Source: an uncultured Solirubrobacterales bacterium (GTDB lineage Bacteria > Actinomycetota > Thermoleophilia > Solirubrobacterales > Solirubrobacteraceae). From it: a DNA stretch of 64,000 nucleotides. The notes below the pieces were generated by a model. That model saw only the letters and a program-made list of their open reading frames with translations. It had not been told where the DNA came from and did not search any database. Below, in pieces: positions 1-64,000 of the stretch (position 1 is its first letter; the number at the start of each line of letters is the position of its first letter). The stretch covers positions 77,838-141,837 of the forward strand of contig CAVVTO010000009.1 in NCBI GenBank assembly GCA_963751185.1. Direction: 5' to 3'. The translations under genes were made by a program, and so were the position numbers.

Positions 1-1136
1 ATGAAGGCGTCCGGCGAGCCCTCATCCAACTGCCTGCGCAACAGATCGATGTTGCGCCGAGACTTTGCCTTGGAGCTGCGCACGGTCTCCAGGTAGCCGT
101 AGTGCTGAACGCGGACCGTTGTCTGGTGGATGCGGCCGGGAGCGTAGTGCGGCAGGCTGTGCGAAATCTGCTCATGGACGCGACCTTGGAACCGATACTG
201 GGGCCGGTTTCTGAACATGCGCAGCATGTTGTCGGTCGTGGCGAAACCATCGCCAACCCCGCCCACATAGCTGGTTTCGACCACGGAGAAGGCTTCCCTC
301 CAGGTGTGGCCCGTCAGCGCTCGGAGCCGCTCGGCATCCTCTGAGACCAAGACCTCGTCGGCATCGAGAAACATCACCCAATCGCCGGTGGCGGCGTCGA
401 AGGAGATGTTTCGGGCTTCCGCGAATGAGTCGGTCCATTCGTGCTCGATCACGCGAGCTCCGAACGATCGGGCGATCTGGATCGTCGTGTCACGCGACCC
501 CGTGTCGACGACGATGATCTCGTCGACGACCGGAGCGATCGCTCCCAGGCAACGAGGGAGCATCTCCTCCTCGTCTCGGACGATCATGCACAGGCTCAGC
601 GTCAGACCAGCGACCGGGCTCGCCTTCTGGGCGGCGACGGTGGCGCGACGCGAGAGGCTCGAACTCGTCGCTTGAATCGGCCGTGCGGTCGCTCTTTCCC
701 TAAGGCGGCTCTCCACCGCAGCGAGCTGCTCGTCCAGGCCGGCGAGACCCGGATCCAGACGTTGAGCTGCTTGGAACAGGGCGAGCGCGACATCGAAGTC
801 CCCGAGCTCGCGGAACGCGACGCCGGCGCAGCCCAGCACCACCGGCTCACTCGGTTGCGCTTCGAGGACCTCCACGGCAGCGTCGGCAACCGCCATCAGA
901 ACTCCAGCCGCCGGAGCGGAGGGGGTGCTCGCCGCGGCCGCAAGTCCGCGCTCGAGCAGAACCACCCGCGCGTGATAGACGCGATTCGGATCCTCCAGCC
1001 GGCTGGCATCCGCGAACAGCCGCCGGTAAGCGTCGACGTCGCCACCGGCCAGCAGCTCCTCGGCCCGAGCGCCTAGGTGTGCCGCAGAAAAAGGGCTCTC
1101 GTCGCCGGGCGCGAGCGAAGTTGCGGCGAAAACCAT
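1..1136 (-). CDS. TPR-repeat plus family-2 (GT-A) glycosyltransferase; the 3' end runs off the left edge
   Basis: Absent from the ORF track because no stop lies inside the window. My minus-strand translation from ATG 1136 stays open to position 1. It reads MVFAATSLAPGDES..., then TPR-like helices (AFRELGDFDVALALFQAAQRLDP), then a GT2 signature: LSLCMIVRDEEEMLPRCLGAIAPVVDEIIVVDTGSRDTT...GDWVMFLDADE (DxD). Confidence 0.8.
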   Translation of the reverse strand, partial: MVFAATSLAPGDESPFSAAHLGARAEELLAGGDVDAYRRLFADASRLEDPNRVYHARVVLLERGLAAAASTPSAPAAGVLMAVADAAVEVLEAQPSEPVVLGCAGVAFRELGDFDVALALFQAAQRLDPGLAGLDEQLAAVESRLRERATARPIQATSSSLSRRATVAAQKASPVAGLTLSLCMIVRDEEEMLPRCLGAIAPVVDEIIVVDTGSRDTTIQIARSFGARVIEHEWTDSFAEARNISFDAATGDWVMFLDADEVLVSEDAERLRALTGHTWREAFSVVETSYVGGVGDGFATTDNMLRMFRNRPQYRFQGRVHEQISHSLPHYAPGRIHQTTVRVQHYGYLETVRSSKAKSRRNIDLLRRQLDEGSPDAF

Positions 1137-1292
1137 CGTCTCCACTATGGTCGACACCTCCTCGGTGGCACTTGAGCCGCTTACGCTTCAGTTCCCCGCG
1201 GCACGACCGATTAAAGGGTTACCGGGCCCCTCGATGCCCAGGATCGTCTATGCCCGTCCCGATTTCACACCCGGTTCACGGAACGCCACGCG

Positions 1293-2750
1293 TTGCGCAA
1301 GCGTGAACGTGACCATCTGCTCGCTGTCGCCGACAGCATGCTCGACGGCGCGCGCCAGCTCCCCTACCTCGAGTCGGCGTCGGTGCGCAGGATGGCCCGC
1401 GACATCCTCGACGCGGTCCCCCTCCTCGACGCCCCGGCCTACGAGGGTACGCGTGAGGAGATCGCGCGGACCGCTGAAGGCTTGCTGGCCGCAGCCGGTG
1501 CCGACACGACCTCGGCAGAGCACGAACTGATTGGTCAACTCTGCGCGCTCAGGCAGCGACTTCTCGCCGACACAAACATCACGTACACGGTCGTGTTCAT
1601 GCCCTACAACGCGTCCATGTGGGACAGTTTCCACACCATCTGGGCCGCGGCTCAGGCTGATCCCCGGGTGGAGCCGATCGTGGTCCCGATCCCGTACGCG
1701 GACCGACTCCCGGACGGCGGCGCCGGTGCCTGGCACGTTCACACGACTGAGCTGCCCCCCGAGGTCCCAGTCACGCCGTATACGGAGTTCGATCTGCAAG
1801 CCACGCATCCTGACGTGATCTACGTCCACAATGCCTACGACGGCAACAACCGCGTCACGAGTGTCGCCCCGCAGTTCTATAGCGCCGAGCTGCGCCCGCA
1901 CACGGACCTGCTGGTGTACGTCCCGTACTACGTATCGGCGACGGCCCCCGGAGAGCACCTGTACGGCGCGCCAAGCTTCGAACTGTTCGACAAGGTGATC
2001 GTCCAGTCCGAAGAGATCGACCAGCCGGTCATCGAGAAGTGGACGAGCAACAAGGTGGTGCCGCTTGGTTCCCCGAAGTTCGACTACGTCCGTTCGCCGG
2101 GGTCACCTCCTCCGGCGGAGTGGACCGAAAGAACCAACGGCAAAACCGTGCTTCTACAGGTGACATCGATCGTCGAGCTGCTCGGCCCTCCGGCTGACCG
2201 TCAGGCGGTCATGCGGAAGCTGAACGAGGTCCTCGACGTGGTGGAGGCGAGTGAAGATCTCATGCTGTGGTGGCGCCCTCACCCGCTCGAGCGGGCGACC
2301 GTGACCAGCATGGTGCCTGACATCGAGCCCCTCCACGCGGCCTATGAGAAGCGGGCCAGGCGCTCCGGCCGTGTCCTAGTCGACACCTCGGCAGACCTGC
2401 AACGGGCGATCCACAACACGGACGCCTACTACGGCCAGTGGAGTTCAATCGTCACGCTCTACGGATTCACCGGCAAGCCGGTCGTCATTCAGGATGCCAA
2501 CGTGGAAACGAACGTCCCCCGGCCCGAGGGACCTCCGGACGGCGGCCCGATCGCTGCCCTGAGCGCGTGGGCTCGGCTTGAGTGGTTCGTCTATGAGGGT
2601 GCGATCGAGTACCTGCGCCGGATGCTGAGCCAACCCAACGGTCGTGTGCCAGGGCAGCATGAGTATTTCGCGTCACTCGCCGCGCACTCGGACGGGACTG
2701 CGGGCCAGCACATCCACGATTACGTGATCAGCTGCCTGACGGATGCGTGA
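1293..2750 (+). CDS. Putative TagF/TarL-like CDP-alditol (polyol-phosphate) transferase
   Basis: 485-aa ORF. N-terminal motif FMPYNASMWDSFHTIW. C-terminal half has LMLWWRPHPLE and VDTSADLQ...YYGQWSSIVTLYGFTGKPVVIQD, resembling the HP and SS...KP motifs of TagF-family enzymes. GTGA overlap with the next gene. Family assignment is from motif memory only. Confidence 0.5.
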   Translation: MRKRERDHLLAVADSMLDGARQLPYLESASVRRMARDILDAVPLLDAPAYEGTREEIARTAEGLLAAAGADTTSAEHELIGQLCALRQRLLADTNITYTVVFMPYNASMWDSFHTIWAAAQADPRVEPIVVPIPYADRLPDGGAGAWHVHTTELPPEVPVTPYTEFDLQATHPDVIYVHNAYDGNNRVTSVAPQFYSAELRPHTDLLVYVPYYVSATAPGEHLYGAPSFELFDKVIVQSEEIDQPVIEKWTSNKVVPLGSPKFDYVRSPGSPPPAEWTERTNGKTVLLQVTSIVELLGPPADRQAVMRKLNEVLDVVEASEDLMLWWRPHPLERATVTSMVPDIEPLHAAYEKRARRSGRVLVDTSADLQRAIHNTDAYYGQWSSIVTLYGFTGKPVVIQDANVETNVPRPEGPPDGGPIAALSAWARLEWFVYEGAIEYLRRMLSQPNGRVPGQHEYFASLAAHSDGTAGQHIHDYVISCLTDA

Positions 2751-3967
2751 CCGCCGCCATGACGTCCGACGTTGAGCGCGCGATCGACGAACTCCAGCGC
2801 TCCGGCCGGCTCCAGCACGTCGCGCTCTACGCCTTCGGCCACACCGCCGCGACCGAGCTGATGCGCCGACGCCTCGGCCTGTATGACATCACGCTGACCG
2901 GAGTCTTCGACAACAACCCGGCAAAGCAGGGCAGCTCCCTGCATGGGGTCCCCGTAATCGCACCGGACGCGATCGCCGACGCGAGCGTGCCGTCGGTCGT
3001 TCTGATCGCCTCGAGGTTCCACAGCGAGATGTGCCGGCAGCTGCTGAATCTCGGATACGCGGGGGAGATCATTCGCGTCGGCACCCTCTCCATCGAGGCT
3101 GACACGGCGTCCGGAACGGACCCTGATCGCGGCGCGCGGCTGCTCGGTCAGCTCCGCATCGCTCATCCGGACCGCCATCTCGTTGTGTGTCCGTTCGGCG
3201 CGCTGGGCGACGTGTACTGGGCGCTTGCCTACCTTCCAGCCGTTACTGCCGGCGGCCGCCCGCTACCGCCCGTGGTTGTGGTGGTGGTCGGTGAGGGGTG
3301 CCGGCAGGTCGCCCGGCTCTTCGGCCACGGGGACGTGCACAGCCTCTCGCAGGTCGAGATGGACGACCTTGTGGGGGCCGTCGTGGATGCGGGAGCGTCG
3401 GATGCGACGATCGCCCATCACGACCGGCCGTATGGCGACGGCGCCCCGGTCCGCGCCCTCGATCAACGCTTCGTGGCGTTTACTGACATGTACCGCGACC
3501 TGGTTTACAAGCTGCCGGCCCGCTCTCAACCGCGCGCCCCCACGCGGCACGTGCCCGCGTGGGCCAGGCCCGATGCCCCGTCGTGGGCAAGACAGATTCC
3601 CCAGGGCCGGGGTGTGCTGATGGCCCCCTACGCAAAGAGTGTCATGCCAGTTCCATTGTCGTTCTGGGAGGACACCGCCAAGCGCCATGCCTCGCAGGGG
3701 CACGTCGTCGCGACGGTCGTGCACGGTGAGGAGGAACCGGTACCCGGGACCCTGCCGCTCGAGATTCCGATATCGCAGATGCTCGATGCCGTTGAGCACG
3801 CGGGCACGTTCATCAGCCTGCGCAGCGGGCTCTGTGACGTCGTTCATACCGCGTGCGCCCGCAAGATCCACGCCTTCCCGGACGCGCATTACAGCACCAC
3901 TCCCTACAAGGTTGCTGACTTCTTCGCGCTCCCAGGTTGGGAATCGGTCGTTCTCCAGGTCTCATGA
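2747..3967 (+). CDS. GT9-like (heptosyltransferase-fold) glycosyltransferase with an extra N-terminal Rossmann-like domain; paralog A
   Basis: N-terminus HVALYAFGHTAATELMRRRLGLYDITLTGVFDNNPAKQGSSLHGVPVIAPDAI. Middle HLVVCPFGALGDVYWALAYLP, resembling the GT9 N-domain IGD motif. C-terminus AGTFISLRSGLCDVVH, resembling the GT9 xDSGxxH region. Clear paralog of 5778-7082. Confidence 0.5.
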   Translation: MTAAMTSDVERAIDELQRSGRLQHVALYAFGHTAATELMRRRLGLYDITLTGVFDNNPAKQGSSLHGVPVIAPDAIADASVPSVVLIASRFHSEMCRQLLNLGYAGEIIRVGTLSIEADTASGTDPDRGARLLGQLRIAHPDRHLVVCPFGALGDVYWALAYLPAVTAGGRPLPPVVVVVVGEGCRQVARLFGHGDVHSLSQVEMDDLVGAVVDAGASDATIAHHDRPYGDGAPVRALDQRFVAFTDMYRDLVYKLPARSQPRAPTRHVPAWARPDAPSWARQIPQGRGVLMAPYAKSVMPVPLSFWEDTAKRHASQGHVVATVVHGEEEPVPGTLPLEIPISQMLDAVEHAGTFISLRSGLCDVVHTACARKIHAFPDAHYSTTPYKVADFFALPGWESVVLQVS

Positions 3968-5014
3968 GCGCCAGAAGGCGATCATCCGCCGGTACATCTC
4001 CGCCATCCCGTAGCGCGGCTCCCAGCCGAGCGCACGGATCTTGTCTGTGGCCAGACGGTATGAAGAGGGCGGCGCATATCCCCGGCGTTCGATGTCCTCG
4101 GGCGGCTTGACGACGACATTGATCGTCCCGCCGGCGACCTCACGGGCGACCACCTCCGCCATTTGCCGAATGGTCATGCTTGCCTGCGAGTTGGCGACGT
4201 TGTACGCCTCTCCAGCTGCGCCTTTGGTGGCGACTAGCAACAGCGCGCGAACAGCATCCGTGAGGTAGCAGACGTTGGTCAGGGCGGCCCCGTCGGTGTG
4301 AAGCTCGATGTCACGCCCGGCCAGCACGGAACGCGCGAACTGCAATGGGACACGAGTGTTCTCGGGATCATTCGGAACCCCGGCACCGAAGGTGAGACCG
4401 AGGCGGGCATTGGTCGTGCGCAGGCCATACTTCGTGGCGTAGGCGGCGCTCAACGCCTCGGCCCGCCGCTTTCCCTCCGGATAGCTGCTGCGAGGCTCGT
4501 CCGGGTCGACTGTCCCCAGATCGCTCTCCGCAACCACGCCCGACAAGCCTTGGCCGTACACCTCCATCGAGGACACGTTGACGACGCCGCGGGCTCGGAG
4601 TGCCACAGCCAGGTCGAGGACGTTGCGGGTGCCGTCCACCGCTGTCGCGAGGACCTCTTGGGGATACGCGACCATGCGCGCCGATGACGTCACCCCCGCC
4701 GTATGAAAGACAAAGTCGGCCCGGTCCAACCGGCTCGTGGCCGGCGAGAGCTCGCGCACGTCCGCCGCTAGGAACCGCACGTCGAGCTCAGCTTCGAGCC
4801 CTCGCCCTTTGACCGCGTCGCGCCCCTGCGCGACCACGGTGAGATCCAGGTCCTTGGAAGCGTTGGCCCCGCTGAGCACCCGAGCGATCCCGCTCCCGAT
4901 TGTCCCCGTCGCGCCCGTCACCAGTACGGTGGCGCCCCGAAACCGGTCCCAGAGGATCGCGGGATCGTTCAGCGCTGTCTCGATATCGTCTCTGAGCACA
5001 TCAGACACGGCCAC
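3962..5014 (-). CDS. Extended-SDR NAD-dependent epimerase/dehydratase/reductase
   Basis: VLVTGATGTIGSGIA (TGxxGxxG), SSMEVYG, YPEGKRRAE (YxxxK). Lies 44 nt downstream of the cytidylyltransferase gene on the same strand. Confidence 0.8.
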   Translation of the reverse strand: MAVSDVLRDDIETALNDPAILWDRFRGATVLVTGATGTIGSGIARVLSGANASKDLDLTVVAQGRDAVKGRGLEAELDVRFLAADVRELSPATSRLDRADFVFHTAGVTSSARMVAYPQEVLATAVDGTRNVLDLAVALRARGVVNVSSMEVYGQGLSGVVAESDLGTVDPDEPRSSYPEGKRRAEALSAAYATKYGLRTTNARLGLTFGAGVPNDPENTRVPLQFARSVLAGRDIELHTDGAALTNVCYLTDAVRALLLVATKGAAGEAYNVANSQASMTIRQMAEVVAREVAGGTINVVVKPPEDIERRGYAPPSSYRLATDKIRALGWEPRYGMAEMYRRMIAFWRS

Positions 5015-5058
5015 GACGCACGCTCACCCGGCGGAGGATAGAGCGCGCCGGCCTCGGG

Positions 5059-5781
5059 TCACGCTGCCAGGATCTGCTGGTTCTCCATGACCTCGTACAG
5101 CGCGCGGAAAACATAGTAGTCCGTAGGCTTGGTGATCTTCATGTTGTTGGGCGTACTGGCGACCGTGCGCGGTCGGACCCCGCGCAAATGACAGAGATGG
5201 GCAGAGTCGATCGTCCCGATCTTCTCCGCCTGCGCCCATTCGTACAGCTCGTAGATCAGGCCGTACCGGAAGCTCTGCGGTGCTTTGGCGACCTGCATCT
5301 CATCGCGAGGCGGAACATCCACGATGTCACCGGCGGCGTCCACGCGCACGACACTTTCCACCACGCGCTCGACGGTGATGGCCGCCCCGTGCTCGCGGGC
5401 GGCGGCGATGTTCTCGGTTAGAAGCTGCTCGTCGATCAGGGGGCGCACGCCGTCGTGGATCAGGACGATGTCCTCGTCAGCCGTCGTGTCCCGCATGGCA
5501 ACCAGCCCGTTGTAGATCGACGCGTCACCGGTCAAGCCGCCGGGGACGATCGTCGTCACCTTTTCGATGTCATAGCGGCGCAGCAAACGCTTGAGCTCTG
5601 CGATCCACGACTCCAGGCACACGACCACGATCCTGTCAACCTCCGGATGCTTCTCGAAGTGCTCGATCGTGTAGATGATCACGGGTTTGCCGTGAAGCTC
5701 CAGAAACTGCTTCGGGGTCGATCGGGTGCTCATGCGCTGGCCGGTGCCTCCAGCGAAGATCAGACCCGTCACGGAATTCAT
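5059..5781 (-). CDS. IspD/TarI-family cytidylyltransferase (CDP-ribitol/CDP-alditol synthase-like)
   Basis: LIFAGGTGQRMSTRSTPKQFLELHGKPVIIYTIEHF...IVLIHDGVRP is typical of the IspD/TarI fold. ATGA overlap with the upstream gene. Confidence 0.75.
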   Translation of the reverse strand: MNSVTGLIFAGGTGQRMSTRSTPKQFLELHGKPVIIYTIEHFEKHPEVDRIVVVCLESWIAELKRLLRRYDIEKVTTIVPGGLTGDASIYNGLVAMRDTTADEDIVLIHDGVRPLIDEQLLTENIAAAREHGAAITVERVVESVVRVDAAGDIVDVPPRDEMQVAKAPQSFRYGLIYELYEWAQAEKIGTIDSAHLCHLRGVRPRTVASTPNNMKITKPTDYYVFRALYEVMENQQILAA

Positions 5782-7082
5782 GAGAACACTCCGACGACGT
5801 CATCGAGGACCAGGTCCATTTCGGAGGAGGAGAACTCGAGCTCCACCGCGTCATCACAAAGATCCATGGCGTTGAGGCTGAACATCTCGAACATTGAAGT
5901 CTTGAACCACGGTCCGCGCTCGTGGAGGATCACCTTCACGGCTCTGGCTGGACTGATCACATCGCACAGGCCGCTCCGCAAGCCCACGAAGAAGCCTGCG
6001 CTCTCGACGAACTGCACCGCTTGCGAAAACGGGAACTGGAGCAGCACGGTACCGGCCACCGCCGGTTCTTCGGGGCCGAAGCCGCTCGTGCACACGTCAT
6101 ATCCCCTGGCGGAGAGATCCGCCGCCAGTGAGTTCCAGAACTGCTCGTCATGCCCGTGCACCAGTGAACGCGCGTACGGAGCGAGAATGACCGTCCGTCC
6201 GGGCCTCAACCCGTTGCTGAGGAGCGCAGCCGGAGCCGCGGCCGGATCGGAATCGGACGACGGAACGTCGTGCGGCACGTCATCGTCGAGATCAAACGAT
6301 GCATACCGGAACATCTTCTCGAAGTTCAGCCCGTTGTAGCCCTGCATCTGGGCGACCGAACCGTTGAGAGACGGGTAGTGCATGACCACCAGGTCCTCGG
6401 CCCTGCGCCGAGCGACGCGAGCGTAGTCGACGATGTGCCACAGAACATCCTCGTCGAGTACGACAACCTCGTCAAATCCGAACAGCTCCACCATGCGCCG
6501 GCAGGCCCCGTTCGGGACGGCGATCACGAATCGTTGCACGTTGTTCTTCCGCACGTACTCACGGATGAACAGGCATTCGACGTAGACGTCGCCCGCCGGC
6601 GGCACCGGGGTCAGAAAGACGGTTCGCTTGCCATCGGCGCCATGGGCGAGCTTTCGTAGGGCTATCGCCCCTTTGGCAACCGGGGCCAGTCGGCGCAGGA
6701 ACACCCACCACGCCTTCTTGGGAGGGAGGGCACCGACCGAGAAAACCTGAGTACGCTTCGAATACCCCATCTGGACAACCTGATGGGTCATCTCTGACCA
6801 GTACGTCGGAGACGTGATCACGATTACGCGGTCCTTGTCGAAGGGGGCCAGCACCTCCTCGGGAGTCTGTACCGTCAAACCCAGGTATTCCCGACCGACC
6901 TTTTCCCTGCTGTTATCGATGATGGCGTCGACGGCAAAGCCGCGGTCCTCCAGCCAGCGCTTGCACCGCCCGTCGGTTACTGACGCACCGAACAGGACGA
7001 TCTTCTTGTCGTCGAAGACGCCCCTGCGCGCGAGCCGGCCGACTCGCTTCTCGATGTCGTCGAAGAATCTCTGCAGGCTCAT
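5778..7082 (-). CDS. GT9-like glycosyltransferase with N-terminal Rossmann-like domain; paralog B
   Basis: The track ORF is 5778-7277, but ATG 7082 (MSLQRFFDD...) forms an ATGA overlap with the stop of 7079-7558. KKIVLFGASVTDGRCKRWLEDRGFAVDAIIDNSREKVGREYLGLTVQTPEEV; VFLTPVPPAGDVYVECLFI; AGFFVGLRSGLCDVIS. Aligns by eye with 2747-3967 along its length. Confidence 0.55.
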   Translation of the reverse strand: MSLQRFFDDIEKRVGRLARRGVFDDKKIVLFGASVTDGRCKRWLEDRGFAVDAIIDNSREKVGREYLGLTVQTPEEVLAPFDKDRVIVITSPTYWSEMTHQVVQMGYSKRTQVFSVGALPPKKAWWVFLRRLAPVAKGAIALRKLAHGADGKRTVFLTPVPPAGDVYVECLFIREYVRKNNVQRFVIAVPNGACRRMVELFGFDEVVVLDEDVLWHIVDYARVARRRAEDLVVMHYPSLNGSVAQMQGYNGLNFEKMFRYASFDLDDDVPHDVPSSDSDPAAAPAALLSNGLRPGRTVILAPYARSLVHGHDEQFWNSLAADLSARGYDVCTSGFGPEEPAVAGTVLLQFPFSQAVQFVESAGFFVGLRSGLCDVISPARAVKVILHERGPWFKTSMFEMFSLNAMDLCDDAVELEFSSSEMDLVLDDVVGVFS

Positions 7083-7558
7083 GCTCTGACCATCCCGTGG
7101 CTCCGCAGCCTCAAGCAGCCGAGCGACACCAAATCGTCTTTGGTGACCCCTTGGCGACCCAACAGCCGGTGTAGACCGTTGCCGAACGGCTTGGTCAGCG
7201 ACACAATCAACAAGCGATCGGTGATGCTGCATAGCTCGTAGAACGCGATCAACGCATCGATCTGGCTTGCCGTCCATGACTCGGTGCCGACGATGCCTGG
7301 CGAGCGTTCGGGGTCCGCCCCCGAGTCTCCGAACTCAGACGCGCTCGGTGCTGGCAGCGAGCAGTCGCTCACCAGCACCACGCCTTGCGCACGCCTGTCC
7401 GCGACGAGGTCCTCGATGCGCCTGAGCGCCGCGGCATTCAGCTCGGCGTCGTCCTCCGGGAGGAGGAGCACGTACACACCCTGACCCACGTTGTACTTGC
7501 GCTCGAGTCGGGCCCATAGCCGGCTTCCGCGATAGGCGGCGTAGGTCTGCCTCAACAT
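7079..7558 (-). CDS. Hypothetical protein (159 aa) embedded in the glycan operon
   Basis: The ORF is translationally coupled on both sides (a 1-nt TGATG overlap upstream, ATGA downstream). No family recognised. Confidence 0.5.
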   Translation of the reverse strand: MLRQTYAAYRGSRLWARLERKYNVGQGVYVLLLPEDDAELNAAALRRIEDLVADRRAQGVVLVSDCSLPAPSASEFGDSGADPERSPGIVGTESWTASQIDALIAFYELCSITDRLLIVSLTKPFGNGLHRLLGRQGVTKDDLVSLGCLRLRSHGMVRA

Positions 7559-7932
7559 CAGAGGCTCTCGTCGACGGTGACGGTCATATCCGGCCCCTCA
7601 TCTCGGCTTACGCTCACAGAGACCGCGGTTCTCAACCCGGACGGCTTGGCGTCGTTCACGACGATCCGCTCTCCGAACGGGGCTCCGAAAATGATGTGGT
7701 CGTACCGGATACCGCTCTCGACCAGGAACACTTCGGTTGCCGCGCGATGGCTCTCCCCGCGGCTGGTCACGATCACGACCAGGTCGCCTGCCGGGATCTG
7801 CGCAAGGAGAGCACCGGCTCCCGGCAGGAGACTATCCCGCCCATCGGTCAGGTGCCCGTTGTGCTTGACCAGCGTGCCGTCCAGATCGAGGAACCAGGTG
7901 TGCCCGAGCGGGGAGAGAACGAGTTCCTTCAC
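7558..7932 (-). CDS. Small HAD-superfamily phosphatase
   Basis: FLDLDGTLVKHNG (DxDxT motif I) and VVIVTSR (motif II). GTGA overlap with the upstream SIS gene. Confidence 0.65.
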   Translation of the reverse strand: MKELVLSPLGHTWFLDLDGTLVKHNGHLTDGRDSLLPGAGALLAQIPAGDLVVIVTSRGESHRAATEVFLVESGIRYDHIIFGAPFGERIVVNDAKPSGLRTAVSVSVSRDEGPDMTVTVDESL

Positions 7933-8597
7933 CGCCGAGAGTCCTCTGGCAGCGCAGACCGCAGCTCATCCGCCCAGACCCCCAGCTCCGCCGCATCCAG
8001 CTCTTCATCCAGCTCCGCTGCATCGAGCTTGGCACCGATCGCGCCACCTGGATGATTGGCGTGCAGCACGTCAATCGGGACTCCGAAGTGCTCGATGAGC
8101 GCCATGGCCAATCCCTGCAGGACGATGAGGTTCAGCACCGTGGAGTTGTTGGGCAAGATGTTCCAGCCGTCACCTTCGTGCTCCAGGTCGAGCACGAGGC
8201 GCTTGGGGATCTCCCGCTGGAGGATGCTTTCGCGGCTAAACGTGAGAAGCCATTGCGTGCAGCGGCGCTTGCTCAGCAGGCGCGAGAGGTGCACCGACTC
8301 CGCGGTCTCACCGCTCTTGGTCATGATGACAACGAGATCCCCGTCACGCACCACTCCGAGATCACCGTGGACTGCCGAGTTCGTGTGCATGAACGCTGCC
8401 GCCAGGCCCACCGAGTTGAGCGTGCCGACGATCTTCTCGCAGATCGGCACGTTCTTGCCGAGGCCGGAGAAGACGAGCTTGTTACCGCCGGCGAGGGTGG
8501 CGATCGCGTCTTCCTCAAGGCTCGCGAACTCGTGTGGATCAATGGAGCGCACCGCGCCCGTGAGGATGCGGAGCGTCTCGTCGAAGTCGTGGCTCAC
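7929..8597 (-). CDS. SIS-domain sugar-phosphate isomerase (KpsF/GutQ-like, single domain, no CBS pair)
   Basis: KLVFSGLGKNVPICEKIVGTLNSVGLAAAFMHTNSAVHGDLGVVRDGDLVVIMTKSGETAE matches the KpsF/GutQ SIS core pattern. Start chosen at GTG 8597, which has a GAGGAGG Shine-Dalgarno 5 nt upstream and a GTGA overlap with the upstream stop. The track start at 8642 is the alternative. Confidence 0.7.
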   Translation of the reverse strand: MSHDFDETLRILTGAVRSIDPHEFASLEEDAIATLAGGNKLVFSGLGKNVPICEKIVGTLNSVGLAAAFMHTNSAVHGDLGVVRDGDLVVIMTKSGETAESVHLSRLLSKRRCTQWLLTFSRESILQREIPKRLVLDLEHEGDGWNILPNNSTVLNLIVLQGLAMALIEHFGVPIDVLHANHPGGAIGAKLDAAELDEELDAAELGVWADELRSALPEDSRR

Positions 8598-10189
8598 AGT
8601 GCCTCCTCGAGGTAATAGATGCCGTTGTAGAACGCCCCGCAAATGGAGTCGTAGTCATGCCACGCGTAGGTGGTGAGCGACAGCCAGATCACAGCGTGCA
8701 GGAGCTTGATCGTGCGGGGCTCTCCCCCGCTTAGCGCGAATAGGTCCTCCTCGAGGCTTTCCCATCCGTTGGAATCGACCGTCAGGTCAACGGTTGCAGG
8801 GGTGAGGCTCAAGCGGAAGTTCTTGAGGTTGAACTGGTCGTAGTTTCCGACGACCGAGTAGTAGAGCTTCGCCCAGTCATAGTTCGGGTCTCCGTGCAGC
8901 TCCGTGTACCCGAAGTAGCCGCGCGGGTCGATGAGCACCGGTTCCGTGCCGCCGCGCAGCATCAGGTTCGAGAACGTGGGATCCCCGTGGATGAAGGCGA
9001 ACCGCTCGACGCTCAGTGCGTCCAGGGCGCGCTCCAGATCACGTCTGTAGAAGTAGATGTTGCGGCACTCCCTTCCGTTCACCGTGATCGTCTTGTGCTC
9101 CGTGAACGGGATCAACTCTCGTACCGCCTTGAGACGTTCAACGGTCTTCCCGTAGTACGCCTCCCTGGTGCTGAACGAGTCGGCGGGAGTCGACTCCAGC
9201 GAGTGAAGCTCGCGCAGCGTCGCGGTCAGGTCAGCCAGGATCTCGCGCTTGCCGACCAAGGGCAGGTCGGCATACTCGTAGATGTTCTTGCCGTCGATCC
9301 TCTCGATCGTCAGGGGCTCGAACTCGTACAGCTGCGGGATTCTGTTGACGCCGAGCTTGACCGCGTGCCTGTACCAGCCCACTTCACGACGCGCGAGTGA
9401 CCGTCCCTGCTCGTCGACCGGCTCCTTGATGAACCTCTCGCCAACGACGGTGGCGCGGTTGAAGGGGCGCGTCTTCTCGGCAGCGAGCGCTTGGTACTCC
9501 GACAGCAAACCGAACTCACGGGTCCCAGCGAGCCCCAGCTCGTCGAAGTCATGTCCCTTCTGCTGGAGCCACCGGACCAGTTCGCCGCTCGCCGGGACGT
9601 CCGACAGGGCCGACTTGTCCCGGAACACAAACAGTCCCGCCACTCCATGCTCCCGTGAGCGCTCTTCGACAAACCGGCCGTCCGTGTGGCTCCACCGACA
9701 GTCAAACGTCTGAGAGATCCCCACCCAATCGCGGTCCCCTGCCGGTAGCTCGAAGCCCGCCGGCAAGATCAGATCCGACCACACAAGCATGAACGGCTCG
9801 CCGTCCGGCAGCAGGGCGAGCGCCTGGTCGACACCGCCGCACGTTCCCGACCCGGCAGCGTCGACGACTTGATATTCGACGTCGGCGAACGCAGCGAGGT
9901 ACTCGCGCAACACTTCCCGGTGATAGTCCGCAATGACGACGAACCGCTTGTCCGGGAACCTGCGGAAGAGGTGGAAGATCATTGGCAGGTTCTCGACCGG
10001 CACGAGCGCTTTGGGCTTGTTCGCGGTCAGATGCTCCAGCCGCGTCCCCTTGCCTCCGGCCTGTACGACGATGTAGTCCACGGTCCTGGGATCAGCTCGG
10101 CCGTTCGCGTGTTGCCCGTTACCCGACACGTGAACCGACGCTGCCGACGGCTGCGCGATGCGGGAGAGCGTCGTGTCGAGGGACATCAC
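8594..10189 (-). CDS. Bifunctional sugar-phosphate nucleotidyltransferase (N-terminal) / APH-choline-kinase-fold kinase (C-terminal)
   Basis: N-terminus VVQAGGKGTRLEHLTANKPKALVPV (GxGTRL plus KPK, NTP-transferase). C-terminus FIHGDPTFSNLML...LIDPRGYFG (HGDxxxxN catalytic loop and the IDxx metal site of the APH/ChoK/AmgK fold). Confidence 0.7.
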   Translation of the reverse strand: MMSLDTTLSRIAQPSAASVHVSGNGQHANGRADPRTVDYIVVQAGGKGTRLEHLTANKPKALVPVENLPMIFHLFRRFPDKRFVVIADYHREVLREYLAAFADVEYQVVDAAGSGTCGGVDQALALLPDGEPFMLVWSDLILPAGFELPAGDRDWVGISQTFDCRWSHTDGRFVEERSREHGVAGLFVFRDKSALSDVPASGELVRWLQQKGHDFDELGLAGTREFGLLSEYQALAAEKTRPFNRATVVGERFIKEPVDEQGRSLARREVGWYRHAVKLGVNRIPQLYEFEPLTIERIDGKNIYEYADLPLVGKREILADLTATLRELHSLESTPADSFSTREAYYGKTVERLKAVRELIPFTEHKTITVNGRECRNIYFYRRDLERALDALSVERFAFIHGDPTFSNLMLRGGTEPVLIDPRGYFGYTELHGDPNYDWAKLYYSVVGNYDQFNLKNFRLSLTPATVDLTVDSNGWESLEEDLFALSGGEPRTIKLLHAVIWLSLTTYAWHDYDSICGAFYNGIYYLEEAL

Positions 10190-10253
10190 GCGAGATGATC
10201 GGCACCGGTGCGCGAGAGTTGAGCAGCCGCTCGAGGGCTCCCCGGCAGTACTT

Positions 10254-10267
10254 CCTCGCGCGCGAGG
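10254..10267. promoter_or_regulatory. Perfect 14-bp palindrome CCTCGCGCGCGAGG in a divergent promoter region
   Basis: Read directly. It lies in the 250-bp gap between the minus-strand glycan operon (start 10189) and the plus-strand methyltransferase (start 10440). Function unknown. Confidence 0.2.
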
Positions 10268-10439
10268 ATGCGGCTATGCGGCGACGAGCGCCCACGACCG
10301 GCCGAATCCGAGGTCAAGAATGGTGCGCGGCTGCCGATGAAGTGGAGTGAACCTCGATGAGCCTCGGTGCGATCACATCCGCGTCCGGCGGTGTCACTCT
10401 GCCCTTGAGCAGATCGGCTAGATAGAACAGCGCTGCTTC

Positions 10440-11441
10440 ATGCCTCTCTTCTCTAGCAAGATCAACCATCTGCTTGCCCTCACAGAGGCCGACAGAGACG
10501 CCAAGGAGGCGCTGGCTCGGGGAGAAACTCCGTGTCTTGTGGTCGACGCCGACTTCTTCGCGAAGCTGGGAGTCGGCGTGACGATCACCAGCGCTCAGAC
10601 GATCGTTGTAGGGGAGGCAATCGGCGTTCTCCAGGCAATGGTTGCCGAAGGCAAACAGCCGTTCGTCCTGTATGCGGTCGAACATGCGCAGGACGGGCTT
10701 GCGCTCATCGAGTGGCTCACCGACCAGGGGTTCAAGTATCGAGGCGCGGGCGGCTACGACGTCGGCGGCTACGTACATGACGACCGGATCGCGCGGGAGA
10801 CGATCGAAACCGCGCTCCTCGAACAGACCTTCGACGGGTACGAGAAGTTCTGGGACCCCGGGTCGCATCAGGACTTCGTCAACCTGACCCAGGCCCTTTA
10901 TCGAACTCGTCGGTTGTCCGGAAATGTCGTCGAGGTCGGGTGCTTCCGAGGGAGTAGCGGGTCGGTGATGCTCGACTACGCGGCGAATAAGAGCCTGCCT
11001 CCCAGGCGCTTCTGGTTCTTTGACGTATTTCAAGGGTTCGACTACGACGAAGCGCTTGCTAGTTCGGATGCGACCTGGGCGAACAGCCACGCCACCGAGG
11101 GTGACGCGATCGTCCGTCAGCGTCTTGAGCGGAAGGCCGGCGCAAACCAGGTCACGGTCAAGAAGCTGAACATCATCACCGACGAGATCCCTGATGACCT
11201 AGGGCCGATCGTCGTCGCGAACATAGACGTCGATCTCTACGAGGCGGTGCTCGCCGGGTTGGCCAGGATCGCTCCGTTGATGCAGATCGGAGGCATCATG
11301 ATCTGCGAGGACGCGGGGCATACGCCGGCGCTCGTCGGGGCCGCCCTGGCCTTGGAGCAGTTCCTGGACTCGGATCTCGGCGCCGGGTTCACGCCAGTCC
11401 ACATGACCTCGGGACAGACGTTCCTGGTCAGGCACTCATAA
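10440..11441 (+). CDS. TylF/MycF-family SAM-dependent O-methyltransferase
   Basis: VVEVGCFRGSSGSVM...VANIDVDLYEAVLAGL...GGIMICEDAGH matches the macrocin-O-methyltransferase family pattern. An in-frame TAG 21 nt upstream fixes the earliest possible start. Confidence 0.7.
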   Translation: MPLFSSKINHLLALTEADRDAKEALARGETPCLVVDADFFAKLGVGVTITSAQTIVVGEAIGVLQAMVAEGKQPFVLYAVEHAQDGLALIEWLTDQGFKYRGAGGYDVGGYVHDDRIARETIETALLEQTFDGYEKFWDPGSHQDFVNLTQALYRTRRLSGNVVEVGCFRGSSGSVMLDYAANKSLPPRRFWFFDVFQGFDYDEALASSDATWANSHATEGDAIVRQRLERKAGANQVTVKKLNIITDEIPDDLGPIVVANIDVDLYEAVLAGLARIAPLMQIGGIMICEDAGHTPALVGAALALEQFLDSDLGAGFTPVHMTSGQTFLVRHS

Positions 11442-11497
11442 CCGCGCCCCAGCGCGGCGGTCGGCCAACGTCGCAGTCCACGCCATAATGCCTCGCC

Positions 11498-12496
11498 ATG
11501 CCGTGCCCGAGCACCAGCGCATGGAGCGGCCGCTCGGTGTTCGTCACCGGCGCGTACGGCCTGCTCGGAAGCTGGCTGGCCAAGCGATTGCTTGAGCTCG
11601 GGGCCAGCCTCACGGTGCTGAAGCGGGACACGGTTACCGGCTCGGCGTTGGTACTCGAAGGCACCGAACGGCGCGTCAACGTCGTGAGCGGCGACGTGTG
11701 CGACGGCCCGTTACTCGAACGGGCAATTGCCGAGTACGAGATCGACACGGTCTTTCACCTGGCTGCGCAGGCGATCGTAGGAATTGCCAACACCGCACCC
11801 GTGTCCACGTTCGAGACGAACATCCGCGGGACCTGGATGCTGCTCGAGGCCTGCCGGCATGTCGAGGTGGAGCGCGTCGTGGTTGCCGCCTCCGACAAGG
11901 CCTACGGAATCCACGAGCAGCTTCCCTACCGCGAAGACTTCGCGCTCGAGCCCCGCTACCCCTATGACGTCTCCAAAGCGGCAACCGACATGCTCGCTCG
12001 CTCCTACTGGCACGCGTTCGGCCTCCCCGTCGCGGTGACCCGTTTCGCAAACCTGTACGGGGGCGGCGACTTCAATCGCTCCCGCCTCGTGCCTGAGGCG
12101 GCGCTGGCTGCAATCGACGGGCGCCGGCCGGTGATTCGGTCGGACGGCACGCTCGAGCGGGACTACCTGTATGTCGAGGACGCGGTCGAGGCCTACATCG
12201 CGATCTGTGACCTGGTCGGGAGCGGCGCCGGCGTCGGAGAAGCGTTCAACGCCGGCTCCGACCAGCCCCGCTCGGTGCTCGAAGTCGTGGAACTGACCTG
12301 CTTGGTGGCCGGAACCGGCGTGCAGCCGGACGTGCGCGGCACCGGCGCCCCAGCGGGTGAGATTCCCCGTCAGTGGGTCGACTCGACCAAGCTTCGGACG
12401 ATGACTGGTTGGGAGCCCCGGGTGACGCTCGAGGAAGGCCTGCGCCGGACGGTCGAGTGGTATCGGCGTTACCTGTACGACGGTACTAACGGCTGA
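11498..12496 (+). CDS. NDP-sugar 4,6-dehydratase/epimerase, RfbG (CDP-glucose 4,6-dehydratase)-like extended SDR
   Basis: WSGRSVFVTGAYGLLGSWLAKRLLELGA, ASDKAYG, YDVSKAATDMLARSY (YxxxK). Confidence 0.75.
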   Translation: MPCPSTSAWSGRSVFVTGAYGLLGSWLAKRLLELGASLTVLKRDTVTGSALVLEGTERRVNVVSGDVCDGPLLERAIAEYEIDTVFHLAAQAIVGIANTAPVSTFETNIRGTWMLLEACRHVEVERVVVAASDKAYGIHEQLPYREDFALEPRYPYDVSKAATDMLARSYWHAFGLPVAVTRFANLYGGGDFNRSRLVPEAALAAIDGRRPVIRSDGTLERDYLYVEDAVEAYIAICDLVGSGAGVGEAFNAGSDQPRSVLEVVELTCLVAGTGVQPDVRGTGAPAGEIPRQWVDSTKLRTMTGWEPRVTLEEGLRRTVEWYRRYLYDGTNG

Positions 12497-12565
12497 AACG
12501 CCACAGGCGATCCGCAGGCGGTGCGCTCAAGGGCGCTCGAATCCCGCCGATCTAAGAGGTAGTCG

Positions 12566-13303
12566 ATGAGCTACACCGATGCCGTAAGCCGGGTCTCCCA
12601 GATCCAGGCCCAGATCGCCTCCCTACAGACCGCCTTCGATCCGTCCGTCGCCGCGAGCACGACCGGCTCGTCGACCGGTGGGGTTTCCACGACCGGCACC
12701 GCGACTGGCAGTACGTCCGGCGCGAGCAGCTTCGCCGACGCGCTGGCGCAGGCCCAGGGAACCTCGGGAACGCTCGGCACGGCATCAGACGTCCCGAACA
12801 TCGTCAGTTCGGGCCTCACGAGCGCAGGCCTCACCAGCACCGGCCTCGTCGGCAGTACCGGAGGCGCGGCGCTGCCCGCCGGCGCGCAAACCATGCTGAC
12901 CTCCGATCAGCAGCAGTTCGCCTCCCGGCTGGCGGCCGACACCGGCCTTGATCCGAGCGTGGTCTCCGCCTGGCTGCTCGCCGAGGAGTCCGGTGGCGCC
13001 GCCCAGTCACGTCAGTCCCAGAACAACAACGACTGGCTCAACATCGGCTACACCGACAGCGCCACCTACGGCTCGAGCGACTCGATCTGGTCAAACCCGG
13101 TCACCGCCGCCGATGCCACCGCCGGCTGGCTCAAGGGCCAGAACACGATCCCGGGCTACGGCACCGCGAGCTCGGGCATCCAGGGGATTCTGAGTACCGC
13201 CGGTTCCTCCCCGGCGACGCAGATCGCCGCCCTCCAGAACTCGGGCTGGGCCTCGAGCGGCTATCCGGACCTGCCCTCGCTCTACTCGCAAGTGGCCGAC
13301 TAG
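12566..13303 (+). CDS. Ser/Thr/Gly-rich protein with a possible GH73/FlgJ-type glucosaminidase-like C-terminal domain
   Basis: Good Shine-Dalgarno (AAGAGG). Low-complexity middle. C-terminus LAADTGLDPSVVSAWLLAEESGGAAQ...NNNDWLNIGY...SGWASSGYPD loosely recalls the glucosaminidase motif ESGWG...NNxFGI...YAtDpxY. Confidence 0.4.
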   Translation: MSYTDAVSRVSQIQAQIASLQTAFDPSVAASTTGSSTGGVSTTGTATGSTSGASSFADALAQAQGTSGTLGTASDVPNIVSSGLTSAGLTSTGLVGSTGGAALPAGAQTMLTSDQQQFASRLAADTGLDPSVVSAWLLAEESGGAAQSRQSQNNNDWLNIGYTDSATYGSSDSIWSNPVTAADATAGWLKGQNTIPGYGTASSGIQGILSTAGSSPATQIAALQNSGWASSGYPDLPSLYSQVAD

Positions 13304-13307
13304 CGCC

Positions 13308-13363
13308 GCGGTTGGCGTGCGGCGGTTGGCTGCGGCGGTTGGCGTGCGGCGGTTGGCGTCTCG
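13308..13363. repeat. Four tandem copies of a 13-15 bp unit (GCGGTTGGCGTGCG-like)
   Basis: Read directly: gcggttggcgtgcg / gcggttggctgcg / gcggttggcgtgcg / gcggttggcgtctcg, between convergent genes. Confidence 0.85.
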
Positions 13364-13378
13364 CGTTCGCGGAACGCG
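13362..13378. terminator. Short hairpin CGCGTTC-gcg-GAACGCG between convergent genes
   Basis: 7-bp stem, 3-nt loop, followed by TT. Lies 59 nt after the plus-strand stop and 6 nt before the minus-strand stop. Confidence 0.3.
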
Positions 13379-13383
13379 TTCAG

Positions 13384-15453
13384 CTAGCGAACCGCGGTCA
13401 GCGGAATCACATCGGCGCCTGGTTCGTCCGGTCCGAGATATCTGACGCACTCCGCGGCCACGAGCGGGCGCCCCACGTGGAACCCCTGGGCGTAGTCACA
13501 CCCGAGCCGGGCCAGCACCTGCTTGACGTTCTCGGTCTCGACCCCCTCCGCCGTCACCCGCAGGCCGAGGTTGCGGCCGAGGTCGATGATCGAGTGCACG
13601 AGCACGGCATCCTGGCGGTCGGTCTCCATCCGGGTCACGAACGAGCGATCGATCTTGATCTCGTCCACCGGCAGCTGCTGGAGCTGCGACAGCGACGAGT
13701 ACCCGGTCCCGAAGTCGTCGATCGCGATCGTCACGCCCATCGCCCGCAGCTCGTCGAGCGCGGCCCGCGCGCGGGGCAGGTCGGCGACGATCCGGGTCTC
13801 GGTGATCTCGAGCTGCAGCGCCGAGGGGTGGAGATTGAGGCGGGCCAGTAGCTCGCCGATGATCACCGGCAGGTCGTGGTCGAGCAGGCTGCGGGTCGAC
13901 ACGTTGACCGACACGGTCACCTCGAGGCCCTCCTCACGCCAACGCCGGCACTGCTCGAGCGAGGCCTCGAGCACGCGATCGGTCAGCGGCTTGATGATCC
14001 CGGTCTGCTCGGCGAGCGGGATGAATCCGTCCGGGCCGATGCATCCGAGCTGAGGATGGTTCCAGCGCACGAGCGCCTCGACCGCCAGCGTCTCGCCGCC
14101 CTGCAGCGGCACCTTGGGCTGGTAGTGGACGACCAGCTCGCCACGGTCGATCCCGCGGCGCAGCTGTGCGGCCAGCGCGAGCCGGTCGATGCTGTACTCG
14201 TCGTCCTCCTCGGCGTAGGTGGCGAACCCGGCATCCGATCCCTTGGCGCAGTAGAGCGCGACGTCCGCGTGGCGCATCAGCTCGGGCGCGCTCCGACCGT
14301 GGTTGGGGGAGCAGGCGATGCCGATGCTCGCGCAAATGTGGAGCGCCACCGAGTCGACCTCGAGCGGCTGGTCGAGCACCGCGAGCAGCCGTTCGGCGAG
14401 CTCCTCGGCCTGCGGTTGGCCGCCGTGCACGAGGACGCCGAACTCGTCGCCGCCGATCCGCGCCAGCACAGTCTCGTGCCCACCCGCCGGCGCGCGCTCC
14501 TCTACGGCCTCAGTCAGGCGCCCCGCGAGGCGCTGGATCACCAGATCGCCGAGCTCGTGCCCGAGCGTGTCGTTGATCGACTTGAAGTCGTCGAGGTCGA
14601 GCAGCATCACCGTCACCGGATGGGCGTCGGACGCGGCGTCGTCGAGCGTTTCCTGGAGCGTTTCGGACAGCGAGGATCGATTCGGGAGGCCGGTCAGGAC
14701 GTCGTGGTGGGCGCGATGGCTGGAGATGGCCGCCTGCCGCCCGCCGAAATACACCGCGAGCATCGGGACGAAGCACACCGGGACGAGCGCCACGCTGGCG
14801 TTGGCCGAGGCCAGCAGGGCCGGGGCGAACGCGAGCACGCATCCGGCCGTCCACGCCTGGAAGGCCAGATCCTCACGCAGGTAGCTGCGAAGTGGCAGAC
14901 GCGCCAGCAGCGCCCCCGCCGTGCACGCGAGCAGATGGTTGGCGACGAAGAAGGCCGTGCCGGCGGCCAGGACGGTCGGCAGCTCGCCGCTCGTGATGTG
15001 GCTGAGCGGCAGTTCCCCGGCGAGTTTCAGCACCGCCGCCGCGGCAACCATTGCGAGCACGTACTGGGCCGCGTTGAACAGGGTCTTGAGCGGCGACACG
15101 CGGCCGGCCAGATCGGCCACCACCGAGCTCGAGACGTAGATCAGCACCGCCGGCCCAGGGCCGAACCGGAGCAGGATCGCGAATGCGAACGCGGCCGAGA
15201 TCGTCACCCGGGTGAGACCCCGCCGCCGCGGCACCGGGATCGGCAGCAGCTCGCCGGCCAGCACGAACAGCGATAGGACGACGAACAGCGCCGGGTCGCC
15301 GACCCGCCACTCGCGCATCCAGGGCAGCAGGATGAGCGAAGCGCCCGCGGCGGCAGCCACGAGCGCTACGTAGACAGTAAAGCTGCGCGGCGCCGGGGCC
15401 TTGCCCGAATCCGAGCGCAGGCTATTCGCGACGACGAGCAGGCGTCTGGTCAA
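13384..15453 (-). CDS. Polytopic membrane GGDEF-EAL protein (c-di-GMP turnover)
   Basis: N-terminal hydrophobic region with multiple TM segments. ARIGGDEFGVLV (GGDEF). EALVRWNHP...IDDFGTGYSSL...KIDRSF (EAL). The start is a TTG and is uncertain. Confidence 0.85.
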   Translation of the reverse strand: MTRRLLVVANSLRSDSGKAPAPRSFTVYVALVAAAAGASLILLPWMREWRVGDPALFVVLSLFVLAGELLPIPVPRRRGLTRVTISAAFAFAILLRFGPGPAVLIYVSSSVVADLAGRVSPLKTLFNAAQYVLAMVAAAAVLKLAGELPLSHITSGELPTVLAAGTAFFVANHLLACTAGALLARLPLRSYLREDLAFQAWTAGCVLAFAPALLASANASVALVPVCFVPMLAVYFGGRQAAISSHRAHHDVLTGLPNRSSLSETLQETLDDAASDAHPVTVMLLDLDDFKSINDTLGHELGDLVIQRLAGRLTEAVEERAPAGGHETVLARIGGDEFGVLVHGGQPQAEELAERLLAVLDQPLEVDSVALHICASIGIACSPNHGRSAPELMRHADVALYCAKGSDAGFATYAEEDDEYSIDRLALAAQLRRGIDRGELVVHYQPKVPLQGGETLAVEALVRWNHPQLGCIGPDGFIPLAEQTGIIKPLTDRVLEASLEQCRRWREEGLEVTVSVNVSTRSLLDHDLPVIIGELLARLNLHPSALQLEITETRIVADLPRARAALDELRAMGVTIAIDDFGTGYSSLSQLQQLPVDEIKIDRSFVTRMETDRQDAVLVHSIIDLGRNLGLRVTAEGVETENVKQVLARLGCDYAQGFHVGRPLVAAECVRYLGPDEPGADVIPLTAVR

Positions 15454-15695
15454 GCGATCTTATGGCCCGCCGCGTGCGCGACCTGGAGGACCTGGACGAC
15501 CTGGACGACCTTGGCCGGCGGCCGGGCGGAGACAACGAGCGCCGCATGTATGGGCATCGGGATTACAAACGCCGGCGTCACCGTCTTGGCCGACGCACCC
15601 GGCACCGAGCTGAGTGCGAACGTAAGCGCCGCGCCCAGCGCCACGAGGACCGACCCTGTCCGCCGCCTCCCAAGACGGTAGACAATTCCACGCAT
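15450..15695 (-). CDS. Small (81 aa) signal-peptide protein
   Basis: MRGIVYRLGRRRTGSVLVALGAALTFALSSVPGASA-KTV..., with a GAGG Shine-Dalgarno before ATG 15695. Its stop overlaps (TTGA) the putative start of the GGDEF-EAL gene. Confidence 0.45.
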   Translation of the reverse strand: MRGIVYRLGRRRTGSVLVALGAALTFALSSVPGASAKTVTPAFVIPMPIHAALVVSARPPAKVVQVVQVLQVAHAAGHKIA

Positions 15696-15888
15696 CTCTA
15701 CCTCACTTTGTGTCACGTGCGCCCCAGGCGACACTGACCTTTGATCCGTCTCTGCACCAGTCATCGGCAGGGGGGCCTAGACGGTTAATCGAACATTCGT
15801 CCAGGCGGCAGGAAAACGCTCAACCGGCGCGAAACCACCCCGCCGCCTGGGTCGTCCGCCCGCGTCGCCCCGCCGCTCGCCCGGATCC

Positions 15889-16152
15889 TCAGAACAGCGC
15901 TTCTTGGCCGGGCAGCTCGAGACCCTCCCGCCCCCGGCCGGTTCCTCGACCCATCGCGATGGCCACGTCCCGGGCGATTGCACCCTCCGAGCGTGACGCG
16001 ATGACCGGCTCCTCGATCCCCTCGATGTAGACGAGCGTCCGCCGGCCGTCGCCCCGCTCGTCTCCTTCGAGCGGCACGAGCGCGAACACCCGGTCGGCAC
16101 GGACGAACTTGCCGTAGCCGAGGGGGATCAGCGCGTTGGGCTGGCGAGCCAT
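15889..16152 (-). CDS. remA: RemA/DUF370-family small regulator
   Basis: LIPLGYGKFVRADRVFALVPL...RRTLVYIEG...VIASRSEGAIARDV parallels B. subtilis RemA (INIGFGNIVSANRIIAIV...RAVIITDSDHVILSA). Confidence 0.7.
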   Translation of the reverse strand: MARQPNALIPLGYGKFVRADRVFALVPLEGDERGDGRRTLVYIEGIEEPVIASRSEGAIARDVAIAMGRGTGRGREGLELPGQEALF

Positions 16153-16181
16153 GTTCCGCTAATTCTTCTACTCTGCCCGGC

Positions 16182-17048
16182 GTGCCCGCCACCGACCTCA
16201 CCCTCACCATCGGCGGCGACCTCGAGATCTTCCGGATCGGGTTCGGCGCCATGCGGATCACGGGACCCGGAATTTGGGGCCCGCCCGCCGATCCCCCTGG
16301 CCCGGCGGGCGCACGCCAGCTCCTGCGCCGCGTGGTCGACCGCGACGTCAACCTCATCGACACCGCGGACTCCTATGGGCCCGACATATCCGAGAACCTG
16401 ATCGCCGAGGCGCTGCGTCCCTATCCCGACAACCTCGTCATCGCGACCAAGGGTGGCTTCGAGCGTCCCGGGCCCGGTCGGTGGGAGCCGAGCTGCCGCC
16501 CCGACCGCCTCAAGCGCTGTTGCGAGGCGTCGCTGCTGCGGCTCAGACTCGAGCGAATCGACCTCTACCAGCTGCACACGGTCGATCCGAAGGTGCCGAT
16601 CGAGGACTCGGTCGCAGCCCTGGCTGAGCTCCAGGAGGAGGGCAAGATTCGCCACATCGGCCTGTCCAACGTCGGGGTGGAGGAGATCGAGCGGGCCCAG
16701 CAGATCGCTCCGATCGTGTCCGTTCAGAACCAGTACAACGTCGTCAACCGAGCGTCCGAGGACGTGCTGCGCTTCTGCGAGGAGGCGGGAATCCCCTTCC
16801 TGCCCTACTTCCCGCTCGCGGTGGGCGAGCTCGCCGAGTCCGGGACCGCGCTGGCCGACATCGCCGCCGGTCACGGCGCCACGCCTGCGCAGGTGGCGCT
16901 GGCCTGGCTGCTCCAGCACTCGCCGGTCACCGTGCCGATCCCGGGCACCAGCTCGATCGCCCACTTCGAGGAGAACCTCGAGGCCGCCGAACTCGAGCTC
17001 GAGGACGACGAGCTCGAGGCGCTCGACGAGCTCGCGGCTGCGACCTAG
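16182..17048 (+). CDS. Aldo/keto reductase
   Basis: GFGAMRITGPGIWGPP, IDTADSYGP, DLYQLH, IRHIGLSN. Confidence 0.85.
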   Translation: MPATDLTLTIGGDLEIFRIGFGAMRITGPGIWGPPADPPGPAGARQLLRRVVDRDVNLIDTADSYGPDISENLIAEALRPYPDNLVIATKGGFERPGPGRWEPSCRPDRLKRCCEASLLRLRLERIDLYQLHTVDPKVPIEDSVAALAELQEEGKIRHIGLSNVGVEEIERAQQIAPIVSVQNQYNVVNRASEDVLRFCEEAGIPFLPYFPLAVGELAESGTALADIAAGHGATPAQVALAWLLQHSPVTVPIPGTSSIAHFEENLEAAELELEDDELEALDELAAAT

Positions 17049-18223
17049 CTCTCGGCCAGGATGAGCCCGAGGCGCCGCTCGAGCGTGTCGGCCAACCGCT
17101 CGCGCACGGGCCCTTCCTCAAAGCGCTCGACCAGCGCGGACAGGAAGCCCTCGATCACAAGCCGGCGGGCGACCTCCAGCTTGAGGCCCCGCGAGCGCAG
17201 GTAGAACAGCTGCTCGGGGTCGAGCTGCGCCACCGCAGCGGCGTGGGTGCAACGAACGTCGTTGGCCTGGATCTCGAGGCCGGGGATCGCGTCGGCGTGC
17301 GCGCGCTTGGAGAGCAGCAGGTTGCGCGACTCCTGGAACGCGTCCGTCTTCTGCGCGCCCGGGTCGACGATGATGTTGCCCCGCCAGACCGCGCTCGAGC
17401 GGCCGGTGAGCACCCCGCGGAAGGCGAGGTCCGAGGTCGTGTTCGGCGCCGCGTGCTCCTGGGTGGTGTCGAAGTCGATGTGCTGGCGGGCGTGGGTGGC
17501 GTAGGCGCCGGTGACCCGCGCCTCCGCGCCCTCGCCGCCGAGTCGCGTCTCCATGCGCACCCGGCCCCGCGCCGAGCCGAACCCCAGCGCCACCCAGTCG
17601 AGACCGGCGTCGCGACCGACCTCGGCGCGCTGGGCGCCGAAGATCCAGCTGCGCTCCGATAGTCCCTGGCCGCACACGTAGCGCAGGTGGGCACCGCCGC
17701 CGACGATGAGCTCGGTGACCGCGTTGAAGACGCCATTGAGCTCGGCCTCGCCCGACAAGTACTGCTCCCACACCTCGGCTCGAGCACCCTCCTCGAGCAC
17801 GACCAGGGTGCGCTGGTTGAGCAAAGTTCCGGTTCGCGCCTGCACGCTCTCAAGCGAGATCGGCGCCTCGAGAGCCACCCCGCGCGGCACGTAGACGAAC
17901 GACCCGGCGCGGTAGCCGGCGTCGTTGAGCGACACGAAGACGTCGTCGCCCGGGCGGATCAGCCTGCCGAGGTGGCGGCGCAGCAGCTCGCCGTGTTCGC
18001 TCGCCGCCTGCGCGATCGAGGTGACGATGACGCCCTCGGGCACCTCGCCGGCGGGCGCGTCGAACATCCGGTCAGCCGGATCGGCACCGCTCAACTCCTC
18101 GGCGCCCCGCACCGGCTCGTACGCGGCCAGGTTCAGCTCGGAGATGTCGGTGAACTCCCAGCCGGGGCGGCCCTTGAAGGTGGGCAGCTCCAGCGCGGGA
18201 GCGGCTGGGGCTGCACTAGCCAA
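17045..18223 (-). CDS. sufD: Fe-S cluster assembly protein SufD
   Basis: Typical SufD beta-helix C-terminal region ([10 protein letters not shown]...[15 protein letters not shown]...[30 protein letters not shown]). 8-nt overlap with sufB. Confidence 0.85.
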
Positions 18224-19646
18224 TCGAGCCCTCCATCTGGAGCTCGATCAGCCGGTTCATCTCGACCGCGTACTCCATCGGGAGCTCCTTGGTGATCGGC
18301 TCGATGAAGCCGTTGACGATCAGCTTGGAAGCCTCGTCCTCGGGGATGCCGTGCGACATGAGGTAGAAGAGCTGGTCGTCGCCGACCTTCGAGACGGTCG
18401 CCTCGTGGCCGACGTTGACGTCGTCCTCGCCGATCCTGATCGTCGGATAGGTGTCCGAGCGCGAGTGCTCGTCGAGCAGCAGCGCGTCGCACACCACCTT
18501 CGACCGCGCGCCGTGGGCGCCCTTGGCGATCTCGAGCAGACCGCGGTAGGAGCCCCGCCCGCCGTCCTTGGAGATCGACTTGGCGAAGATGTTGCTCGTG
18601 GTGTTGGGCGCGGCGTGGATGATCTTGCCGCCGGCGTCCTGGTGCTGGCCCTTGCCCGCGAACGCGATCGACAGGATCTCGCCGTGGGCCCGCTCGCCGA
18701 GGAGGTACACGCTCGGGTACTTCATGGTCAGGCGCGAGCCCAGGTTGCAGTCGACCCACTCGACCGTCGCGTCCTCCTGCGCCACCGCCCGCTTGGTCAC
18801 GAGGTTGAACACGTTCGTCGACCAGTTCTGCACGGTCGTGTAGCGAATCCGTGCGCCCGGCTTGGCGATCAGCTCAACCACCGCGGAGTGGAGCGAATTG
18901 GATGAATAGGTGGGCGCGGTGCAGCCCTCCACGTAGTGCACGTATGACCCCTCGTCGGCGATGATCAACGTGCGCTCGAACTGTCCCATCGATTCCGTGT
19001 TGATCCGGAAGTAGGCCTGGAGCGGCATCTCGACGTGGACGCCCGGGGGCACGTACACGAACGAGCCGCCGGACCAGACCGAGCTGTTGAGCGCCGCGAG
19101 CTTGTTGTCGTTAGGCGGGATCACGGTGGCGAAGTACTCCCGCACGAGGTCTTCGTGCTCGCGCAGCCCCGAGTCCATGTCCTTGAAGATCACGCCCTGC
19201 TTCTCGAGGTCCTCGCGCACCTGGTGGTAGACGACCTCGGACTCGTACTGGGCCCCGACGCCCGACAGGAACTTGCGCTCGGCCTCGGGGATCCCGAGCC
19301 GGTCGAACGTCTTCTTGACGTCGTCGGGCACGTCGTCCCACGAGCGCTCGGCGCGCTCTGATGCGCGGACGAAGTAGTGGATGTCGTCGTAGTCGACCTC
19401 CTGGAGCATCGGCGAGCCCCAGGTCGGCTGCGGCCGCGAGAGGAAATGCTCGAGCGCCTTGAGGCGGAACTCGCGCATCCACTGCGGCTCTGACTTGAAC
19501 TCCGAGATCTTCTCGACGATCTCCCGATTCAGCCCCTTGGGCGCCTTGTACAGGTAGTTCTCGGCGTCGTGGAAGCCATATCGCTGCTCGTAATCGGCGT
19601 TGATCGCCGCCAGGGCAGCATTCTCGGTGGTGACGTCTACAGCCAC
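18216..19646 (-). CDS. sufB: Fe-S cluster assembly protein SufB
   Basis: Highly conserved SufB sequence (YGFHD...HYFVRA...[16 protein letters not shown]...[21 protein letters not shown]). Start placed at GTG 19646 after a GGAGGTGGAG Shine-Dalgarno, overlapping the TAG of the Rieske gene by 1 nt. The 575-aa track ORF over-extends upstream. Confidence 0.9.
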
Positions 19647-19963
19647 TACTCCACCTCCAGCTTGATCGTCTCGTCTTCGATGATCACCGGGAAGGTGTCC
19701 ACCGGAACATATGCGGGCAAAGTCTTCGGGTTGCCGGTCTTCAGGTCGAACAGCGACCCGTGCCTTGGGCACTCGACCGTGCAGCTTTCCTGATCGAACT
19801 CGCCCTCCGCGAGCGGTCCGTTGTCGTGCGAGCACCGGTCCTCGATGGCGTACAGACTGCCGCCGCAATTGAACACGCCGATCTCGAGGTCCTCCCACTC
19901 GACGAGGCGACGTTCGCCCGGTCCGAGCTCGTCCACACGACACACGTCAATGATCTCCGGCAC
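19646..19963 (-). CDS. Rieske [2Fe-2S] ferredoxin-like protein
   Basis: CSHDNGPL...CPRHGSLF (CxH...CxxH Rieske ligands). Confidence 0.85.
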
Positions 19964-19993
19964 AGCTAAATCCTAGCGCACCGATAGGAATTT

Positions 19994-20413
19994 CTAGGCG
20001 GCGCTGCTCTCCGGCTCCCACCCCGCGGCGTGCCCCAGCGAGGCGCCCTTCAGCACCTTCAGCGACAGCAGGGCGCACTTCAACCGCGTGGCGGAGATAT
20101 CGATCCCGAGCAGATCGAGCACGAACGACCGATCGAGCGACAACAGCTCCTCAACCCGCATCCCCTTGACCTCGTCCGAGGTCATCGACGCCGCCGCCTG
20201 CGAGATCGCACACCCGTGCCCCGAGAACCGCACCGCCTCGATCCGCCCCTCCCCGTCCAGCGCCAGCTGCACCCGCAGCTCATCCCCGCACAGCGGGTTC
20301 AGATCCTGGAACTCCAGGTCGGCCCCCTCCAGCTCCGCCTCCGGCGGACTCCAGTTATGGGGGTGTTTGTAGTGGTCGAGGATGTTCTCGCGATACAGCT
20401 CTTCCATCGCCAT
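19994..20413 (-). CDS. sufU: SufU/IscU-type Fe-S scaffold (sulfur acceptor)
   Basis: YKHPHNW...[10 protein letters not shown]...[15 protein letters not shown]. The track start at 20443 would overlap the HNH gene stop (ATGA). The internal Met codons at 20413 and 20407 fit the family N-terminus ([13 protein letters not shown]) better. Confidence 0.8.
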
Positions 20414-20439
20414 CAAGCGTAGCGGCCCTGCGGCACCCG

Positions 20440-21762
20440 TCATCCGGCCGCCAACGCCCTTGGCAGCAGGGCATCCATCGCCAGGTCATAGTCCAGCGAC
20501 TCCCCGGCCGACAGCGGCCGGCACGTGAACGCATCCACGACTACGCCGCGCGCCCGGTGCTGCTCGGCAAGCGAGCCTCCCACCACCGAGCCGCACTCAG
20601 GCGCCGGCGCAATCGCCCTCCCATCCGGCCGGCGGAACCTCACTGCCCCGCCGCGCGATCGCTCCACCCTGAACCCGCCTTCGTGCACCAACCGATGGTG
20701 ATAGGAGCACAACTGCACCAGGTTCTCCAGCGCGGTCGGCCCGCCCCGGGCCCAATGCTGGATGTGGTGGGCATGCAGGAAGTTTTGATGTGTGCAGCCG
20801 GGAAAGCGGCAGCCGTCGTCCCGGCTTCGCAGCGCCCGCCGCAGCGCCGGCGGAATCGTCCGCGTCCGCCTGCCCACGCTCAGCGGCCGCCCGTCCCGCT
20901 CCACGATCCGCACCACCGCCGCATCGCAGCCCAGTCGGCGCGCCGTCTCCGCGGGAAGTGTCGGTCCGTCCGCCAGCTCCGCCCGCTCGACCACGTCCTC
21001 CGACGCGAGCGTCGCCGCATCGACATGGACCACGATCTCGGGCACAGCCGGACTGGCGCCCCCAGCCGGGGAGGCCGCGCCAGCCCCCGCGGCGACGGCG
21101 GCGAGAGCGCCCTTGGCCAGCGCGACCAGCGCGTCGGCGCGGCGGGCGGCAACCGGCGACGCCACGTAGTCGTCCTCCTCGTGCGACTCCTGGAGCGCGT
21201 CCACCGCGTTGATCATGATCGCGGCGTCATCGGGCGGCAGCTGTCCTTCCAACCGCAGCGACCCGTCCTCGTTCCAGCTCCACCTCAGATACCGACACTC
21301 CTGGGCACGCTGAGCCGCTCCCAGCGTCGCCGACAGCGCCTTCGAATAGCAGCGCACGAGCTTCTCGAGCTGCGCGCCGGTGGCGTGTCGCGCGATCTCG
21401 AGCAGTCCGGCCTCAGTCGCCGGCGTCGCCGCGCGCGTCAGGGCGCGCACCTTGCAATACGACAGCTGCCCGCGGGAGAACGCCTCGCGGATAGCAGGCA
21501 GCTCCTGGAGCCGATGCGCGACCCGCACCTGCTCCCGCGCCGCCCCAAGCCCGAGCGAGCACTTCCAGGAAAGCCAGTGTGCGCACGACTTCACGCCCCA
21601 ATCCGCCCATCCACCTCGCGCATCGAACTCCGCGATCAGCGACAGCCAGCGGCAGGTCGCGACCGCGATGTGCGCGGCCAGTTCACAGATCTCCTGCTCG
21701 AGCTCGTCGAGTGATGGGGTCGCCGAAGATTCGGGCAGATCAAGGGCTACAACCGAACACAT
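20440..21762 (-). CDS. DUF222 / HNH endonuclease (REP13E12-like family)
   Basis: C-terminus [47 protein letters not shown] (HNH). The N-terminal helical region ([40 protein letters not shown]) is typical of DUF222. Start set at ATG 21762; the track ORF extends to 21996. Confidence 0.8.
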
Positions 21763-21792
21763 GTTCGATAGACTACGCGTACCCGCGGACGG

Positions 21793-21850
21793 AACCGAGC
21801 GTCCGCCGCACCGAGAAACCGAGCGTCCGCCGCGCACCGAGCGAACGCGC
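21793..21850. repeat. About 24-bp direct repeats (AACCGAGCGTCCGCCGC twice, plus a degenerate third copy) upstream of the HNH gene
   Basis: Read directly: AACCGAGCGTCCGCCGC at 21793-21809 and 21817-21833, then ACCGAGCGAACGCG. Confidence 0.7.
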
Positions 21851-21961
21851 GCGGGATCGCAAGGTCGCAGACCGACACGTGCAACCCCAAAGTTGCGTTT
21901 CTGCGGAAACGTCGAGGGCGAGTACCACGGGTCGTTGTCTCGGCCGCCGTCCCGGGGCTGG

Positions 21962-22318
21962 TCAGATGAAGTAGTGGCCCTGTTCGACGTCCGCAATGAG
22001 GCCCGGGTGGGCGGGCTTCCAGCCCAGGAGCTCCTGGGTGATGGTGCTGGAGGCGGGCATGTCAGTGATGAGCAGGGGCACGAGCATGCCGCCGAACTCT
22101 TCGGCCGGCAGGGACCGGGCGGGCAGGTTCAGGTGCCGGCCGATGGCCTCGGCGATCTCCCGAACGGGCACGCCTTCGTCACCGACGGCGTTGAGCACCG
22201 CGCCGTCGGGCGCCCGTTCGATGGCTAGCCGGTACAGGCTCGCTGCGTCCTTCACGTGGACGGCGGGCCAGCGGCTGGTCCCATCGCCGATGTAGCCCGA
22301 GACGCCCTTGGCCCGGGC
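21962..22318 (-). pseudogene. 5'-truncated remnant of an NmrA/atypical-SDR oxidoreductase (only the C-terminal ~120 codons remain)
   Basis: ARAKGVSGYIGDGTSRWPAVHVKDAASLYRLAIERAPDGAVLNAVGDEGVPVREIAEAIG...LGWKPAHPGLIADVEQGHYF is the C-terminal third of this family. No Rossmann GxxGxxG region precedes it, and the frame runs antisense into the TetR ORF. Confidence 0.6.
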
Positions 22319-22724
22319 CGCACCGAACGCGCGTGAGCGCCTGGAGACCGCCGCGCTGGACCTGTTCGTGGAGAACGGCTACGAGGAAACGACCGTCGCG
22401 CAGATCGCGGACCGTGCCGGCTTGAACCGCGCCACGTTCTTCCGGCACTTCGCCGACAAGCGAGAGGTCCTGTTCGGCGGTGAAGACGTGCTGGCCGGGC
22501 TGTTTGGCGACGCCATCCGGGATGCGTCGCCGGATGCGACGCTCATCGAGTGCCTGCAGGCTGCGTTCGCCGTCGAGCGCTGGATGAAGGCGAACGACGA
22601 CGAACCGTTCCCCCTCCATGCCGCAGCGGCCTTGAGTGACCTGCAGACGCGCGCGGCCGAGCTCGACTCCCGGTGCATCCCGCCAGCACGAGCGCTAATC
22701 GACCCGGTTAGCGAAACGGTTTGA
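22308..22724 (+). CDS. TetR-family HTH protein, probably truncated or decayed
   Basis: RERLETAALDLFVENGYEETTVAQIADRAGLNRATFFRHFADKREVL is a TetR HTH. The ORF is only 138 aa, and its first codons are antisense to the SDR remnant. No promoter-sized gap is left. Confidence 0.5.
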   Translation: MARAAPNARERLETAALDLFVENGYEETTVAQIADRAGLNRATFFRHFADKREVLFGGEDVLAGLFGDAIRDASPDATLIECLQAAFAVERWMKANDDEPFPLHAAAALSDLQTRAAELDSRCIPPARALIDPVSETV

Positions 22725-22738
22725 ACGGATGGCCCGGG

Positions 22739-23149
22739 ATGAGCACGATGGATGCTCCTACACGCCGAACTCGCCGAAACCCCGAGGAGGGTCCATTGTC
22801 CGAATCTGTCAGAACCATCACCGACGATCGGTTCGTTGCCGAGGTACTCGAAGCCGAGTCTCCCGTCGTCGTCGACTTCTGGGCCGCCTGGTGCCCGCCC
22901 TGCCGACTGATGGACCCGATCATCGCCGAGCTCGCCGCCGAGCGACCCGACGTCCGCTTCGCCAAGCTCGACGTCGACGCCAACCAGCGGACCGCGGTCG
23001 ACCACGGAGTGTTGTCGATGCCGACGCTGCTGGTCTTCCGAAGCGGTCAAGAGGTCCTGCGGCTCGTGGGCGCCCGTCCCAAGCGTCGACTGACCGAGGA
23101 GCTCGAGTCCGCGCTCGGAGCAGCAACGGTGGGCACGCCGGCGATCTGA
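22739..23149 (+). CDS. Thioredoxin with CPPC active site
   Basis: VVVDFWAAWCPPCRLMDPIIAELA...KLDVDANQ...GVLSMPTLLVF. The start is ambiguous (TTG 22721, ATG 22739 or ATG 22748). Confidence 0.8.
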   Translation: MSTMDAPTRRTRRNPEEGPLSESVRTITDDRFVAEVLEAESPVVVDFWAAWCPPCRLMDPIIAELAAERPDVRFAKLDVDANQRTAVDHGVLSMPTLLVFRSGQEVLRLVGARPKRRLTEELESALGAATVGTPAI

Positions 23150-23216
23150 AGGGAAGCATCACGAGTAGAGCGATCCCCGGCGAAACAGCGGGCGGCCCCG
23201 CGAGTAGGGTGGCGGC

Positions 23217-24119
23217 ATGGAGCTCCGCCAGCTCGAGTACTTCGCAGCGGTCGCCCGCCACCGTCACTTTGGTCGCGCCGCCACCGAGGTCTACGTCACT
23301 CAGTCGGCGCTCTCGCAGCAGATAGCCAGACTCGAGGCCGAGCTGGGAGTCAAGCTGCTCGCGCGGACGGCGAAGGGCGTCGAGATGACGCCGGCGGGCG
23401 AAGAGCTCAACGACCATGCGGCGACGATCCTGCACCAGGTCGCCAGCGCGCGAGCGGCGATCGATGGACACCGGGGCGCCGTCCGCGGCGTCGCCCGGAT
23501 CGCCGCGACTTCGCACGACTCGGCAGCCCTAACGCCAGCGCTTGTCGCATTCCACCGGTCCCATCCGCAGACGCAGCTCTCGCTGCGTCACGCTCCGCCC
23601 GCCCAGCTGCTCGAGCTGCTGGCGACAGGAGCGGTCGACGGGGTGGTGCTTGGGGTCGACGGTGGGGAACCCCGGATGCCGGCCGGCGCGATCGCGCGCA
23701 CGCTCACGGAGGAACCGCTTCGGCTCTTGTGCGCCCCGGACGACCCTCTCGCGGACACGACCGACGTTTCGATCGAGGCCTTGCGGGGGGTCCCCGTGAT
23801 CCTGCCCGAGCGCGGCACTGCGCTGCGCGAGATGGTCGTCACGAGCTGCCAAGCGGCCGGCTTCAGCCCTCTGCCGCTGTTCGAGACGAGCGATCGGCTG
23901 ACGATCCGGACGCTGGCCGCCGAGGGTCTCGGGTACAGCGCGGTCCCCGAGTCATGGGCGCAGGGGGACGGCCCCAAAACCGGGATCGCCAGCTTCGCCG
24001 ATCCCACCCCCCGCTACCGCGTCGCACTTGTCCACGGCGAACAAATGCCGCCGATCGGAACTCTGCTCATCCAAGAGCTGGCTGCGTTCTTCGCGGCGAC
24101 CGGCTACCGACCGCGCTAG
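23217..24119 (+). CDS. LysR-type transcriptional regulator
   Basis: MELRQLEYFAAVARHRHFGRAATEVYVTQSALSQQIARLEAELGVKLLART. Confidence 0.9.
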   Translation: MELRQLEYFAAVARHRHFGRAATEVYVTQSALSQQIARLEAELGVKLLARTAKGVEMTPAGEELNDHAATILHQVASARAAIDGHRGAVRGVARIAATSHDSAALTPALVAFHRSHPQTQLSLRHAPPAQLLELLATGAVDGVVLGVDGGEPRMPAGAIARTLTEEPLRLLCAPDDPLADTTDVSIEALRGVPVILPERGTALREMVVTSCQAAGFSPLPLFETSDRLTIRTLAAEGLGYSAVPESWAQGDGPKTGIASFADPTPRYRVALVHGEQMPPIGTLLIQELAAFFAATGYRPR

Positions 24120-24128
24120 CCGAGTGCG

Positions 24129-25622
24129 CTAGCCGAGCGCAGTGAGCAGCGCGGCACCATCCGGGCTCCCCAACCCGGTGCAGGGATCCCAGCCTGGCCC
24201 GGCGGTGTACGCCCCGTTGTTGCCCTGGGTGATGTCGTGAAAGCCGGCGGCAGCGGAGGCTTGATAGAGCCGCGGCTGGACGAATCCGACCGGCTGGCCG
24301 AGCGACTCGTTGATCAGCGCGATCAAGCCGGCCCACAGAGGCGCGACCGCGCTGGTGCCGCCGACCGACTCCTGGTTGCCGTCGACGTAGATCGAGTAGC
24401 CGGTCTGAGGATCGGCGTCACCGGCCACGTCGGGCACGCCGCGGCCCGGGCTACCGGTGTCGACGTTGTCCGGCATGGTCACGCCCGTCTGATAGGAGGG
24501 CACCGGGAACTCGATGCTTATACCCCCACCCCCCGCGCCGTCGCTCGGCAGATCGTTCCAGACGACCTCCGAGGTCGCGGCGTCGTTCGAGATCTGCAGC
24601 GAAGTGCCGCCACACCCCAACGCGTGCGGCGCCGAGGAGGGAAAGTCGACGTGCTGCTTGCCGTCGGTGACGCCGTCGGTCGAACCGTTGTCACCCGCGG
24701 CAACCGTCACGGTGACACCGGCCGCGGCGGCCTCCGTCAATACCTGCTCCATCTGAGTCCTGGCCTGCTGAGTCCAGGAGTCCTCGGGGCCGCCCCAGCT
24801 GATCGAGACCACGGTCGGCTTGTTGGTGGTGTCGTGCACCGCGGTCGAGACGGCGTCGATGAAGCCCTGGTCGGTGTTGGGCGAGAAGTAGACGACGAAC
24901 TTCGCCCCGGGCGCAACGGAGCCGGCCACCTCGATGTCGAGCATCACCTCGCCATCCTCGTCCGGATTCGTGCCCGGGGAGTTCGTGCCACCATCGACGC
25001 CGACCGCGGTCACACTCGGCGCGGTCAGCCCGAGGCCCGAGAAGTAGGTGTTCAGATCGCTCTGGCTGAACCCGCCACCGAGCTCGATGAACCCCACCGT
25101 CTCCCCCGCGCCGGTCACTCCGGCGGGAAAGCTGTAGGCCGCCGCGACCTGGAGCGGCGTGTACGAGGTCGCGTCGGCGGCTGGCGCCTGGGGGCGAATG
25201 TAGGGCCTCGCTTGCGGACGCTCATCGATCCCGAACGCGCCGATGATCACTCCGTCCAACCCCCGGGGGATGGTCAAGGGTCCCTGCCGTCCGCGGTAGG
25301 GACCGGCGGTGGGGTGCTCCAACAGCTGGAGCTCCTGCGCGCCAAAGGCCTGCGCCATCGCCTCCACCGTTCCGCGCAGCTGCACCGCCCGGCGCCCGCC
25401 ATCGACCTCGGCCACGTCAAGCCCATACTGACCAGCGAACGCTCGCACGGCGGCGACATCCTCGTCACGCGCCCCGTACCCCGTTGCCAGCTCGGAGCGC
25501 GACAGCGTTCGCCGCTCAGCCGGAGCGCGACCCGCCTCTTGGTCGACCCAGTCGAGCGATACCGACGCGCGCAGATACACCGTGACTGAAATCTCCCGGC
25601 GCAGATCGACCTCCCCGATCAC
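24129..25622 (-). CDS. Sedolisin (peptidase S53), kumamolisin-like with pro-domain
   Basis: Collinear by eye with Bacillus kumamolisin: ISVTVYLR pro-domain start, YTPLQVAAAYSFP, IELGGG, GEVMLDIEVAG, ISWGGPEDSW, GDNGSTDG, GGTSAVAPLWAGLIALINE, GPGWDPCTGLGSP. No signal peptide. GTG start. Confidence 0.85.
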   Translation of the reverse strand: MIGEVDLRREISVTVYLRASVSLDWVDQEAGRAPAERRTLSRSELATGYGARDEDVAAVRAFAGQYGLDVAEVDGGRRAVQLRGTVEAMAQAFGAQELQLLEHPTAGPYRGRQGPLTIPRGLDGVIIGAFGIDERPQARPYIRPQAPAADATSYTPLQVAAAYSFPAGVTGAGETVGFIELGGGFSQSDLNTYFSGLGLTAPSVTAVGVDGGTNSPGTNPDEDGEVMLDIEVAGSVAPGAKFVVYFSPNTDQGFIDAVSTAVHDTTNKPTVVSISWGGPEDSWTQQARTQMEQVLTEAAAAGVTVTVAAGDNGSTDGVTDGKQHVDFPSSAPHALGCGGTSLQISNDAATSEVVWNDLPSDGAGGGGISIEFPVPSYQTGVTMPDNVDTGSPGRGVPDVAGDADPQTGYSIYVDGNQESVGGTSAVAPLWAGLIALINESLGQPVGFVQPRLYQASAAAGFHDITQGNNGAYTAGPGWDPCTGLGSPDGAALLTALG

Positions 25623-25706
25623 CGGGTGGCCGGGCTCCCGGCGCCGCTCGCTGCCGGGAATGACAACACGTTCTTCAGGTGAGATACGACTAGGTTCTCA
25701 GGTCGG

Positions 25707-25730
25707 GCCGCCCCGTGTCGAGAGGGCGGC
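25707..25730 (-). terminator. GC hairpin downstream of sufS
   Basis: GCCGCCC-n10-GGGCGGC, 10-33 nt past the sufS stop. No clear U-tract. Confidence 0.3.
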
Positions 25731-25739
25731 GCAGGCGGC

Positions 25740-26996
25740 TCAGTCCAGCTGCAGCGTCGCTCGGACCCGCCCCAGGCCCTCGATCAGACGATCCACATCC
25801 GCGACGGAGTTGTGCACCGCGAACGAGGCCCGGGTTGTCGCGGGCACGCCCAGCCGGCGCATCAGCGGCTGCGCGCAGTGGTGCCCGGCGCGCACGCACA
25901 CACCCTGACTGCCGAGGATGTCCGCGATGTCGTGCGGATGCGCGCCGTCCAAGACAAAGGACACCAAGGCACCGCGATCAGAAGCGGACAAGGGCCCCTG
26001 GATGCTCAACCCCGGGACCTCGCCCGAACCAAAACGCTCCAAGAGCTCCGAAACCAGCGCCTGCTCGTGGGCATGGATCCGCTCGATCCCGACCGCGCGA
26101 ATCCAGTCGACGGCCGCGCCCAAGCCGATCGCCTCGGCGATCTGGGACGTCCCGGCCTCGAACTTCCAGGGCAGGTCGGTCCAGGTCGACTCATTGGCCG
26201 CCACGGTCCGGATCATGTGGCCGCCGCCGATGAACGGCGGCATCTCCTCGAGCAACTCGCGTCGGCCGTGCAAGACGCCAACACCCGTAGGCCCGTAGGC
26301 CTTGTGGCCTGTCCAGGCGTAGAAGTCGGCATCCAAGTCAGGAAGCCAAACCGGCAGCTGCGGCACGGCCTGGGCCCCGTCGACCAGCACCACGGCTCCG
26401 GCTTCGTGCGCACGGCGAACGATCTCCGCCACCGGATTGACCGTGCCCAAAACATTTGACACATGCACAAAAGCCACCAACCGCGGACCCCGCTCCAACA
26501 ACCCATCCAGCGCATCCAGATCCAACAAACCATCATCAAGAATCGGCACGTACGCGAGCTCGGCCTCTCGGTCCTGGCACAGCAGCTGCCAGGGCACGAT
26601 GTTCGAGTGGTGCTCCATCTCGGTGAGCACGACCAGGTCGCCCCGGTTCACGTTCTGACGCCCCCAGGTGTACGCGACCAAGTTGATCGCGGCCGTCGCG
26701 TTCGCCGTAAACACAGTCTCTTCGGGCGTCGATCCCAGCCACGAAGCGATCCGCCCCCGGGCGTCCTCGAACAACGTCGTCGCCTCGTCGGCGAGCGGAT
26801 ACACCCCGCGGTGAATCGACGCCCGCGAGTGCGTGTAGTACGACGTCATCGCGTCGATCACCGGCGTCGGCGTCTGCGAGGTTGCCGACGAGTCCAGGTA
26901 AGTCAGTGGGTGCCCACCAAAGGTCCGCCGCAGGACCGGGAACTCCGCAGCAAGATCCCCGACGGAAACCCCAGAGATCCCGGATACCGAAGCCAT
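25740..26996 (-). CDS. sufS: Cysteine desulfurase SufS (class V aminotransferase)
   Basis: YLDSSATSQTP, DADFYAWTGHKAYGPTGVG (PLP lysine), RAGHHCAQPL (active-site Cys loop). Confidence 0.9.
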   Translation of the reverse strand: MASVSGISGVSVGDLAAEFPVLRRTFGGHPLTYLDSSATSQTPTPVIDAMTSYYTHSRASIHRGVYPLADEATTLFEDARGRIASWLGSTPEETVFTANATAAINLVAYTWGRQNVNRGDLVVLTEMEHHSNIVPWQLLCQDREAELAYVPILDDGLLDLDALDGLLERGPRLVAFVHVSNVLGTVNPVAEIVRRAHEAGAVVLVDGAQAVPQLPVWLPDLDADFYAWTGHKAYGPTGVGVLHGRRELLEEMPPFIGGGHMIRTVAANESTWTDLPWKFEAGTSQIAEAIGLGAAVDWIRAVGIERIHAHEQALVSELLERFGSGEVPGLSIQGPLSASDRGALVSFVLDGAHPHDIADILGSQGVCVRAGHHCAQPLMRRLGVPATTRASFAVHNSVADVDRLIEGLGRVRATLQLD

Positions 26997-27761
26997 CTAC
27001 GCGGCCGCCCCGATCTCGTCGGTGATCCACCCGTAGCCCTTGGCCTCGAGTGCCTCGACCAGCTCCGGCCCGCCCTCCCGGACGATCCGGCCCTGGTACA
27101 TCACATGCACGTGCGAGGGCTGAACCAGGTGCAGGATCCGCTGGTAGTGGGTGATGATCAGCACGCCCATGTCAGGGCCCGCCACCGAGTTCACGCCGTT
27201 GGCGACCACCCGCAACGCGTCGATGTCCAGCCCGGAATCGGTCTCGTCGAGGATCGCCATCATGGGCTTCTGGAGCGCCAGCTGAAGGATCTCCATCCGC
27301 TTCTTCTCGCCCCCCGAGAACCCCTCGTTCAGATACCGAGTCGAGAAGTCGCGCGGAACGTCGGTCAACTTCATCGCGGCCTCGACCGTCTGACGAAACT
27401 CCTTCAGCGGGATCGGCTCCAAACCCTCGCCGTCGCGATGCGCGTTCAAAACGGTCCGCAGGTACTTGGTCACGGTGACACCGGGCACCGCCACGGGATA
27501 TTGGAACGCCATGAACAGCCCCATCCGGGCTCGCTCATCGGGCGATGCCTCGGTGATGTCCTCACCACGGAAAACGATCTGCCCCTCGGTCACCTCGAAA
27601 CCCGGATGGCCCATCACAGCGTTCGCCAAAGTTGATTTCCCCGAGCCGTTGGGGCCCATCAACGCGTGTATCTCGCCGCGACCGACGGTCAAATCGACAC
27701 CCCGCAGGATGTCCTTCTCACCGGCCCGGACGTGAAGGTTTCTGATCTCTAGGTCTGCCAT
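26997..27761 (-). CDS. sufC: Fe-S assembly ATPase SufC
   Basis: MADLEIRNLHV...LMGPNGSGKSTL...LNEGFSGGEKKR...AILDETDSGLD. Start ATG 27761; the track ORF over-extends to 28145. Confidence 0.9.
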   Translation of the reverse strand: MADLEIRNLHVRAGEKDILRGVDLTVGRGEIHALMGPNGSGKSTLANAVMGHPGFEVTEGQIVFRGEDITEASPDERARMGLFMAFQYPVAVPGVTVTKYLRTVLNAHRDGEGLEPIPLKEFRQTVEAAMKLTDVPRDFSTRYLNEGFSGGEKKRMEILQLALQKPMMAILDETDSGLDIDALRVVANGVNSVAGPDMGVLIITHYQRILHLVQPSHVHVMYQGRIVREGGPELVEALEAKGYGWITDEIGAAA

Positions 27762-27783
27762 ATCAACTTTCGGGTCGTAAATC

Positions 27784-28242
27784 TCAAGCGTGCAGGGGCT
27801 CGCGCTCATTCCGACGCGAGAACTCGACCAGCTCGGCCAGCGTGGTGGTCTGCAGCGAGCGGATGATCCCGCCCTGGACACGCGTCCACAGCAGCTTGGT
27901 GGCGCAACCACGACCGGCGTCGGGCTCGTGCGAGCACAGCACCCGCTCGGTGTGGTCGTGCACGAAGCACTCCATCGGGGCGATCGCGCCCTCGAGCGCC
28001 TGCACCACATCCACCATCGTGATCTCCTCGGCCGGGCGGGCCAGCCAATAGCCGCCGTGGGCGCCGCGAGCGCTCTGCACGAGCCCCGCCTTGCGCAACC
28101 GAGCGACCACCTGCTCCAGGTACGCGAGGGGCAACCCCTCGGCATCGGCGATCGCCTTCAGGGATGTGGGGTGCTCGGGCGACTGGCGCCCAAGCTCGAC
28201 CATCAGGCGCACACCGTATTCGGCCTTCGAGGAGAAGATCAT
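27784..28242 (-). CDS. Rrf2-family (IscR-like) transcriptional regulator
   Basis: MIFSSKAEYGVRLMVELG...LKAIADAEGLPLAYLEQVVARLRKAGLVQSARGAHGGYWLA, plus candidate cluster-ligand cysteines (MECF...LCSHEPDAGRGCAT). Confidence 0.85.
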   Translation of the reverse strand: MIFSSKAEYGVRLMVELGRQSPEHPTSLKAIADAEGLPLAYLEQVVARLRKAGLVQSARGAHGGYWLARPAEEITMVDVVQALEGAIAPMECFVHDHTERVLCSHEPDAGRGCATKLLWTRVQGGIIRSLQTTTLAELVEFSRRNEREPLHA

Positions 28243-28297
28243 CGGTTTTATATCCTACCAGGGCGGTCGGTTTACCCCCGATAGGTAGGCTGAAACC
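28243..28297. promoter_or_regulatory. Divergent rrf2 / rnd promoter region with the inverted repeat CCTACC-n24-GGTAGG
   Basis: A relatively AT-rich 55-bp gap (ttttatatCCTACCagggcggtcggtttacccccgataGGTAGGct), with arms at 28254-28259 and 28284-28289. Candidate Rrf2 operator. Confidence 0.3.
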
Positions 28298-29581
28298 ATG
28301 CGAACCCAGACGAGCCGTGGCCAACCAGCGCCTCCCCTGGCCACCTCGTCGGACGTAGCCGCGGTCGCGGCCGCCGCTCGCGCCGCCGGACGGCTCGGCA
28401 TCGACACCGAGTTCATGTCCGAGGGCCGCTACCGCGCCCTGCTCTGCCTGGTCCAGATCGCCGTCGACGACCCCAAGCCCGCCGGCAACGACCACCCCGG
28501 CCACGACCACCTCGGCAACGACCACCCCGGCGACGACCACGGCGGCAACGACCACGGCGGCAGCGACCACCCGCCGCGGACCATCCTGATCGACCCGCTG
28601 AACGGCGTCGACGTGACCCCGGTCGCGCAGCTGCTGGCCGATCCGGCGATCGAGGTCGTGCTCCACGCCGGCCGCCAGGACGTGGCGATCCTGCGCCGGG
28701 CGTGGTCGACCGAGATCACCAACATCTTCGACACCCAGCTCGCGGCCGGGTTCGCGGGCGCGAGCGCCCAGACCGGTTACGGCAACCTGCTCGGCGCCAT
28801 CCTCGGCCGGCGCGTCGGCAAGACCGCGAGCTACACCCGCTGGGACGCGCGGCCGCTGACCGCCGAGCAGCTGAGCTACGCCGCCGAGGACGTCGCCCAC
28901 CTGCTCGAGCTGGCCGATGAGCTCGAGCGCCGCCTGACCGACAGCGGCCGCCTCGAGTGGGCCCGCGAGGAGTGCCGGCGCCTCGAGTCCGCCACCGACG
29001 AGCGCGATCCCGACACCGCCTGGGAGCGGCTGCCCCGGATCGGGCAGCTCGATCCGCGAGCCCGGGCGGTCGGCAAGGAGCTCGCCGCCTGGCGCGAGCG
29101 CACGGCGTCGGCCGAAGACCGCCCCGTCGGATCGGTGCTGGCCGATCCGGCCCTGGTCGAGCTCGCCAAGCGCCACCCGTCGAATCTGCAGGCGCTCGAG
29201 CAGATCCGCGGCATCCATCCCTCGGGCATCCGGCGGCGCGGCGCCGCGATTCTCGAGGCGATCGCCGTCGGCGTGAAGGCCCCGCCGATCCCGCGCGAGG
29301 AGGGCCGCGGCCGCTCCGAGCCCGAGGACGCCCCGCTGATCGTGTTGGCCGAAGCGCTGCTGCGGGCCCGCGCGCTCGACGCCGGCCTGGCCTACGAGCT
29401 GATCGCCTCGCGCAGCGAGCTCGAGGCGATCATCGGCGCGTCCCGGCGCGGCGAGCCCGAACCCGACGTGCGCGCGCTCGAGGGCTGGCGCGAGGAGCTC
29501 GTGGGAGCCGACCTGCGCGACCTGCTGGCCGGTCGCCGCGCGATTTCGGTCGGCCCGAACCGCCGCCTCATCCTCAGCTAA
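28298..29581 (+). CDS. rnd: Ribonuclease D (DEDD 3'-5' exonuclease plus HRDC), with a His/Asp-rich insertion
   Basis: LGIDTEF (Exo I), VLHAGRQDV, YAAEDVAHL (Exo III), then helical HRDC-like regions. Confidence 0.8.
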   Translation: MRTQTSRGQPAPPLATSSDVAAVAAAARAAGRLGIDTEFMSEGRYRALLCLVQIAVDDPKPAGNDHPGHDHLGNDHPGDDHGGNDHGGSDHPPRTILIDPLNGVDVTPVAQLLADPAIEVVLHAGRQDVAILRRAWSTEITNIFDTQLAAGFAGASAQTGYGNLLGAILGRRVGKTASYTRWDARPLTAEQLSYAAEDVAHLLELADELERRLTDSGRLEWAREECRRLESATDERDPDTAWERLPRIGQLDPRARAVGKELAAWRERTASAEDRPVGSVLADPALVELAKRHPSNLQALEQIRGIHPSGIRRRGAAILEAIAVGVKAPPIPREEGRGRSEPEDAPLIVLAEALLRARALDAGLAYELIASRSELEAIIGASRRGEPEPDVRALEGWREELVGADLRDLLAGRRAISVGPNRRLILS

Positions 29582-30072
29582 GACGAACCGACCTCGAGCA
29601 TCATCGACATCGTCGCCGCGCGGGCGAACATCGAGCTCGACAGCGAAAAGACGATCGGCCACGGCCGGTTGATCGCGCCGAGGTCGACCTCCTGGAGATC
29701 GCCGGCCGCGGTCGAGAAGGTGAGACGCAGCTTGTGCCCGGGCGAGTTGGCCGCGCTCTGTGCGCCGGTGTCACCGTGGGCCAGCGACCAGCCGTCCTTT
29801 TTCAACAGGCGACCCTCGTCGCGCAGGAGGATGTCGGACGAGTTGTAGCCACCGTTGCGCACCACGAGATCGATCGCGCAGTACGCGTTCGATCCCTGGT
29901 CGCATGCGCGCACCTGGGTGACGATCCGGGAGCCCGGGATGAGCGGAACCGAGGCGGCCGTGGGGATGCGCTGCGCGGCGCTCACGCCGCCGCAGCCGGC
30001 CAAGATCGCGCTGAATGCGAGCGCGCACACGGTGAGCAGCGCCGTCCAGGCGCCTAGTCTTCGGGCGGTCAT
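29578..30072 (-). CDS. Lipoprotein (164 aa)
   Basis: MTARRLGAWTALLTVCALAFSAILAGCGG (lipobox LAGC). Start ATG 30072. Confidence 0.6.
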   Translation of the reverse strand: MTARRLGAWTALLTVCALAFSAILAGCGGVSAAQRIPTAASVPLIPGSRIVTQVRACDQGSNAYCAIDLVVRNGGYNSSDILLRDEGRLLKKDGWSLAHGDTGAQSAANSPGHKLRLTFSTAAGDLQEVDLGAINRPWPIVFSLSSSMFARAATMSMMLEVGSS

Positions 30073-30499
30073 GGGAAGCTGCGCAAGCGTAGCCAAGCTC
30101 CCTAAGTGGGCCCGGGAGCTGCTCGACCAGGCCCGCGTCGGACGCCTCGGCCTGCTCGATGACGAGCACCAGCCGCGCGTCCTCCCGGTCACCTTCGCGC
30201 TCGCCGGCGACGCGCTCGTGACCGCCGTCGACCACAAGCGAAAGGACGTGCCGGCCGAGCGGCTGGCCCGCTTGCGCTGGCTGCGGGCCCGCCCGAGGGC
30301 TGCGCTGACCGTCGATCACTACGAGGAGGATTGGTCGCGGCTGGCCTGGGTCCAGGCGCTCGGGGCGGTCACGATCCTGGACCACGCTCCGGAGGCGACC
30401 GCCGCCCTCACCAGACGCTACCCGCAGTACCGCGATCACCCACCGGCGGGTCCGGTGATCGAGCTCAGGCCCGAACGGATCATCTGGTGGAAGGCGTAG
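30071..30499 (+). CDS. PPOX-class (pyridoxamine 5'-phosphate oxidase-like, probably F420-dependent) protein
   Basis: ARVGRLGLLDDEHQPRVLPVTFALAGDALVTAVDHKRK...LRARPRAALTVDHYEEDWSRLAWVQALG. Confidence 0.6.
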   Translation: MGSCASVAKLPKWARELLDQARVGRLGLLDDEHQPRVLPVTFALAGDALVTAVDHKRKDVPAERLARLRWLRARPRAALTVDHYEEDWSRLAWVQALGAVTILDHAPEATAALTRRYPQYRDHPPAGPVIELRPERIIWWKA

Positions 30500-32596
30500 G
30501 CCGCTACGCGCTGGGGGTCGCCGCGCTCGCGGTGATCTGCTCCGCGCTGGCGCTCGTCGCCGTGGCCATCCGCCGCCGCGTGCTGCCCGACTGGGACGGC
30601 GCGCCGGCCCGCCTGGCCGAAGCCGTCATCGGCCTGGCCGCGCTGATCGCGATCCTCGAGCTGCTGGGCGCGGTCGGGCTGTTCGCGTTCGTCCCAGTTG
30701 TCCTGGCCTCGATCGTGGTCGGGTTCGCCAGCCGACGACGAGGGGCCTCGCTGCGCTCGGCGTCCGTGGGGCCGTCAGGGCCCGTCCTGACCCGCGCCGA
30801 TTTCCTCCTCACCGGGCTGGCGATCCTGGCTGCCTCCGCCGTGATCGCGGAGTGGGGGGCGCTGACGATCCAGTCCTACGACGTCGGCATCCGCGGCTTC
30901 GATTCGCTCTGGTACCACCTCCCGTGGGCGGCGAGCTTCGCGCAGACGGGGAACATCGTGTCGCTGCGCTTCACCGACGTCGAGTACCTGACGGCGTTCT
31001 ATCCCGCCACCGCCGAGGTGCTTCACGGGCTGGGGATCGTGCTCCTCGGACGCGACACGCTGTCGCCCGGTCTGAACCTGCTGTGGCTCGGGCTGACCTT
31101 TCTCGCCGCCTACTGCATCGGGCGCCCCCGGGGCGTCGGCGCCGGCACGCTGCTCGGCGCGGCGGTGGCCATGGCGACCTCGATGATGGACTACTCCCAG
31201 GCCGGCGCCGCGGCCAACGACGTCGTCGCGGTGTTCTTCCTGCTGGCCGCGGTGGCGTTCCTGATCAACGACCCCGACCGGCCCGCGGCACTGATCCTCG
31301 CCGCGGTCGCGGCCGGGCTGGCTGTCGGGGTCAAGCTGACCGTGCTCGGGCCGGTGCTGGGTCTCACCATCGGCGTCGTCGCGATCGCGCCGCGCGGCGA
31401 TCGGCTGCGCACCGCGGGGCTCTGGCTCGGGCCTCTGATCGTCGCCGGCGGCTACTGGTACGTCCGCAACCTGATCGCGGTTGGCAACCCGCTGCCCTGG
31501 AGCAGCCTGGGCGTCCTGCCGACGCCCGCAGCGCCACTACAGCAGAGCACCGGATTCTCGGTCGCGCACTACCTGACCAGCGGCCACTTCTGGAGCGCGT
31601 TCGCCCAGCCCGCCCTCGCGTCGGGGCTCGGCGGGTGGTGGTGGGCGGTGCTCGCCGGTGCTGTGATCGGCCCGCTTCTGTGCCTGCTGCCGAGTCGCTT
31701 GGGAGATAACTCCCGTATAGCGAGAGTTATCTCCCAACCGGCCGATCGCACCGTCCGGATGCTCGGCGCGGTGGCCCTTTTCTCGCTCGCGGCATACGTG
31801 ATCACGCCCGAGACGGCCGCCGGCCCGGCCGGGAATCCGCTGGGCTTCGCGTTCAACCTGCGCTACCTCGCGCCGGCGCTCACGCTGTCGTCTGGTCGTC
31901 CTGCCGCTCGCGCCCGCCTTCGAGTCGCCACCGGCCCGCATCGCGCTCACGATCGCACTCGCCGCCGTGCTCGCCGCCACCGTGGCGCAGCCGGACCTGT
32001 GGCCCGCCCACACTCCAGGTGCAGTCTTTATCGCCGTGGCCGCGGTCATCGTGGTCGGAACACTCGTCGCACTCGCTCGCATAACCCCGCCCCGGGTCGT
32101 GATCGGCCTCACTGCCGTGGTCGCGCTCGCGGCAGCGATAGCCGGCCACGGGCTCCAGAACCATTACCTGCGCGGCCGCTACGTCTACCAGCCGGGCGTC
32201 TCCTACCTGGCGCGGGTGTGGGCGCTGTTCCGCGACGTCCACGACGCCCGCGTCGGTGTGGTCGGCACCTACGGCGGCTTCTTCGCCTATCCGTTCTTCG
32301 GCCTGGACCTCTCCAACCGTGTGCAGTACGTGGCCCAGCGGGGGCCGCATGGGTCGTTCACGCCCATCGCCACCTGTGCTCGATGGCGATCCCAGGTGAA
32401 CGCCGACCACCTGAACTACCTAATCACCACACCCGCACGCGACCCTTGGGACCCGAAGGTGCTGAGCTATTCCCCCGAGAACGATTGGACCGCGTCAGAT
32501 CCCGCGGCCCAGCCGATCTACCACGAGACCGCGCTTGGCCAGCCGATAGTCGTGTATCGCATCCGAGGACGGCTCGATCCGAGCGCCTGTGGGTAA
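30487..32596 (+). pseudogene. Polytopic membrane protein (possible GT-C-type transferase) interrupted by a frameshift near 31885-31900
   Basis: The 30331 frame is hydrophobic and protein-like up to ...LRYLAPALTLS, then turns into Arg-rich nonsense. The +1 frame continues sensibly from 31895 (VVLPLAPAFESPPARIALTIALAAVLAAT...) to the stop at 32596. Confidence 0.55.
31699..31737. repeat. Perfect 14-bp inverted repeat TTGGGAGATAACTC-n11-GAGTTATCTCCCAA inside the membrane-protein gene
   Basis: Read directly. Conspicuously AT-rich against its surroundings. Translated in frame as RLGDNSRIARVISQ. Confidence 0.85.
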
Positions 32597-32605
32597 GCTC
32601 AAGAA

Positions 32606-34576
32606 ATGTCGACCATCGCTGACTATCTCTCCGATCCCGAGCTGACCGCCACGGAGTGGGACCTTGCCCCGCTGCTCGACGGCGAGGAGGACCGGGCCCA
32701 CGCCGAGCGCATGCTCGACGAGGCCAAGGAGCTCGCAACCCGCTTCTCAGAGACGTTCTCGGGCAAGGTCGCCGAGCTCGACGCCGCCGGCCTGCACGGG
32801 GCCATGCACGAGCTCGAGGTGATCAACGAGCTGGTCGGTCGCGTCGGCTCCTACGCCAGCCTGCGCTTCGCCACCGACCAGGCGGACCCGGCGCGCGGGG
32901 CGCTGCTCCAGCTCGTGCAGGAGCGCGCCACCGAGATCGAGACCTTGCTCCTGTTCTTCGAGCTCGACTGGGCCGGGCTTGACGACGACCGCGCCGAGCA
33001 GCTGCTGTCCTCCGGCGAGGTCGACCGCTACCGCCACCACCTCGAGAGCGTGCGGCGCTACCGCCCGCACCTCCTCTCCGAGCCAGAAGAGAAGGTCTTC
33101 GCCGAGAAGTCGATCTCGAGCAACGGCGCCTGGGCCCGCCTCTTCGGCGAGGTCGTCTCAGCCCTGCGGGTGAACATCGACGACGAGGAGCTCACCCTCG
33201 ACGTCGCGCTCAGCCGGCTCCAGATGGCAGACCGGGTCCTCCGCCGCACCGCGGCCGAGGCGGTGTCGGCCACGCTCGAGCCCGGCCTGCGCACGCGGGC
33301 CTTCATCTACAACACGCTGGTCTACGACCACTCGGTCGAGGACCGGCTGCGGAACTACCCGAACTGGCTGGCCAGCCGCAACCTGTCCAATGAGGCCTCG
33401 GACGAGTCGGTGATGGCGCTGATCCAGGCCGTGCGCGCCCGCTTCGACATCCCCCAGCGCTGGTACCGGCTCAAGGCCAAGCTGATCGGTGTCGACCGCC
33501 TGGCCGACTACGACCGTTCCGCCCCGGTGCTCAACACCGACGTGACGTACTCCTACGCGGAGGCACGCGACCTCGTCCTCGACACCTATCAGTCGTTCGC
33601 GCCGGTGGCCGGCGAGGTGACCCGTCGCTTCTTTGATGAGCGCTGGATCGACGCGCCACCCCGTCCGCACAAGCGCGGCGGAGCCTTCTGCGCCTACACC
33701 GTCCCCAGCGTGCACCCCTACGTGCTGCTCAACTTCACCGCCCAGCGCCGCGACGTGCTGACGATGGCCCACGAGCTCGGGCACGGCCTGCACGCCGCAC
33801 TCGCCCAGCCGCAGGGCGTCTTCCACCAGTCCACGCCGCTGACTTTGGCCGAGACCGCGTCGGTGTTCGGCGAGGCCCTCGTGTTCGGCCGGCTGCTGGC
33901 CGACACCACCGACGAGGAGCAGCGTCTCGGGCTCCTGGCCGAGCGAATCGACGGGGCGATCGCCACTGTGTTCCGCCAGATGGCGATGAACCGCTTCGAG
34001 CACCTCGTGCACACCGGCCGGCGCACCGAGGGCGAGCTGTCGGTCGACCGGATCAACGAGTTCTGGGTCGAGGCCCAGAGCGAGCTGTTCGGCGACTCGG
34101 TTGAGATCACCGACGGCTACCGCATGTGGTGGTCCTACGTGCCCCACTTCATCAACACGCCGGGCTACGTGTACGCCTACGCCTACGGCATGCTGCTGGC
34201 GCTGTCGGTCTACAGCAAGTACCGCAACGAGGGCGATGCATTCGTTCCGCGCTACCTCGAGCTGCTGTCCGCCGGCGGCTCGCGCAGCCCGGAGCAGCTC
34301 GGCGACATCGTCGGGATCGACCTCGCCGATCCGGGCTTCTGGAACTCGGGGCTCGCCCTGGTCGAGGAGCAGCTCACCGAAGCCGAGGCAGCTCGCCGCC
34401 CGCCGCGAATAGCGGCTAGTGGTGCGAGGCCTTGCGCGTGCGCGAACGCTCCTCCTGGCGCTCGACCACGTTCACGATCAGCTTCATCACCTGCTCGATC
34501 CCCGTCGCCTGCGCGTCGCCGTGCTCGAACGCCTCCCGCCAGTCGCGAATGTGGCCCTTGGTCGCGAGCTCGTTGA
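32606..34576 (+). CDS. pepF: Oligoendopeptidase F (M3B metallopeptidase)
   Basis: TMAHELGHGLH (HExxH) in a PepF-like context. The last ~55 codons are Arg/Pro-rich, non-protein-like, and antisense to the next gene. Confidence 0.8.
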   Translation: MSTIADYLSDPELTATEWDLAPLLDGEEDRAHAERMLDEAKELATRFSETFSGKVAELDAAGLHGAMHELEVINELVGRVGSYASLRFATDQADPARGALLQLVQERATEIETLLLFFELDWAGLDDDRAEQLLSSGEVDRYRHHLESVRRYRPHLLSEPEEKVFAEKSISSNGAWARLFGEVVSALRVNIDDEELTLDVALSRLQMADRVLRRTAAEAVSATLEPGLRTRAFIYNTLVYDHSVEDRLRNYPNWLASRNLSNEASDESVMALIQAVRARFDIPQRWYRLKAKLIGVDRLADYDRSAPVLNTDVTYSYAEARDLVLDTYQSFAPVAGEVTRRFFDERWIDAPPRPHKRGGAFCAYTVPSVHPYVLLNFTAQRRDVLTMAHELGHGLHAALAQPQGVFHQSTPLTLAETASVFGEALVFGRLLADTTDEEQRLGLLAERIDGAIATVFRQMAMNRFEHLVHTGRRTEGELSVDRINEFWVEAQSELFGDSVEITDGYRMWWSYVPHFINTPGYVYAYAYGMLLALSVYSKYRNEGDAFVPRYLELLSAGGSRSPEQLGDIVGIDLADPGFWNSGLALVEEQLTEAEAARRPPRIAASGARPCACANAPPGARPRSRSASSPARSPSPARRRARTPPASRECGPWSRAR

Positions 34577-34730
34577 AGGTCGGGCGCGACACCGAGATCC
34601 GCACCTTGGCGTCGGCGGCGATGTCCTTGGTCACCTTCGGCCCCGGCACCTCGACCCGGTACATCTGCGGCTCGCCCCGCGCCCGCAACTCGAGGCCGGC
34701 CACCAGCTTGAGGTTGGCGAGCGCCGGCAC
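34416..34730 (-). CDS. SCP2 (sterol-carrier-like) domain protein
   Basis: ...ADAKVRISVSRPTFNELATKGHIRDWREAFEHGDAQATGIEQVMKLI resembles the SCP2 C-terminal pattern. Confidence 0.5.
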   Translation of the reverse strand: MPALANLKLVAGLELRARGEPQMYRVEVPGPKVTKDIAADAKVRISVSRPTFNELATKGHIRDWREAFEHGDAQATGIEQVMKLIVNVVERQEERSRTRKASHH

Positions 34731-34827
34731 CTCCTCGAGGAACCGCGTGACCGCGGTCTCGATCAGGGATTTGGTGTCGGTCGGGGAGGTCAGGAGCGCG
34801 AGTGGTGTTGGGGGTGGGTGGTGGGGA

Positions 34828-36042
34828 TCAGATCTTGTGGCGCTCGAGCAGCTTGCGGCCGATGACCATGCGCTGGATCTCGCTCGTGCCCTCTCCGATC
34901 AGGAGCAGCGGCGCGTCGCGGTAGATCCGCTCGATCTCGTACTCCTTGGAGTAGCCGTAGCCGCCGTGGATGCGCAGGCACTCCTCGGCGCAGAAGCGAC
35001 CGGCCTCGGAGGCGAACAGCTTGGCCATCCCGGCCTCGATGTCCGAGCGCTCGCCGGCGTCCTTCATCCGAGCCGCCCGGTGAGTCAGCAGGCGCGCGGC
35101 CTCGACCTGGGTGGCCATGTCGGCGAGCTTGAATTGGATCGCCTGATGCTGGGAAATCTGCTTGCCGAACGCGCGGCGCTCCTGTGAGTACTTGAGCGCG
35201 AGCTCCAGAGACCGTTGGGCGAGACCGACGCCGCGAGCGGCCACGTTCACACGCCCGAGCTCGAGCGCGTCCATCATCTGACCGAAGCCCTTGTTCAGTC
35301 CGGCTTCCTCGCCGCCGAGGATGTTCTCCACCGGGCAGCGATAGCCGTCGAACACGAGCTCCGTCGACTCGACGCCCTTGTAGCCCATCTTCTTGATCTG
35401 AGGCGGCACGTTGAAGCCGGCATACTCGCCCGTGTTCTCCGCGGCGCCCGGCTCCTTCTCCGCGATGAAGCAGGTCAGGCCCCGGTGCTTGGGCTCGGCG
35501 TTCGGATCGGTCCTCACCAGCACGAATACGAGCGATGATCGCAACCCGTTGGTCACCCACATCTTGGTGCCGTTGATCTCGTAGGCGTCGCCCTCGGGCA
35601 GCTTCTTTGCCGAGGTCTTGATCGCGGCCACGTCGGAACCGAGCTCGGGCTCGCTCAACGAGAAAGCTGCCCGCATCTCCCCGGTGGCCATCTTCGGCAG
35701 GTACTTCTGCTTCTGCTCGTCGGTGCCGAACTTCATCAGCAGGTAGGAGCCGATGAAGTGGGTGTTGACGATCCCGCTGATCGAGATCCAACCGCGCGAG
35801 AGCTCCTCGACGATCATCGCGTAGGTCGTCAGGTCGAGCCCCATACCCCCGTACTCCTCCGGGATCGTGACCCCGAACAGTCCGAGCTCCTTCATCTGCT
35901 CGACGATCGGCTCTGGAAACTCGTCCTCGTGGTCGTAGTGCTCGGCGTTGGGGACGATCTGCTCGTCGGCGAACTGGCGGACCATCTCGCAGATGGCCTT
36001 CTGCTCGTCGGTCTTCTCGGTGTAGGGGGTCGCGATCGCCAT
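34828..36042 (-). CDS. Acyl-CoA dehydrogenase
   Basis: MAIATPYTEKTDEQKAICEMVRQFADEQI...FSLSEPELGSDVAA...KMWVTNG...IHGGYGYSKEYEIERIYRDAPLLLIGEGTSEIQ. Start ATG 36042. Confidence 0.9.
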   Translation of the reverse strand: MAIATPYTEKTDEQKAICEMVRQFADEQIVPNAEHYDHEDEFPEPIVEQMKELGLFGVTIPEEYGGMGLDLTTYAMIVEELSRGWISISGIVNTHFIGSYLLMKFGTDEQKQKYLPKMATGEMRAAFSLSEPELGSDVAAIKTSAKKLPEGDAYEINGTKMWVTNGLRSSLVFVLVRTDPNAEPKHRGLTCFIAEKEPGAAENTGEYAGFNVPPQIKKMGYKGVESTELVFDGYRCPVENILGGEEAGLNKGFGQMMDALELGRVNVAARGVGLAQRSLELALKYSQERRAFGKQISQHQAIQFKLADMATQVEAARLLTHRAARMKDAGERSDIEAGMAKLFASEAGRFCAEECLRIHGGYGYSKEYEIERIYRDAPLLLIGEGTSEIQRMVIGRKLLERHKI

Positions 36043-36061
36043 GGTCGCGAGTATGGCGAAA

Positions 36062-36922
36062 TCAGCTGCGGCTGGTTGCAGCGGCCTCCGACTTGACGCC
36101 GCGCGACCAGACGGTCTCGGGCCGGCTCTCCGGCTCGCCGTCGACCTCGACATCGACCCGCTCGTTGAAGAAGCACAGCAGCCCGGCAATCCGACCCACG
36201 GCGGGCAGCGGATCGACGTAGTACCAGATCAGGTCCTTGACGAGGTCCCCGTCGCCGCGGCGCACCGCGTAATAGCTCGCCTTGCCCTTATACGGGCAGC
36301 CCGTGACCGTGTCCGTCGGCTCGAGCTCGGCGACCACGTCCTCGCGCGGGATATACCAGCGGATCGGCAGGTTCGATTCGAACAGGGCCATCGCGCGCTC
36401 GCTCTCGGCCAACAGTTCACCGTCCAGCGAGAACCGCAGGTGGCGCGAGGTCGGGATGACGTCGATCCGGTGGTAGGGATCGCGCGGGTGGACGAACACC
36501 TCCTCGTCCTCCTCGTACCAGTGATCCATCCGGTCGAAGTAAAAGGCGATCAGGTCCTTGAGCGGCTCCGCTCCCTCGAGCGGCTCTGGGTAGTACCAGG
36601 CACCGGCCTCGACGACCGTGTCGCCGACCCGGATCGTGTGGTAGGAGGCCTTACCCTTCTTGGGGCAGGTCGTATGCCGGTCGGAGGGCTCGAGCAGGTC
36701 GAGCCGGACGTCATCGGGCGGGAAGTAGTACGTCGGCTGAAGCCCTGATTCCGACTGCAGCACGACGCGCCGGCTGTCGGCGATCGTCTCCCCGCCGACC
36801 ACGACCCGGATCCACTTCGGCGAGGGCTCCATGTACAGAGCACGGCCCGGTGGCGGCGGTTCGAAGTTGAACGTTCCCGCCGGGTTCTTGCCCAAAGGCC
36901 CGGTGCCGGTCATCAGCCCCAT
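36062..36922 (-). CDS. Tandem DUF427 domain protein
   Basis: Two copies of the DUF427 pattern (...YYFPPDDV...CPKKGKASYHTI... and ...WYIPREDV...CPYKGKASYYAV...). Confidence 0.7.
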   Translation of the reverse strand: MGLMTGTGPLGKNPAGTFNFEPPPPGRALYMEPSPKWIRVVVGGETIADSRRVVLQSESGLQPTYYFPPDDVRLDLLEPSDRHTTCPKKGKASYHTIRVGDTVVEAGAWYYPEPLEGAEPLKDLIAFYFDRMDHWYEEDEEVFVHPRDPYHRIDVIPTSRHLRFSLDGELLAESERAMALFESNLPIRWYIPREDVVAELEPTDTVTGCPYKGKASYYAVRRGDGDLVKDLIWYYVDPLPAVGRIAGLLCFFNERVDVEVDGEPESRPETVWSRGVKSEAAATSRS

Positions 36923-37186
36923 CTGCTCGATGAAGCCTACCGCATGAAGAGTTCGCCGCCGGCGACAACCAGATCGATCGCCGGTTTTGCCCGGCGAGCC
37001 CCAGATGGAGCCGACCCGCATGCAGTCGATCTAGGCCCCCATGCGCCGGCGGCGGGTCGATTGTGGCGGAAACCTCATAAAACTTCAGCAAACTCGACGA
37101 ATGTTTGAGAGGGCTTTAGGCGCGGGCGTCGACGGGCTCCGTTCCAGAACGTCACGGCCCGAGATGCTGGCAGACTGGCCAGCGCT

Positions 37187-38629
37187 ATGAACTTCGCGCG
37201 CGACGTCGTCGAGGCCGCCCCGCCCGACCACAGGGCCCTGGTGGAGCTGGACCGCGACGGCAGCCGGCGCGAGTGGAGCTTCGGGGAGGTGGCCGATCAC
37301 AGCGCCCGCCTGGCCGGTTCGCTCCAGAGCCGCCACGGCGTCGGTCGCGGGGACGTGGTCATGACGCTGATCGGCAGCCGCCCCGAATGGGTGCTCACCA
37401 TGATCGCCTGCTTTCGCCTCGGCGCGGTGGCGCTCGCCTGCAACGAGCAGCTGCGCGCCCATGACCTGGCCCAGCGCCTCGCCGCGGCGCGCCCCAAGCT
37501 GATCGTCGCCGACGAGCGCAACCTCGGCGAGCTGTCGGGCGCCCGACCGGATTGCCCGGTCCTGACCGTTCCCGACGAGGCGCTGTGGGCCGGCGAGCCG
37601 GCCCCGGTCGTCGAGCTCGAGCTCGGCGACCCCTGCCTGATCACCTTCACCAGCGGGACGACCGGCGATGCGAAAGGCGTCGTTCATGGCCAGCGCTACC
37701 TGCCGGGCCAGCGCCTGCAGGCCGAGCACTGGCTCGACGCCCAGACCGGCGAGCTCGTCTGGTGCACCGCCGCCACCGGCTGGTCGAAGTCCGCGCGCAA
37801 CGTGTTCATCGCCCCGTGGCTTCGGGGCGCCGCTGCACTGCTGCACGACGAGCGCTTCGACCCGGCGCGGCGGCTCGAGCTGCTCAGCACCGAGCGGGTC
37901 AACGTGCTCTGCATGGCCCCTACCGAGTACCGCCTGATGGCCAAGCGGGTGGAGCTGCATCCGGTGCCGGGGCTGCGCTCGCTCGCGGCCGCCGGCGAGG
38001 CGCTGAACCCCGACGTGATCCGCGCCTTCCGCGAGGCCACGGGGCTCGAGATCCGCGACGGCTACGGCCAGACCGAGACCGGCCAGCTGACCGCCAACCC
38101 GCTCGGGCAGCCGGTCCGCCTCGGCTCGATGGGTCGTCCCCTGCCGGGAGTCGACCTCATAGTGCAAGACGGGGAGCTGGTGCTGAACGACCCGAGCACC
38201 GACCCCACCTTTTTCGTCGGATACGTCGACGGCGAGCGGGCTCCGGTCAACCAGCCATGGCGGACGGGCGATCGGGTCACCCGCGACGACGACGGCTATC
38301 TGTACTTCGAGGGGCGCACCGACGATGTGATCATCTCCGCCGGCTACCGGATCGGGCCGTTCGAGGTCGAATCCGCGCTGGTCTCCCACGCCGCCGTGGC
38401 CGAGGCGGCGGTCGTGGCCGCACCCGACGAGGAGCGCGGCGCCGTGGTGCGCGCCGTGATCGTCCTGCGTGACGGCTACGCCCCGGGACGCGACCTCGCG
38501 ACCGAGCTCCAGGAGCACGTCAAGCACGAGACCGCCCCGTACAAGTACCCGCGCATCGTCGAATTCGCCGAGGCGCTGCCCAAGACGGCGTCGGGGAAGA
38601 TCCAGCGGGCTAAGTTAAGGAACGGATGA
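37187..38629 (+). CDS. AMP-dependent acyl-CoA synthetase/ligase
   Basis: ITFTSGTTGDAKG, DGYGQTETG, WRTGD, KTASGKIQR. Confidence 0.9.
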   Translation: MNFARDVVEAAPPDHRALVELDRDGSRREWSFGEVADHSARLAGSLQSRHGVGRGDVVMTLIGSRPEWVLTMIACFRLGAVALACNEQLRAHDLAQRLAAARPKLIVADERNLGELSGARPDCPVLTVPDEALWAGEPAPVVELELGDPCLITFTSGTTGDAKGVVHGQRYLPGQRLQAEHWLDAQTGELVWCTAATGWSKSARNVFIAPWLRGAAALLHDERFDPARRLELLSTERVNVLCMAPTEYRLMAKRVELHPVPGLRSLAAAGEALNPDVIRAFREATGLEIRDGYGQTETGQLTANPLGQPVRLGSMGRPLPGVDLIVQDGELVLNDPSTDPTFFVGYVDGERAPVNQPWRTGDRVTRDDDGYLYFEGRTDDVIISAGYRIGPFEVESALVSHAAVAEAAVVAAPDEERGAVVRAVIVLRDGYAPGRDLATELQEHVKHETAPYKYPRIVEFAEALPKTASGKIQRAKLRNG

Positions 38630-39414
38630 GCGACCAGATGGACCGGACGAGCGAGGAGGTGGACCGGATGAGCGACCGCCGACCCGTGATCGGCATCTGC
38701 ACCGTGCTGGCCCGGGCCCGGTGGGGCGTGTGGGAGCGCGACGCGGCGCTGCTGGCCGTCAGCTACATCGCCGCCATCCAGCGCGCCGGCGGCCTGGCGC
38801 TCATGCTCCCGCCGGACGAGTACTTCGAGCGGAACCCCGACGAGGTGCTCGACCTGCTCGACGGCCTCATCCTGGCCGGTGGCGATGACATCGATCCCGC
38901 CTGCTATGGCGCCCAGGCCCACCCCGAGACCAAGCACTTCGTTCCCCAGCGCGACGCGGCCGAACTCGCGTTGGCCCGCCGGGCAATCGCCCGCGACCTG
39001 CCCGTGCTCGGGATCTGCCGCGGGATGCAGTTGATGAACGTGGCGTTCGGCGGCACGCTCAGCCAGCACCTGCCCGAAGAGCTCGGCCACGAAGACCACC
39101 GCCGCACCCCGGGAAGCTTCGACGACGCCGACCACGACATCCGCCTCACCCCCGGCTCGCTCGCGGCGCGCGCCGCCGGCGAGGAGCTTCACCCCTCCAA
39201 GTCTCACCACCACCAGGGTGTCGACGCGATTGCCGCCGGCTTCGAGGTCACCGGGTTCTCAGCGCTCGACGATCTGCCCGAGGCGATCGAGGCGCCCGAC
39301 CGCCGCTTCGTGCTCGGCGTCCAGTGGCATCCGGAGGCCGACAAGGACAGCCGCATCGTGTCCGCGCTCGTCGAGGCCGCAGCCGAGTACAGGCTGCTGC
39401 CCGCAGCGCCTTAG
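38626..39414 (+). CDS. Class-I glutamine amidotransferase / peptidase C26 (PuuD-like gamma-glutamyl hydrolase)
   Basis: PVLGICRGMQLMNVAFGGTL...HHHQGV...GVQWHPE. ATGA overlap with the synthetase gene. Confidence 0.8.
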   Translation: MSDQMDRTSEEVDRMSDRRPVIGICTVLARARWGVWERDAALLAVSYIAAIQRAGGLALMLPPDEYFERNPDEVLDLLDGLILAGGDDIDPACYGAQAHPETKHFVPQRDAAELALARRAIARDLPVLGICRGMQLMNVAFGGTLSQHLPEELGHEDHRRTPGSFDDADHDIRLTPGSLAARAAGEELHPSKSHHHQGVDAIAAGFEVTGFSALDDLPEAIEAPDRRFVLGVQWHPEADKDSRIVSALVEAAAEYRLLPAAP

Positions 39415-39433
39415 CGAAGCGACCAGCGGCGGC

Positions 39434-40609
39434 TTAGCGAAGCGGCCCAGGCTCGGAGTAGCCGGCCGCTCGCACCGCGTCGACTATGCGGCGCGCATGC
39501 GCCGGGCCTCGCGTTTCCAGGACCAGCTGGACCGCGGTCTCGCGCACGTGGAGGTCGAGCCCCTCGCGGATGTGCTCGACGTCCAGCAGGTTCGCGCGAA
39601 GCTCGCCCACGAGCGTCAGCAGCCGCGCCAGCGAGCCGGGGCGATCAGGCAGCGAGGCGAGGAGCACGAGCCGCCGCCTCGACTGGCTCTCATGGCGGCG
39701 CGCCACCTCGCCCAACAGACCCGCGTCGACGTTGCCGCCCGACAGCACCACGACCGTGGTGCCGTGCTCAGCCGGTGACAGCCGCCCGGCGAGCAGCGCG
39801 GCCACCCCGACGGCGCCCGCGCCCTCGACGACCAGCTTGGCCCGTTCGAGCAGGAACACCATCGCCTCGGCGACCTCGTCCTCCTCCACGCACACCAGCT
39901 GGTCGACCCAGCGGTCGATCAACGACAACGTGAGCTCGCCCGGGCGCTTGACGGCGATCCCGTCGGCGATCGTCAGCGCCGAGGTGACGGGCACCGGTCT
40001 CCCGGCGGCAAGCGAGCCCGGCATGGGGGCGCAGCTGGCCACCTGGACCCCGGCCACCTCGATTTCCTTGCGCGCCGACTTGACCGCGATCGCGATCCCG
40101 CTGATCAGACCGCCTCCCCCGACGGGCACGATCACCCGCGCCAGGTCGGGCACCTGCTCGAGCAGCTCGAGTCCGAGCGTTCCCTGCCCGGCGATCACGT
40201 CCCGGTCCTCGAACGGGTGCACGAACGCCATCCGCTCGTCCTCGGCGGCCAGCGCGTGAGCGGCCTCGAGCGCATCGTCGACGCTCGTGCCGACCATTCG
40301 CACGTCCGCGCCCAGCGCCTCGGCCGCTTCGACCTTCGCGATCGGGGCCGGCTCGGGCATGAACACAACGCAGCGCACGCCCCGCGCCCGGGCGGCATAC
40401 GCCACCGCCTGGGCATGGTTGCCGGCGCTACCGGTGACCACGCCCTCGGCACACGCGTCGCCCAGGGCTGTGAGCTTGTTCAGCGCACCGCGGAGCTTGA
40501 ACGACCCGGTCCGCTGGAGATTCTCGGTCTTCAGGACCACCGTCCCGCCCACCCGCTCGCTGAGCGTCCGCGAGCTCAGCACCGGCGTCTCCTTGACCAC
40601 CCCGGCCAC
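39434..40609 (-). CDS. ilvA: Threonine ammonia-lyase (threonine dehydratase) with C-terminal ACT-like domain
   Basis: ENLQRTGSFKLRGA (PLP Lys), GSAGNHAQAVA, GGGGLISG. The true start is probably upstream of the first canonical start codon (see findings). Confidence 0.85.
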   Translation of the reverse strand: MAGVVKETPVLSSRTLSERVGGTVVLKTENLQRTGSFKLRGALNKLTALGDACAEGVVTGSAGNHAQAVAYAARARGVRCVVFMPEPAPIAKVEAAEALGADVRMVGTSVDDALEAAHALAAEDERMAFVHPFEDRDVIAGQGTLGLELLEQVPDLARVIVPVGGGGLISGIAIAVKSARKEIEVAGVQVASCAPMPGSLAAGRPVPVTSALTIADGIAVKRPGELTLSLIDRWVDQLVCVEEDEVAEAMVFLLERAKLVVEGAGAVGVAALLAGRLSPAEHGTTVVVLSGGNVDAGLLGEVARRHESQSRRRLVLLASLPDRPGSLARLLTLVGELRANLLDVEHIREGLDLHVRETAVQLVLETRGPAHARRIVDAVRAAGYSEPGPLR

Positions 40610-40664
40610 GGTCGACGCGGCCCGGCGGAAGTCCTCGGGCGTGAGGGGCGCGGCTTGCGCCGTG

Positions 40665-41057
40665 TCAGTCAGGGATCGCCACCACGGCGTCGATCTCCAC
40701 CAGCGCCCCGCGCGGCAGGCCCGCCACCGCGATCGCCACCCGCGCCGGCGGATCCGACTCGAAGAACGATTCGTACACCTCGTTGACCGACGCGAACGCA
40801 GCCATGTCGGTCAGGTACACCGTAAGACGAACCGCATCACCCAGCGTGGCGCCGGCCGCTTGGCACACCGCGGCCAGGTTCTCCAGGCAGCGCCCGGCCT
40901 GGTGGGCGGCCGTCGTGCCCACGATCTCGCCGCTCTTCGGGTCGAGCGGGATCTGGCCGGAGCAGAAGAGCAGGTCACCCGTGCGCACGGCGTGGACGTA
41001 CGGGCCGACAGCCTCGGGGGCGCCGGGCGCGTTGATCAACTCGCGATGTGCTGGCAA
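40665..41057 (-). CDS. ridA: RidA/YjgF-family reactive-intermediate deaminase
   Basis: INAPGAPEAVGPYVHAVRTGDLLFCSGQIPLDP...ARVAIAVAGLPRGALVEIDAV. Start chosen at TTG 41057, which follows a GAGGAGGAGG Shine-Dalgarno. Confidence 0.85.
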   Translation of the reverse strand: MPAHRELINAPGAPEAVGPYVHAVRTGDLLFCSGQIPLDPKSGEIVGTTAAHQAGRCLENLAAVCQAAGATLGDAVRLTVYLTDMAAFASVNEVYESFFESDPPARVAIAVAGLPRGALVEIDAVVAIPD

Positions 41058-41141
41058 CGGAACCTCCTCCTCGTCCGGGCGGGATTCAAAGCCTAGTGGG
41101 CTCGGCACGGCCGAGTCCACGACTGAGGGTAGGCTCAGGCT

Positions 41142-43103
41142 GTGGCAAATCGCCTCGCCGCCGAGAGCTCACCGTATCTGCTCCAGCACAAGGACAACCC
41201 CGTCGACTGGTACGCGTGGGGCGAGGAGGCGCTCGCCCGGGCCCGCGAGGATGACCGCCCGCTGCTCGTCTCGATCGGCTACTCGGCTTGCCACTGGTGC
41301 CATGTGATGGCGCACGAGTCCTTCGAGGACCCGGCCATCGCTGCGCTCATGAACGAGCGGCTCGTGTGCGTGAAGGTCGACCGCGAGGAGCGCCCAGACG
41401 TGGACGCAATCTGCATGGAGGCCTGTCAGGCGATGACCGGCCATGGCGGCTGGCCGCTGAACGCCTTCCTCACCCCCGAGGGAGTTCCGTTCTACGCCGG
41501 GACGTACTTCCCGCCGCAGTCGCGTCACGGACTCCCGAGCTGGCGAATGGTGCTCGACGGCGTGAGCGAGGCGTGGGCGAACCGGCGCGAGGAGATCCGC
41601 GAGCAGGGCGTGCGGATTGTGGAGCTTCTCGGCGCCACCCAGCGGATCGAACCGTCAGCTGAGCCGATACGGGAGGAGCTGATCGATCAGGCGGTCGACT
41701 CGCTGCGCGCCACGTATGACGGCGTGAACGGGGGGTTCGGGGGTGCTCCCAAATTCCCGCCGGCGTCGGTAATCGAGCTGCTGCTGGCGCGCGGCGAGCG
41801 CGAGATGTCGCTGGGCACGCTCGCGGCAATGGCCCGTGGCGGCATCTACGACCAGATCGGAGGCGGCTTCGCGCGCTACTCGGTCGATGCCACCTGGAGC
41901 GTGCCGCACTTCGAAAAGATGCTCTACGACAACGCGCTGCTCGCGCGGGCCTATCTCCATGGATGGCAGGTGTCGGGGGAGGAGCGTTTCCGGCGCGTGT
42001 GCTGCGAGACGCTCGACTGGGCGCTGCGCGAGATGCAAGGACCCGAGGGCGGGTTCTGTGCGGCGCTTGACGCCGACTCCGAGGGCGTCGAGGGGAAGTT
42101 CTACGTGTGGACCGAGGCTGAGATCCGGGACGCGCTCGGCTCCGACGCGCTCGCCGACCAAGCCCTCGACTACTTTCGCCCACACCGGTTCGAGCACGGA
42201 CTGATCCTCGAAGGTCGCGGCCCCGAGCCCGCGCCCGAGGCCCTGGCCGAGATCAAGGCGCTTCTGCTCGCGGTTCGCTCGGGCCGCGTCCGCCCGGGTC
42301 TCGACGACAAGCGGCTGACCGCCTGGAACGCGTTGATGATCACGGCACTGGCCGAGGCCGGCGCCGTGCTCGAGCGCTCGGACTACCTCGCGGCGGCGGA
42401 CCGCTGCGCCACGTTCGTGCTGAGCGATCTGCGTGACGGCGATGGCCGCCTGTTACGCACCTGGAAGGACGGGCGCGGGCGGATCGAGGCGTATCTCGAG
42501 GACTACGCGTTTCTGCTTGAGGCGCTGCTCGGGTGCTACGAGGCCAGCGGTGCGCCGCGCTGGTTCGCCGAGGCGCGCGGCCTGGCCGACGCGATGTTCG
42601 AGCGCTTCTCGGACCGCGACCGCGGCGGGTTCTTCACCACTGCTTCCGATCACGAGACGCTCGCAGCACGGCGCAAGGACCTCGAGGACACCCCGATCCC
42701 GTCGGGGAACTCAGCGGCGGCTTTCGGGTTGCTGCGGCTTGGGCTGTTGGCCGGCGAGGCCCGTTATGAGAATCAGGCGGTTGGGGTACTGCGGCTCCTG
42801 TTCCCGTTGGCGGTCCGCCACCCGCATGCTTTCGGGCATCTCCTGCAAGCCGCCGACTTCTACCTAACGCCGGTGAAGGAGGTGGCGATCGTGGGACCGG
42901 AGCCTTCGGCGAGCGAGCTCGTGCGCGTGGTACGCGGCGCCTATCGCCCGCACCTCGTGCTCGCCGCCGGCGACGCTCCCAACGGGGTGCCGCTGCTCGA
43001 GGGCCGCGAGCCGGTCGACGGCCACGCCGCCGCCTACGTGTGCGAGCACTTCGTCTGCCAGGCGCCCGTCACCAGCCCTGCTGAGCTCGCGGCCGCTTTG
43101 TAA
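41142..43103 (+). CDS. DUF255 thioredoxin-domain protein (YyaL/SSP411-like; N-terminal Trx-like, C-terminal six-hairpin glycosidase-like)
   Basis: [59 protein letters not shown]. Confidence 0.85.
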
Positions 43104-43106
43104 GAT

Positions 43107-44309
43107 TTGCCCATCGGGAGGATCCGTCGCACGACGCAGTTTCTCGGTGCGTTCCTGGTGGTGCTGGGATTGCTGCCCGCCGCTGCAGCTGCAAGCAACA
43201 CGCTCGGCACGTACGGGACGCTCAGCTCGGGCCAGTCGATCGTCTCGCCCGACGGTCACTACGAGCTGATGATGCAGAGCGACGGGAACCTCGTCGAGTC
43301 CATCGTCGGCGGTCGCGTCCTCTGGCAGAGCCGCACGGGCGGCGACACTGGGTCGCACGCCGTCATGCAGCCGGGGGGGAACCTCGCCGTGTACAACTCG
43401 GCCGGCGCCGCCGTCTACAGCAGCAACAGCCGCGGCACTGGTTGCCCGCAGCTCGTCATCCAGGACGACGGGAACGTGGTCATCTACTCCCCCCGAGCCA
43501 TCTGGTCGTCGGCCACGGTGCAGAGCTTGATGGAGCCCGGGGACTTGCTCCGTCCGGGCTGGAGCATCTACTCGCCCTCCGAGCAACTCCAGCTGATCAT
43601 GCAGGACGACGGGAACCTGGTGCTCTACGACGGCGCCGGCAAGGCGCTGTGGGCGAGCGGAACCGACCACCATTCCGGCGCCTACGCGACGATGCAGACC
43701 GACGGCAATTTCGTCGTCTATCCCCCGAGCGGCCGCGCCCTGTGGGCCAGCGACACCGACCACCACGCCGGCGCCTTTCTTTCCCTGCAGAGCGACGGCA
43801 ACCTGGTCGTCTACCAAGGATCCACGCCGCTGTGGGCGAGCAAGACCAACGGCAAGCAAGCCGGAGGCTCGCTGGGAGGAAAGCCGCCCACCGCGGTCAC
43901 GTCCTGCCCGGCGCCCGCGCCGCCGCCGCCGCCCCAACCCGTGGTGACCACGCCGGTCGCCACGACCGTTCCGGTGTCCGTCGCGCCCCACGCCCTCGCG
44001 GTCAGGATCCGGCTCAGCTGGACCTGGAACCACGCCACCACTCACCTGCACGTGGCCAAGATCGGCAGCTTCCCGGGACGCTCGCAGATCTTCGTTCAGT
44101 GTCGCGGCAAGGGTTGTCCACACAAGCACAACATCAGCGCCAGCGGCGCGCGCAATGTGCGGCGACTCCTGCACAAACTGCACGGCAGGCGCTACCGCGC
44201 CGGCGACCGAGTCCTGATCATCCTGAAGGCACCCGGCTACCTGCCCGAGCGGGCGCTGGTGCGGATCCGCAACGGCCGGCTGCCCGAGATCATCCCGCTC
44301 GGGGAGTGA
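43107..44309 (+). CDS. Secreted protein: two bulb-type (B-) lectin domains, a Pro-rich linker, and a conserved basic C-terminal module
   Basis: Signal peptide (FLGAFLVVLGLLPAAAAAS). Six QxDxNxVxY-type subdomain motifs: QSDGNLV, QPGGNLAVY, QDDGNVVIY, QDDGNLVLY, QTDGNFVVY, QSDGNLVVY. PAPAPPPPPQP linker. Confidence 0.75.
   Translation: MPIGRIRRTTQFLGAFLVVLGLLPAAAAASNTLGTYGTLSSGQSIVSPDGHYELMMQSDGNLVESIVGGRVLWQSRTGGDTGSHAVMQPGGNLAVYNSAGAAVYSSNSRGTGCPQLVIQDDGNVVIYSPRAIWSSATVQSLMEPGDLLRPGWSIYSPSEQLQLIMQDDGNLVLYDGAGKALWASGTDHHSGAYATMQTDGNFVVYPPSGRALWASDTDHHAGAFLSLQSDGNLVVYQGSTPLWASKTNGKQAGGSLGGKPPTAVTSCPAPAPPPPPQPVVTTPVATTVPVSVAPHALAVRIRLSWTWNHATTHLHVAKIGSFPGRSQIFVQCRGKGCPHKHNISASGARNVRRLLHKLHGRRYRAGDRVLIILKAPGYLPERALVRIRNGRLPEIIPLGE
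43986..44285 (+). repeat. Copy 1 of a 300-nt duplicated coding module (shared C-terminal domain)
   Basis: PHALAVRIRLSWTWNHATTHLHVAKIGSFPGRSQIFVQCRGKGCPHKHN...GRRYRAGDRVLIILKAPGYLPERALVRIRNGRLP. Long runs of DNA identity with 44836-45135. Confidence 0.85.
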
Positions 44310-44325
44310 CACACACGGTGCTGAG

Positions 44326-45159
44326 ATGAGGAAATTCCTCCGGGCGTCGATCGCCGTCACCATCCTCGCGGGTGGCTTCCTGCTCGCGACGACGCTGGCC
44401 GCGATGGCCTCGACCAACGTCACGGTCAGTCCCCGCGACAACTGCGGCGGCTTCAACGGGCACGTGGTATGGGAGGGTGGCAGCAGTCCCTACATCCAGC
44501 TCTACGGCGAGGTCTGGGACACCGGCTGCCCGGGGAGCACATCGGTGTGGCTCGCGTGGGACAGCCCGAGCTATCACAACATCCAGGCCAACAGCGCCAA
44601 CGAGCCGGACACCGAAGGCGTCAATTACGAGACCGGCACCTCGACCACCCCGACCGCCGTCAAGGTGACGGTGTGCAGCACCAACGGGGGGTGGCACTGC
44701 GGCACCCCGGTGTCGGTGCCGACGGTCTCGACTCCGCCCCCGACGAGCCCGCCGCCGACCCCTTCGCCCACGCCGACCTCGCCGGAGCCGGTGGTCACCA
44801 CACCGACGAGTACATCGATCCCCCAGCCCACCACGCCTCACGAGCTCGCCGTGGCGCTCCAGATGAGCTGGACCTGGGATGCCGCCACCACCCGCCTGCA
44901 CGGGACGAAGCTCGGCAGTCTGCCGGGCCGCACCCAGATCTTCGTTCAATGCCGCGGCAAGGGGTGTCCCGGTAAGCACAACGTCAGCGCGGATGGAGCC
45001 CGCAACGTGCGCCGGCTCCTGCGCCGTCTGCACGGCAGGCGCTACCGCGCCGGCGACCGAGTCCTGATCATCCTGAGGGCGCCCGGCTACCTGCCCGAGC
45101 GGGCGCTCGTGAAGATCCGGGACGGCCGGCTCCCGCGGGTCACCCTGCTGCCGGCCTAG
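44326..45159 (+). CDS. Secreted Cys-containing protein with a Pro/Thr linker and the same C-terminal module
   Basis: Signal peptide (ILAGGFLLATTLAAMAST). Four Cys in the N-domain. PPPTSPPPTPSPTPTSPEP linker. The C-terminal 100 aa are almost identical to those of 43107-44309. Confidence 0.7.
   Translation: MRKFLRASIAVTILAGGFLLATTLAAMASTNVTVSPRDNCGGFNGHVVWEGGSSPYIQLYGEVWDTGCPGSTSVWLAWDSPSYHNIQANSANEPDTEGVNYETGTSTTPTAVKVTVCSTNGGWHCGTPVSVPTVSTPPPTSPPPTPSPTPTSPEPVVTTPTSTSIPQPTTPHELAVALQMSWTWDAATTRLHGTKLGSLPGRTQIFVQCRGKGCPGKHNVSADGARNVRRLLRRLHGRRYRAGDRVLIILRAPGYLPERALVKIRDGRLPRVTLLPA
44836..45135 (+). repeat. Copy 2 of the 300-nt duplicated coding module
   Basis: PHELAVALQMSWTWDAATTRLHGTKLGSLPGRTQIFVQCRGKGCPGKHN...GRRYRAGDRVLIILRAPGYLPERALVKIRDGRLP. 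Confidence 0.85.
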
Positions 45160-45160
45160 C

Positions 45161-45886
45161 TCAGGTTCCCCGGGCGCCCTCGTCGAGGTCGCTCGCGCGG
45201 ACGACGCCACCGGCCAGCGCGCGCTCGGCCAGACGGACGCGCTTCTCGTTCTGAGGCAGCTTCTCTATTCCGAAGCGTTCGAACAGCGCTCGCATGTGGC
45301 TCTTGACGGCGGCCAGGCTGAGCACCAACTCACGCGCGATCTCGTCGTTGGTCGCGGGAGTGGAACGCTCGCCACCGGCGAGCGGCCGGCACAGCGCAAT
45401 CAGGACCTTGCGCTGTGCGTCGGACACCTCGGGAGAGGGGGCGGTCGGCGTGGCGACGGTCGCCACCACCGGCTGGGGCTCGGGATCGCGGAAGCCGAGC
45501 CGCGTCTCGCCGATCTGGATGACGTCGCCGTCGCGCAGCGTCCGTTGCCCGTGCAGCCGCTCGCCCTCCACGAACGTGCCGTTGCGCGACAGGCCGTCGT
45601 CCTGGATCACCCAACGCGACCCCCGGCGCTCGAGGTACGCGTGGACGCCGGAGACGCGCGGGTCCCACGGAATCTCGAGATCGCCGCCGGGGGCGCGGCC
45701 GAGCACCAACCGCTCCGCTTCGAGCGACACGATCACCTGCGCGCCGTCGCCGTCGCGGAGGAACAAGAACGGCATCCCGCGTCGCTCGGCGGCGATCATC
45801 GCCTGTATCTCGGTTGGGCGCAAACCGGGGCCCAGCACAGCCCTTTCCTGCGCTCGCACGACCTCAGGGTAGCCTTGGCGGCGCAT
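45161..45886 (-). CDS. FHA-domain protein with C-terminal LuxR/sigma-r4-like HTH
   Basis: FHA: LVLGRAPGGDLEIPWDPRVSGVHAYL...DDGLSRNGTFVEGERL. C-terminus: TNDEIARELVLSLAAVKSHMRALFERFG. Confidence 0.75.
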   Translation of the reverse strand: MRRQGYPEVVRAQERAVLGPGLRPTEIQAMIAAERRGMPFLFLRDGDGAQVIVSLEAERLVLGRAPGGDLEIPWDPRVSGVHAYLERRGSRWVIQDDGLSRNGTFVEGERLHGQRTLRDGDVIQIGETRLGFRDPEPQPVVATVATPTAPSPEVSDAQRKVLIALCRPLAGGERSTPATNDEIARELVLSLAAVKSHMRALFERFGIEKLPQNEKRVRLAERALAGGVVRASDLDEGARGT

Positions 45887-48800
45887 GAGAGTCGTGGTCG
45901 GCGATGGCGAAGGGGAGGCCGCGGACCTCGAGCTAAGGGTCGCGGACGAGGACGCAACCGTCGGCGACCTGCTCGACGCCCTTCAAGGCGCCGATCTGCC
46001 CAACACGCTCGGAGAGGTCAACGGCGCCGCCGGGATCGTGGTGGATGGACGCTTCTGTCACGCCGACCTCGCGCTGAGCGAGATCGGCATCTACGAGGGC
46101 GCCCGGCTGCGGGCCGCCACCGGTCCGCCCAGCGGACACCCCGAGCGGGCGGGCGTGTCGGAGCTCCGAGTCGTGGCCGGCCTCGACGCCGGCCGGCGAA
46201 TGCCGTTGGGGAACGGACCGGTGACCGTGGGTCGCGACGACGACTGCGATCTCGTCCTGCTCGACGAGGGCGTGTCGCGGCGCCACGTGCAGGTGGCGCC
46301 CGGAGCGAGTGGCCTGCGCGCCACGGTCACCGATCTGGGCTCGATCAACGGCACCTGGGTCGAGGGAAAGCGGATCGAACGCGAGACCGAGCTCTCACCC
46401 GACCAGCTGTTCGAGGCCGGTGACGTCGCGCTGGCAGTCGCGCCGCTGGCGCCCGGCATGGCGATCGATCCGCTCCGCCAGGCCCGCCGGGACGGCACGA
46501 TCCCGTTCAACCGCCCGCCGCGGGCGCGCTCCCCCGAGGCCGGCGGGCCGCTCAGCGCGCCCGAGCGGCCGCCCGATCCCGAGCGACCCCGGCTCAGCAT
46601 CGTCTCCGCCGTCGGGCCGCTGGTGCTCGGCCTCGTGCTGGTGATCGCCCTGCACAACATCCTGTTCGCGCTGTTCATGCTGCTCAGCCCGATCCTGGTG
46701 ATCGGAAGCTGGCTCGAGAACCGCCGCTTTGCGCGGCGGACCGCCCAGGGCCACACGCGCGAGCAGATCCAGCAGCTGGCGCGCTTCCGCGAGGAGGTGG
46801 CCGAGCGCCACGACGCCGAGCTCGCCCGCCTGCGCGCCCGCCTCCCCGACCCGGCCGAGGTGATGCGCCGCGCCACCGCCCCTGACCCCCGCCTATGGGA
46901 GCGCCGGCCCAACCACGAGGACTTTCTCTGGCTGATGGGCGGCCTTGGCCGGGTCCCGTTCCGCCCGCCGCTCGCCCAGCGGCTGGCGCCGGCCCCGCAG
47001 GCCGAGGAGATCCTGGCCGAGCACGCCGAGCTCGAGCTGGCCCCGGTTCGGGTCGACCTGTCGGGTGGAGGCGTGGTCGGGCTGGTCGGCCCGCGCGACG
47101 CCGCGCTGGCGCTGGCCCGGAGCCTGGTCTGCCAGGCCGCGGTCCTGCACGGACCGGCCGATCTGCGCATCGCGGTGCTCACCGAGGCCGGCGGCCGCGA
47201 GGCGTGGGACTGGGCCAAGTGGCTCCCCCACGCGCGCGATGCCGCCTCGGGCGGGGCACGGCGGCTGCTCGCGGCCGGGTCGGCCGATGCGAGCGCGCTG
47301 GCGGCCGAGCTGACCGACCCCGACGGCGGCGATGACCGCCGTGCCCTCGTGGTGCTTGACAGCCCGACCCTGATCGAGGGGCGGGGCGCGGCCGGGCGTG
47401 CGCTCCTGCGCCGCGCCGAGCTGATCAGCGGAATCGTGCTGGCCGGCTCGGTCGAGCGCCTCCCGGCAAGCTGTACGACGGTGGTCGAGCTGTCCACCGA
47501 GGGAGCCGAGGCGACGCTGCGCCGGCCGCAGGCAGGCGAGGTCGTGGACCCGTTGCTGGTGGCCGGGGTCTCGGCGGCGACCGCGCGCGAGTGCGCGTTG
47601 GCGCTGGCGCGGTTCGAGGACGCCGACCTGGAGCTCTCGAGCGGGGCGCTGCCCGAGTACGTGGAGCTGCTGGGGCTGCTCGGACTGCGTGACCTCGACG
47701 GCGACGTGATGCGCTCGCGGTGGACGCGCTCGGCTCCGGAAGCCGGGCTGCGGGCCACGTTCGCCCTCTCCCAGGACGGCCCCTTCAGCGTCGATCTGGT
47801 CGCCGACGGACCGCACGGGTTGATCGCGGGCACGACCGGGGCCGGCAAGAGTGAGCTGCTGCGCAGCCTGGTCGCCGCGCTCGCCGCCGCGCACGGGCCT
47901 GACCGCCTGAATTTCGTGCTGATCGACTACAAGGGCGGCAGTGCGTTCGCGCAGAGCGCCGACCTTCCGCACACCGTCGGCCTCGTCACCGACCTCGACG
48001 AGCAACTCGGCGAGCGGGCACTCCAGAGCCTCGAGGCTGAGCTGCGCTATCGCGAGCGCGTTCTGCGCGAGCATGGCACGGGCGATCTGATCGAGCACGG
48101 CCGACTGATCGCCGAGGGCCGGGCGGAGCCGCTGCCGCGGCTGCTCGTGATCATCGACGAGTTCGCGACGCTGGCCGCCGAGTTGCCGGAGTTCATCGCC
48201 TCCCTGGTCGGGATCGCCCAGCGCGGCCGGAGTCTCGGCGTGCACCTGCTGCTCGCCACCCAGCGGCCCTCGGGCGCGGTCTCGGAGAACATCCGCGCCA
48301 ACACGAACATCAGGATCTGCCTGCGGGTCAACACCCCGCAGGAGTCAAACGACGTGATCGACGCCCCCGCCGCGGCCCAGATCGGGCGAAGCCAGCCCGG
48401 GCGCGCGCAGGTTCGCCTCGGGCCCTCGGAGCTCGTGCCGATCCAGACCGCGCTGGTCAGCACGGTCTCGGCGTCGGGTCCGGGCGGCGCACTCGAGCTG
48501 CGCCCGTTCGGTTTCCCAGTGACCTCGACGGAGCCGTTGGAGCCCGCACCACGTGAGGAGTCCTCGCAGCTCGAGCGGCTGGTCGCTGCCGCGCGCGAGG
48601 CCTCCGCCGAGGAGTCACCGTCCCGCCGGCCCTGGCTGCCGCCGCTGCCGGCGGCAATCGAGCTTGCCGACCTGCTCGAGCTCGGAACGCCGCGCCCGCT
48701 GGGCGGAGAACGGGGGCTCGTGGTTCCCCTCGGCCTGGGCGATGACCCGCCGGCCCAGGCCCAGTACCCGGTGGGCTGGAACCTGGACGCGGGCAACCTG

Positions 48801-50138
48801 CTCCTGTTCGGGATCGGCGGCAGCGGCACCACGACCGCGCTGACCACGCTCGCCACCGCGCTGGCCGAGCTCGCCGAACCCGCCCGGCTTCACATCTACG
48901 CGATGGACTTCGGCGCCGGCGAGCTGGCAGCGCTCGAGCGCCTGGCCAACGTCGGCGCGGTGATCGCCGCGGGCGAGCACGAGCGCCAGCGGCGCCTGCT
49001 CCGCCGGCTCCACGACGAGCTGCGGGCGCGGCGCGGACTGGACGCGAGCGAGCGCGCCCGGCTGCCGCGGGTCGTGCTGCTCCTCGACGGCTACGCCGGG
49101 TTCGCCGCCGAGCACGCCGAAGGCACGGGCGAGTCGGCCCGCGAGGAGCTCGCCCGGGTGTGGGCGGACGGCGCCGAGCTCGGCGTGCACGTAGCGATCG
49201 CCGCCGACCGCCTTGGCGCCGTCCCGCTCTCGCTGTCCTCGCTCGCCCAGCAGCGCCTTGCCTTCCAGCTCGCGGAGCTGGCCGACTACGCCCAGTTCGG
49301 GATCTCGCGCCGCTCGGTGCCGCGCTTCTCGCCGGGGCGGGCGGTCGCCGCCGGGAGCGGTCACGTGCTCCAAGTGGCGCGCCCAGGACAGGCGCTGTCG
49401 CGGCTGCTCGCCGGGGCGGCGGCCGACGTTGGCGTCATGGACGGCGGGCCCGCGCCCGTCGGGGTGCTCCCGGACCGGGTGGCGCTCGAGGCCGTTCTGG
49501 GCGCTCCGGGCCGCGACAGAGACTCCTGGTTCGTGCCGCTGGCGATCGGCGACGAGACGCTCGCGCCCGTCGGCTTCGAGTTGTTCGACGGCGACCACGC
49601 GCTCGTCAGCGGTCCCCCGCGGTCGGGCAAGACCACCGCGCTGCTCACCGCCGCGTCCGTGGCGGCGCGCATGTACCCGGAGGTCGAGCTGTTCGGCGTG
49701 GCGCTGCGCCGCTCTCCTCTACGCGACTGTGCCGGCCTGGCTCGGCTCGCGAGCACCCCTGACGAGCTCGAGGCACTGATCGACGAGCTCCGCGGCAGGG
49801 AGGGCGTCAAGCTGCTGCTGGTCGACGACGCCGAGACCGTCGATGATCCACGGCGGTCGCTGTCTGATCTGCTGTCCGCGCCCGGCACCGGCGTCCACGC
49901 CCTGATCGCGGGCCGGTCAGAGACGTTCCGGGCGCTCGGTCACTGGACCGCAGGCGCCCGGCGCTCCCGCACCGGGCTGTTGCTCGTGCCTGACCTGCAG
50001 ATGGACGGCGCGCTGCTCGGCGCGGCGCTCCCCCGCCGCCCCGTGCCGCCGGCGCGACCGGGATGCGGCTATCTCGTCCGTCCCGACGGGTTCGAGCTGG
50101 TTCAGGTGGCGCTGGCGTCCGACGGCGGCGCCGGCTGA
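45885..50138 (+). CDS. EssC/EccC-like type VII secretion FtsK/SpoIIIE ATPase: N-terminal beta-grasp-like region, FHA, 2 TM, three P-loop domains
   Basis: FHA: VTVGRDDDCDLVLLDEGVSRRHVQV...DLGSINGTWVEG. TM: LSIVSAVGPLVLGLVLVIAL / FALFMLLSPILVIGSWL. Walker A motifs: LIAGTTGAGKSE, LFGIGGSGTTT, VSGPPRSGKTT. Also VIIDEFATL and LLLATQRPSG. Confidence 0.85.
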   Translation: MRVVVGDGEGEAADLELRVADEDATVGDLLDALQGADLPNTLGEVNGAAGIVVDGRFCHADLALSEIGIYEGARLRAATGPPSGHPERAGVSELRVVAGLDAGRRMPLGNGPVTVGRDDDCDLVLLDEGVSRRHVQVAPGASGLRATVTDLGSINGTWVEGKRIERETELSPDQLFEAGDVALAVAPLAPGMAIDPLRQARRDGTIPFNRPPRARSPEAGGPLSAPERPPDPERPRLSIVSAVGPLVLGLVLVIALHNILFALFMLLSPILVIGSWLENRRFARRTAQGHTREQIQQLARFREEVAERHDAELARLRARLPDPAEVMRRATAPDPRLWERRPNHEDFLWLMGGLGRVPFRPPLAQRLAPAPQAEEILAEHAELELAPVRVDLSGGGVVGLVGPRDAALALARSLVCQAAVLHGPADLRIAVLTEAGGREAWDWAKWLPHARDAASGGARRLLAAGSADASALAAELTDPDGGDDRRALVVLDSPTLIEGRGAAGRALLRRAELISGIVLAGSVERLPASCTTVVELSTEGAEATLRRPQAGEVVDPLLVAGVSAATARECALALARFEDADLELSSGALPEYVELLGLLGLRDLDGDVMRSRWTRSAPEAGLRATFALSQDGPFSVDLVADGPHGLIAGTTGAGKSELLRSLVAALAAAHGPDRLNFVLIDYKGGSAFAQSADLPHTVGLVTDLDEQLGERALQSLEAELRYRERVLREHGTGDLIEHGRLIAEGRAEPLPRLLVIIDEFATLAAELPEFIASLVGIAQRGRSLGVHLLLATQRPSGAVSENIRANTNIRICLRVNTPQESNDVIDAPAAAQIGRSQPGRAQVRLGPSELVPIQTALVSTVSASGPGGALELRPFGFPVTSTEPLEPAPREESSQLERLVAAAREASAEESPSRRPWLPPLPAAIELADLLELGTPRPLGGERGLVVPLGLGDDPPAQAQYPVGWNLDAGNLLLFGIGGSGTTTALTTLATALAELAEPARLHIYAMDFGAGELAALERLANVGAVIAAGEHERQRRLLRRLHDELRARRGLDASERARLPRVVLLLDGYAGFAAEHAEGTGESAREELARVWADGAELGVHVAIAADRLGAVPLSLSSLAQQRLAFQLAELADYAQFGISRRSVPRFSPGRAVAAGSGHVLQVARPGQALSRLLAGAAADVGVMDGGPAPVGVLPDRVALEAVLGAPGRDRDSWFVPLAIGDETLAPVGFELFDGDHALVSGPPRSGKTTALLTAASVAARMYPEVELFGVALRRSPLRDCAGLARLASTPDELEALIDELRGREGVKLLLVDDAETVDDPRRSLSDLLSAPGTGVHALIAGRSETFRALGHWTAGARRSRTGLLLVPDLQMDGALLGAALPRRPVPPARPGCGYLVRPDGFELVQVALASDGGAG

Positions 50139-50698
50139 AGCGTGCAGCTCGACGCGATCGAGTCGAACAGCAGCGCGAACTCCGGAGCAGCGTCGACGTG
50201 CGGCGTGGCGAAGGCCAGGGCCAGCACGCCGTGATCGGTCTGTGCCAGGTAGGTGGCGGTGAACATCGCGATCTCCGGAAGGCCGGGATCACTCCGAGTG
50301 CGGGCCAGCCGTTGGACCCGCACGCCCGGACCGCAGGGCAGCTCATACTGGTCGACGTTCTCGTCCGGGAGGTCACCCGCCTCCGGATAGGGGATGTCCG
50401 CCAATGACGCCGCCAGCGTGAACGTCATCGGCACGTTGTCAGGGCGGGGCGCCGCGAACCCCTGGATCGCCACCGTCCCTCCGGCCTCGCCGGCCCGGGC
50501 CAGCGTGGAGACGAGGCCCGCGAGGCGCTCATCACCGCCCGCTTGCTGGCCGCTCGCCACCACCGGGGTCGGGCGAAAGCCGCGCTCGCCCCGCACCTGC
50601 GGAGGCTGGATCGAGAGCACCAGGTCCTCGCCGTCGCGGGACACCGGCCAGCTCAGCCGCGCCTGCGCCGCCTCGGCCGGCTCATCCATGACGCTCAC
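50102..50698 (-). CDS. Hypothetical protein (198 aa) immediately downstream of the candidate T7SS effector
   Basis: ORF with protein-like composition, 33 nt after the stop of 50732-52159. Its 3' end overlaps the convergent EssC-like gene by 37 nt. No family recognised. Confidence 0.45.
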   Translation of the reverse strand: MSVMDEPAEAAQARLSWPVSRDGEDLVLSIQPPQVRGERGFRPTPVVASGQQAGGDERLAGLVSTLARAGEAGGTVAIQGFAAPRPDNVPMTFTLAASLADIPYPEAGDLPDENVDQYELPCGPGVRVQRLARTRSDPGLPEIAMFTATYLAQTDHGVLALAFATPHVDAAPEFALLFDSIASSCTLQPAPPSDASAT

Positions 50699-50731
50699 CC
50701 TAGCGATCCAATTCCGAGACGCCGACGCCGC

Positions 50732-52159
50732 TCATCCGGCCGCGGGCTGGCCCAGCAGCTGGTTGATGTCGCCCTTGGCATGGTCGAGCAGCGGCTCCAT
50801 GACGAACTTGTCGGTTCCGACGTTGACGAGCGACTTGAGCGGGAGCGCCTTGATGTTCGCGAGCTCGGCGCTTTTCTCCGCGCTCTCTACCAGCTCCTTG
50901 CCATTGCCGAGCTTGTCCAGGAACGCGGTCCGCTCGGCCGGGGTCATTCCGTCCTTCATCCCAGCGGTGGCGAGCACCATCTCGCGATCCTCGCTGCTCG
51001 TCATCGCCCTTAGCGCCTGGACATCGTTGAGGCCGCCATCCATCTTTCCCGCGAAACCCTTCACCGCGGTGACGGCGTCCTCGGCGTTGTCCGCCGCGAT
51101 CGAGCCGGGCAGCGCGTCGCCGAGCTCGGGCGCCCCGAGTGCCCCGGGCAGGGTCGTCCCAAGGTCGAGGGCGGCGTCCGCGAAGTCCGCGCCCATGGCC
51201 GAGAAGTGACCCTCAACCCCGTCCTCGACGCCCTGGCCCACCTCGGCACCGGCGCCGTCCAGGCTGGCACCGGTCGCGACGGCGTCGAACACGTCGCTCG
51301 CCGTGTCCAGAGCGCCGGCCAGCACGCACTCCTCGGGCAGCAGCCACTCGCCGACGCCGCAGAACAGCAGCGCGACGCTGGCGGTGATCGCGACGTCCTC
51401 GGCCAACTTCTCGAACGTCTTCCAGCTCGGGTGCTCGGCGAACGCCATGAACGCGCCCGGTAGCCCGATCACGCCGTGGTAGGCGGTGTCGATCACGCCC
51501 CAGGCGAAGTGCCCGGCGTCCTTCATCCAGTTGCCCACGTCCGACATCACGTGGTCCCACCAGCTCTGGTGGGGGGCGAGCGAGCAAGCATTTGAGACCT
51601 TGCCCTGGCAGCCGTCGCGCGCGCCCTGGAAGCGATTCAGCAGCGCGAATCCCTGGGCCTCGAGGCCGCTGACCTCGCCCTGCAGGCGCGACACGGTGCC
51701 GCTCGCGCTCTGGACCGCGTCATGGGCGTTCTGGACCGCGGGCGAGGTCGCCTTGGCGTGGGGCGCGACGAGCGCGTTGGTCAGGTTGCCCTGGGCGTTC
51801 GCCAGCTGCCCCTGCGCGCCACTGAGCGCGCCGCGAGCGTTGCCGAGCTGTTCGGCGATGCGCTGGAAGGCCGGCTTGACGTCGTTCAGCTCGCTCTCGT
51901 AGGAGCTGAGCGCTCCGGCGACGTCCTCGTAGGACTGCTGGACCTTGTCGAGCTGGCTGGGGAGTTGGCCGACGTTGGCGCGGAACGCGCTTGCCGCGGC
52001 CCCGGTCCAGGTGGCCTCGTGCGGCGCGCCCCGTAGGGCACCGGCAATGCCCTGGGCCTCGGTGCCAACCTGCCGAAACAGCGCCGCCAGGATCCACACC
52101 TCGCCCGGATCGGCCGACAGCAGGTCGGCGGCGCGCGGATCAGATAGTGGATCGCTCAT
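50732..52159 (-). CDS. Candidate T7SS substrate/effector: WXG/LXG-like helical N-terminus, hydrophobic middle, unknown C-terminus
   Basis: N-terminus ...ALRGAPHEATWTGAAASAFRANVGQLPSQLDKVQQSYEDVAGALSSYESEL (W-x-G helix-turn-helix), then coiled-coil Ala/Gln-rich repeats. Hydrophobic stretches GLPGAFMAFA and ITASVALLFCGVGEWLL. Confidence 0.6.
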   Translation of the reverse strand: MSDPLSDPRAADLLSADPGEVWILAALFRQVGTEAQGIAGALRGAPHEATWTGAAASAFRANVGQLPSQLDKVQQSYEDVAGALSSYESELNDVKPAFQRIAEQLGNARGALSGAQGQLANAQGNLTNALVAPHAKATSPAVQNAHDAVQSASGTVSRLQGEVSGLEAQGFALLNRFQGARDGCQGKVSNACSLAPHQSWWDHVMSDVGNWMKDAGHFAWGVIDTAYHGVIGLPGAFMAFAEHPSWKTFEKLAEDVAITASVALLFCGVGEWLLPEECVLAGALDTASDVFDAVATGASLDGAGAEVGQGVEDGVEGHFSAMGADFADAALDLGTTLPGALGAPELGDALPGSIAADNAEDAVTAVKGFAGKMDGGLNDVQALRAMTSSEDREMVLATAGMKDGMTPAERTAFLDKLGNGKELVESAEKSAELANIKALPLKSLVNVGTDKFVMEPLLDHAKGDINQLLGQPAAG

Positions 52160-52174
52160 CGGTTGCGTGCTCTC

Positions 52175-52456
52175 CTACGCGCGGCACGCGTCCGCGATGT
52201 GCTGGTCCGAGGACGAGTACGTCGCGGCCGCCTTTCCCAGGTTCTCGACGACATGCTCCATGTGCTGCTGAAGGAGCCCGATCCCGTAGTGCCAGTTGTC
52301 GCAGAAGTGCTCGATCTCGCCCTCGAGCGCCCGCCCGCCCAGCACGCCCTGAAAACCGGACGCGACATCGTGCATCGCTTCCATCTGGCCGCACAGGCCG
52401 CCCAGCGTGCTCGCCAGCGCCTGCAGGCTTGCCGGATCGACGGTGAACGTGGCCAT
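52175..52456 (-). CDS. Small helical WXG100-partner-like protein (93 aa, no WXG)
   Basis: About 100-aa size, helical composition, position between the WXG100 gene and the large substrate gene. Its stop lies 15 nt upstream of the next start. Confidence 0.55.
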   Translation of the reverse strand: MATFTVDPASLQALASTLGGLCGQMEAMHDVASGFQGVLGGRALEGEIEHFCDNWHYGIGLLQQHMEHVVENLGKAAATYSSSDQHIADACRA

Positions 52457-52470
52457 TTCGCGAACCGGGA

Positions 52471-52761
52471 TCAGCCCATCGAGCTGCGGATTGCGTCCTC
52501 AGTGGCCTGATACTGCGTGCCGGCCGAGTTGAGCAGCCGCGAGATACCGTCGAGCGCGTCCTTCAGACCGGCCGCCGAGCGCTGCCACTCATCCCACAGT
52601 GTGTTGAACTGCGACGACGCGGCGCCCTGCCAGTCGGCGCCGACCACGCCGGAGACCTCGCCGGCCATCCGCGCGAGCTGGTCCTGGATGCTGTTGGACC
52701 CAGCCAGTACCTGCCCCGACAGCGAATGCAGATCCTCCGAGGTAACCCTGATCAAGGTCAT
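52471..52761 (-). CDS. WXG100 (EsxA-like) protein, 96 aa
   Basis: MTLIRVTSEDLHSLSGQVLAGS...GADWQGAASSQFNTLWDEWQRSAAGLKDAL...YQATEDAI. GGAG Shine-Dalgarno before ATG 52761; the track ORF over-extends to 53052. Confidence 0.8.
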   Translation of the reverse strand: MTLIRVTSEDLHSLSGQVLAGSNSIQDQLARMAGEVSGVVGADWQGAASSQFNTLWDEWQRSAAGLKDALDGISRLLNSAGTQYQATEDAIRSSMG

Positions 52762-52898
52762 GTCCTGCTCCTCTCTACTTAGTTGACTTCTCCGACCTGG
52801 ATCAGTCTTCCGCGGCGGGAGCGCTAGCGGAACTGGACCTGGGTATGAATCGAGCCGACCCTGTGTGAGGGCCGCCCGATCGGCGCTACGCTGTCCCC

Positions 52899-53360
52899 GT
52901 GGCGAGGCTCGTGGCACTGGGTGCGGCGATGGTTGTGGTGGCATTCGGCGCCGCCTTCGGCATCTCGCGCGCCGCCAGCGGCGGCGGATCGACCGCGCAT
53001 GCGGCGAAGCCGGCGAATCGGCCCGCGGCCACCCCAGCCAGGGATGCGGCACTGGCGACGGCCTTCTCGGGTCAGCTCGTCTCGTTGAAGCTCCCGCCCG
53101 CAGTCAAGCCGCCGGCGCACAAGCGGGCCAAGCACCACTCGGTCGCGTCCAGCTCTGCGGCTGCGTCTTCCTCGGCCTCGTCGGCCTCGTCCGCCCCGCC
53201 CTCGAGGTCGACCTCGTCCTCGCCCCCGGTGGCCCCGGTGGCTCCGGCGCAGAGCGTCACGCCGGCGGACGTGGGCGGCGGCTCGTCAGGCGCAGGGACG
53301 ACCCACCACAGCTCTCATCACCACAGCGGCAGCGGCTCGGGCACGATCACGATCGGCTGA
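52899..53360 (+). CDS. Small N-terminally anchored Ser/Ala/His-rich low-complexity protein (153 aa)
   Basis: MARLVALGAAMVVVAFGAAFGISRAAS (TM or signal anchor), then SSSAAASSSASSASS and HHSSHHHSGSGSG. Confidence 0.4.
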   Translation: MARLVALGAAMVVVAFGAAFGISRAASGGGSTAHAAKPANRPAATPARDAALATAFSGQLVSLKLPPAVKPPAHKRAKHHSVASSSAAASSSASSASSAPPSRSTSSSPPVAPVAPAQSVTPADVGGGSSGAGTTHHSSHHHSGSGSGTITIG

Positions 53361-53393
53361 GCCTCCGGCTCGAGCTGGTCCACCCCCAGCGGC

Positions 53394-55004
<1,611 letters not shown>

Positions 55005-55085
55005 CGATTGGCAAGCGTAGCCCTACCCCCAGGCGCCTAGCCGGCCGCTCTGGCTCCGCTTAGTAGACGATTGACCGCGCCTCGG

Positions 55086-55709
55086 CTAGGCGATCCGGGC
55101 CGCTTCGCGTGCGACCGCGGGCCGGTCCGGCGGCACGCACACCATGCCCTCACTGAACCCGGAGGCGCCGATCCCGAAGGCGGCGTTGAAGCGGTCGAGG
55201 TTTACGAGGGTCAGCAGGGCGGTGATCTCGACCATCTGCTCGTCGCTGAAATGCTCCTTCATCCGGGCGAACAGCTCGTCGCTCACGTCCACCGGCGTCC
55301 GCATCACTCCGACGGCGTAATCGAGCGCGGCCTTCTCGCGCTCGGTGAACAGGTCGCTCTCCCGGTAGCGCGGCAGCGCCAGCAGCTCGTCGTCCGAGAA
55401 GCCGGAGTTGCGGCAGATCTGCGAACCGAGGTCGACGCAGTACTCACACCCGATCATCTGCGCGCCCTTCAGCTCGACCAGGTTCTTGATCCGCTCATCG
55501 ACACTCTTGCCCTTGCGGATCGCCTGGTTGAACTTGCCCATGCCCATCATCATCTTCGGCTGGTAGGCCCAGACCTCGATCGGCTCGATACCGCTCCCAT
55601 GCGCCGGCTCGCGGCCGGTCAGCTTCTTCATCATCCGAGGTCCGAAGCGGTACGCGAGCTTTACCGTCGGGCCGGCCTGATTCTTCGGAACTCCCTGGAT
55701 GCGTGCCAT
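55086..55709 (-). CDS. Carboxymuconolactone decarboxylase (CMD/AhpD-like) family protein
   Basis: VELKGAQMIGCEYCVDLG (CxxC in a CMD context). Confidence 0.7.
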   Translation of the reverse strand: MARIQGVPKNQAGPTVKLAYRFGPRMMKKLTGREPAHGSGIEPIEVWAYQPKMMMGMGKFNQAIRKGKSVDERIKNLVELKGAQMIGCEYCVDLGSQICRNSGFSDDELLALPRYRESDLFTEREKAALDYAVGVMRTPVDVSDELFARMKEHFSDEQMVEITALLTLVNLDRFNAAFGIGASGFSEGMVCVPPDRPAVAREAARIA

Positions 55710-55790
55710 CGGGTCCTCCTGCGCGGTGTTGGTTGGACGGGTCTTCCAAACAAGACCCGCAACGCCACCGACTTGTGACAGACAACCGCC

Positions 55791-57134
55791 CTACAGCACC
55801 GGCAGGTAGCGCTCCAGCTCCCAGGGAGTCACTTGCACCCGGTAGTCCTCCCACTCCTGGCGCTTGATCTCGATGTAGCGGTTGAACGTGTGCTCGCCCA
55901 GAGCCCGCAGCACGAGCTCGGATTCCGCGGTGAGCTCAATCGCCTCGCCCAGCGTGGCCGGGAGCTGCTCGATTCCCAGCCGCCGGCGCTCCTCGGAGGA
56001 GAGGTGGTAGAGGTTTGTCTCCATCGGGTCGGGCAGTTCGTAGCGGTGCTCGATCCCCTCGAGCCCGGCCTGGAGCAGGACCGCGAAGGTGAGGTACGGA
56101 TTGCAGGCCGGATCCGGGCAGCGCAGCTCCATGCGGGTGGCGCGCTCCTTGCCCGGGTGGTACATCGGCACGCGGACGAGGGCGGAGCGGTTGCGTCGCG
56201 ACCAGGCCAGGTACACGGGCGCCTCATAGCCGGGAACGAGCCGCTTGTAGGAGTTCACCCACTGGGCGAAGATCGAGCAGGTCTCGCGCGCGTGCCGGAG
56301 CTGGCCGGCGATGAACGCCTTGCCGATGTCGGACAGGAAGTACGGGTCGTCCGGGTCCCAGAACGCGTTCTGCTCGCCCGTGAACAGCGACTGATGGGTG
56401 TGCATCCCGGAGCCGTTCTTGCCAAACAGCGGCTTGGGCATGAACGTCGCGTGCAGGCCGTACTTCATCGCGTATTCCTTGACCGTGATCCGGTAGGTCA
56501 TGCAGTCGTCGGCCATCTGCAGCGCGCCCTTGTAGCGCATGTCGATCTCATGCTGGCTGGGCCCGACCTCGTGGTGGGCGTATTCGGTGTGGATGCCGAG
56601 CTGCTCGAGCGCCAGCACGGTCTCGCGGCGGAGGTCCGATCCGGCGTCGAGCGTGGTCAGGTCGAAGTAGCCGCCCTCGTCGAGCACCTCGGTGGACTTC
56701 GGGCCGCGGAAGTAGAAGTACTCGAGCTCGGGCCCGACGTAGAAGTGGTCGAAGCCCATCGCTTTGGCTCGGTCCAGCGCCCGTCGCAGCACGTGCCGGG
56801 GGTCTCCCTCGTAGGGGGTCTTCTCCGGGGTGTGGATGTCGCAGAACATCCGCGCCACGCCCTGCTCGACCGGCCTCCAGGGAAGGGTCGAGAACGTGGT
56901 CGGATCCGGCATGGCGATCATGTCCGACTCCTCGATCGGGTTAAAACCGGTGATCGAGGAGCCGTCGAAGCCCATCCCGCCCTCGAACGCGTCGGCCAGC
57001 TCGGTGGCGTTGATCGAGAACGACTTGAGCTGTCCGAGGATGTCGGTGAACCAGAGGCGGACGAACCTGATGTCGCGCTCCTGGACGAGCGCCATCACGT
57101 CCTCGCGGGTCAGTGGTTCGGCGGTCGTGGCCAT
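55791..57134 (-). CDS. glnA: Glutamine synthetase type I (about 447 aa, GSI-alpha-like length)
   Basis: IRFVRLWFTDILGQLKSF, GFDGSSITGF, KPLFGKNGSGMHTHQSL, NSYKRLVPGYEAP, RVPMYHPGKERATRMELRCPD. Start ATG 57134. Confidence 0.9.
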   Translation of the reverse strand: MATTAEPLTREDVMALVQERDIRFVRLWFTDILGQLKSFSINATELADAFEGGMGFDGSSITGFNPIEESDMIAMPDPTTFSTLPWRPVEQGVARMFCDIHTPEKTPYEGDPRHVLRRALDRAKAMGFDHFYVGPELEYFYFRGPKSTEVLDEGGYFDLTTLDAGSDLRRETVLALEQLGIHTEYAHHEVGPSQHEIDMRYKGALQMADDCMTYRITVKEYAMKYGLHATFMPKPLFGKNGSGMHTHQSLFTGEQNAFWDPDDPYFLSDIGKAFIAGQLRHARETCSIFAQWVNSYKRLVPGYEAPVYLAWSRRNRSALVRVPMYHPGKERATRMELRCPDPACNPYLTFAVLLQAGLEGIEHRYELPDPMETNLYHLSSEERRRLGIEQLPATLGEAIELTAESELVLRALGEHTFNRYIEIKRQEWEDYRVQVTPWELERYLPVL

Positions 57135-57202
57135 GGCGCCGCGAACGTTACTTGCTGGCGCCGCCTGCCAGCGCGCGCTCGCCCGGCCGCGCTCTTCCGG
57201 CG

Positions 57203-57577
57203 CTAGAGGCGTGTCGTGAGGCCGCGCTCGCCGAGCCAACGGTTGGCCCAGCGCTGGAGCTCGGACAGGGCGGGCTCGAGCTCACGCCCCATCTGCGAGA
57301 GCGAGTACTCGACGCGCAGCGGCGGACCGGAAATAACTGTCCGCTCGACCATTCCGCGGCGCTCGAGCTCCTTCATCCGCTCGGACAGGAGGCGGTCCGA
57401 CAGCTCTGGAACGGCCTGGGCGATCTCCGAGAAGCGCAGCGCGCCGTCCATCAAGACTCGGAGGATCGCCCCGGTCCAGCGCCGTCCAACCAGCTCGACC
57501 GCCTCGTGATAGAGGGGGCAGCAGTGCGGCGAGTCGCCGCGTTCATCCTTCATAGCCGTTTCTCGGGGCGCTCCCAT
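57203..57577 (-). CDS. HxlR-family (MarR-like) transcriptional regulator
   Basis: CPLYHEAVELVGRRWTGAILRVLMDGALRFSEIAQAVPELSDRLLSERMKELERRGMV. Confidence 0.85.
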   Translation of the reverse strand: MGAPRETAMKDERGDSPHCCPLYHEAVELVGRRWTGAILRVLMDGALRFSEIAQAVPELSDRLLSERMKELERRGMVERTVISGPPLRVEYSLSQMGRELEPALSELQRWANRWLGERGLTTRL

Positions 57578-57591
57578 CGCCGCGGAAAAGC

Positions 57592-58155
57592 TTACGCTGC
57601 TTGCAAAGCGCGGGACGCCTCACTCGATCCGTCGACTGGCACCTCACCGGCCACATTGACCATCGCGGTGAAGCCCTCCAGGGCTACCGTGGCGATCGCT
57701 TCGAGGATCTGCTCGTCGTCCCAGCCGGCCTCACGCGCCTCCTCGTGGAGGTGCATCGGAGCCCGGCCGCGCTCCTCCAGCATCGCCTGGAGGTAGCGCA
57801 ACAGCGCCGCTTCGCGCGGATCCTTGGAGTTGAACTGCCGCGCCAACGCGACCTCGTCGAGCGCCAGCCCGGCCACGCGAGCCGTGCGCGAGTGCATCGC
57901 GATACCCGGCTCGGACCGGTAGTACTCGGCGACCGCCAGCGCAATCCGCTCGAGCGTCGCCAGCGTCAGCTTGCCGTGGCGCAGCTCGGAGCGGAAGCGG
58001 GCGTACGCCCGCAGAGCCGCCGGCGAGCCCGCCAGGACACCGAGGAAATTCGGCAGCTGACCGCCGGTGGCCAGTGCGCCGCGCAGTACGGGCACCGACC
58101 CCTCGGGAGCGGTCAAGTCGTCATGGATCTGAAATCTGCTCATTGAAGTCTTCAT
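57592..58155 (-). CDS. CMD/AhpD-like family protein
   Basis: Alkylhydroperoxidase-like helical pattern (LERIALAVAEYYRSEPGIAMHSRTARVAGL...). Upstream of the HxlR gene on the same strand. Confidence 0.55.
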   Translation of the reverse strand: MKTSMSRFQIHDDLTAPEGSVPVLRGALATGGQLPNFLGVLAGSPAALRAYARFRSELRHGKLTLATLERIALAVAEYYRSEPGIAMHSRTARVAGLALDEVALARQFNSKDPREAALLRYLQAMLEERGRAPMHLHEEAREAGWDDEQILEAIATVALEGFTAMVNVAGEVPVDGSSEASRALQAA

Positions 58156-58446
58156 AGTTGACCACCAGTAGGTCCAGGGGCTAAGCGGGGGCCTTGCCCT
58201 TCACTTTCGAGACCTGCTTACGCTTGATAAGTGTAATTCGGCGGCCGCAGGCGCACAAGAGGCATAGACACACTTTTCGGCGCGATCGAACCCGTCGCGC
58301 CCGCCGCGTTGTCCGCCACCGGCAGACTCGCCTACTCCTCTTATACGTGGCGGCTTAAACGCCCGATCAGCGCCAGCCGCAAGCTGCGTAAGCCGCCCCG
58401 CCGCACCCCGCGGGAGTCGGTCAGTGCACCAGCGAAGCGATCGGCG

Positions 58447-58962
58447 TTAGTGCGCGAGCTGAGACAGGACCGCGCCGTGCGCGCTCGCGGCCGCCACCAG
58501 GATCAGCACCATGCCAAGCAGCACCGCCCATAGAGCGGTCCGGTCCGGCCGGAAGCCCGGCCGCTCGTGGCGTCGCAGCGTCGGCCGGGTCACGGGCAGG
58601 TTGCGCTCCGCACCACGGCCGCGGATCGTGACCGTCCTACGGCCGTCGATCCCGGCGCCGTGGGCGTCGCCGCCGGCACGGACCTTCGCGCGCGGCGGCG
58701 CAGCAGGCGAAACCGGACGGCCAGCCACCTGACGAGCAGCCGCAGGATGGGCAGCCGCCGGGCGGGCAGCAACCGGGCGAGCGGCAACCGGGCGAGCAGC
58801 TACCGGACGGGCAGCCACGGGACGGTCATCCGGCGCGGCCGGCTTGGTGATCCGCGGTCGCCGAGCCGCCGGAAACTCCCGGAACGCCTCGCTGTCGAGC
58901 TCCTCCCACCACGGTGCCACAGAACGGCGCGCAGCGCGCGCAGAGACTCCTCCCTGGGCCAT
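58447..58962 (-). CDS. C-terminally anchored protein with (P)VAAR pentapeptide repeats
   Basis: RPVAARPVAARPVAARPVAARPAAAHPAAARQVAGRP, and a C-terminal TM LWAVLLGMVLILVAAASA. Confidence 0.5.
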   Translation of the reverse strand: MAQGGVSARAARRSVAPWWEELDSEAFREFPAARRPRITKPAAPDDRPVAARPVAARPVAARPVAARPAAAHPAAARQVAGRPVSPAAPPRAKVRAGGDAHGAGIDGRRTVTIRGRGAERNLPVTRPTLRRHERPGFRPDRTALWAVLLGMVLILVAAASAHGAVLSQLAH

Positions 58963-59068
58963 CTACCAACCTCTTTCTTTGGCTTACGGGGTTAGCTGAC
59001 GGGCTCGCACCGAAAGAGCGGCGCTACGCGAAAAGCGATTCGCCCCAACAACTTGGGTCCCCCGCTCC

Positions 59069-59094
59069 CGCCGCCCGGCTTGTTTCGGGCGGCG
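59069..59094. terminator. GC hairpin CGCCGCCCG-n8-CGGGCGGCG
   Basis: 9-bp stem in the gap between the cytochrome c gene and 58447-58962. Orientation and function uncertain. Confidence 0.25.
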
Positions 59095-59196
59095 CGGGAT
59101 TTCAGCTTTGCGGGCGCCATCCTAACGATGGCTGCGGACGGAGGCGTGTTCGCCTCACCGACGGTTTCCCGCACGATGCGGGCTAATCGGCCAGCG

Positions 59197-59727
59197 CTAC
59201 TCCTTGCCCGCAACCTTGGCTACGAACTGCGCCACGTCGGCCGCGTCGACGCCCTGCACCACATCCGCAGGCATCGTCCCGTAGCCCAGGCACGCCTCCT
59301 GGCTACCTGGCGGTGGGTCCTGGAGACACCCGTTCTGGATGGTGTGGAGCACCAGCTGTTCAGTTGGCTGAAGGACATCGAGGTTCGGTCCCACCTTGCC
59401 CACGGCGTTGGCCGCGGCCAGCGTGTGGCACAGGCCGCACTTCTGGCCGAAGATCTCCCGTCCGTTCTGCTCGGCTGCGTTCAGCTTGATCCCGCCCACC
59501 TGGGCGTTGGCCCGGTTGTGGTTGCCGACCAGGAACACGACGGGGAGCACGATGGCAAAGCCGATGAAGGTGAGCGCGAGCACCGACGCCCCGGCCCGGC
59601 GGGCCCCGTATGAGCGCCGGCGGGAACGGACCGTGGCCGTGGCACTGGGACCTCGGCGGAAGGCCAGAGCGAGCACACCCAGGCCCAGCACGACCCAGAA
59701 CGCGGCAAACAGTAGGACGGCGAGCAC
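59197..59727 (-). CDS. Membrane-anchored class-I c-type cytochrome
   Basis: Two N-terminal TM helices. Heme motif CGLCH (GQKCGLCHTL). Distal Met candidate in GYGTMPAD. Confidence 0.8.
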   Translation of the reverse strand: MLAVLLFAAFWVVLGLGVLALAFRRGPSATATVRSRRRSYGARRAGASVLALTFIGFAIVLPVVFLVGNHNRANAQVGGIKLNAAEQNGREIFGQKCGLCHTLAAANAVGKVGPNLDVLQPTEQLVLHTIQNGCLQDPPPGSQEACLGYGTMPADVVQGVDAADVAQFVAKVAGKE

Positions 59728-59787
59728 GGAGCGGGACCTTACCGCGCTCTCCCGGCGGACGGCTCATTCGTGCCATCGCGCAGGCAC

Positions 59788-62700
59788 TCATCGCCGCCGC
59801 CCCGATGCGAAGCTCATGATGGGAGGAGCCACCGCGCGGAAGTCCTCGGCCTCGGTCTCCCGCGAGGTCGGGTCGCGCTGTGCCCTCTCCGCGGCCAGCC
59901 CGCGGCGCACCTGCTCGTCGAGCATCGAGAAGTCTTTGATCTCGGCGGTGATGTGATCCGGCGCATCGATCGGCTCGACCCGATCGACCAGGATGTTGAT
60001 CGCGCCACCGGCCGCCGGCAGCCGCTCCAGCTTGCCCGCAGCCAAGATCAGGGGCTCGGTCCTCACCGTCAGGCGATGCCGTTCGTAGACCTCGGCCGGG
60101 ACGATCAGATTGATCGTCCCGTGCTCGTCCTCGAGCAGCACGAACACGATGCCGTTGGCCGTGCCGGGGCGCTGCCTTGCCACCACCAGCCCCCCCACCC
60201 GCACCCGGGTGCCATGGCGCAGGGTCGCAAGGTCCTGGCTTCTCACCAGCCCGTCGGGCAGTCGGCCGCGCATCAGCGCCATCGGGTGCGATTGCACGGT
60301 CATCCCCGTGGTGCTGTAGTCGGCGAGCATCGACTCCCACCTGGACAGCGACCGCAGCTCGGGCGGCGCAGGCAGATCGAGGGGTAGGGCCAGTTGCATC
60401 CCGCCGGGCACCTTGCGACCAGGCGTCGCCACCCCCAGCTGCCACAGCGCGATCCGCCGTGCCGAGCCCCCAGGCGCCGCCGCCAGGCGCCGCCGACCAT
60501 CCCAGGTCCCTACGTCCTCCACGAGCGAATCGCACGCCCCCGACCAGGCCAGCAGCTCCAGCGAGCCCGCGCTCGAGCCCGCTCGCGAGGCCAGATCGGC
60601 CAGGCTCCTGAACCGGCCTCCCGCCTGGCGCGTCGCGACCAGCTCCTTGACCTCCTGTTCGGCGACGCCCCGGACGTAGCCCAGGCCGATCCGGACGCGA
60701 AGCTCCTCTCCCTCGCGCTCGATCCCGCAGTCGGCATCGCTCTCGTTGACGTCCGGCGGGAGCACTTCGATCCCCCGTCGCTGGGCCTCGTGGACGAGCG
60801 CGTCGGGCGGATAGAACCCCATCGGCTGCTCGTTCAGCAGCGAGCACAAGAACTCCGGGTTGTAGTGGACGCGCAACCACGTCGACTGATAGGCGAGCAG
60901 ACCGAAGGCCGCGCCATGGGCCTTTGGGAAGCCGAACCCCGAGAAACCCCGGACCATCGCGAACACCCGCTCCGCCTTCTCCTCGTCCACGCCGTGCCGG
61001 CGGATCGCCCCGGCGACGAACCGCTTGTGGTAGGCCTCGACCGCGGCGTCTGATCGCTTGCGGCTCATCGCTCGCCGGAGCCCCTCTGCCTCGCCGGGGG
61101 AGAAGCCGGCAAAGGCGATCGCCACTTCGATCACTTGGTCCTGGAAGATGATCGCGCCGAGCGTCTCGCGCAGCGCAGGCTCGAGCGATGGGTGCTCGTA
61201 GGGGACCTGGTACTCGGGATCGACGCGCAGTCGCTGCCGGCGCTCGATGTACGGATTGACCGCGCCCCCCTGGATCGGCCCCGGCCGGACGATTGCGACC
61301 TGGATGGTGATGTCCTTCAGGTTCTCCGGCCGGGTGCGGTACAGCGACTGCATCTGTGCCCGGCTCTCGATCTGGAAGACCCCGGTCGTCTCGGCGCGCT
61401 GAATGGACTCATAGGTGGCCGGATCGTCGTAGGGGATCCGGCTCAGATCGATCTGCTCGCCGCGCGTGCGATCTATGAGCTCGACCGCGCGCTCGACCGC
61501 AGACAGCATGCCCAGCCCCAGCAGGTCGATCTTCAGGAAGCCCGCATCCGAGCAGGAGTCCTTGTCCCATTGCACGATCTGGCGGCCCTCCATCGCCGCC
61601 GGCACGATCGGGCAGCAGTCGATCAGGGAGCGAGTGGAGACGATCATCCCGCCCGAGTGCTGGCTGAGATGCCGCGGCAGGCCGTGGGCCTGCGCCGCCA
61701 GCCGCGCCAGCCAAGCCCAGCGTCCCGTGGATCCGCGACGACCGCCGCCTCGATCTGGATCCGGCGCGCCGCCTCGATCTGGATCCGGTGTCACTCCGAA
61801 CGCCGAGGCGATGTCCTTGCCCACCTCGCGCGCGTCCCAGCCCTCGCTGCCCCGCGCCACCCGCTCGATCTCCCCCGGTGGCAGCCCCAGCGCCTTGCCC
61901 AGCTCACGGATCGCCCCCCGCGCGCGGTAGGTCGGGAACGCTGCCACGAGCGCCGAGCGATCGTGGCCGTAGCGCTCGTGCACCCGCGGGATCAGCTTTT
62001 CCCTGATGTCACGCGGGAAGTCGAGGTCGATGTCGGGCAGTGAGGTCAGCTCGTCGTTCAGGAAGCGCCCGATCAGCAGATCGTTGGCGATCGGGTCGAC
62101 GTGCGAGAGGCCGGTCAGGTAGCAGACGATCGACGAGACGCTCGAGCCCCGGCCCCGGCCGGGCGGCAGCAGCTTCCTGACGCTGTCCGGCCCGCGCACC
62201 TCGACCGCCACCTCGCGCGCCAGCTCCAGCATGTCGTGGTGGAGCAGGAAGAAGCCGGGCAGCCCAAGCCGCTCGATGATTCGAAACTCCTGCTCCAGCC
62301 GACCCGCCGCTGCACTCTGTACGCCCGCCGGTTCGTCCCGGTAGCGATCGTCACGCCGCGCCTGACACAGCTCGGTCAGCTTGCGCATCGCTTCCGCATC
62401 CTCCGCGCCCGGATAGCGGTATCCCAGGTCGCTGCTCAGATCGAACCGCAGCCGCTCGGCCAGCCGCACGGTCTCCGCCACCGCCTGTGGGTGCTCGGAA
62501 AAGCGGGCCGCCATCGTCGCCGGCGAGGCGAGCACATGGCTGAAGTTGCCTCGCCGCTGGGGCTCGGATGCATCGAGCGTGGTGTGCAGGCGCACTGCGA
62601 CGAAGGCGTCCTGGAGGGGAGCCCGGATGCGCGCGTGTGCGTGCACGTTCCCGGTCGCCACGCACGGCACGCCCAGACGATCGGCGACCCGCCCGAGCCG

Positions 62701-63216
62701 GCGGTTGCGCGCCCGATCGTCGCGCAGTAACGGCCGCTGTAGCTCGATCCGCAGGTGATCCGATCCGAACGCCTCGAGCAGTCGCCGGAGCGAGAACTCG
62801 TCGTGCACCCCGCGCAGCGCACAACCGCTCAGGCAGACCAGCCCCTCGGCGTGATCAAGAACATCGCTCAGCTCGACGAACGCCTGGGAGGGAGGACCTG
62901 GTTTTTCTCTCGTGTGCGCGTGCGCGCGGGTCAAAACGCGGCACAGGTTCGACCAGCCGCTCGCATCCTCTACGAGCAGCGTCAGGTGGCGCCCATCGTC
63001 GAGGTCGATCTCGGCGCCGTGGATCGGGCGCAACCCCAGCGCGCGAGCGGAGACGGCGAACTCCATCGAGCCCGAGACCGTGTTGTGGTCAGTCAGCGCC
63101 AGCGTTTCGTATCCCAGCTCCAGCCCCGCGGGAACCAACTCGTCCGGAAGCGACGCTCCGTCCAAGAACGAGAACGCCGAGTGGCAGTGGAGCTCGACGT
63201 ACGGTTGTGGTCCCAT
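59788..63216 (-). CDS. dnaE2: Error-prone DNA polymerase III alpha-subunit paralog DnaE2 (ImuC)
   Basis: N-terminus YVELHCHSAFSFLDGASLPDELV...LALTDHNTVSG (DnaE2-type PHP start). C-terminus ...FRAVAPPIMSFASGRRR. Start placed at the third ATG (63216) because a LexA box occupies the first codons of the track ORF (63240). Confidence 0.8.
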   Translation of the reverse strand: MGPQPYVELHCHSAFSFLDGASLPDELVPAGLELGYETLALTDHNTVSGSMEFAVSARALGLRPIHGAEIDLDDGRHLTLLVEDASGWSNLCRVLTRAHAHTREKPGPPSQAFVELSDVLDHAEGLVCLSGCALRGVHDEFSLRRLLEAFGSDHLRIELQRPLLRDDRARNRRLGRVADRLGVPCVATGNVHAHARIRAPLQDAFVAVRLHTTLDASEPQRRGNFSHVLASPATMAARFSEHPQAVAETVRLAERLRFDLSSDLGYRYPGAEDAEAMRKLTELCQARRDDRYRDEPAGVQSAAAGRLEQEFRIIERLGLPGFFLLHHDMLELAREVAVEVRGPDSVRKLLPPGRGRGSSVSSIVCYLTGLSHVDPIANDLLIGRFLNDELTSLPDIDLDFPRDIREKLIPRVHERYGHDRSALVAAFPTYRARGAIRELGKALGLPPGEIERVARGSEGWDAREVGKDIASAFGVTPDPDRGGAPDPDRGGGRRGSTGRWAWLARLAAQAHGLPRHLSQHSGGMIVSTRSLIDCCPIVPAAMEGRQIVQWDKDSCSDAGFLKIDLLGLGMLSAVERAVELIDRTRGEQIDLSRIPYDDPATYESIQRAETTGVFQIESRAQMQSLYRTRPENLKDITIQVAIVRPGPIQGGAVNPYIERRQRLRVDPEYQVPYEHPSLEPALRETLGAIIFQDQVIEVAIAFAGFSPGEAEGLRRAMSRKRSDAAVEAYHKRFVAGAIRRHGVDEEKAERVFAMVRGFSGFGFPKAHGAAFGLLAYQSTWLRVHYNPEFLCSLLNEQPMGFYPPDALVHEAQRRGIEVLPPDVNESDADCGIEREGEELRVRIGLGYVRGVAEQEVKELVATRQAGGRFRSLADLASRAGSSAGSLELLAWSGACDSLVEDVGTWDGRRRLAAAPGGSARRIALWQLGVATPGRKVPGGMQLALPLDLPAPPELRSLSRWESMLADYSTTGMTVQSHPMALMRGRLPDGLVRSQDLATLRHGTRVRVGGLVVARQRPGTANGIVFVLLEDEHGTINLIVPAEVYERHRLTVRTEPLILAAGKLERLPAAGGAINILVDRVEPIDAPDHITAEIKDFSMLDEQVRRGLAAERAQRDPTSRETEAEDFRAVAPPIMSFASGRRR

Positions 63217-63217
63217 G

Positions 63218-63231
63218 CGAACGCATGTTCG
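63218..63231. promoter_or_regulatory. LexA (SOS/Cheo) box CGAACATGCGTTCG
   Basis: Perfect match to the Gram-positive consensus CGAAC-RNRY-GTTCG. It lies immediately 5' of the ATG at 63216 on the minus strand. Confidence 0.7.
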
Positions 63232-63272
63232 CATAGGCATCGGACGCGGGCCGGAGCAGCGAAGCGCCCAGG

Positions 63273-64000
63273 CTAAGCCGGGAGGAAGTCGATCAGCAAG
63301 CGAGTCACCTCATCGGGCGCTTCGAGCTGCATCCAGTGCCCGGCACCGTCGAGCCGCTCGTAGCGCCACGGTCCCACGACACTCTGGGCCGAGTCGACCA
63401 TCTGACGCTCGGTGAGCGCGACGTCTCCGGAGCTCCACACGCCCATGGTCGGGACGCGGATCGGCGGCAGCGGTCGCCCAGGCGAGAGCCAGACCTTGGG
63501 GGGGACGTTCGCCCGGTAGTAGTTCAGCGCCGGCGTCAACGATTCATTCGCCGCGAGCTCGGCGATCACCGCGTCCGCATCCGGGTGACGGCTCCAGGCC
63601 CGGAAATTCGCCCAATCACTCCCCGACAGCCACTCCTCGGCGACACCGGCAAACTGGAACAGCAGCATGTACCAGGACTTCTCGTGCTGCTCGAACCCGG
63701 GCCCGGCACGGAAGGTCGCCGGGTGCCCGACCGACAGCACGACCAGATGGTCGACGCGGTCACTCGCCAGCCCCGCCAGTCCCCACGACACCGCCGCACC
63801 CCAGTCATGCCCGACGATGTGCGCCCGCTCCACCCCGGCATCACCCATGACCGCGAGCACGTCTCCGGCCAGCGCCTGGATACCGTAAGCGTCGACGGCG
63901 GGCGGCTTATCCGAACCGCCGTACCCGCGCATATCGGGCACGATCACTCGGAACCCCGCCTGCGCCAGCGCCGGCACCTGGTGGCGCCACAGTCGACCGG
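63273..64000 (-). CDS. Alpha/beta hydrolase (epoxide hydrolase/haloalkane dehalogenase-like); the 5' end lies beyond the right edge
   Basis: ...LWRHQVPALAQAGFRVIVPDMRGYGGSDKP, VGHDWGAAV (Asp nucleophile elbow). The frame is still open at position 64000. Confidence 0.8.
   Translation of the reverse strand, partial: GRLWRHQVPALAQAGFRVIVPDMRGYGGSDKPPAVDAYGIQALAGDVLAVMGDAGVERAHIVGHDWGAAVSWGLAGLASDRVDHLVVLSVGHPATFRAGPGFEQHEKSWYMLLFQFAGVAEEWLSGSDWANFRAWSRHPDADAVIAELAANESLTPALNYYRANVPPKVWLSPGRPLPPIRVPTMGVWSSGDVALTERQMVDSAQSVVGPWRYERLDGAGHWMQLEAPDEVTRLLIDFLPA

Follow-up and report, generated by a model that had tools for sequence, protein, structure and literature searches.

What does a run of five overlapping minus-strand genes (G, F, E, D and C; positions 5778-10189) make in a soil actinobacterium, and where does its product go? 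The genes lie in a window of 64,000 nucleotides, the whole stretch of DNA analysed here, from an uncultured Solirubrobacterales bacterium. An earlier note on this DNA had described a translationally coupled isomerase, phosphatase and nucleotidyltransferase-kinase module for activating a heptose, or else a pentose, next to GT9-like transferases. We consider it probable that G, F and E constitute a three-enzyme cassette that converts D-ribulose-5-phosphate (Ru5P), a pentose-phosphate intermediate, into nucleotide-activated D-arabinofuranose (D-Araf). What the operon encodes has its counterpart in a pathway of phages that was published in 2026, and its chemistry, characterised in phages in 2025-2026, is no longer unknown. 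We infer the activities, substrates and order of the enzymes by analogy with the literature on their phage homologues; the product, nucleotide and acceptor are likewise predictions.

Operon layout and conservation of the cassette

The open reading frames (ORFs) lie where they had first been placed, with two starts corrected (Table 1). The ORF of F spans 7929-8642, and its likely start is a GTG at 8597 that is preceded by a GAGGAGG motif and overlaps the stop of G as GTGA. For C, a 499-aa ORF (5778-7277) runs into D, but the gene really begins with the ATG at 7082, which overlaps the stop of D as ATGA. All successive genes from G to B meet in overlapping start and stop codons (G/F, GTGA; F/E, GTGA; E/D, TGATG; D/C, ATGA; C/B, ATGA), and the proposed translational coupling is therefore confirmed.

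Table 1. Features of the operon and its surroundings (coordinates are those of the window)
Feature	Position	Strand	Description
G	8594-10189	-	531 aa; nucleotidyltransferase-APH-fold kinase fusion
F	7929-8597	-	222 aa; CBS-less KpsF/GutQ (arabinose-5-P isomerase)-type SIS protein
E	7558-7932	-	124 aa; minimal capless HAD-superfamily (DxDxT) phosphatase
D	7079-7558	-	159 aa; paralogue, encoded on its own, of the acceptor-side (N-terminal) half of C/J
C	5778-7082	-	434 aa; GT-B glycosyltransferase, GT9-like fold
B	5059-5781	-	IspD/TarI-type cytidylyltransferase
A	3962-5014	-	Extended SDR (epimerase/dehydratase family); last gene of the operon
J	2747-3967	+	406 aa; C paralogue, second GT9-like transferase, opposite strand
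Divergent intergenic region, G to TylF-like gene	10190-10439		Presumed operon promoter

Conservation was assessed in 80 loci, 40 of which have at least 15 kb of sequence. The SIS gene was found in 74 of the 80 loci (38 of the 40 longer ones) and the HAD gene in 63 (36 of the 40). In 72 of the 74 SIS-positive loci, the SIS gene lies on the strand of the fusion gene and starts no more than 300 nt from where that gene ends, so the arrangement is not due to chance. The G-F-E cassette is conserved across phyla, with carriers in Solirubrobacterales, Lachnospiraceae, Negativicutes, Treponema, Fibrobacteria and Synergistaceae. Among the cultured carriers are Butyrivibrio sp. Su6, Schwartzia succinivorans DSM 10502, Sporofaciens musculi and Cohnella lubricantis. 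ORFs of 699-728 aa in four loci (L043, L058, L065 and L079) look like nucleotidyltransferase-kinase-SIS fusions, and a fusion in Butyrivibrio sp. Su6 has been described independently (PMC6024577). Where the downstream flank is long enough to judge, the SIS-negative loci come from Veillonellaceae, Selenomonas and Synergistaceae, which are expected to make D-arabinose-5-phosphate (A5P) for Kdo. The earlier note had let its reading depend on whether SIS and HAD genes stay with the fusion elsewhere, and they do. Its suggestion that the TylF gene and a 4,6-dehydratase-like SDR across the promoter recall 6-deoxy- and O-methyl-heptose tailoring found no support, as these are not conserved partners: TylF occurs in 3 of the 80 loci, and the matches of this second SDR are mostly generic (24-32% identity).

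The fusion protein, the isomerase and the phosphatase

In G, Pfam scores above the gathering threshold were obtained for NTP_transferase (residues 41-141, E 9e-8) and APH (residues 265-445, E 1.4e-10), the nucleotidyltransferase occupying about residues 38-230 and the kinase about 245-531. The first 35 residues form an extension, of low confidence, that is specific to Solirubrobacterales. The AF2 model of G (pLDDT 80.6) has MurU 4y7u, HddC 5xhw, APH(2'') 3ham and LicA 4r7b as Foldseek neighbours, so that a kinase of APH/choline-kinase type placed C-terminal to the nucleotidyltransferase, as first described, is upheld by both methods. G matches phrog_4098, the family of RB69 gp52/53, its phage homologues and HY126 AfhE, over profile positions 4-502 of 559 (E 4.2e-53) with both domains in the same order. 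Phage homologues were retrieved by tblastn in 363 records (E 1e-22 to 1e-27, coverage 92-95%, identity 25-29%), and the cyanophage S-SRM01 homologue is 35% identical (E 4e-89). An alignment of bacterial and phage members has 54 invariant columns, with motifs beyond the generic catalytic ones (CR, RxFN, IHGDxxFSN, IDPRGxFG, YDxAK, YDxFN and IWxxLxxY). MurU 4y7t/4y7u and APH(2'') 3ham are structural neighbours that G shares with the phage proteins (compare PMC13326640, Table 1). G is AfhE-like, and we therefore predict a D-arabinose-5-phosphate 1-kinase and NDP-D-Araf pyrophosphorylase. Since G is only 25-29% identical to the characterised phage proteins, it could differ from them in the substrate and the nucleotide that it accepts.

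F is a single-domain SIS protein of arabinose-5-phosphate isomerase (API) type, predicted to act on Ru5P to give A5P. It matches Pfam SIS (E 1.7e-11) and the NCBIfam KpsF/GutQ, KdsD and GutQ models (E 1e-23 to 1e-26), and no CBS domain was found in it by the Pfam and NCBIfam searches. Its best PDB match is 5uqi (E 2.8e-20), with 3fxa, 3etn and 2xhz next, and the best-matching structures are arabinose-5-phosphate isomerases. Models and structures thus agree with the earlier view that the isomerase resembles arabinose-5-phosphate isomerases rather than GmhA. The residues aligned to the active-site motifs of KdsD and c3406 are retained, and GxGK, HGDLG, SGET, an acidic residue where KdsD has E152, and HPGG are kept in alignments. 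F also matches phrog_5670, 'arabinose 5-phosphate isomerase' (E 2.4e-23), a family that includes RB69 gp55, to which F is 27% identical (E 8e-16).

Pfam and NCBIfam searches gave no match for E. In an alignment of 19 homologues, the residues D16, D18, G19, T20, T56, R58, N93, D94 and K96 are invariant and form the HAD motifs DxDGT, T56/R58 and N93-D94-x-K96. The family profile matches the Pnkp1 phosphatase domain (4xrp, E 3e-7) and also T4 Pnkp, with 1xpj at E 0.9. E is 50% identical to the HAD protein that adjoins the fusion gene in S-SRM01, which in turn matches phrog_1238, the RB69 gp51 family (E 5e-7). Directly, E can be tied to the AfhF family only weakly, with a match to phrog_1238 at E 0.0027, a collinear hhalign match at E 0.007 to T4-like gp51 proteins, and no BLASTP similarity to RB69 gp51. 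E is predicted to be an Araf-1,5-bisphosphate 5-phosphatase with an AfhF-like role.

Neighbouring transferases and the proposed pathway

By fold only, as predicted for C (AF2 model, pLDDT 86), C and J are GT9-like. The top PDB matches of C in Foldseek are GT9 3tov (E 4.5e-7), WaaC 2gt1, WaaF 1psw and TibC 4rap, and in a viral library they are RfaF, GT9 and TibC-like proteins, but the Pfam GT9 model gave no match to C even at E up to 10. The GT9-like character of the adjoining transferases, as first claimed, therefore stands for the predicted fold and fails for the sequence model. Residues 1-120 of C form a Rex/CoA-binding-like Rossmann domain. J is 26% identical to C and falls in the same family by alignment, tblastn and clustering. 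The nearest structural relatives of these transferases use ADP-heptose, an observation that speaks against D-Araf. Of the 40 longer loci, 29 have a member of the C/J family along with the cassette, and C is a candidate transferase for the NDP-sugar. D, for which a Pfam search gave no match, belongs to a family related to that of C and J (hhalign probability 97.5%, E 8e-12, covering C residues 130-268). It occurs in 18 of the 80 loci by tblastn and in 21 by ORF clustering, mostly directly upstream of a C/J gene, and is possibly a partner subunit of the transferase.

B matches Pfam IspD (E 7e-42) and the NCBIfam D-ribitol-5-phosphate cytidylyltransferase subfamily (167.3 bits, cutoff 166), and it is predicted to be a synthase of CDP-ribitol or a related CDP-pentitol. 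A matches Pfam Epimerase (E 3e-37) and may be its pentulose-5-phosphate reductase partner. By tblastn, A is found in 15 and B in 16 of the 80 loci, both together in close relatives as well as in L013 and L079.

In the proposed pathway, F would turn Ru5P into A5P, the 5-phosphate of which would lock the furanose form. The C-terminal kinase domain of G would phosphorylate C1 to give Araf-1,5-bisphosphate, E would take off the 5-phosphate, and the N-terminal domain of G would join Araf-1-phosphate to an NTP (UTP by analogy) to yield NDP-D-Araf. C and J would then transfer the arabinofuranose, possibly with D as a half-domain partner, and B and A would provide the CDP-ribitol needed for the same glycopolymer of the cell envelope. 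All four enzyme classes named in the earlier note are present, and its sequence of intermediates (ketose phosphate, aldose phosphate, aldose-1,x-bisphosphate, aldose-1-phosphate, NDP-sugar) is that reported for AfhE and AfhF in the text of PMC13326640. That text, citing He et al. 2026 (doi 10.1038/s41589-026-02150-z), gives a phage trio leading from Ru5P through A5P, Araf-1,5-bisphosphate and Araf-1-phosphate to UDP-D-Araf, names AfhF as a Mg-dependent phosphatase on the bisphosphate and identifies D-Araf as the sugar on phage DNA. Table 1 of the same source lists another order for DLP3 and RB69, with dephosphorylation first and then phosphorylation of free arabinose, so the step order is not beyond doubt.

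It is unlikely that the same enzymes make some NDP-pentose in place of UDP-D-Araf (such as a CDP-, GDP- or dTDP-linked sugar), or that E acts first and free D-arabinose, possibly as a pyranose, is then 1-phosphorylated. Nucleotide specificity is not readable from sequence. The structures closest to the nucleotidyltransferase include C-, G-, U- and dT-specific enzymes, and the DLP3 and RB69 entries agree with the E-first order. Against this stand the bisphosphate order and UDP in the text of PMC13326640, which cites biochemical work, and the many invariant Arg and Lys residues of the kinase domain, which would fit a phosphorylated substrate.

The heptose that the earlier note named first is quite improbable. 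In that scheme F would isomerise sedoheptulose-7-phosphate, G would phosphorylate C1 and later activate heptose-1-phosphate, E would remove the 7-phosphate, and the GT9-like proteins would transfer heptose. In its favour, the reactions are formally the same, the nucleotidyltransferase domain of G has HddC as one of its neighbours, and the closest folds of the transferases are ADP-heptose enzymes. However, F matches no GmhA model, HddA/HldE and GmhB are likewise unmatched, G reaches 27.7 bits against the HddC equivalog (cutoff 300), and the characterised AfhE-family member uses A5P according to PMC13326640; homology points to A5P. Of the original reading, the isomerase-kinase-phosphatase-nucleotidyltransferase logic stands, while a pentose is favoured over heptose and the tailoring idea finds no support.

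We think it very improbable that the cassette is a phage-derived DNA hypermodification module (arabinosyl-5-hydroxycytosine) lodged in the chromosome with no glycan pathway. The only characterised homologues, according to PMC13326640 and to PMC6024577, which noted bacterial homologues of the fusion already in 2018, do serve DNA arabinosylation in T4-like phages. C and J are nevertheless GT9-like, unlike the DNA arabinosyltransferases in Table 1 of PMC13326640, which are of a PimA-like GT4 type. A scan of the genes in 1-28 kb of the window showed neither a thymidylate-synthase-like 5hoC synthase nor any phage gene, which makes a cellular glycan role most likely. The neighbours are instead CDP-ribitol-type genes and GT-B transferases, with a GT2 family beside the cassette in other genomes. 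Since it adjoins heptosyltransferase-like enzymes, the cassette probably decorates a glycan at the cell surface and not DNA. No published account of D-arabinose in the glycans of cassette carriers was found, a point against D-Araf.

Least credible is a LicC/LicA-type or AmgK/MurU-type salvage of choline, an amino alcohol or an N-acetyl-amino sugar with SIS and HAD as unrelated neighbours, for although LicC 1jyk, LicA 4r7b and MurU 4y7u are sequence or structure neighbours of G and its domain order is that of LicCA fusions, the matches are at superfamily level (MurU equivalog 30 bits, cutoff 250; LicC over ~54 residues) and SIS and HAD are conserved directly downstream of the fusion and sometimes fused to it.

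Comparison with known systems

The closest system to the proposed D-Araf pathway is that of E. coli phage HY126 (A5P isomerase, AfhE and AfhF), with homologues in RB69 (gp55, gp53-52, gp51) and Acinetobacter phage DLP3 (gp83, gp82, gp81). The three genes lie side by side in RB69, WSPA, AB-Navy1, Kosakonia 305 and S-SRM01. The operon shares with these phages the same three adjacent genes and products, namely a bifunctional enzyme with the same N-to-C order and full-length phrog_4098 homology, an API-type SIS protein (phrog_5670) and a small HAD protein (phrog_1238, weak match). It differs in gene order (fusion-SIS-HAD, against SIS-fusion-HAD in phages), in lacking the ~40-aa C-terminal tail of the T4-like phage fusion proteins, and in having neither a ThyA-like 5hoC synthase nor a GT4-type DNA arabinosyltransferase. 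Its linkage to GT9-like GT-B proteins and CDP-ribitol genes implies a glycan acceptor, not DNA.

The GDP/ADP-D-glycero-manno-heptose pathway (GmhA, HddA or HldE, GmhB, HddC or HldE) has the same logic: a ketose-phosphate isomerase, an anomeric kinase giving a bisphosphate, a HAD enzyme removing the distal phosphate, and a nucleotidyltransferase whose product passes to a GT-B enzyme with a GT9-like fold. Here the isomerase is of KpsF/API type instead of GmhA, the kinase has an APH fold instead of a GHMP or ribokinase fold, the phosphatase is a Pnkp-like minimal HAD instead of GmhB, the predicted substrate is a pentose, and no equivalog model was matched. The CAZy GT9 heptosyltransferases WaaC, WaaF and TibC are the closest solved folds of C (Foldseek E 4.5e-7 to 1e-4, probability 1.0). 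C differs from them in its low identity (12-14%), the unmatched Pfam Glyco_transf_9 model, the extra N-terminal Rossmann domain and the separately encoded half-domain paralogue D, and its donor is presumably not ADP-heptose.

In Corynebacteriales, decaprenyl-phospho-D-arabinose, which derives from PRPP, serves membrane GT-C enzymes as a lipid-linked donor. The same sugar, D-Araf, would reach envelope glycans of an actinobacterium in both cases, whereas the route proposed here would run from Ru5P through a soluble nucleotide sugar to cytoplasmic GT-B enzymes.

Organization and setting of the gene cluster

Seven minus-strand genes, designated A to G, span positions 3962-10189 of the window. Stop and start codons overlap at every boundary from G through B (G/F, GTGA; F/E, GTGA; E/D, TGATG; D/C, ATGA; C/B, ATGA), and the starts of F and C were corrected on the basis of these junctions. 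For F, the GTG preceded by a GAGGAGG motif is the most likely start codon. The translational coupling proposed in an earlier note on this DNA is therefore borne out.

Coordinates of the genes and loci discussed
Feature	Position	Strand	Length	Remarks
G	8594-10189	-	531 aa	nucleotidyltransferase-kinase fusion
F	7929-8642	-	222 aa	SIS isomerase; ORF given, likely start GTG 8597
E	7558-7932	-	124 aa	HAD protein, predicted phosphatase
D	7079-7558	-	159 aa	half-domain paralogue of C/J
C	5778-7277	-	434 aa	GT9-like; ORF given, start ATG 7082
B	5059-5781	-	240 aa	IspD-like
A	3962-5014	-	350 aa	extended SDR
J	2747-3967	+		C paralogue, 26% identity
K485	1293-2750	+	485 aa	conserved family
TylF-like methyltransferase	10440-11441			across divergent region from cassette
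SDR	11498-12496			across divergent region from cassette
Ser/Thr/Gly-rich protein	12566-13303	+	245 aa	directly downstream of SDR gene
DUF222-HNH protein	20440-21996	-		
D relative	L022:10062-10544			
D relative	L025:10129-10593			
D relative	L045:10574-11038			
Apparent triple fusion	L043:7974-10118			
Apparent triple fusion	L058:7998-10097			
Apparent triple fusion	L065:7998-10115			
Apparent triple fusion	L079:7908-10094			
Cyanophage S-SRM01 locus (L082)	189672-203174			position in phage record

The nearest genomic match is locus L001 of an uncultured Solirubrobacterales MAG, in which all cluster genes show 96-99% protein identity. G is a striking 62-73% identical to proteins of Firmicutes, Synergistales and Nocardioides. 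The G+C content of the window is 63-75%; it is 0.63-0.66 across the glycan cluster (window positions 1-12000) versus mostly 0.69-0.75 elsewhere. Both this contrast and the 65-70% identity between G and proteins of Firmicutes are consistent with arrival of the cluster by horizontal transfer. The Ser/Thr/Gly-rich protein next to the SDR gene carries that composition in a long N-terminal region and has no Pfam match. Past approximately 13.4 kb lie unrelated genes, among them those for a c-di-GMP-type signalling protein, Suf proteins and a LysR regulator. Further along is a protein combining DUF222 with an HNH endonuclease, a family often linked to mobile or repeated elements in actinobacteria.

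The G-F-E cassette and its phage counterparts

Phages RB69 and DLP3 bear chains of D-arabinofuranose (D-Araf) on 5-hydroxycytosine (5hoC), and three enzymes take ribulose-5-phosphate to NDP-Araf, the first being an arabinose-5-phosphate (A5P) isomerase (Lee et al., NAR 2026; PMC13326640). According to that article, a bifunctional protein converts Araf-5-phosphate to Araf-1,5-bisphosphate with its C-terminal kinase and makes UDP-Araf with its N-terminal domain, and a small HAD phosphatase removes the 5-phosphate. Citing He et al. 2026 (Nat Chem Biol), the article credits these activities to the phage HY126 proteins AfhE and AfhF; it also cites Mahler and colleagues (2025, Cell Host Microbe). 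As cited there, the A5P 1-kinase, Araf-1,5-bisphosphate 5-phosphatase and UTP-dependent pyrophosphorylase are known only for the HY126 enzymes.

G shares the architecture of AfhE and RB69 gp53-52, with an N-terminal nucleotidyltransferase (Pfam NTP_transferase, residues 41-141), a C-terminal APH-fold kinase (APH, residues 265-445), both above threshold, and full-length homology to the phage proteins. It matches phrog_4098 (E 4.2e-53, profile positions 4-502 of 559), a family also matched by RB69 gp52 and by WSPA and Kosakonia 305 proteins (E 1e-169 to 1e-277). A tblastn search of 50,697 phage records returned 363 matches to G, of which 345 covered at least 80% of the protein; identities were 25-29%, with E down to 2e-27 and coverage of 92-95%, and genes labelled as RB69ORF052c homologues were included. 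The copy in cyanophage S-SRM01 is closer (35% identity, E 4e-89). Joint alignment of 12 bacterial and four phage fusion proteins gave 54 invariant columns, many of which fall outside generic catalytic motifs. When G is modelled with AF2 (pLDDT 80.6), the structural neighbours of the N-terminal domain are MurU, HddC, inositol-1-phosphate cytidylyltransferase and UGPase, and those of the C-terminal domain are APH(2'') enzymes, including 3ham, and LicA; these are the neighbours listed for the phage proteins in Table 1 of PMC13326640. Homologues of G number more than 3,000, with "phosphotransferase" as their best annotation.

F, GTGA-coupled to G, is a single-domain SIS protein of the A5P isomerase type. 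Its NCBIfam matches to KpsF/GutQ, KdsD and GutQ cover the SIS part only, and CBS domains are absent. Its closest solved relatives are 5uqi (E 2.8e-20), which we take to be the single-domain A5P isomerase c3406 of E. coli CFT073, followed by 3fxa, 3etn and the SIS domain of E. coli KdsD (2xhz). Alignments to these structures show that F retains GxGK, HGDLG, SGET, an acidic residue opposite the glutamate of the KdsD "KEAC" motif, and a C-terminal HPGG, presumably corresponding to KdsD K59, H88, E111, E152 and H193. F also matches phrog_5670, the arabinose 5-phosphate isomerase family of RB69 gp55 (E 2.4e-23), and is 27% identical to gp55 itself.

E is predicted from its motifs to be a minimal, capless HAD phosphatase, and its motifs and size are those of a small HAD enzyme like AfhF. 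Invariant among 19 homologues are DxDGT, T56/R58 and N93-D94-x-K96, and profile searches matched the Pnkp1 HAD-type phosphatase domain (4xrp, E 3e-7) and T4 polynucleotide kinase/phosphatase; 1xpj was a weak match. The link of E to the RB69 gp51 family is weak: E matched phrog_1238 at E 0.0027 and gp51 by hhalign at E 0.007, collinear through the motifs, and BLASTP of E against gp51 was empty. By tblastn, the S-SRM01 copy was the sole phage match to E apart from marginal polynucleotide kinase matches. That HAD protein, encoded beside the fusion gene, is 50% identical to E and itself matches phrog_1238 at E 5e-7.

In S-SRM01 the SIS, fusion and HAD proteins are 35-50% identical to those of the window, and their genes are surrounded by genes for GDP-mannose dehydratase, GDP-fucose synthase, fucosyltransferases, GT2 enzymes and an FkbM methyltransferase. 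This context looks like a glycan island, unlike the DNA-hypermodification setting in T4-like phages.

Conservation of the trio, which the earlier note had named as a test of its module, was assessed in 80 fetched genome loci, with the 40 loci of at least 15 kb counted separately. By tblastn, the association held: the SIS gene was present in 74 of 80 loci (38/40 of the longer ones) and the HAD gene in 63 (36/40). In 72 of 74 loci, the SIS gene shares the strand of the fusion gene and starts less than 300 nt from its end. ORFs of 699-728 aa at four loci, from Selenomonadales, Butyrivibrio sp. Su6, Schwartzia succinivorans and a Hungatella MAG, appear to join nucleotidyltransferase, kinase and SIS domains. 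Thomas et al. 2018 (PMC6024577) had already drawn attention to the Butyrivibrio fusion and recorded approximately 80 prokaryotic proteins as diverged homologues of RB69 ORF53_52c, assigning them no role. Four loci of Veillonellaceae, Selenomonas and Synergistaceae (L066, L073, L074 and L078) extend at least 2.7 kb past the fusion gene, and no SIS gene was detected in them; at L073, a divergent C/J-like gene lies between the fusion and HAD genes. These lineages, presumed to make Kdo, could take A5P from housekeeping KdsD.

Other assignments of the trio fared less well. The earlier note had read it as a route to an NDP-heptose or NDP-pentose. The heptose reading is disfavoured: the NCBIfam matches of F are to kpsF, KdsD, GutQ and HexR only, and GmhA is not among them; the kinase is of the Pfam APH family, neither GHMP (HddA) nor ribokinase-type (HldE); G scores 27.7 bits against the HddC equivalog NF049965 (cutoff 300); and E, without any NCBIfam or Pfam match, is not recognized as GmhB. 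An identity with the phosphocholine enzymes LicC and LicA, which the note had named as an outcome that would refute its proposal, was not found, since the match to LicC (1jyk, profile E 6e-5) spans only about 54 N-terminal residues, the likeness to LicA is at the fold level and ranks tenth, and SIS and HAD genes are conserved with the fusion gene, sometimes fused to it. AmgK/MurU-type MurNAc salvage is rejected, as MurU is a fold neighbour only and the score of 30 bits with its model NF045761 falls short of the cutoff, 250.

GT9-like transferases and other cluster genes

C is a GT-B enzyme in its AF2 model (pLDDT 86), with an extra N-terminal Rossmann domain resembling Rex/CoA-binding domains. 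Its nearest solved structures by Foldseek are all GT9 (Veillonella 3tov, E 4.5e-7; WaaC, 2gt1; WaaF, 1psw; and TibC, a protein heptosyltransferase, 4rap; target-normalised TM 0.4-0.5); a viral structure library returned RfaF, GT9 and TibC-like proteins. The description of these transferases as GT9-like holds for the fold and fails for the sequence family: Glyco_transf_9 (PF01075) was unmatched by C, J and three homologues at E up to 10. C had no Pfam match at all up to E 10; precomputed annotation gives PF22674 for most of its homologues, which our Pfam search did not report for C. No significant Pfam or NCBIfam match was obtained for D, C, J or K485. Members of the C/J family occur in 49 of 80 loci (29/40 of those of at least 15 kb), which leaves this family as the leading candidate for the transferase using the cassette product. 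The D family is a stand-alone homologue of one half, the N-terminal one, of the C/J GT-B fold (97.5% probability by hhalign, E 8e-12). Clustering placed D in 21 loci, typically directly upstream of a C/J gene, and it could serve as a partner or as a regulatory subunit.

B narrowly clears the NCBIfam cutoff for D-ribitol-5-phosphate cytidylyltransferase and, together with A, plausibly makes a CDP-pentitol, also from a pentulose-5-phosphate. K485 was found by tblastn in 16 of 80 loci, largely those that also carry B. Its motifs GSPKFD, WRPHP and YYGxWSS recall, to our reading, TagF-like polyol-phosphate transferases; Pfam and PDB searches with the single sequence and with a nine-sequence profile lent this no support. 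The TylF-like methyltransferase and SDR, which had reminded the earlier note of heptose tailoring, show no conservation alongside the cassette (TylF occurs in 3/80 loci) and are not taken as members of the module.

Predicted product and comparison with known systems

The genes, coupling, domains, homology and synteny are direct observations. Enzyme activities and step order come from published work on the phage homologues, by analogy with which the cassette probably makes NDP-D-Araf by an AfhE/AfhF-type route. That this operon uses the same substrate is inferred, as are the nucleotide, the transferase assignment and the acceptor; the acceptor, less certain than the cassette chemistry, is most likely a cell-envelope glycopolymer, which may also hold ribitol phosphate.

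A broader reading, which we find plausible but place somewhat short of probable, is that bacteria of five phyla or more (Actinomycetota, Bacillota including Negativicutes, Spirochaetota, Fibrobacterota and Synergistota) make soluble NDP-D-Araf and install it on envelope glycans through an unrecognised GT9-like arabinofuranosyltransferase family and its stand-alone half-domain partner. D-Araf glycoconjugates would then have a second, lipid-independent route, from which the phage DNA-arabinosylation genes would likely stem. Many of the fusion homologues occur in gut and rumen Firmicutes, and unreported D-Araf surface glycans would be predicted in many bacteria, uncultured and cultured; as several carriers are cultured, the prediction is directly testable.

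Work on phages had already established the chemistry (2025-2026), and bacterial homologues had been on record since 2018, so the operon is a cellular instance of a described pathway. The literature searched yielded no bacterial UDP-D-Araf or other nucleotide-sugar route and no D-Araf glycans in cassette carriers. Within that literature, three points appear to be unreported: that the cassette is systematically embedded among glycan genes of bacteria from different phyla, that it is partnered by a half-domain paralogue and by GT9-like transferases, here nominated as a new family for D-Araf glycans, and that D-Araf glycans derived from a nucleotide sugar are implied.

Bacterial envelope D-Araf is known to come from the lipid donor decaprenyl-phospho-D-arabinose, best known from Corynebacteriales, and the implied glycans would fall outside that paradigm. 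The nucleotide-sugar route is a recent discovery made solely in phages that arabinosylate their DNA; here the phage-type cassette sits inside ordinary bacterial glycan loci, which suggests an origin for the phage genes. A role in arabinosyl-5hoC DNA modification is disfavoured for the window itself: no thymidylate synthase homologue or phage gene was found among its scanned genes, and neither a ThyA-like 5hoC(dCMP) synthase nor a GT4-type DNA arabinosyltransferase among its annotated genes. The phage module pairs a ThyA-like 5hoC synthase with GT4-type arabinosyltransferases, whereas the window cluster instead has GT9-like transferases.

Follow-up and report, generated by a model that had tools for sequence, protein, structure and literature searches.

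Our analysis of a 64-kb window (the whole stretch of DNA analysed) from a Solirubrobacterales MAG, an uncultured soil actinobacterium with a genome of ~70% GC, points to a four-gene operon that would supply a T7SS with a substrate, its partner and a dedicated chaperone or adaptor. Judging from sequence comparisons and structure models, we hold this reading to be probable by a narrow measure. The operon would then provide the resident substrates of a T7SS driven by EssC and under kinase/FHA regulation, with the 96-aa WXG100 protein as a core EsxA-like substrate. The 93-aa protein (p93 family), which carries YxxxD/E, and the N-terminal domain of the 475-aa protein (N475 family), which carries WxG, would most likely pair up as a heterodimer, a helical bundle showing a composite secretion signal to EssC, in the manner of PE/PPE, EsxB/EsxA and Lap/LXG pairs. 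Past this targeting domain, the 475-aa protein would bear a membrane-inserting segment and a fast-diversifying, non-enzymatic helical C-terminal domain. The 198-aa protein (p198 family), itself not exported, would bind this hydrophobic and variable half as a cognate chaperone or adaptor and keep it soluble and outside the producer's membrane before export, a role akin to that played by Eag/DUF1795 towards transmembrane T6SS effectors, or by EspG towards PPE proteins. Relatives use this chassis for genuine toxin domains, which have immunity genes of their own. The gene content, motifs, synteny, domain swaps, hypervariable cassette and persistence of the p198 family beside classical immunity genes are observed; from them we infer that a heterodimer forms, that the products are secreted, that the 475-aa protein inserts into a membrane and that p198 binds it as a chaperone.

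The original prediction described four co-directional genes with short gaps, and all four ORFs were found on the minus strand over the predicted span (Table 1), separated by 14 nt (WXG100/p93), 15 nt (p93/475-aa) and 33 nt (475-aa/p198). Third-position GC is 0.88-0.91 for the 93-, 475- and 198-aa ORFs and, in a 70% GC genome, these are therefore considered real genes. The 96-aa gene failed this filter as a 193-aa ORF. The mechanical ORF extends to 53052; we placed the start at the ATG at 52761 because homologues are 96 aa long and GAGGAG is found 8 nt before this ATG. The p198 protein is perhaps 195 aa long, like its closest homologues, with the ATG at 50689 as its start. The same order of all four genes is found in about 30 Solirubrobacterales species-level genomes, a recurrence far beyond chance, and the gene order of the locus is also found in another lineage (L067).

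Table 1. Features of the operon and of the adjoining T7SS genes (positions in the window).
Feature	Position	Strand	Basis
WXG100, 96 aa, EsxA-like	52471..52761	-	Pfam WXG100, TIGR03930, WQG + YxxxE
93-aa helical partner, PE/EsxB/Lap-like	52175..52456	-	YxxxD/E (TYSSSD), no WxG
475-aa protein, whole gene	50732-52159	-	
475-aa protein, residues 1-195, WXG/T7SS_signal-type helical targeting domain	51575..52159	-	
475-aa protein, residues 196-275, amphipathic/hydrophobic middle region	51335..51574	-	
475-aa protein, predicted TM-grade helix, residues 256-274	51338-51394	-	Kyte-Doolittle
475-aa protein, residues 276-475, tail: acidic Ala/Gly linker, helical domain, C-terminal motif	50735..51334	-	
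p198, cytoplasmic, undescribed family	50102..50698	-	AF2-predicted Mog1p/PsbP-like alpha/beta fold
Hypervariable cassette: p198 gene and 475-aa codons from about 253 on	50200..51400	.	
FHA-EssC/EccC-type FtsK/SpoIIIE ATPase, 1417 aa	45885..50138	+	Pfam, TIGR03928
Membrane Ser/Thr protein kinase, 536 aa	53394..55004	-	Pkinase 161.6 bits
Single-pass membrane protein, 153 aa, Pro/Ser/Thr-rich tail	52899..53360	+	Kyte-Doolittle 2.42
FHA + LuxR/GerE-HTH protein, 241 aa	45161..45886	-	FHA 56.8 bits, GerE 19.9 bits

The esx-like character first assigned to the operon is supported by its neighbours, since this substrate operon adjoins a T7SS ATPase, in a T7SS context made up of FHA-EssC, WXG100, STPK and FHA-LuxR. 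The EssC gene and the operon are convergent: the 3' end of EssC overlaps the p198 gene by 37 bp. EssC lies 2.3 kb from the WXG100 gene, a linkage kept in about 30 loci. EssC matches Pfam FtsK_SpoIIIE (178 bits) and FHA (52 bits), as well as TIGR03928 EssC at 488 bits, under the cutoff of 778. In translation, the pThr-binding residues of its FHA domain (GR...SRRH...NG) are intact. The Ser/Thr kinase gene, upstream of the operon and co-directional with it, is syntenic in nearly all homologous loci, and its product has a TM helix at about 389-407 (Kyte-Doolittle 2.59). Between the kinase and WXG100 genes, on the opposite strand, the gene for the 153-aa membrane protein is conserved in many loci (TM153 HMM); the protein gave no match in a Pfam search. 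The FHA-LuxR gene is divergent from EssC, with conserved adjacency, and its product is likely a phospho-dependent regulator of the locus. No homologues of EccB/D/E, EssA/B or EsaA and no MycP gene were found at the locus. A TsdI-sized protein was not found in the window, where the only ORFs above 700 aa encode EssC (the sole one above 1200 aa) and the DNA polymerase III alpha subunit. The Pfam-scanned neighbours in the window have unrelated domains.

This gene set resembles the T7SSd (Garrett, Higginson and Palmer 2024; PMC11217815), whose hosts are Coriobacteriia or Bifidobacterium and which comprises the WXG100 protein TsdA, the pThr-competent FHA ATPase TsdC, the membrane Ser/Thr kinase TsdD and the cell-envelope protein TsdI (~1650 aa), which has a Sec signal and Ig-like repeats. 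The Actinomycetota system described here has a WXG100 protein, a pThr-competent FHA ATPase and a membrane kinase of the TsdA, TsdC and TsdD types, and the 153-aa protein is a possible counterpart of TsdH. Unlike the T7SSd, it has an extra FHA-LuxR regulator and, within the 64 kb analysed, lacks a large Ig-repeat protein of the TsdI type, and its host belongs to Thermoleophilia. Moreover, the p93/N475/p198 trio is absent from the description of that class (PMC11217815).

By sequence, the 96-aa protein is a clear member of the WXG100 family, scoring 75.6 bits against PF06013 (cutoff 27.3) and 64.2 bits against TIGR03930 (cutoff 44.85), with WQG present. Its family carries WxG in 44/44 members and YxxxD/E in 43/44. 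At 75-98% identity, the gene is better conserved than any other at the locus, and it likely encodes a core homodimeric EsxA-like T7SS substrate. In the p93 family, YxxxD/E occurs in 74 of the 76 members and WxG in none (0/76), and N475 proteins carry WxG in 68/82 cases (WxGxxAxx[FY]R). Hence, the two halves of the T7SS signal are split between p93 and N475, as in PE/PPE pairs. The 93-aa protein itself weakly matches the EspC family (23.5 bits), and its relative in L067 matches WXG100 at 28.9 bits. A p93-like gene always lies directly upstream of the N475-type gene, including in modules away from EssC (L005, L024, L028), and the same holds in Mycobacteriales.

This arrangement is reminiscent of PE/PPE/EspG of mycobacterial ESX (T7SSa), with a ~95-aa partner bearing YxxxD/E, a larger partner with WxG in a ~190-aa N-terminal helical domain and a variable C-terminus, and a dedicated soluble cytoplasmic protein encoded alongside. 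However, the 93- and 475-aa proteins match neither PE (PF00934) nor PPE (PF00823), the sole PE match being a weak one of the WXG100 protein. Likewise, no EspG structure is among the best 50 Foldseek matches of p198, whose predicted fold is Mog1p/PsbP-like. The ATPase also differs from that of mycobacterial ESX in being FHA-EssC-like, and genes for EccB/D/E and MycP are absent here.

The WXG-like helical head that had been proposed for the 475-aa protein is supported at the family level. In the window protein, the matches to WXG100 (25.8 bits) and T7SS_signal (PF21725; 17.6 bits, gathering cutoff 27) are sub-threshold; at E<0.01, 40/42 family members match WXG100 and 36/42 match T7SS_signal (best 3e-7). 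By profile matching, the N-domain is probably a divergent T7SS_signal (PF21725) domain. It has a conserved MSDPLSDPRA start, WTGAAASAFR and long helices, modelled by AF2 (on the monomer, as for p198) at residues 18-47, 54-131 and 140-194. Within residues 18-194, pLDDT in the helices is mostly 80-94, and lower at residues about 30-70; confidence is below 50 for residues 196-347. A probably homologous N-domain and an upstream p93-like partner are also found in PF21725-headed Actinomycetota toxins, where PF21725 scores reach 262 bits in Streptosporangiales RHS proteins and 34-40 bits in Mycobacteriales deamidase toxins. Unlike these toxins, the window protein is encoded beside EssC in a core locus and has no identifiable toxin domain. 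Among the papers of the library searched, none was found to mention PF21725.

Two hydrophobic stretches had been noticed behind this domain. Residues 256-274 are indeed TM-grade (Kyte-Doolittle 1.91 over 19 residues), a moderately hydrophobic helix predicted from hydropathy only; GLPGAFMAFA is not, because it is too short for a membrane span. All the relatives read, Mycobacteriales and Streptomyces toxins among them, retain a hydrophobic segment. The suggested likeness to membrane-depolarising LXG toxins is not supported, as neither an LXG domain nor a glycine-zipper was found. LXG (PF04740) has no match in the 475-aa protein at E<=0.1 or in 42 family members at E<=0.01, and the isolated middle region matches neither PT-TG (PF14449) nor LXG even at E<=10. 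Membrane-protein immunity features of TspA/TelE-type toxins were not found either.

The C-terminal ~150 aa had been left outside any family, and remote-homology and structure searches agree: the tail has no Pfam, NCBIfam, PDB or Foldseek match. Its helical domain (residues about 350-440) is modelled with a pLDDT of about 82, and its end carries a conserved D-K/N-x3-D/E-P motif. The tail evolves fast (27-30% identity where EssC shows 65%), and Gly and Ala are the only tail residues that never vary within the family, with no invariant polar residue. All tail types are homologous to each other and joined to the same N-domain, and most N475 copies in core loci keep homologous tails. The same N-half does occur with different C-termini, as the original prediction had suggested checking, and the proposed polymorphic-toxin layout is present, in which a secretion domain precedes a hydrophobic region and a C-terminus that varies. 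One family member ends in a GH-E nuclease (P0033) and another in an NlpC/P60-like domain (P0021; DCSGF motif read by eye, without a Pfam match). More distant relatives of the N-domain carry Gln deamidase (Gln_amidase), NTase-like or RHS C-termini. In these respects, the family recalls the LXG/Lap (T7SSb) and WXG-PT-TG toxins of Bacillota (PMC10801868, PMC13483458), which share small helical partner genes upstream, a helical targeting domain ahead of a pre-toxin region and a C-terminus that varies, and relatives with nuclease or hydrolase domains and downstream immunity genes. In contrast to LXG and WXG-PT-TG toxins, there is no PF04740 or PF14449 match here and one partner instead of two or three; in contrast to LXG/Lap and WXG-PT-TG, the window C-terminus is no recognisable toxin and comes without a separate immunity gene.

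No other part of the locus evolves as fast as the tail and p198, whose nucleotide identity is 54-59% against 85-94% for the remainder. In a scan against L009, the cassette formed by both has a nucleotide identity of 54-72%, and its flanks mostly 84-96%, with smaller dips elsewhere. The types of tail and p198 switch together and do not follow the N-domain tree (partial Mantel r=0.83, 0/2000 permutations). The predicted pairing of a variable C-terminus with the 198-aa gene is thus seen as a co-varying hypervariable cassette, although this co-variation could reflect physical linkage alone.

Sequence searches of p198 in Pfam, NCBIfam and PDB gave no match. A library-wide profile search collected 107 clusters of the family, and 85 family members matched 0 Pfam families, DUF1795 (PF08786) included. 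Neither a signal peptide nor a TM helix was found (maximum Kyte-Doolittle 1.16). The AF2 model (pLDDT 81.5, pTM 0.79) predicts a Mog1p/PsbP-like alpha/beta fold. Its Foldseek matches include 3lyd, Tsi3, LpqN, Mtc28 and PsbP (probabilities of 0.9-1.0 for most), EagT6 and SciW (0.6-0.9) and DcrB, with TM only 0.3-0.5 and a single match at E<1e-3. Like the Eag (DUF1795) chaperones (EagT6-Tse6, SciW; PDB 6XRF, 6XRB), p198 is a small soluble protein with a predicted alpha/beta fold of the Mog1p/PsbP-like class, encoded beside an effector with hydrophobic helices and showing effector-specific co-variation. Unlike them, it belongs with another secretion system and has no sequence similarity to them, and the structural likeness is weak (TM 0.30-0.42, E 0.07-0.2), the immunity protein Tsi3 ranking higher (E=4e-3). 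By analogy, p198 may bind the hydrophobic segment of the 475-aa protein in an Eag-like manner. Two relatives count against a chaperone: a Streptomyces one has the hydrophobic segment and no p198-like gene within 8 kb (L053), and the NlpC/P60-like one has none on its 9.4-kb contig (L005).

An alternative that we consider unlikely, and the one first proposed for p198, is that the tail is an undescribed non-enzymatic or cryptic T7SS toxin and p198 its cognate cytoplasmic immunity protein. The p198 gene lies directly downstream, its start overlapping the preceding stop in most of the homologous loci, the fast joint switching of tail and p198 is what such a pair would show, and L006 has tandem p198 paralogues; position, overlap, co-diversification and duplication are classic immunity features. 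The match to Tsi3, a T6SS immunity protein, points the same way, as does, weakly, the acidity of both tail protein and p198, common to many such pairs. Yet p198 accompanies N475 whatever its C-terminus, and recognisable toxin C-termini are directly followed by SUFU or Imm35, the p198-family gene being additional. In L071, N475-GH-E is followed by SUFU (70.6 bits) and then by a p198-like gene (E=2e-22, from an HMM built iteratively from the loci retrieved). In L050 and L045, the order is p93, p198-like, Gln_amidase toxin and Imm35 (52 bits), and in L045 two toxin genes that differ in their C-termini flank one p93-like and one p198-like gene. The Mycobacteriales p198-like gene, whose homology is supported by transitive BLAST, the library-wide profile search and hhalign (66% probability), is encoded upstream, beside the p93 partner, rather than 3' of the toxin. 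Because the family persists beside these classical immunity genes, p198 is probably not an immunity protein, although in L071 it could be an orphan immunity gene retained after displacement of the C-terminus. Nor does the window's tail bear out its proposed role as a toxin, having no conserved catalytic-type residue and no detectable toxin family. Moreover, the tail types are mutually homologous on one N-domain, unlike the shuffled domains of polymorphic systems, and a membrane-acting toxin would be expected to need a membrane or extracytoplasmic immunity protein, whereas p198 is soluble. Altogether, p198 more closely resembles a chaperone, of a new kind, for a secreted protein that would insert into membranes.

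More doubtful is the view that the 475-aa protein is a structural subunit of the T7SS, anchored by helix 256-274, docking EssC via its WXG-like domain and exposing the variable domain at the surface, with p198 as an assembly factor. One copy lies beside EssC in nearly every Solirubrobacterales locus, and extra membrane subunits seem needed, since neither a homologue of EccB/D/E, EssA/B or EsaA nor a TsdI-sized protein was found. The window operon also lacks catalytic residues and an immunity gene, and surface exposure could explain the hypervariability. An invariant, ATPase-linked C-terminus had been named as the sign of a core machine part; linkage to the ATPase is almost always seen, but the C-terminus is far from invariant. 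Against a structural subunit, there is a single, moderately hydrophobic helix, the split WxG and YxxxD/E signal is a hallmark of secreted substrates, complete p93-N475-p198 trios occur without EssC within 8 kb (L024, L028), a p93-N475 module lies on an EssC-less contig (L005), and the same chassis bears nuclease and cell-wall hydrolase domains that must exit the cell.

The four-gene, esx-like operon that had been predicted from the sequence is present in full, with all four genes on the minus strand and separated by gaps of 14, 15 and 33 nt. A third-position GC of 0.88-0.91, in DNA of ~70% GC, indicates that the 93-, 475- and 198-aa ORFs are real genes. Good Shine-Dalgarno sequences precede the WXG100 and 475-aa genes. 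The 198-aa gene (p198), whose closest homologues are 195 aa long, may for that reason start three codons downstream; it overlaps the 3' end of the gene for the FHA-EssC/EccC ATPase (EssC) by 37 bp. No EccB/D/E, MycP, EssA/B or EsaA homologues were found among the genes near the operon, and a promoter/terminator scan returned 0 sites. The FHA domain of EssC retains the phosphothreonine-binding residues GR...SRRH...NG. The appearance of the region before it suggested a fused ubiquitin-like (YukD) domain, which we rejected, as residues 1-95 gave no match to YukD in Pfam at E<=10.

Features of the locus and of homologous loci in other genomes (L numbers)
Feature	Sequence	Coordinates	Strand	Remark
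B_lectin and signal-peptide proteins	window	43107-45159	+	400 aa and 277 aa
FHA plus LuxR-HTH protein	window	45161-45886	-	beyond EssC
FHA-EssC/EccC ATPase	window	45885-50138	+	1417 aa, convergent with operon
EssC residues 1-95	window	45885-46170	+
198-aa gene (p198)	window	50102-50698	-	198 aa
475-aa gene	window	50732-52159	-	475 aa
475-aa protein, residues 1-51	window	52007-52159	-
93-aa gene (p93)	window	52175-52456	-	93 aa
WXG100 gene	window	52471-52761	-	96 aa
Single-pass membrane protein	window	52899-53360	+	153 aa, between kinase and WXG100
Membrane Ser/Thr kinase	window	53394-55004	-	upstream of operon
Tandem p198 paralogues	L006	7585-8762		203 aa and 189 aa
Tandem WXG100 genes	L012, L019, L029	about 6980-7670		upstream of p93
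Second p93-like/N-domain pair	L001	16250-18009
Second p93-like/N-domain pair	L004	14988-17407
Zinc-ribbon ORF copies	L050	7513-7770, 9805-10038	-	~80 aa
Zinc-ribbon ORF copy	L045	1248-1481		~80 aa

We found 45 close homologues of the 475-aa protein, without exception in Solirubrobacteraceae-type or Dormibacteraeota MAGs and metagenomes; one contig, from an uncultured Solirubrobacterales MAG, is 98% identical to the window. Genes in these relatives were mapped with HMMs built on the fetched loci; iterated-HMM E-values refer to a very small database. In ~30 Solirubrobacterales species the common order is Ser/Thr kinase, (TM protein), WXG100, p93, the 475-aa family (N475), p198, convergent FHA-EssC and FHA regulator. 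In L067, from another lineage, the same operon adjoins a divergent FHA-EssC, and two loci (L024, L028) hold full p93-N475-p198 trios with no EssC within 8 kb. In three loci, p93 is preceded by two tandem WXG100 genes rather than one.

The first gene of the operon encodes an unambiguous WXG100 protein (75.6 bits), and p93 matches the EspC family only, and weakly. We found that the two halves of the secretion signal are divided between p93 and its neighbor. YxxxD/E lies near the C-terminus in 74 of 76 p93-family proteins, none of which has WxG (0/76). The N475 family, scored for WxG, has this motif in 68 of 82 members, as WxGxxAxx[FY]R. The WXG100 family carries both elements itself (WxG in 44/44, YxxxD/E near the C-terminus in 43/44). 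The same split of WxG and YxxxD/E is established for PE/PPE and EsxB/EsxA pairs. By analogy, this argues for a heterodimeric targeting module made up of p93 and the N-terminal domain of the 475-aa protein, and for the 475-aa protein as a substrate; the other role once proposed for it, that of a structural subunit of a non-canonical T7SS, we consider quite improbable. Many loci hold a second pair across EssC, absent from the window, which consists of a p93-like gene and a truncated N475 N-domain alone (155-205 aa), with neither hydrophobic segment nor tail (L001, L004, L015, L018, L020, L040, L041). This pair looks like an extra Esx-like heterodimer. As the second p93-like genes accompany truncated N-domain copies, the arrangement is consistent with p93 and the N-domain being an obligate pair. 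The first 20 residues of the 475-aa protein (MSDPLSDPRAxDLLSADPGEV) are almost invariant across the family, truncated paralogues included, and at least 90% of N475 members have Thr as the middle residue of WxG. The near-invariant start may serve as a docking motif or as a phosphorylation site in the kinase/FHA circuit.

WXG100 and T7SS_signal (PF21725) matches are sub-threshold in the window's own 475-aa protein; at E<0.01, 40 of 42 family members match WXG100 and 36 of 42 match PF21725. The AF2 model has long helices at residues 18-47, 54-131 and 140-194 (pLDDT mostly 80-94, lower at about 30-70), a low-confidence region at 196-347 and a helical domain at about 350-440 (pLDDT about 82). Foldseek matched this model, with an overall pLDDT of 62, to BAR-domain-like long helical bundles only (E>0.06), and we discarded these matches as generic. 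Two hydrophobic stretches had been described; one, at residues 256-274, is TM-grade (Kyte-Doolittle 1.91), and no other stretch is. A hydrophobic segment also follows the helical domain in all shorter relatives read, except L049. A membrane-depolarising toxin of the TspA/TelE type finds no backing, as there is no LXG domain, no glycine zipper on a reading of the hydrophobic segment and no membrane immunity gene.

The original prediction placed the C-terminus and p198 outside any family, and this stands: neither has a Pfam or NCBIfam match, and PDB profile-sequence searches gave marginal EsxB/ESAT-6 matches to the N-domain only. All 45 homologues align over residues 1 to about 260, and BLAST recognises the variable C-terminal part (the tail) in only 18. 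In a full alignment, most other tails are still homologous, with the common motifs G-H-[WYF]..A..D and a C-terminal GRPL..D..EP. Single-linkage clustering merged all tails; hence most of the "different" tails are homologous and highly diverged. No polar residue is invariant, so the tail is probably not an enzyme. Two tails are exceptions. P0033 ends in a GH-E nuclease; P0021 ends in an NlpC/P60-like domain, which has no Pfam match and was recognised by eye from its DCSGF motif. The NlpC/P60-like version (L005) has p93 and another 96-aa gene and, on its contig, no p198 and no EssC. A profile search with the tail alone, to see whether it occurs behind other trafficking domains, is uninformative: of 8000 candidates it recovered just two fragments, and known members went undetected.

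The exchange of C-termini expected of polymorphic toxins does appear at the superfamily level, where the same N-domain heads varied C-terminal domains. The family profile also found more distant relatives, in which an above-threshold PF21725 domain precedes RHS repeats (L054, L057; 262 bits), a glutamine deamidase (L045, L050) or an NTase-like domain (L045). The WXG-PT-TG toxins of Bacillota (PMC13483458) are an architectural parallel; no PT-TG pre-toxin domain was detectable at E<=10 in the isolated middle regions of five proteins. Altogether, the 475-aa protein fits an effector chassis, and the part of the original prediction that made the 198-aa protein its immunity protein is unlikely to hold.

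The p198 protein has no PDB sequence match, profile searches included, no signal peptide and no TM helix. Its AF2 model is confident (pLDDT 81.5, pTM 0.79), and Foldseek matched it weakly but consistently (TM scores 0.3-0.5, best E-value 7e-4) to 3lyd, Tsi3, LpqN, Mtc28, PsbP, EagT6, SciW and DcrB. These we take to belong to the Mog1p/PsbP-like fold class, EagT6 and SciW being Eag chaperones. An EspG-like fold was rejected, with no EspG among the top 50 matches. The family comprises 107 clusters at 50% identity, has no Pfam entry and also occurs beside deamidase toxins in Mycobacteriales. The Mycobacteriales proteins are linked to the family in two steps: BLAST joins them to P0142, P0132 and P0128 (1e-9 to 1e-14), and a search of 1.84 billion proteins with the Solirubrobacterales p198 profile finds these three at 3e-5 to 3e-7; direct hhalign gave 66% probability. 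One locus (L006) has two tandem, diverged p198 paralogues after its N475 gene; the two may form a heterodimeric chaperone, or one may be an orphan, immunity-like copy.

If the tail were a toxin and p198 its cognate immunity protein, the position of p198 directly downstream of the 475-aa gene would be as expected. Moreover, no other parts of the locus evolve as fast as tail and p198 (27-34% identity, versus 65% for EssC and about 80% for WXG100), and their types change in step, in conflict with the N-domain tree. Between the window and L009, identity is 90% for the N-domain, 44% for the tail and 52% for p198; between L009 and L002 it is 64%, 71% and 64%. Nucleotide identity to L009 falls to 54-59% over 50400-51200, against 85-94% elsewhere across the locus. 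Tail and p198 distances correlate after controlling for the N-domain (partial Mantel r=0.83, reached in 0/2000 permutations), to which physical linkage could contribute. However, we consider this pairing unlikely, since the family coexists with classical immunity genes. In L071, the gene directly after N475 with its GH-E nuclease is a SUFU-family immunity gene (70.6 bits); the p198-family gene lies beyond it. Mycobacteriales MAGs have the order p93, p198-like, deamidase toxin and Imm35 (52 bits), with the p198-like gene upstream of the toxin. In L045, a single p93/p198-like pair lies between two toxin genes with nearly identical N-terminal halves and different C-terminal domains. From these gene orders, p198 accompanies the chassis irrespective of the toxin domain and thus behaves like a chaperone or adaptor. 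The main reservation is that in L071 the p198 gene may be an orphan immunity gene that stayed on when the C-terminus was displaced. The Mycobacteriales toxin/Imm35 module sits between a helicase-like and a sigma-70 gene; copies of a CxxC...CGHH zinc-ribbon ORF flank it, which suggests insertion at a duplicated site.

We therefore return to the 475-aa protein as a substrate, with p93 as partner and p198 as candidate chaperone, a scheme towards which we lean slightly. The WXG100 protein would be the core substrate, and the p93/N-domain bundle would present a composite signal to EssC. In the cytoplasm, the half that is hydrophobic and variable would be bound by p198, which would itself stay behind, like EspG or Eag chaperones. 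After export, the hydrophobic segment would enter a membrane, and the helical tail, probably no enzyme, would be the part that diversifies. Assembly and transcription are probably under the control of the kinase, the pThr-competent FHA domain of EssC and the FHA-LuxR protein. With more doubt, we raise the possibility that the p198 family is an unrecognised class of T7SS effector chaperones, a functional counterpart of the T6SS Eag/DUF1795 proteins that would grip T7SS_signal-headed effectors by their hydrophobic helices throughout Actinomycetota, Mycobacteriales included. If so, such effectors would insert their own helices into target membranes and carry the C-terminal domain across, and the Solirubrobacterales core-locus protein would be a "cargo-less", hypervariable archetype of the delivery chassis. 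T6SS and T7SS would then converge on one solution for exporting membrane-inserting effectors, and p198 would be a handle for finding these by guilt by association.

Most of what is known on how actinobacterial T7SS toxins are recognised, kept safe for the producer and passed across target membranes comes, to our knowledge, from the LXG/Lap and PE/PPE/EspG paradigms. A literature search for PF21725, DUF6317, T7SS in Solirubrobacter and DUF1795-type chaperones in T7SS returned nothing relevant. Here, four genes form a compact and conserved module, with a clean WxG and YxxxD/E split and a hydrophobic delivery segment. The value of the locus rests on a widespread, unannotated accessory family, on a sharply bounded hypervariable cassette that marks the parts under conflict-type selection, and on the possible convergence in chaperoning. 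It also adds a Thermoleophilia variant to the recently enlarged catalogue of T7SS subtypes. It resembles T7SSd (Garrett et al., 2024; PMC11217815) in its WXG100 protein, FHA-ATPase, membrane kinase and small TM protein, and differs in having no TsdI within the window, an additional FHA-LuxR regulator and the conserved p93/N475/p198 trio.

The 153-aa membrane protein is conserved, with a Pro/Ser/Thr-rich tail that ends in ...SGSGSGTITIG; a similar C-terminal motif, SGSGTT..G, ends long p93-like paralogues beside EssC in L001 and L004. This protein could be a TsdH-like component or the bearer of a shared recognition motif. At the other end of the locus, the B_lectin protein and the 277-aa signal-peptide protein share a C-terminal domain of ~100 aa (77% identity). 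Many relatives have genes like the latter at the border of their T7SS locus, suggestive of a neighbor that is Sec-secreted and inherited along with it.
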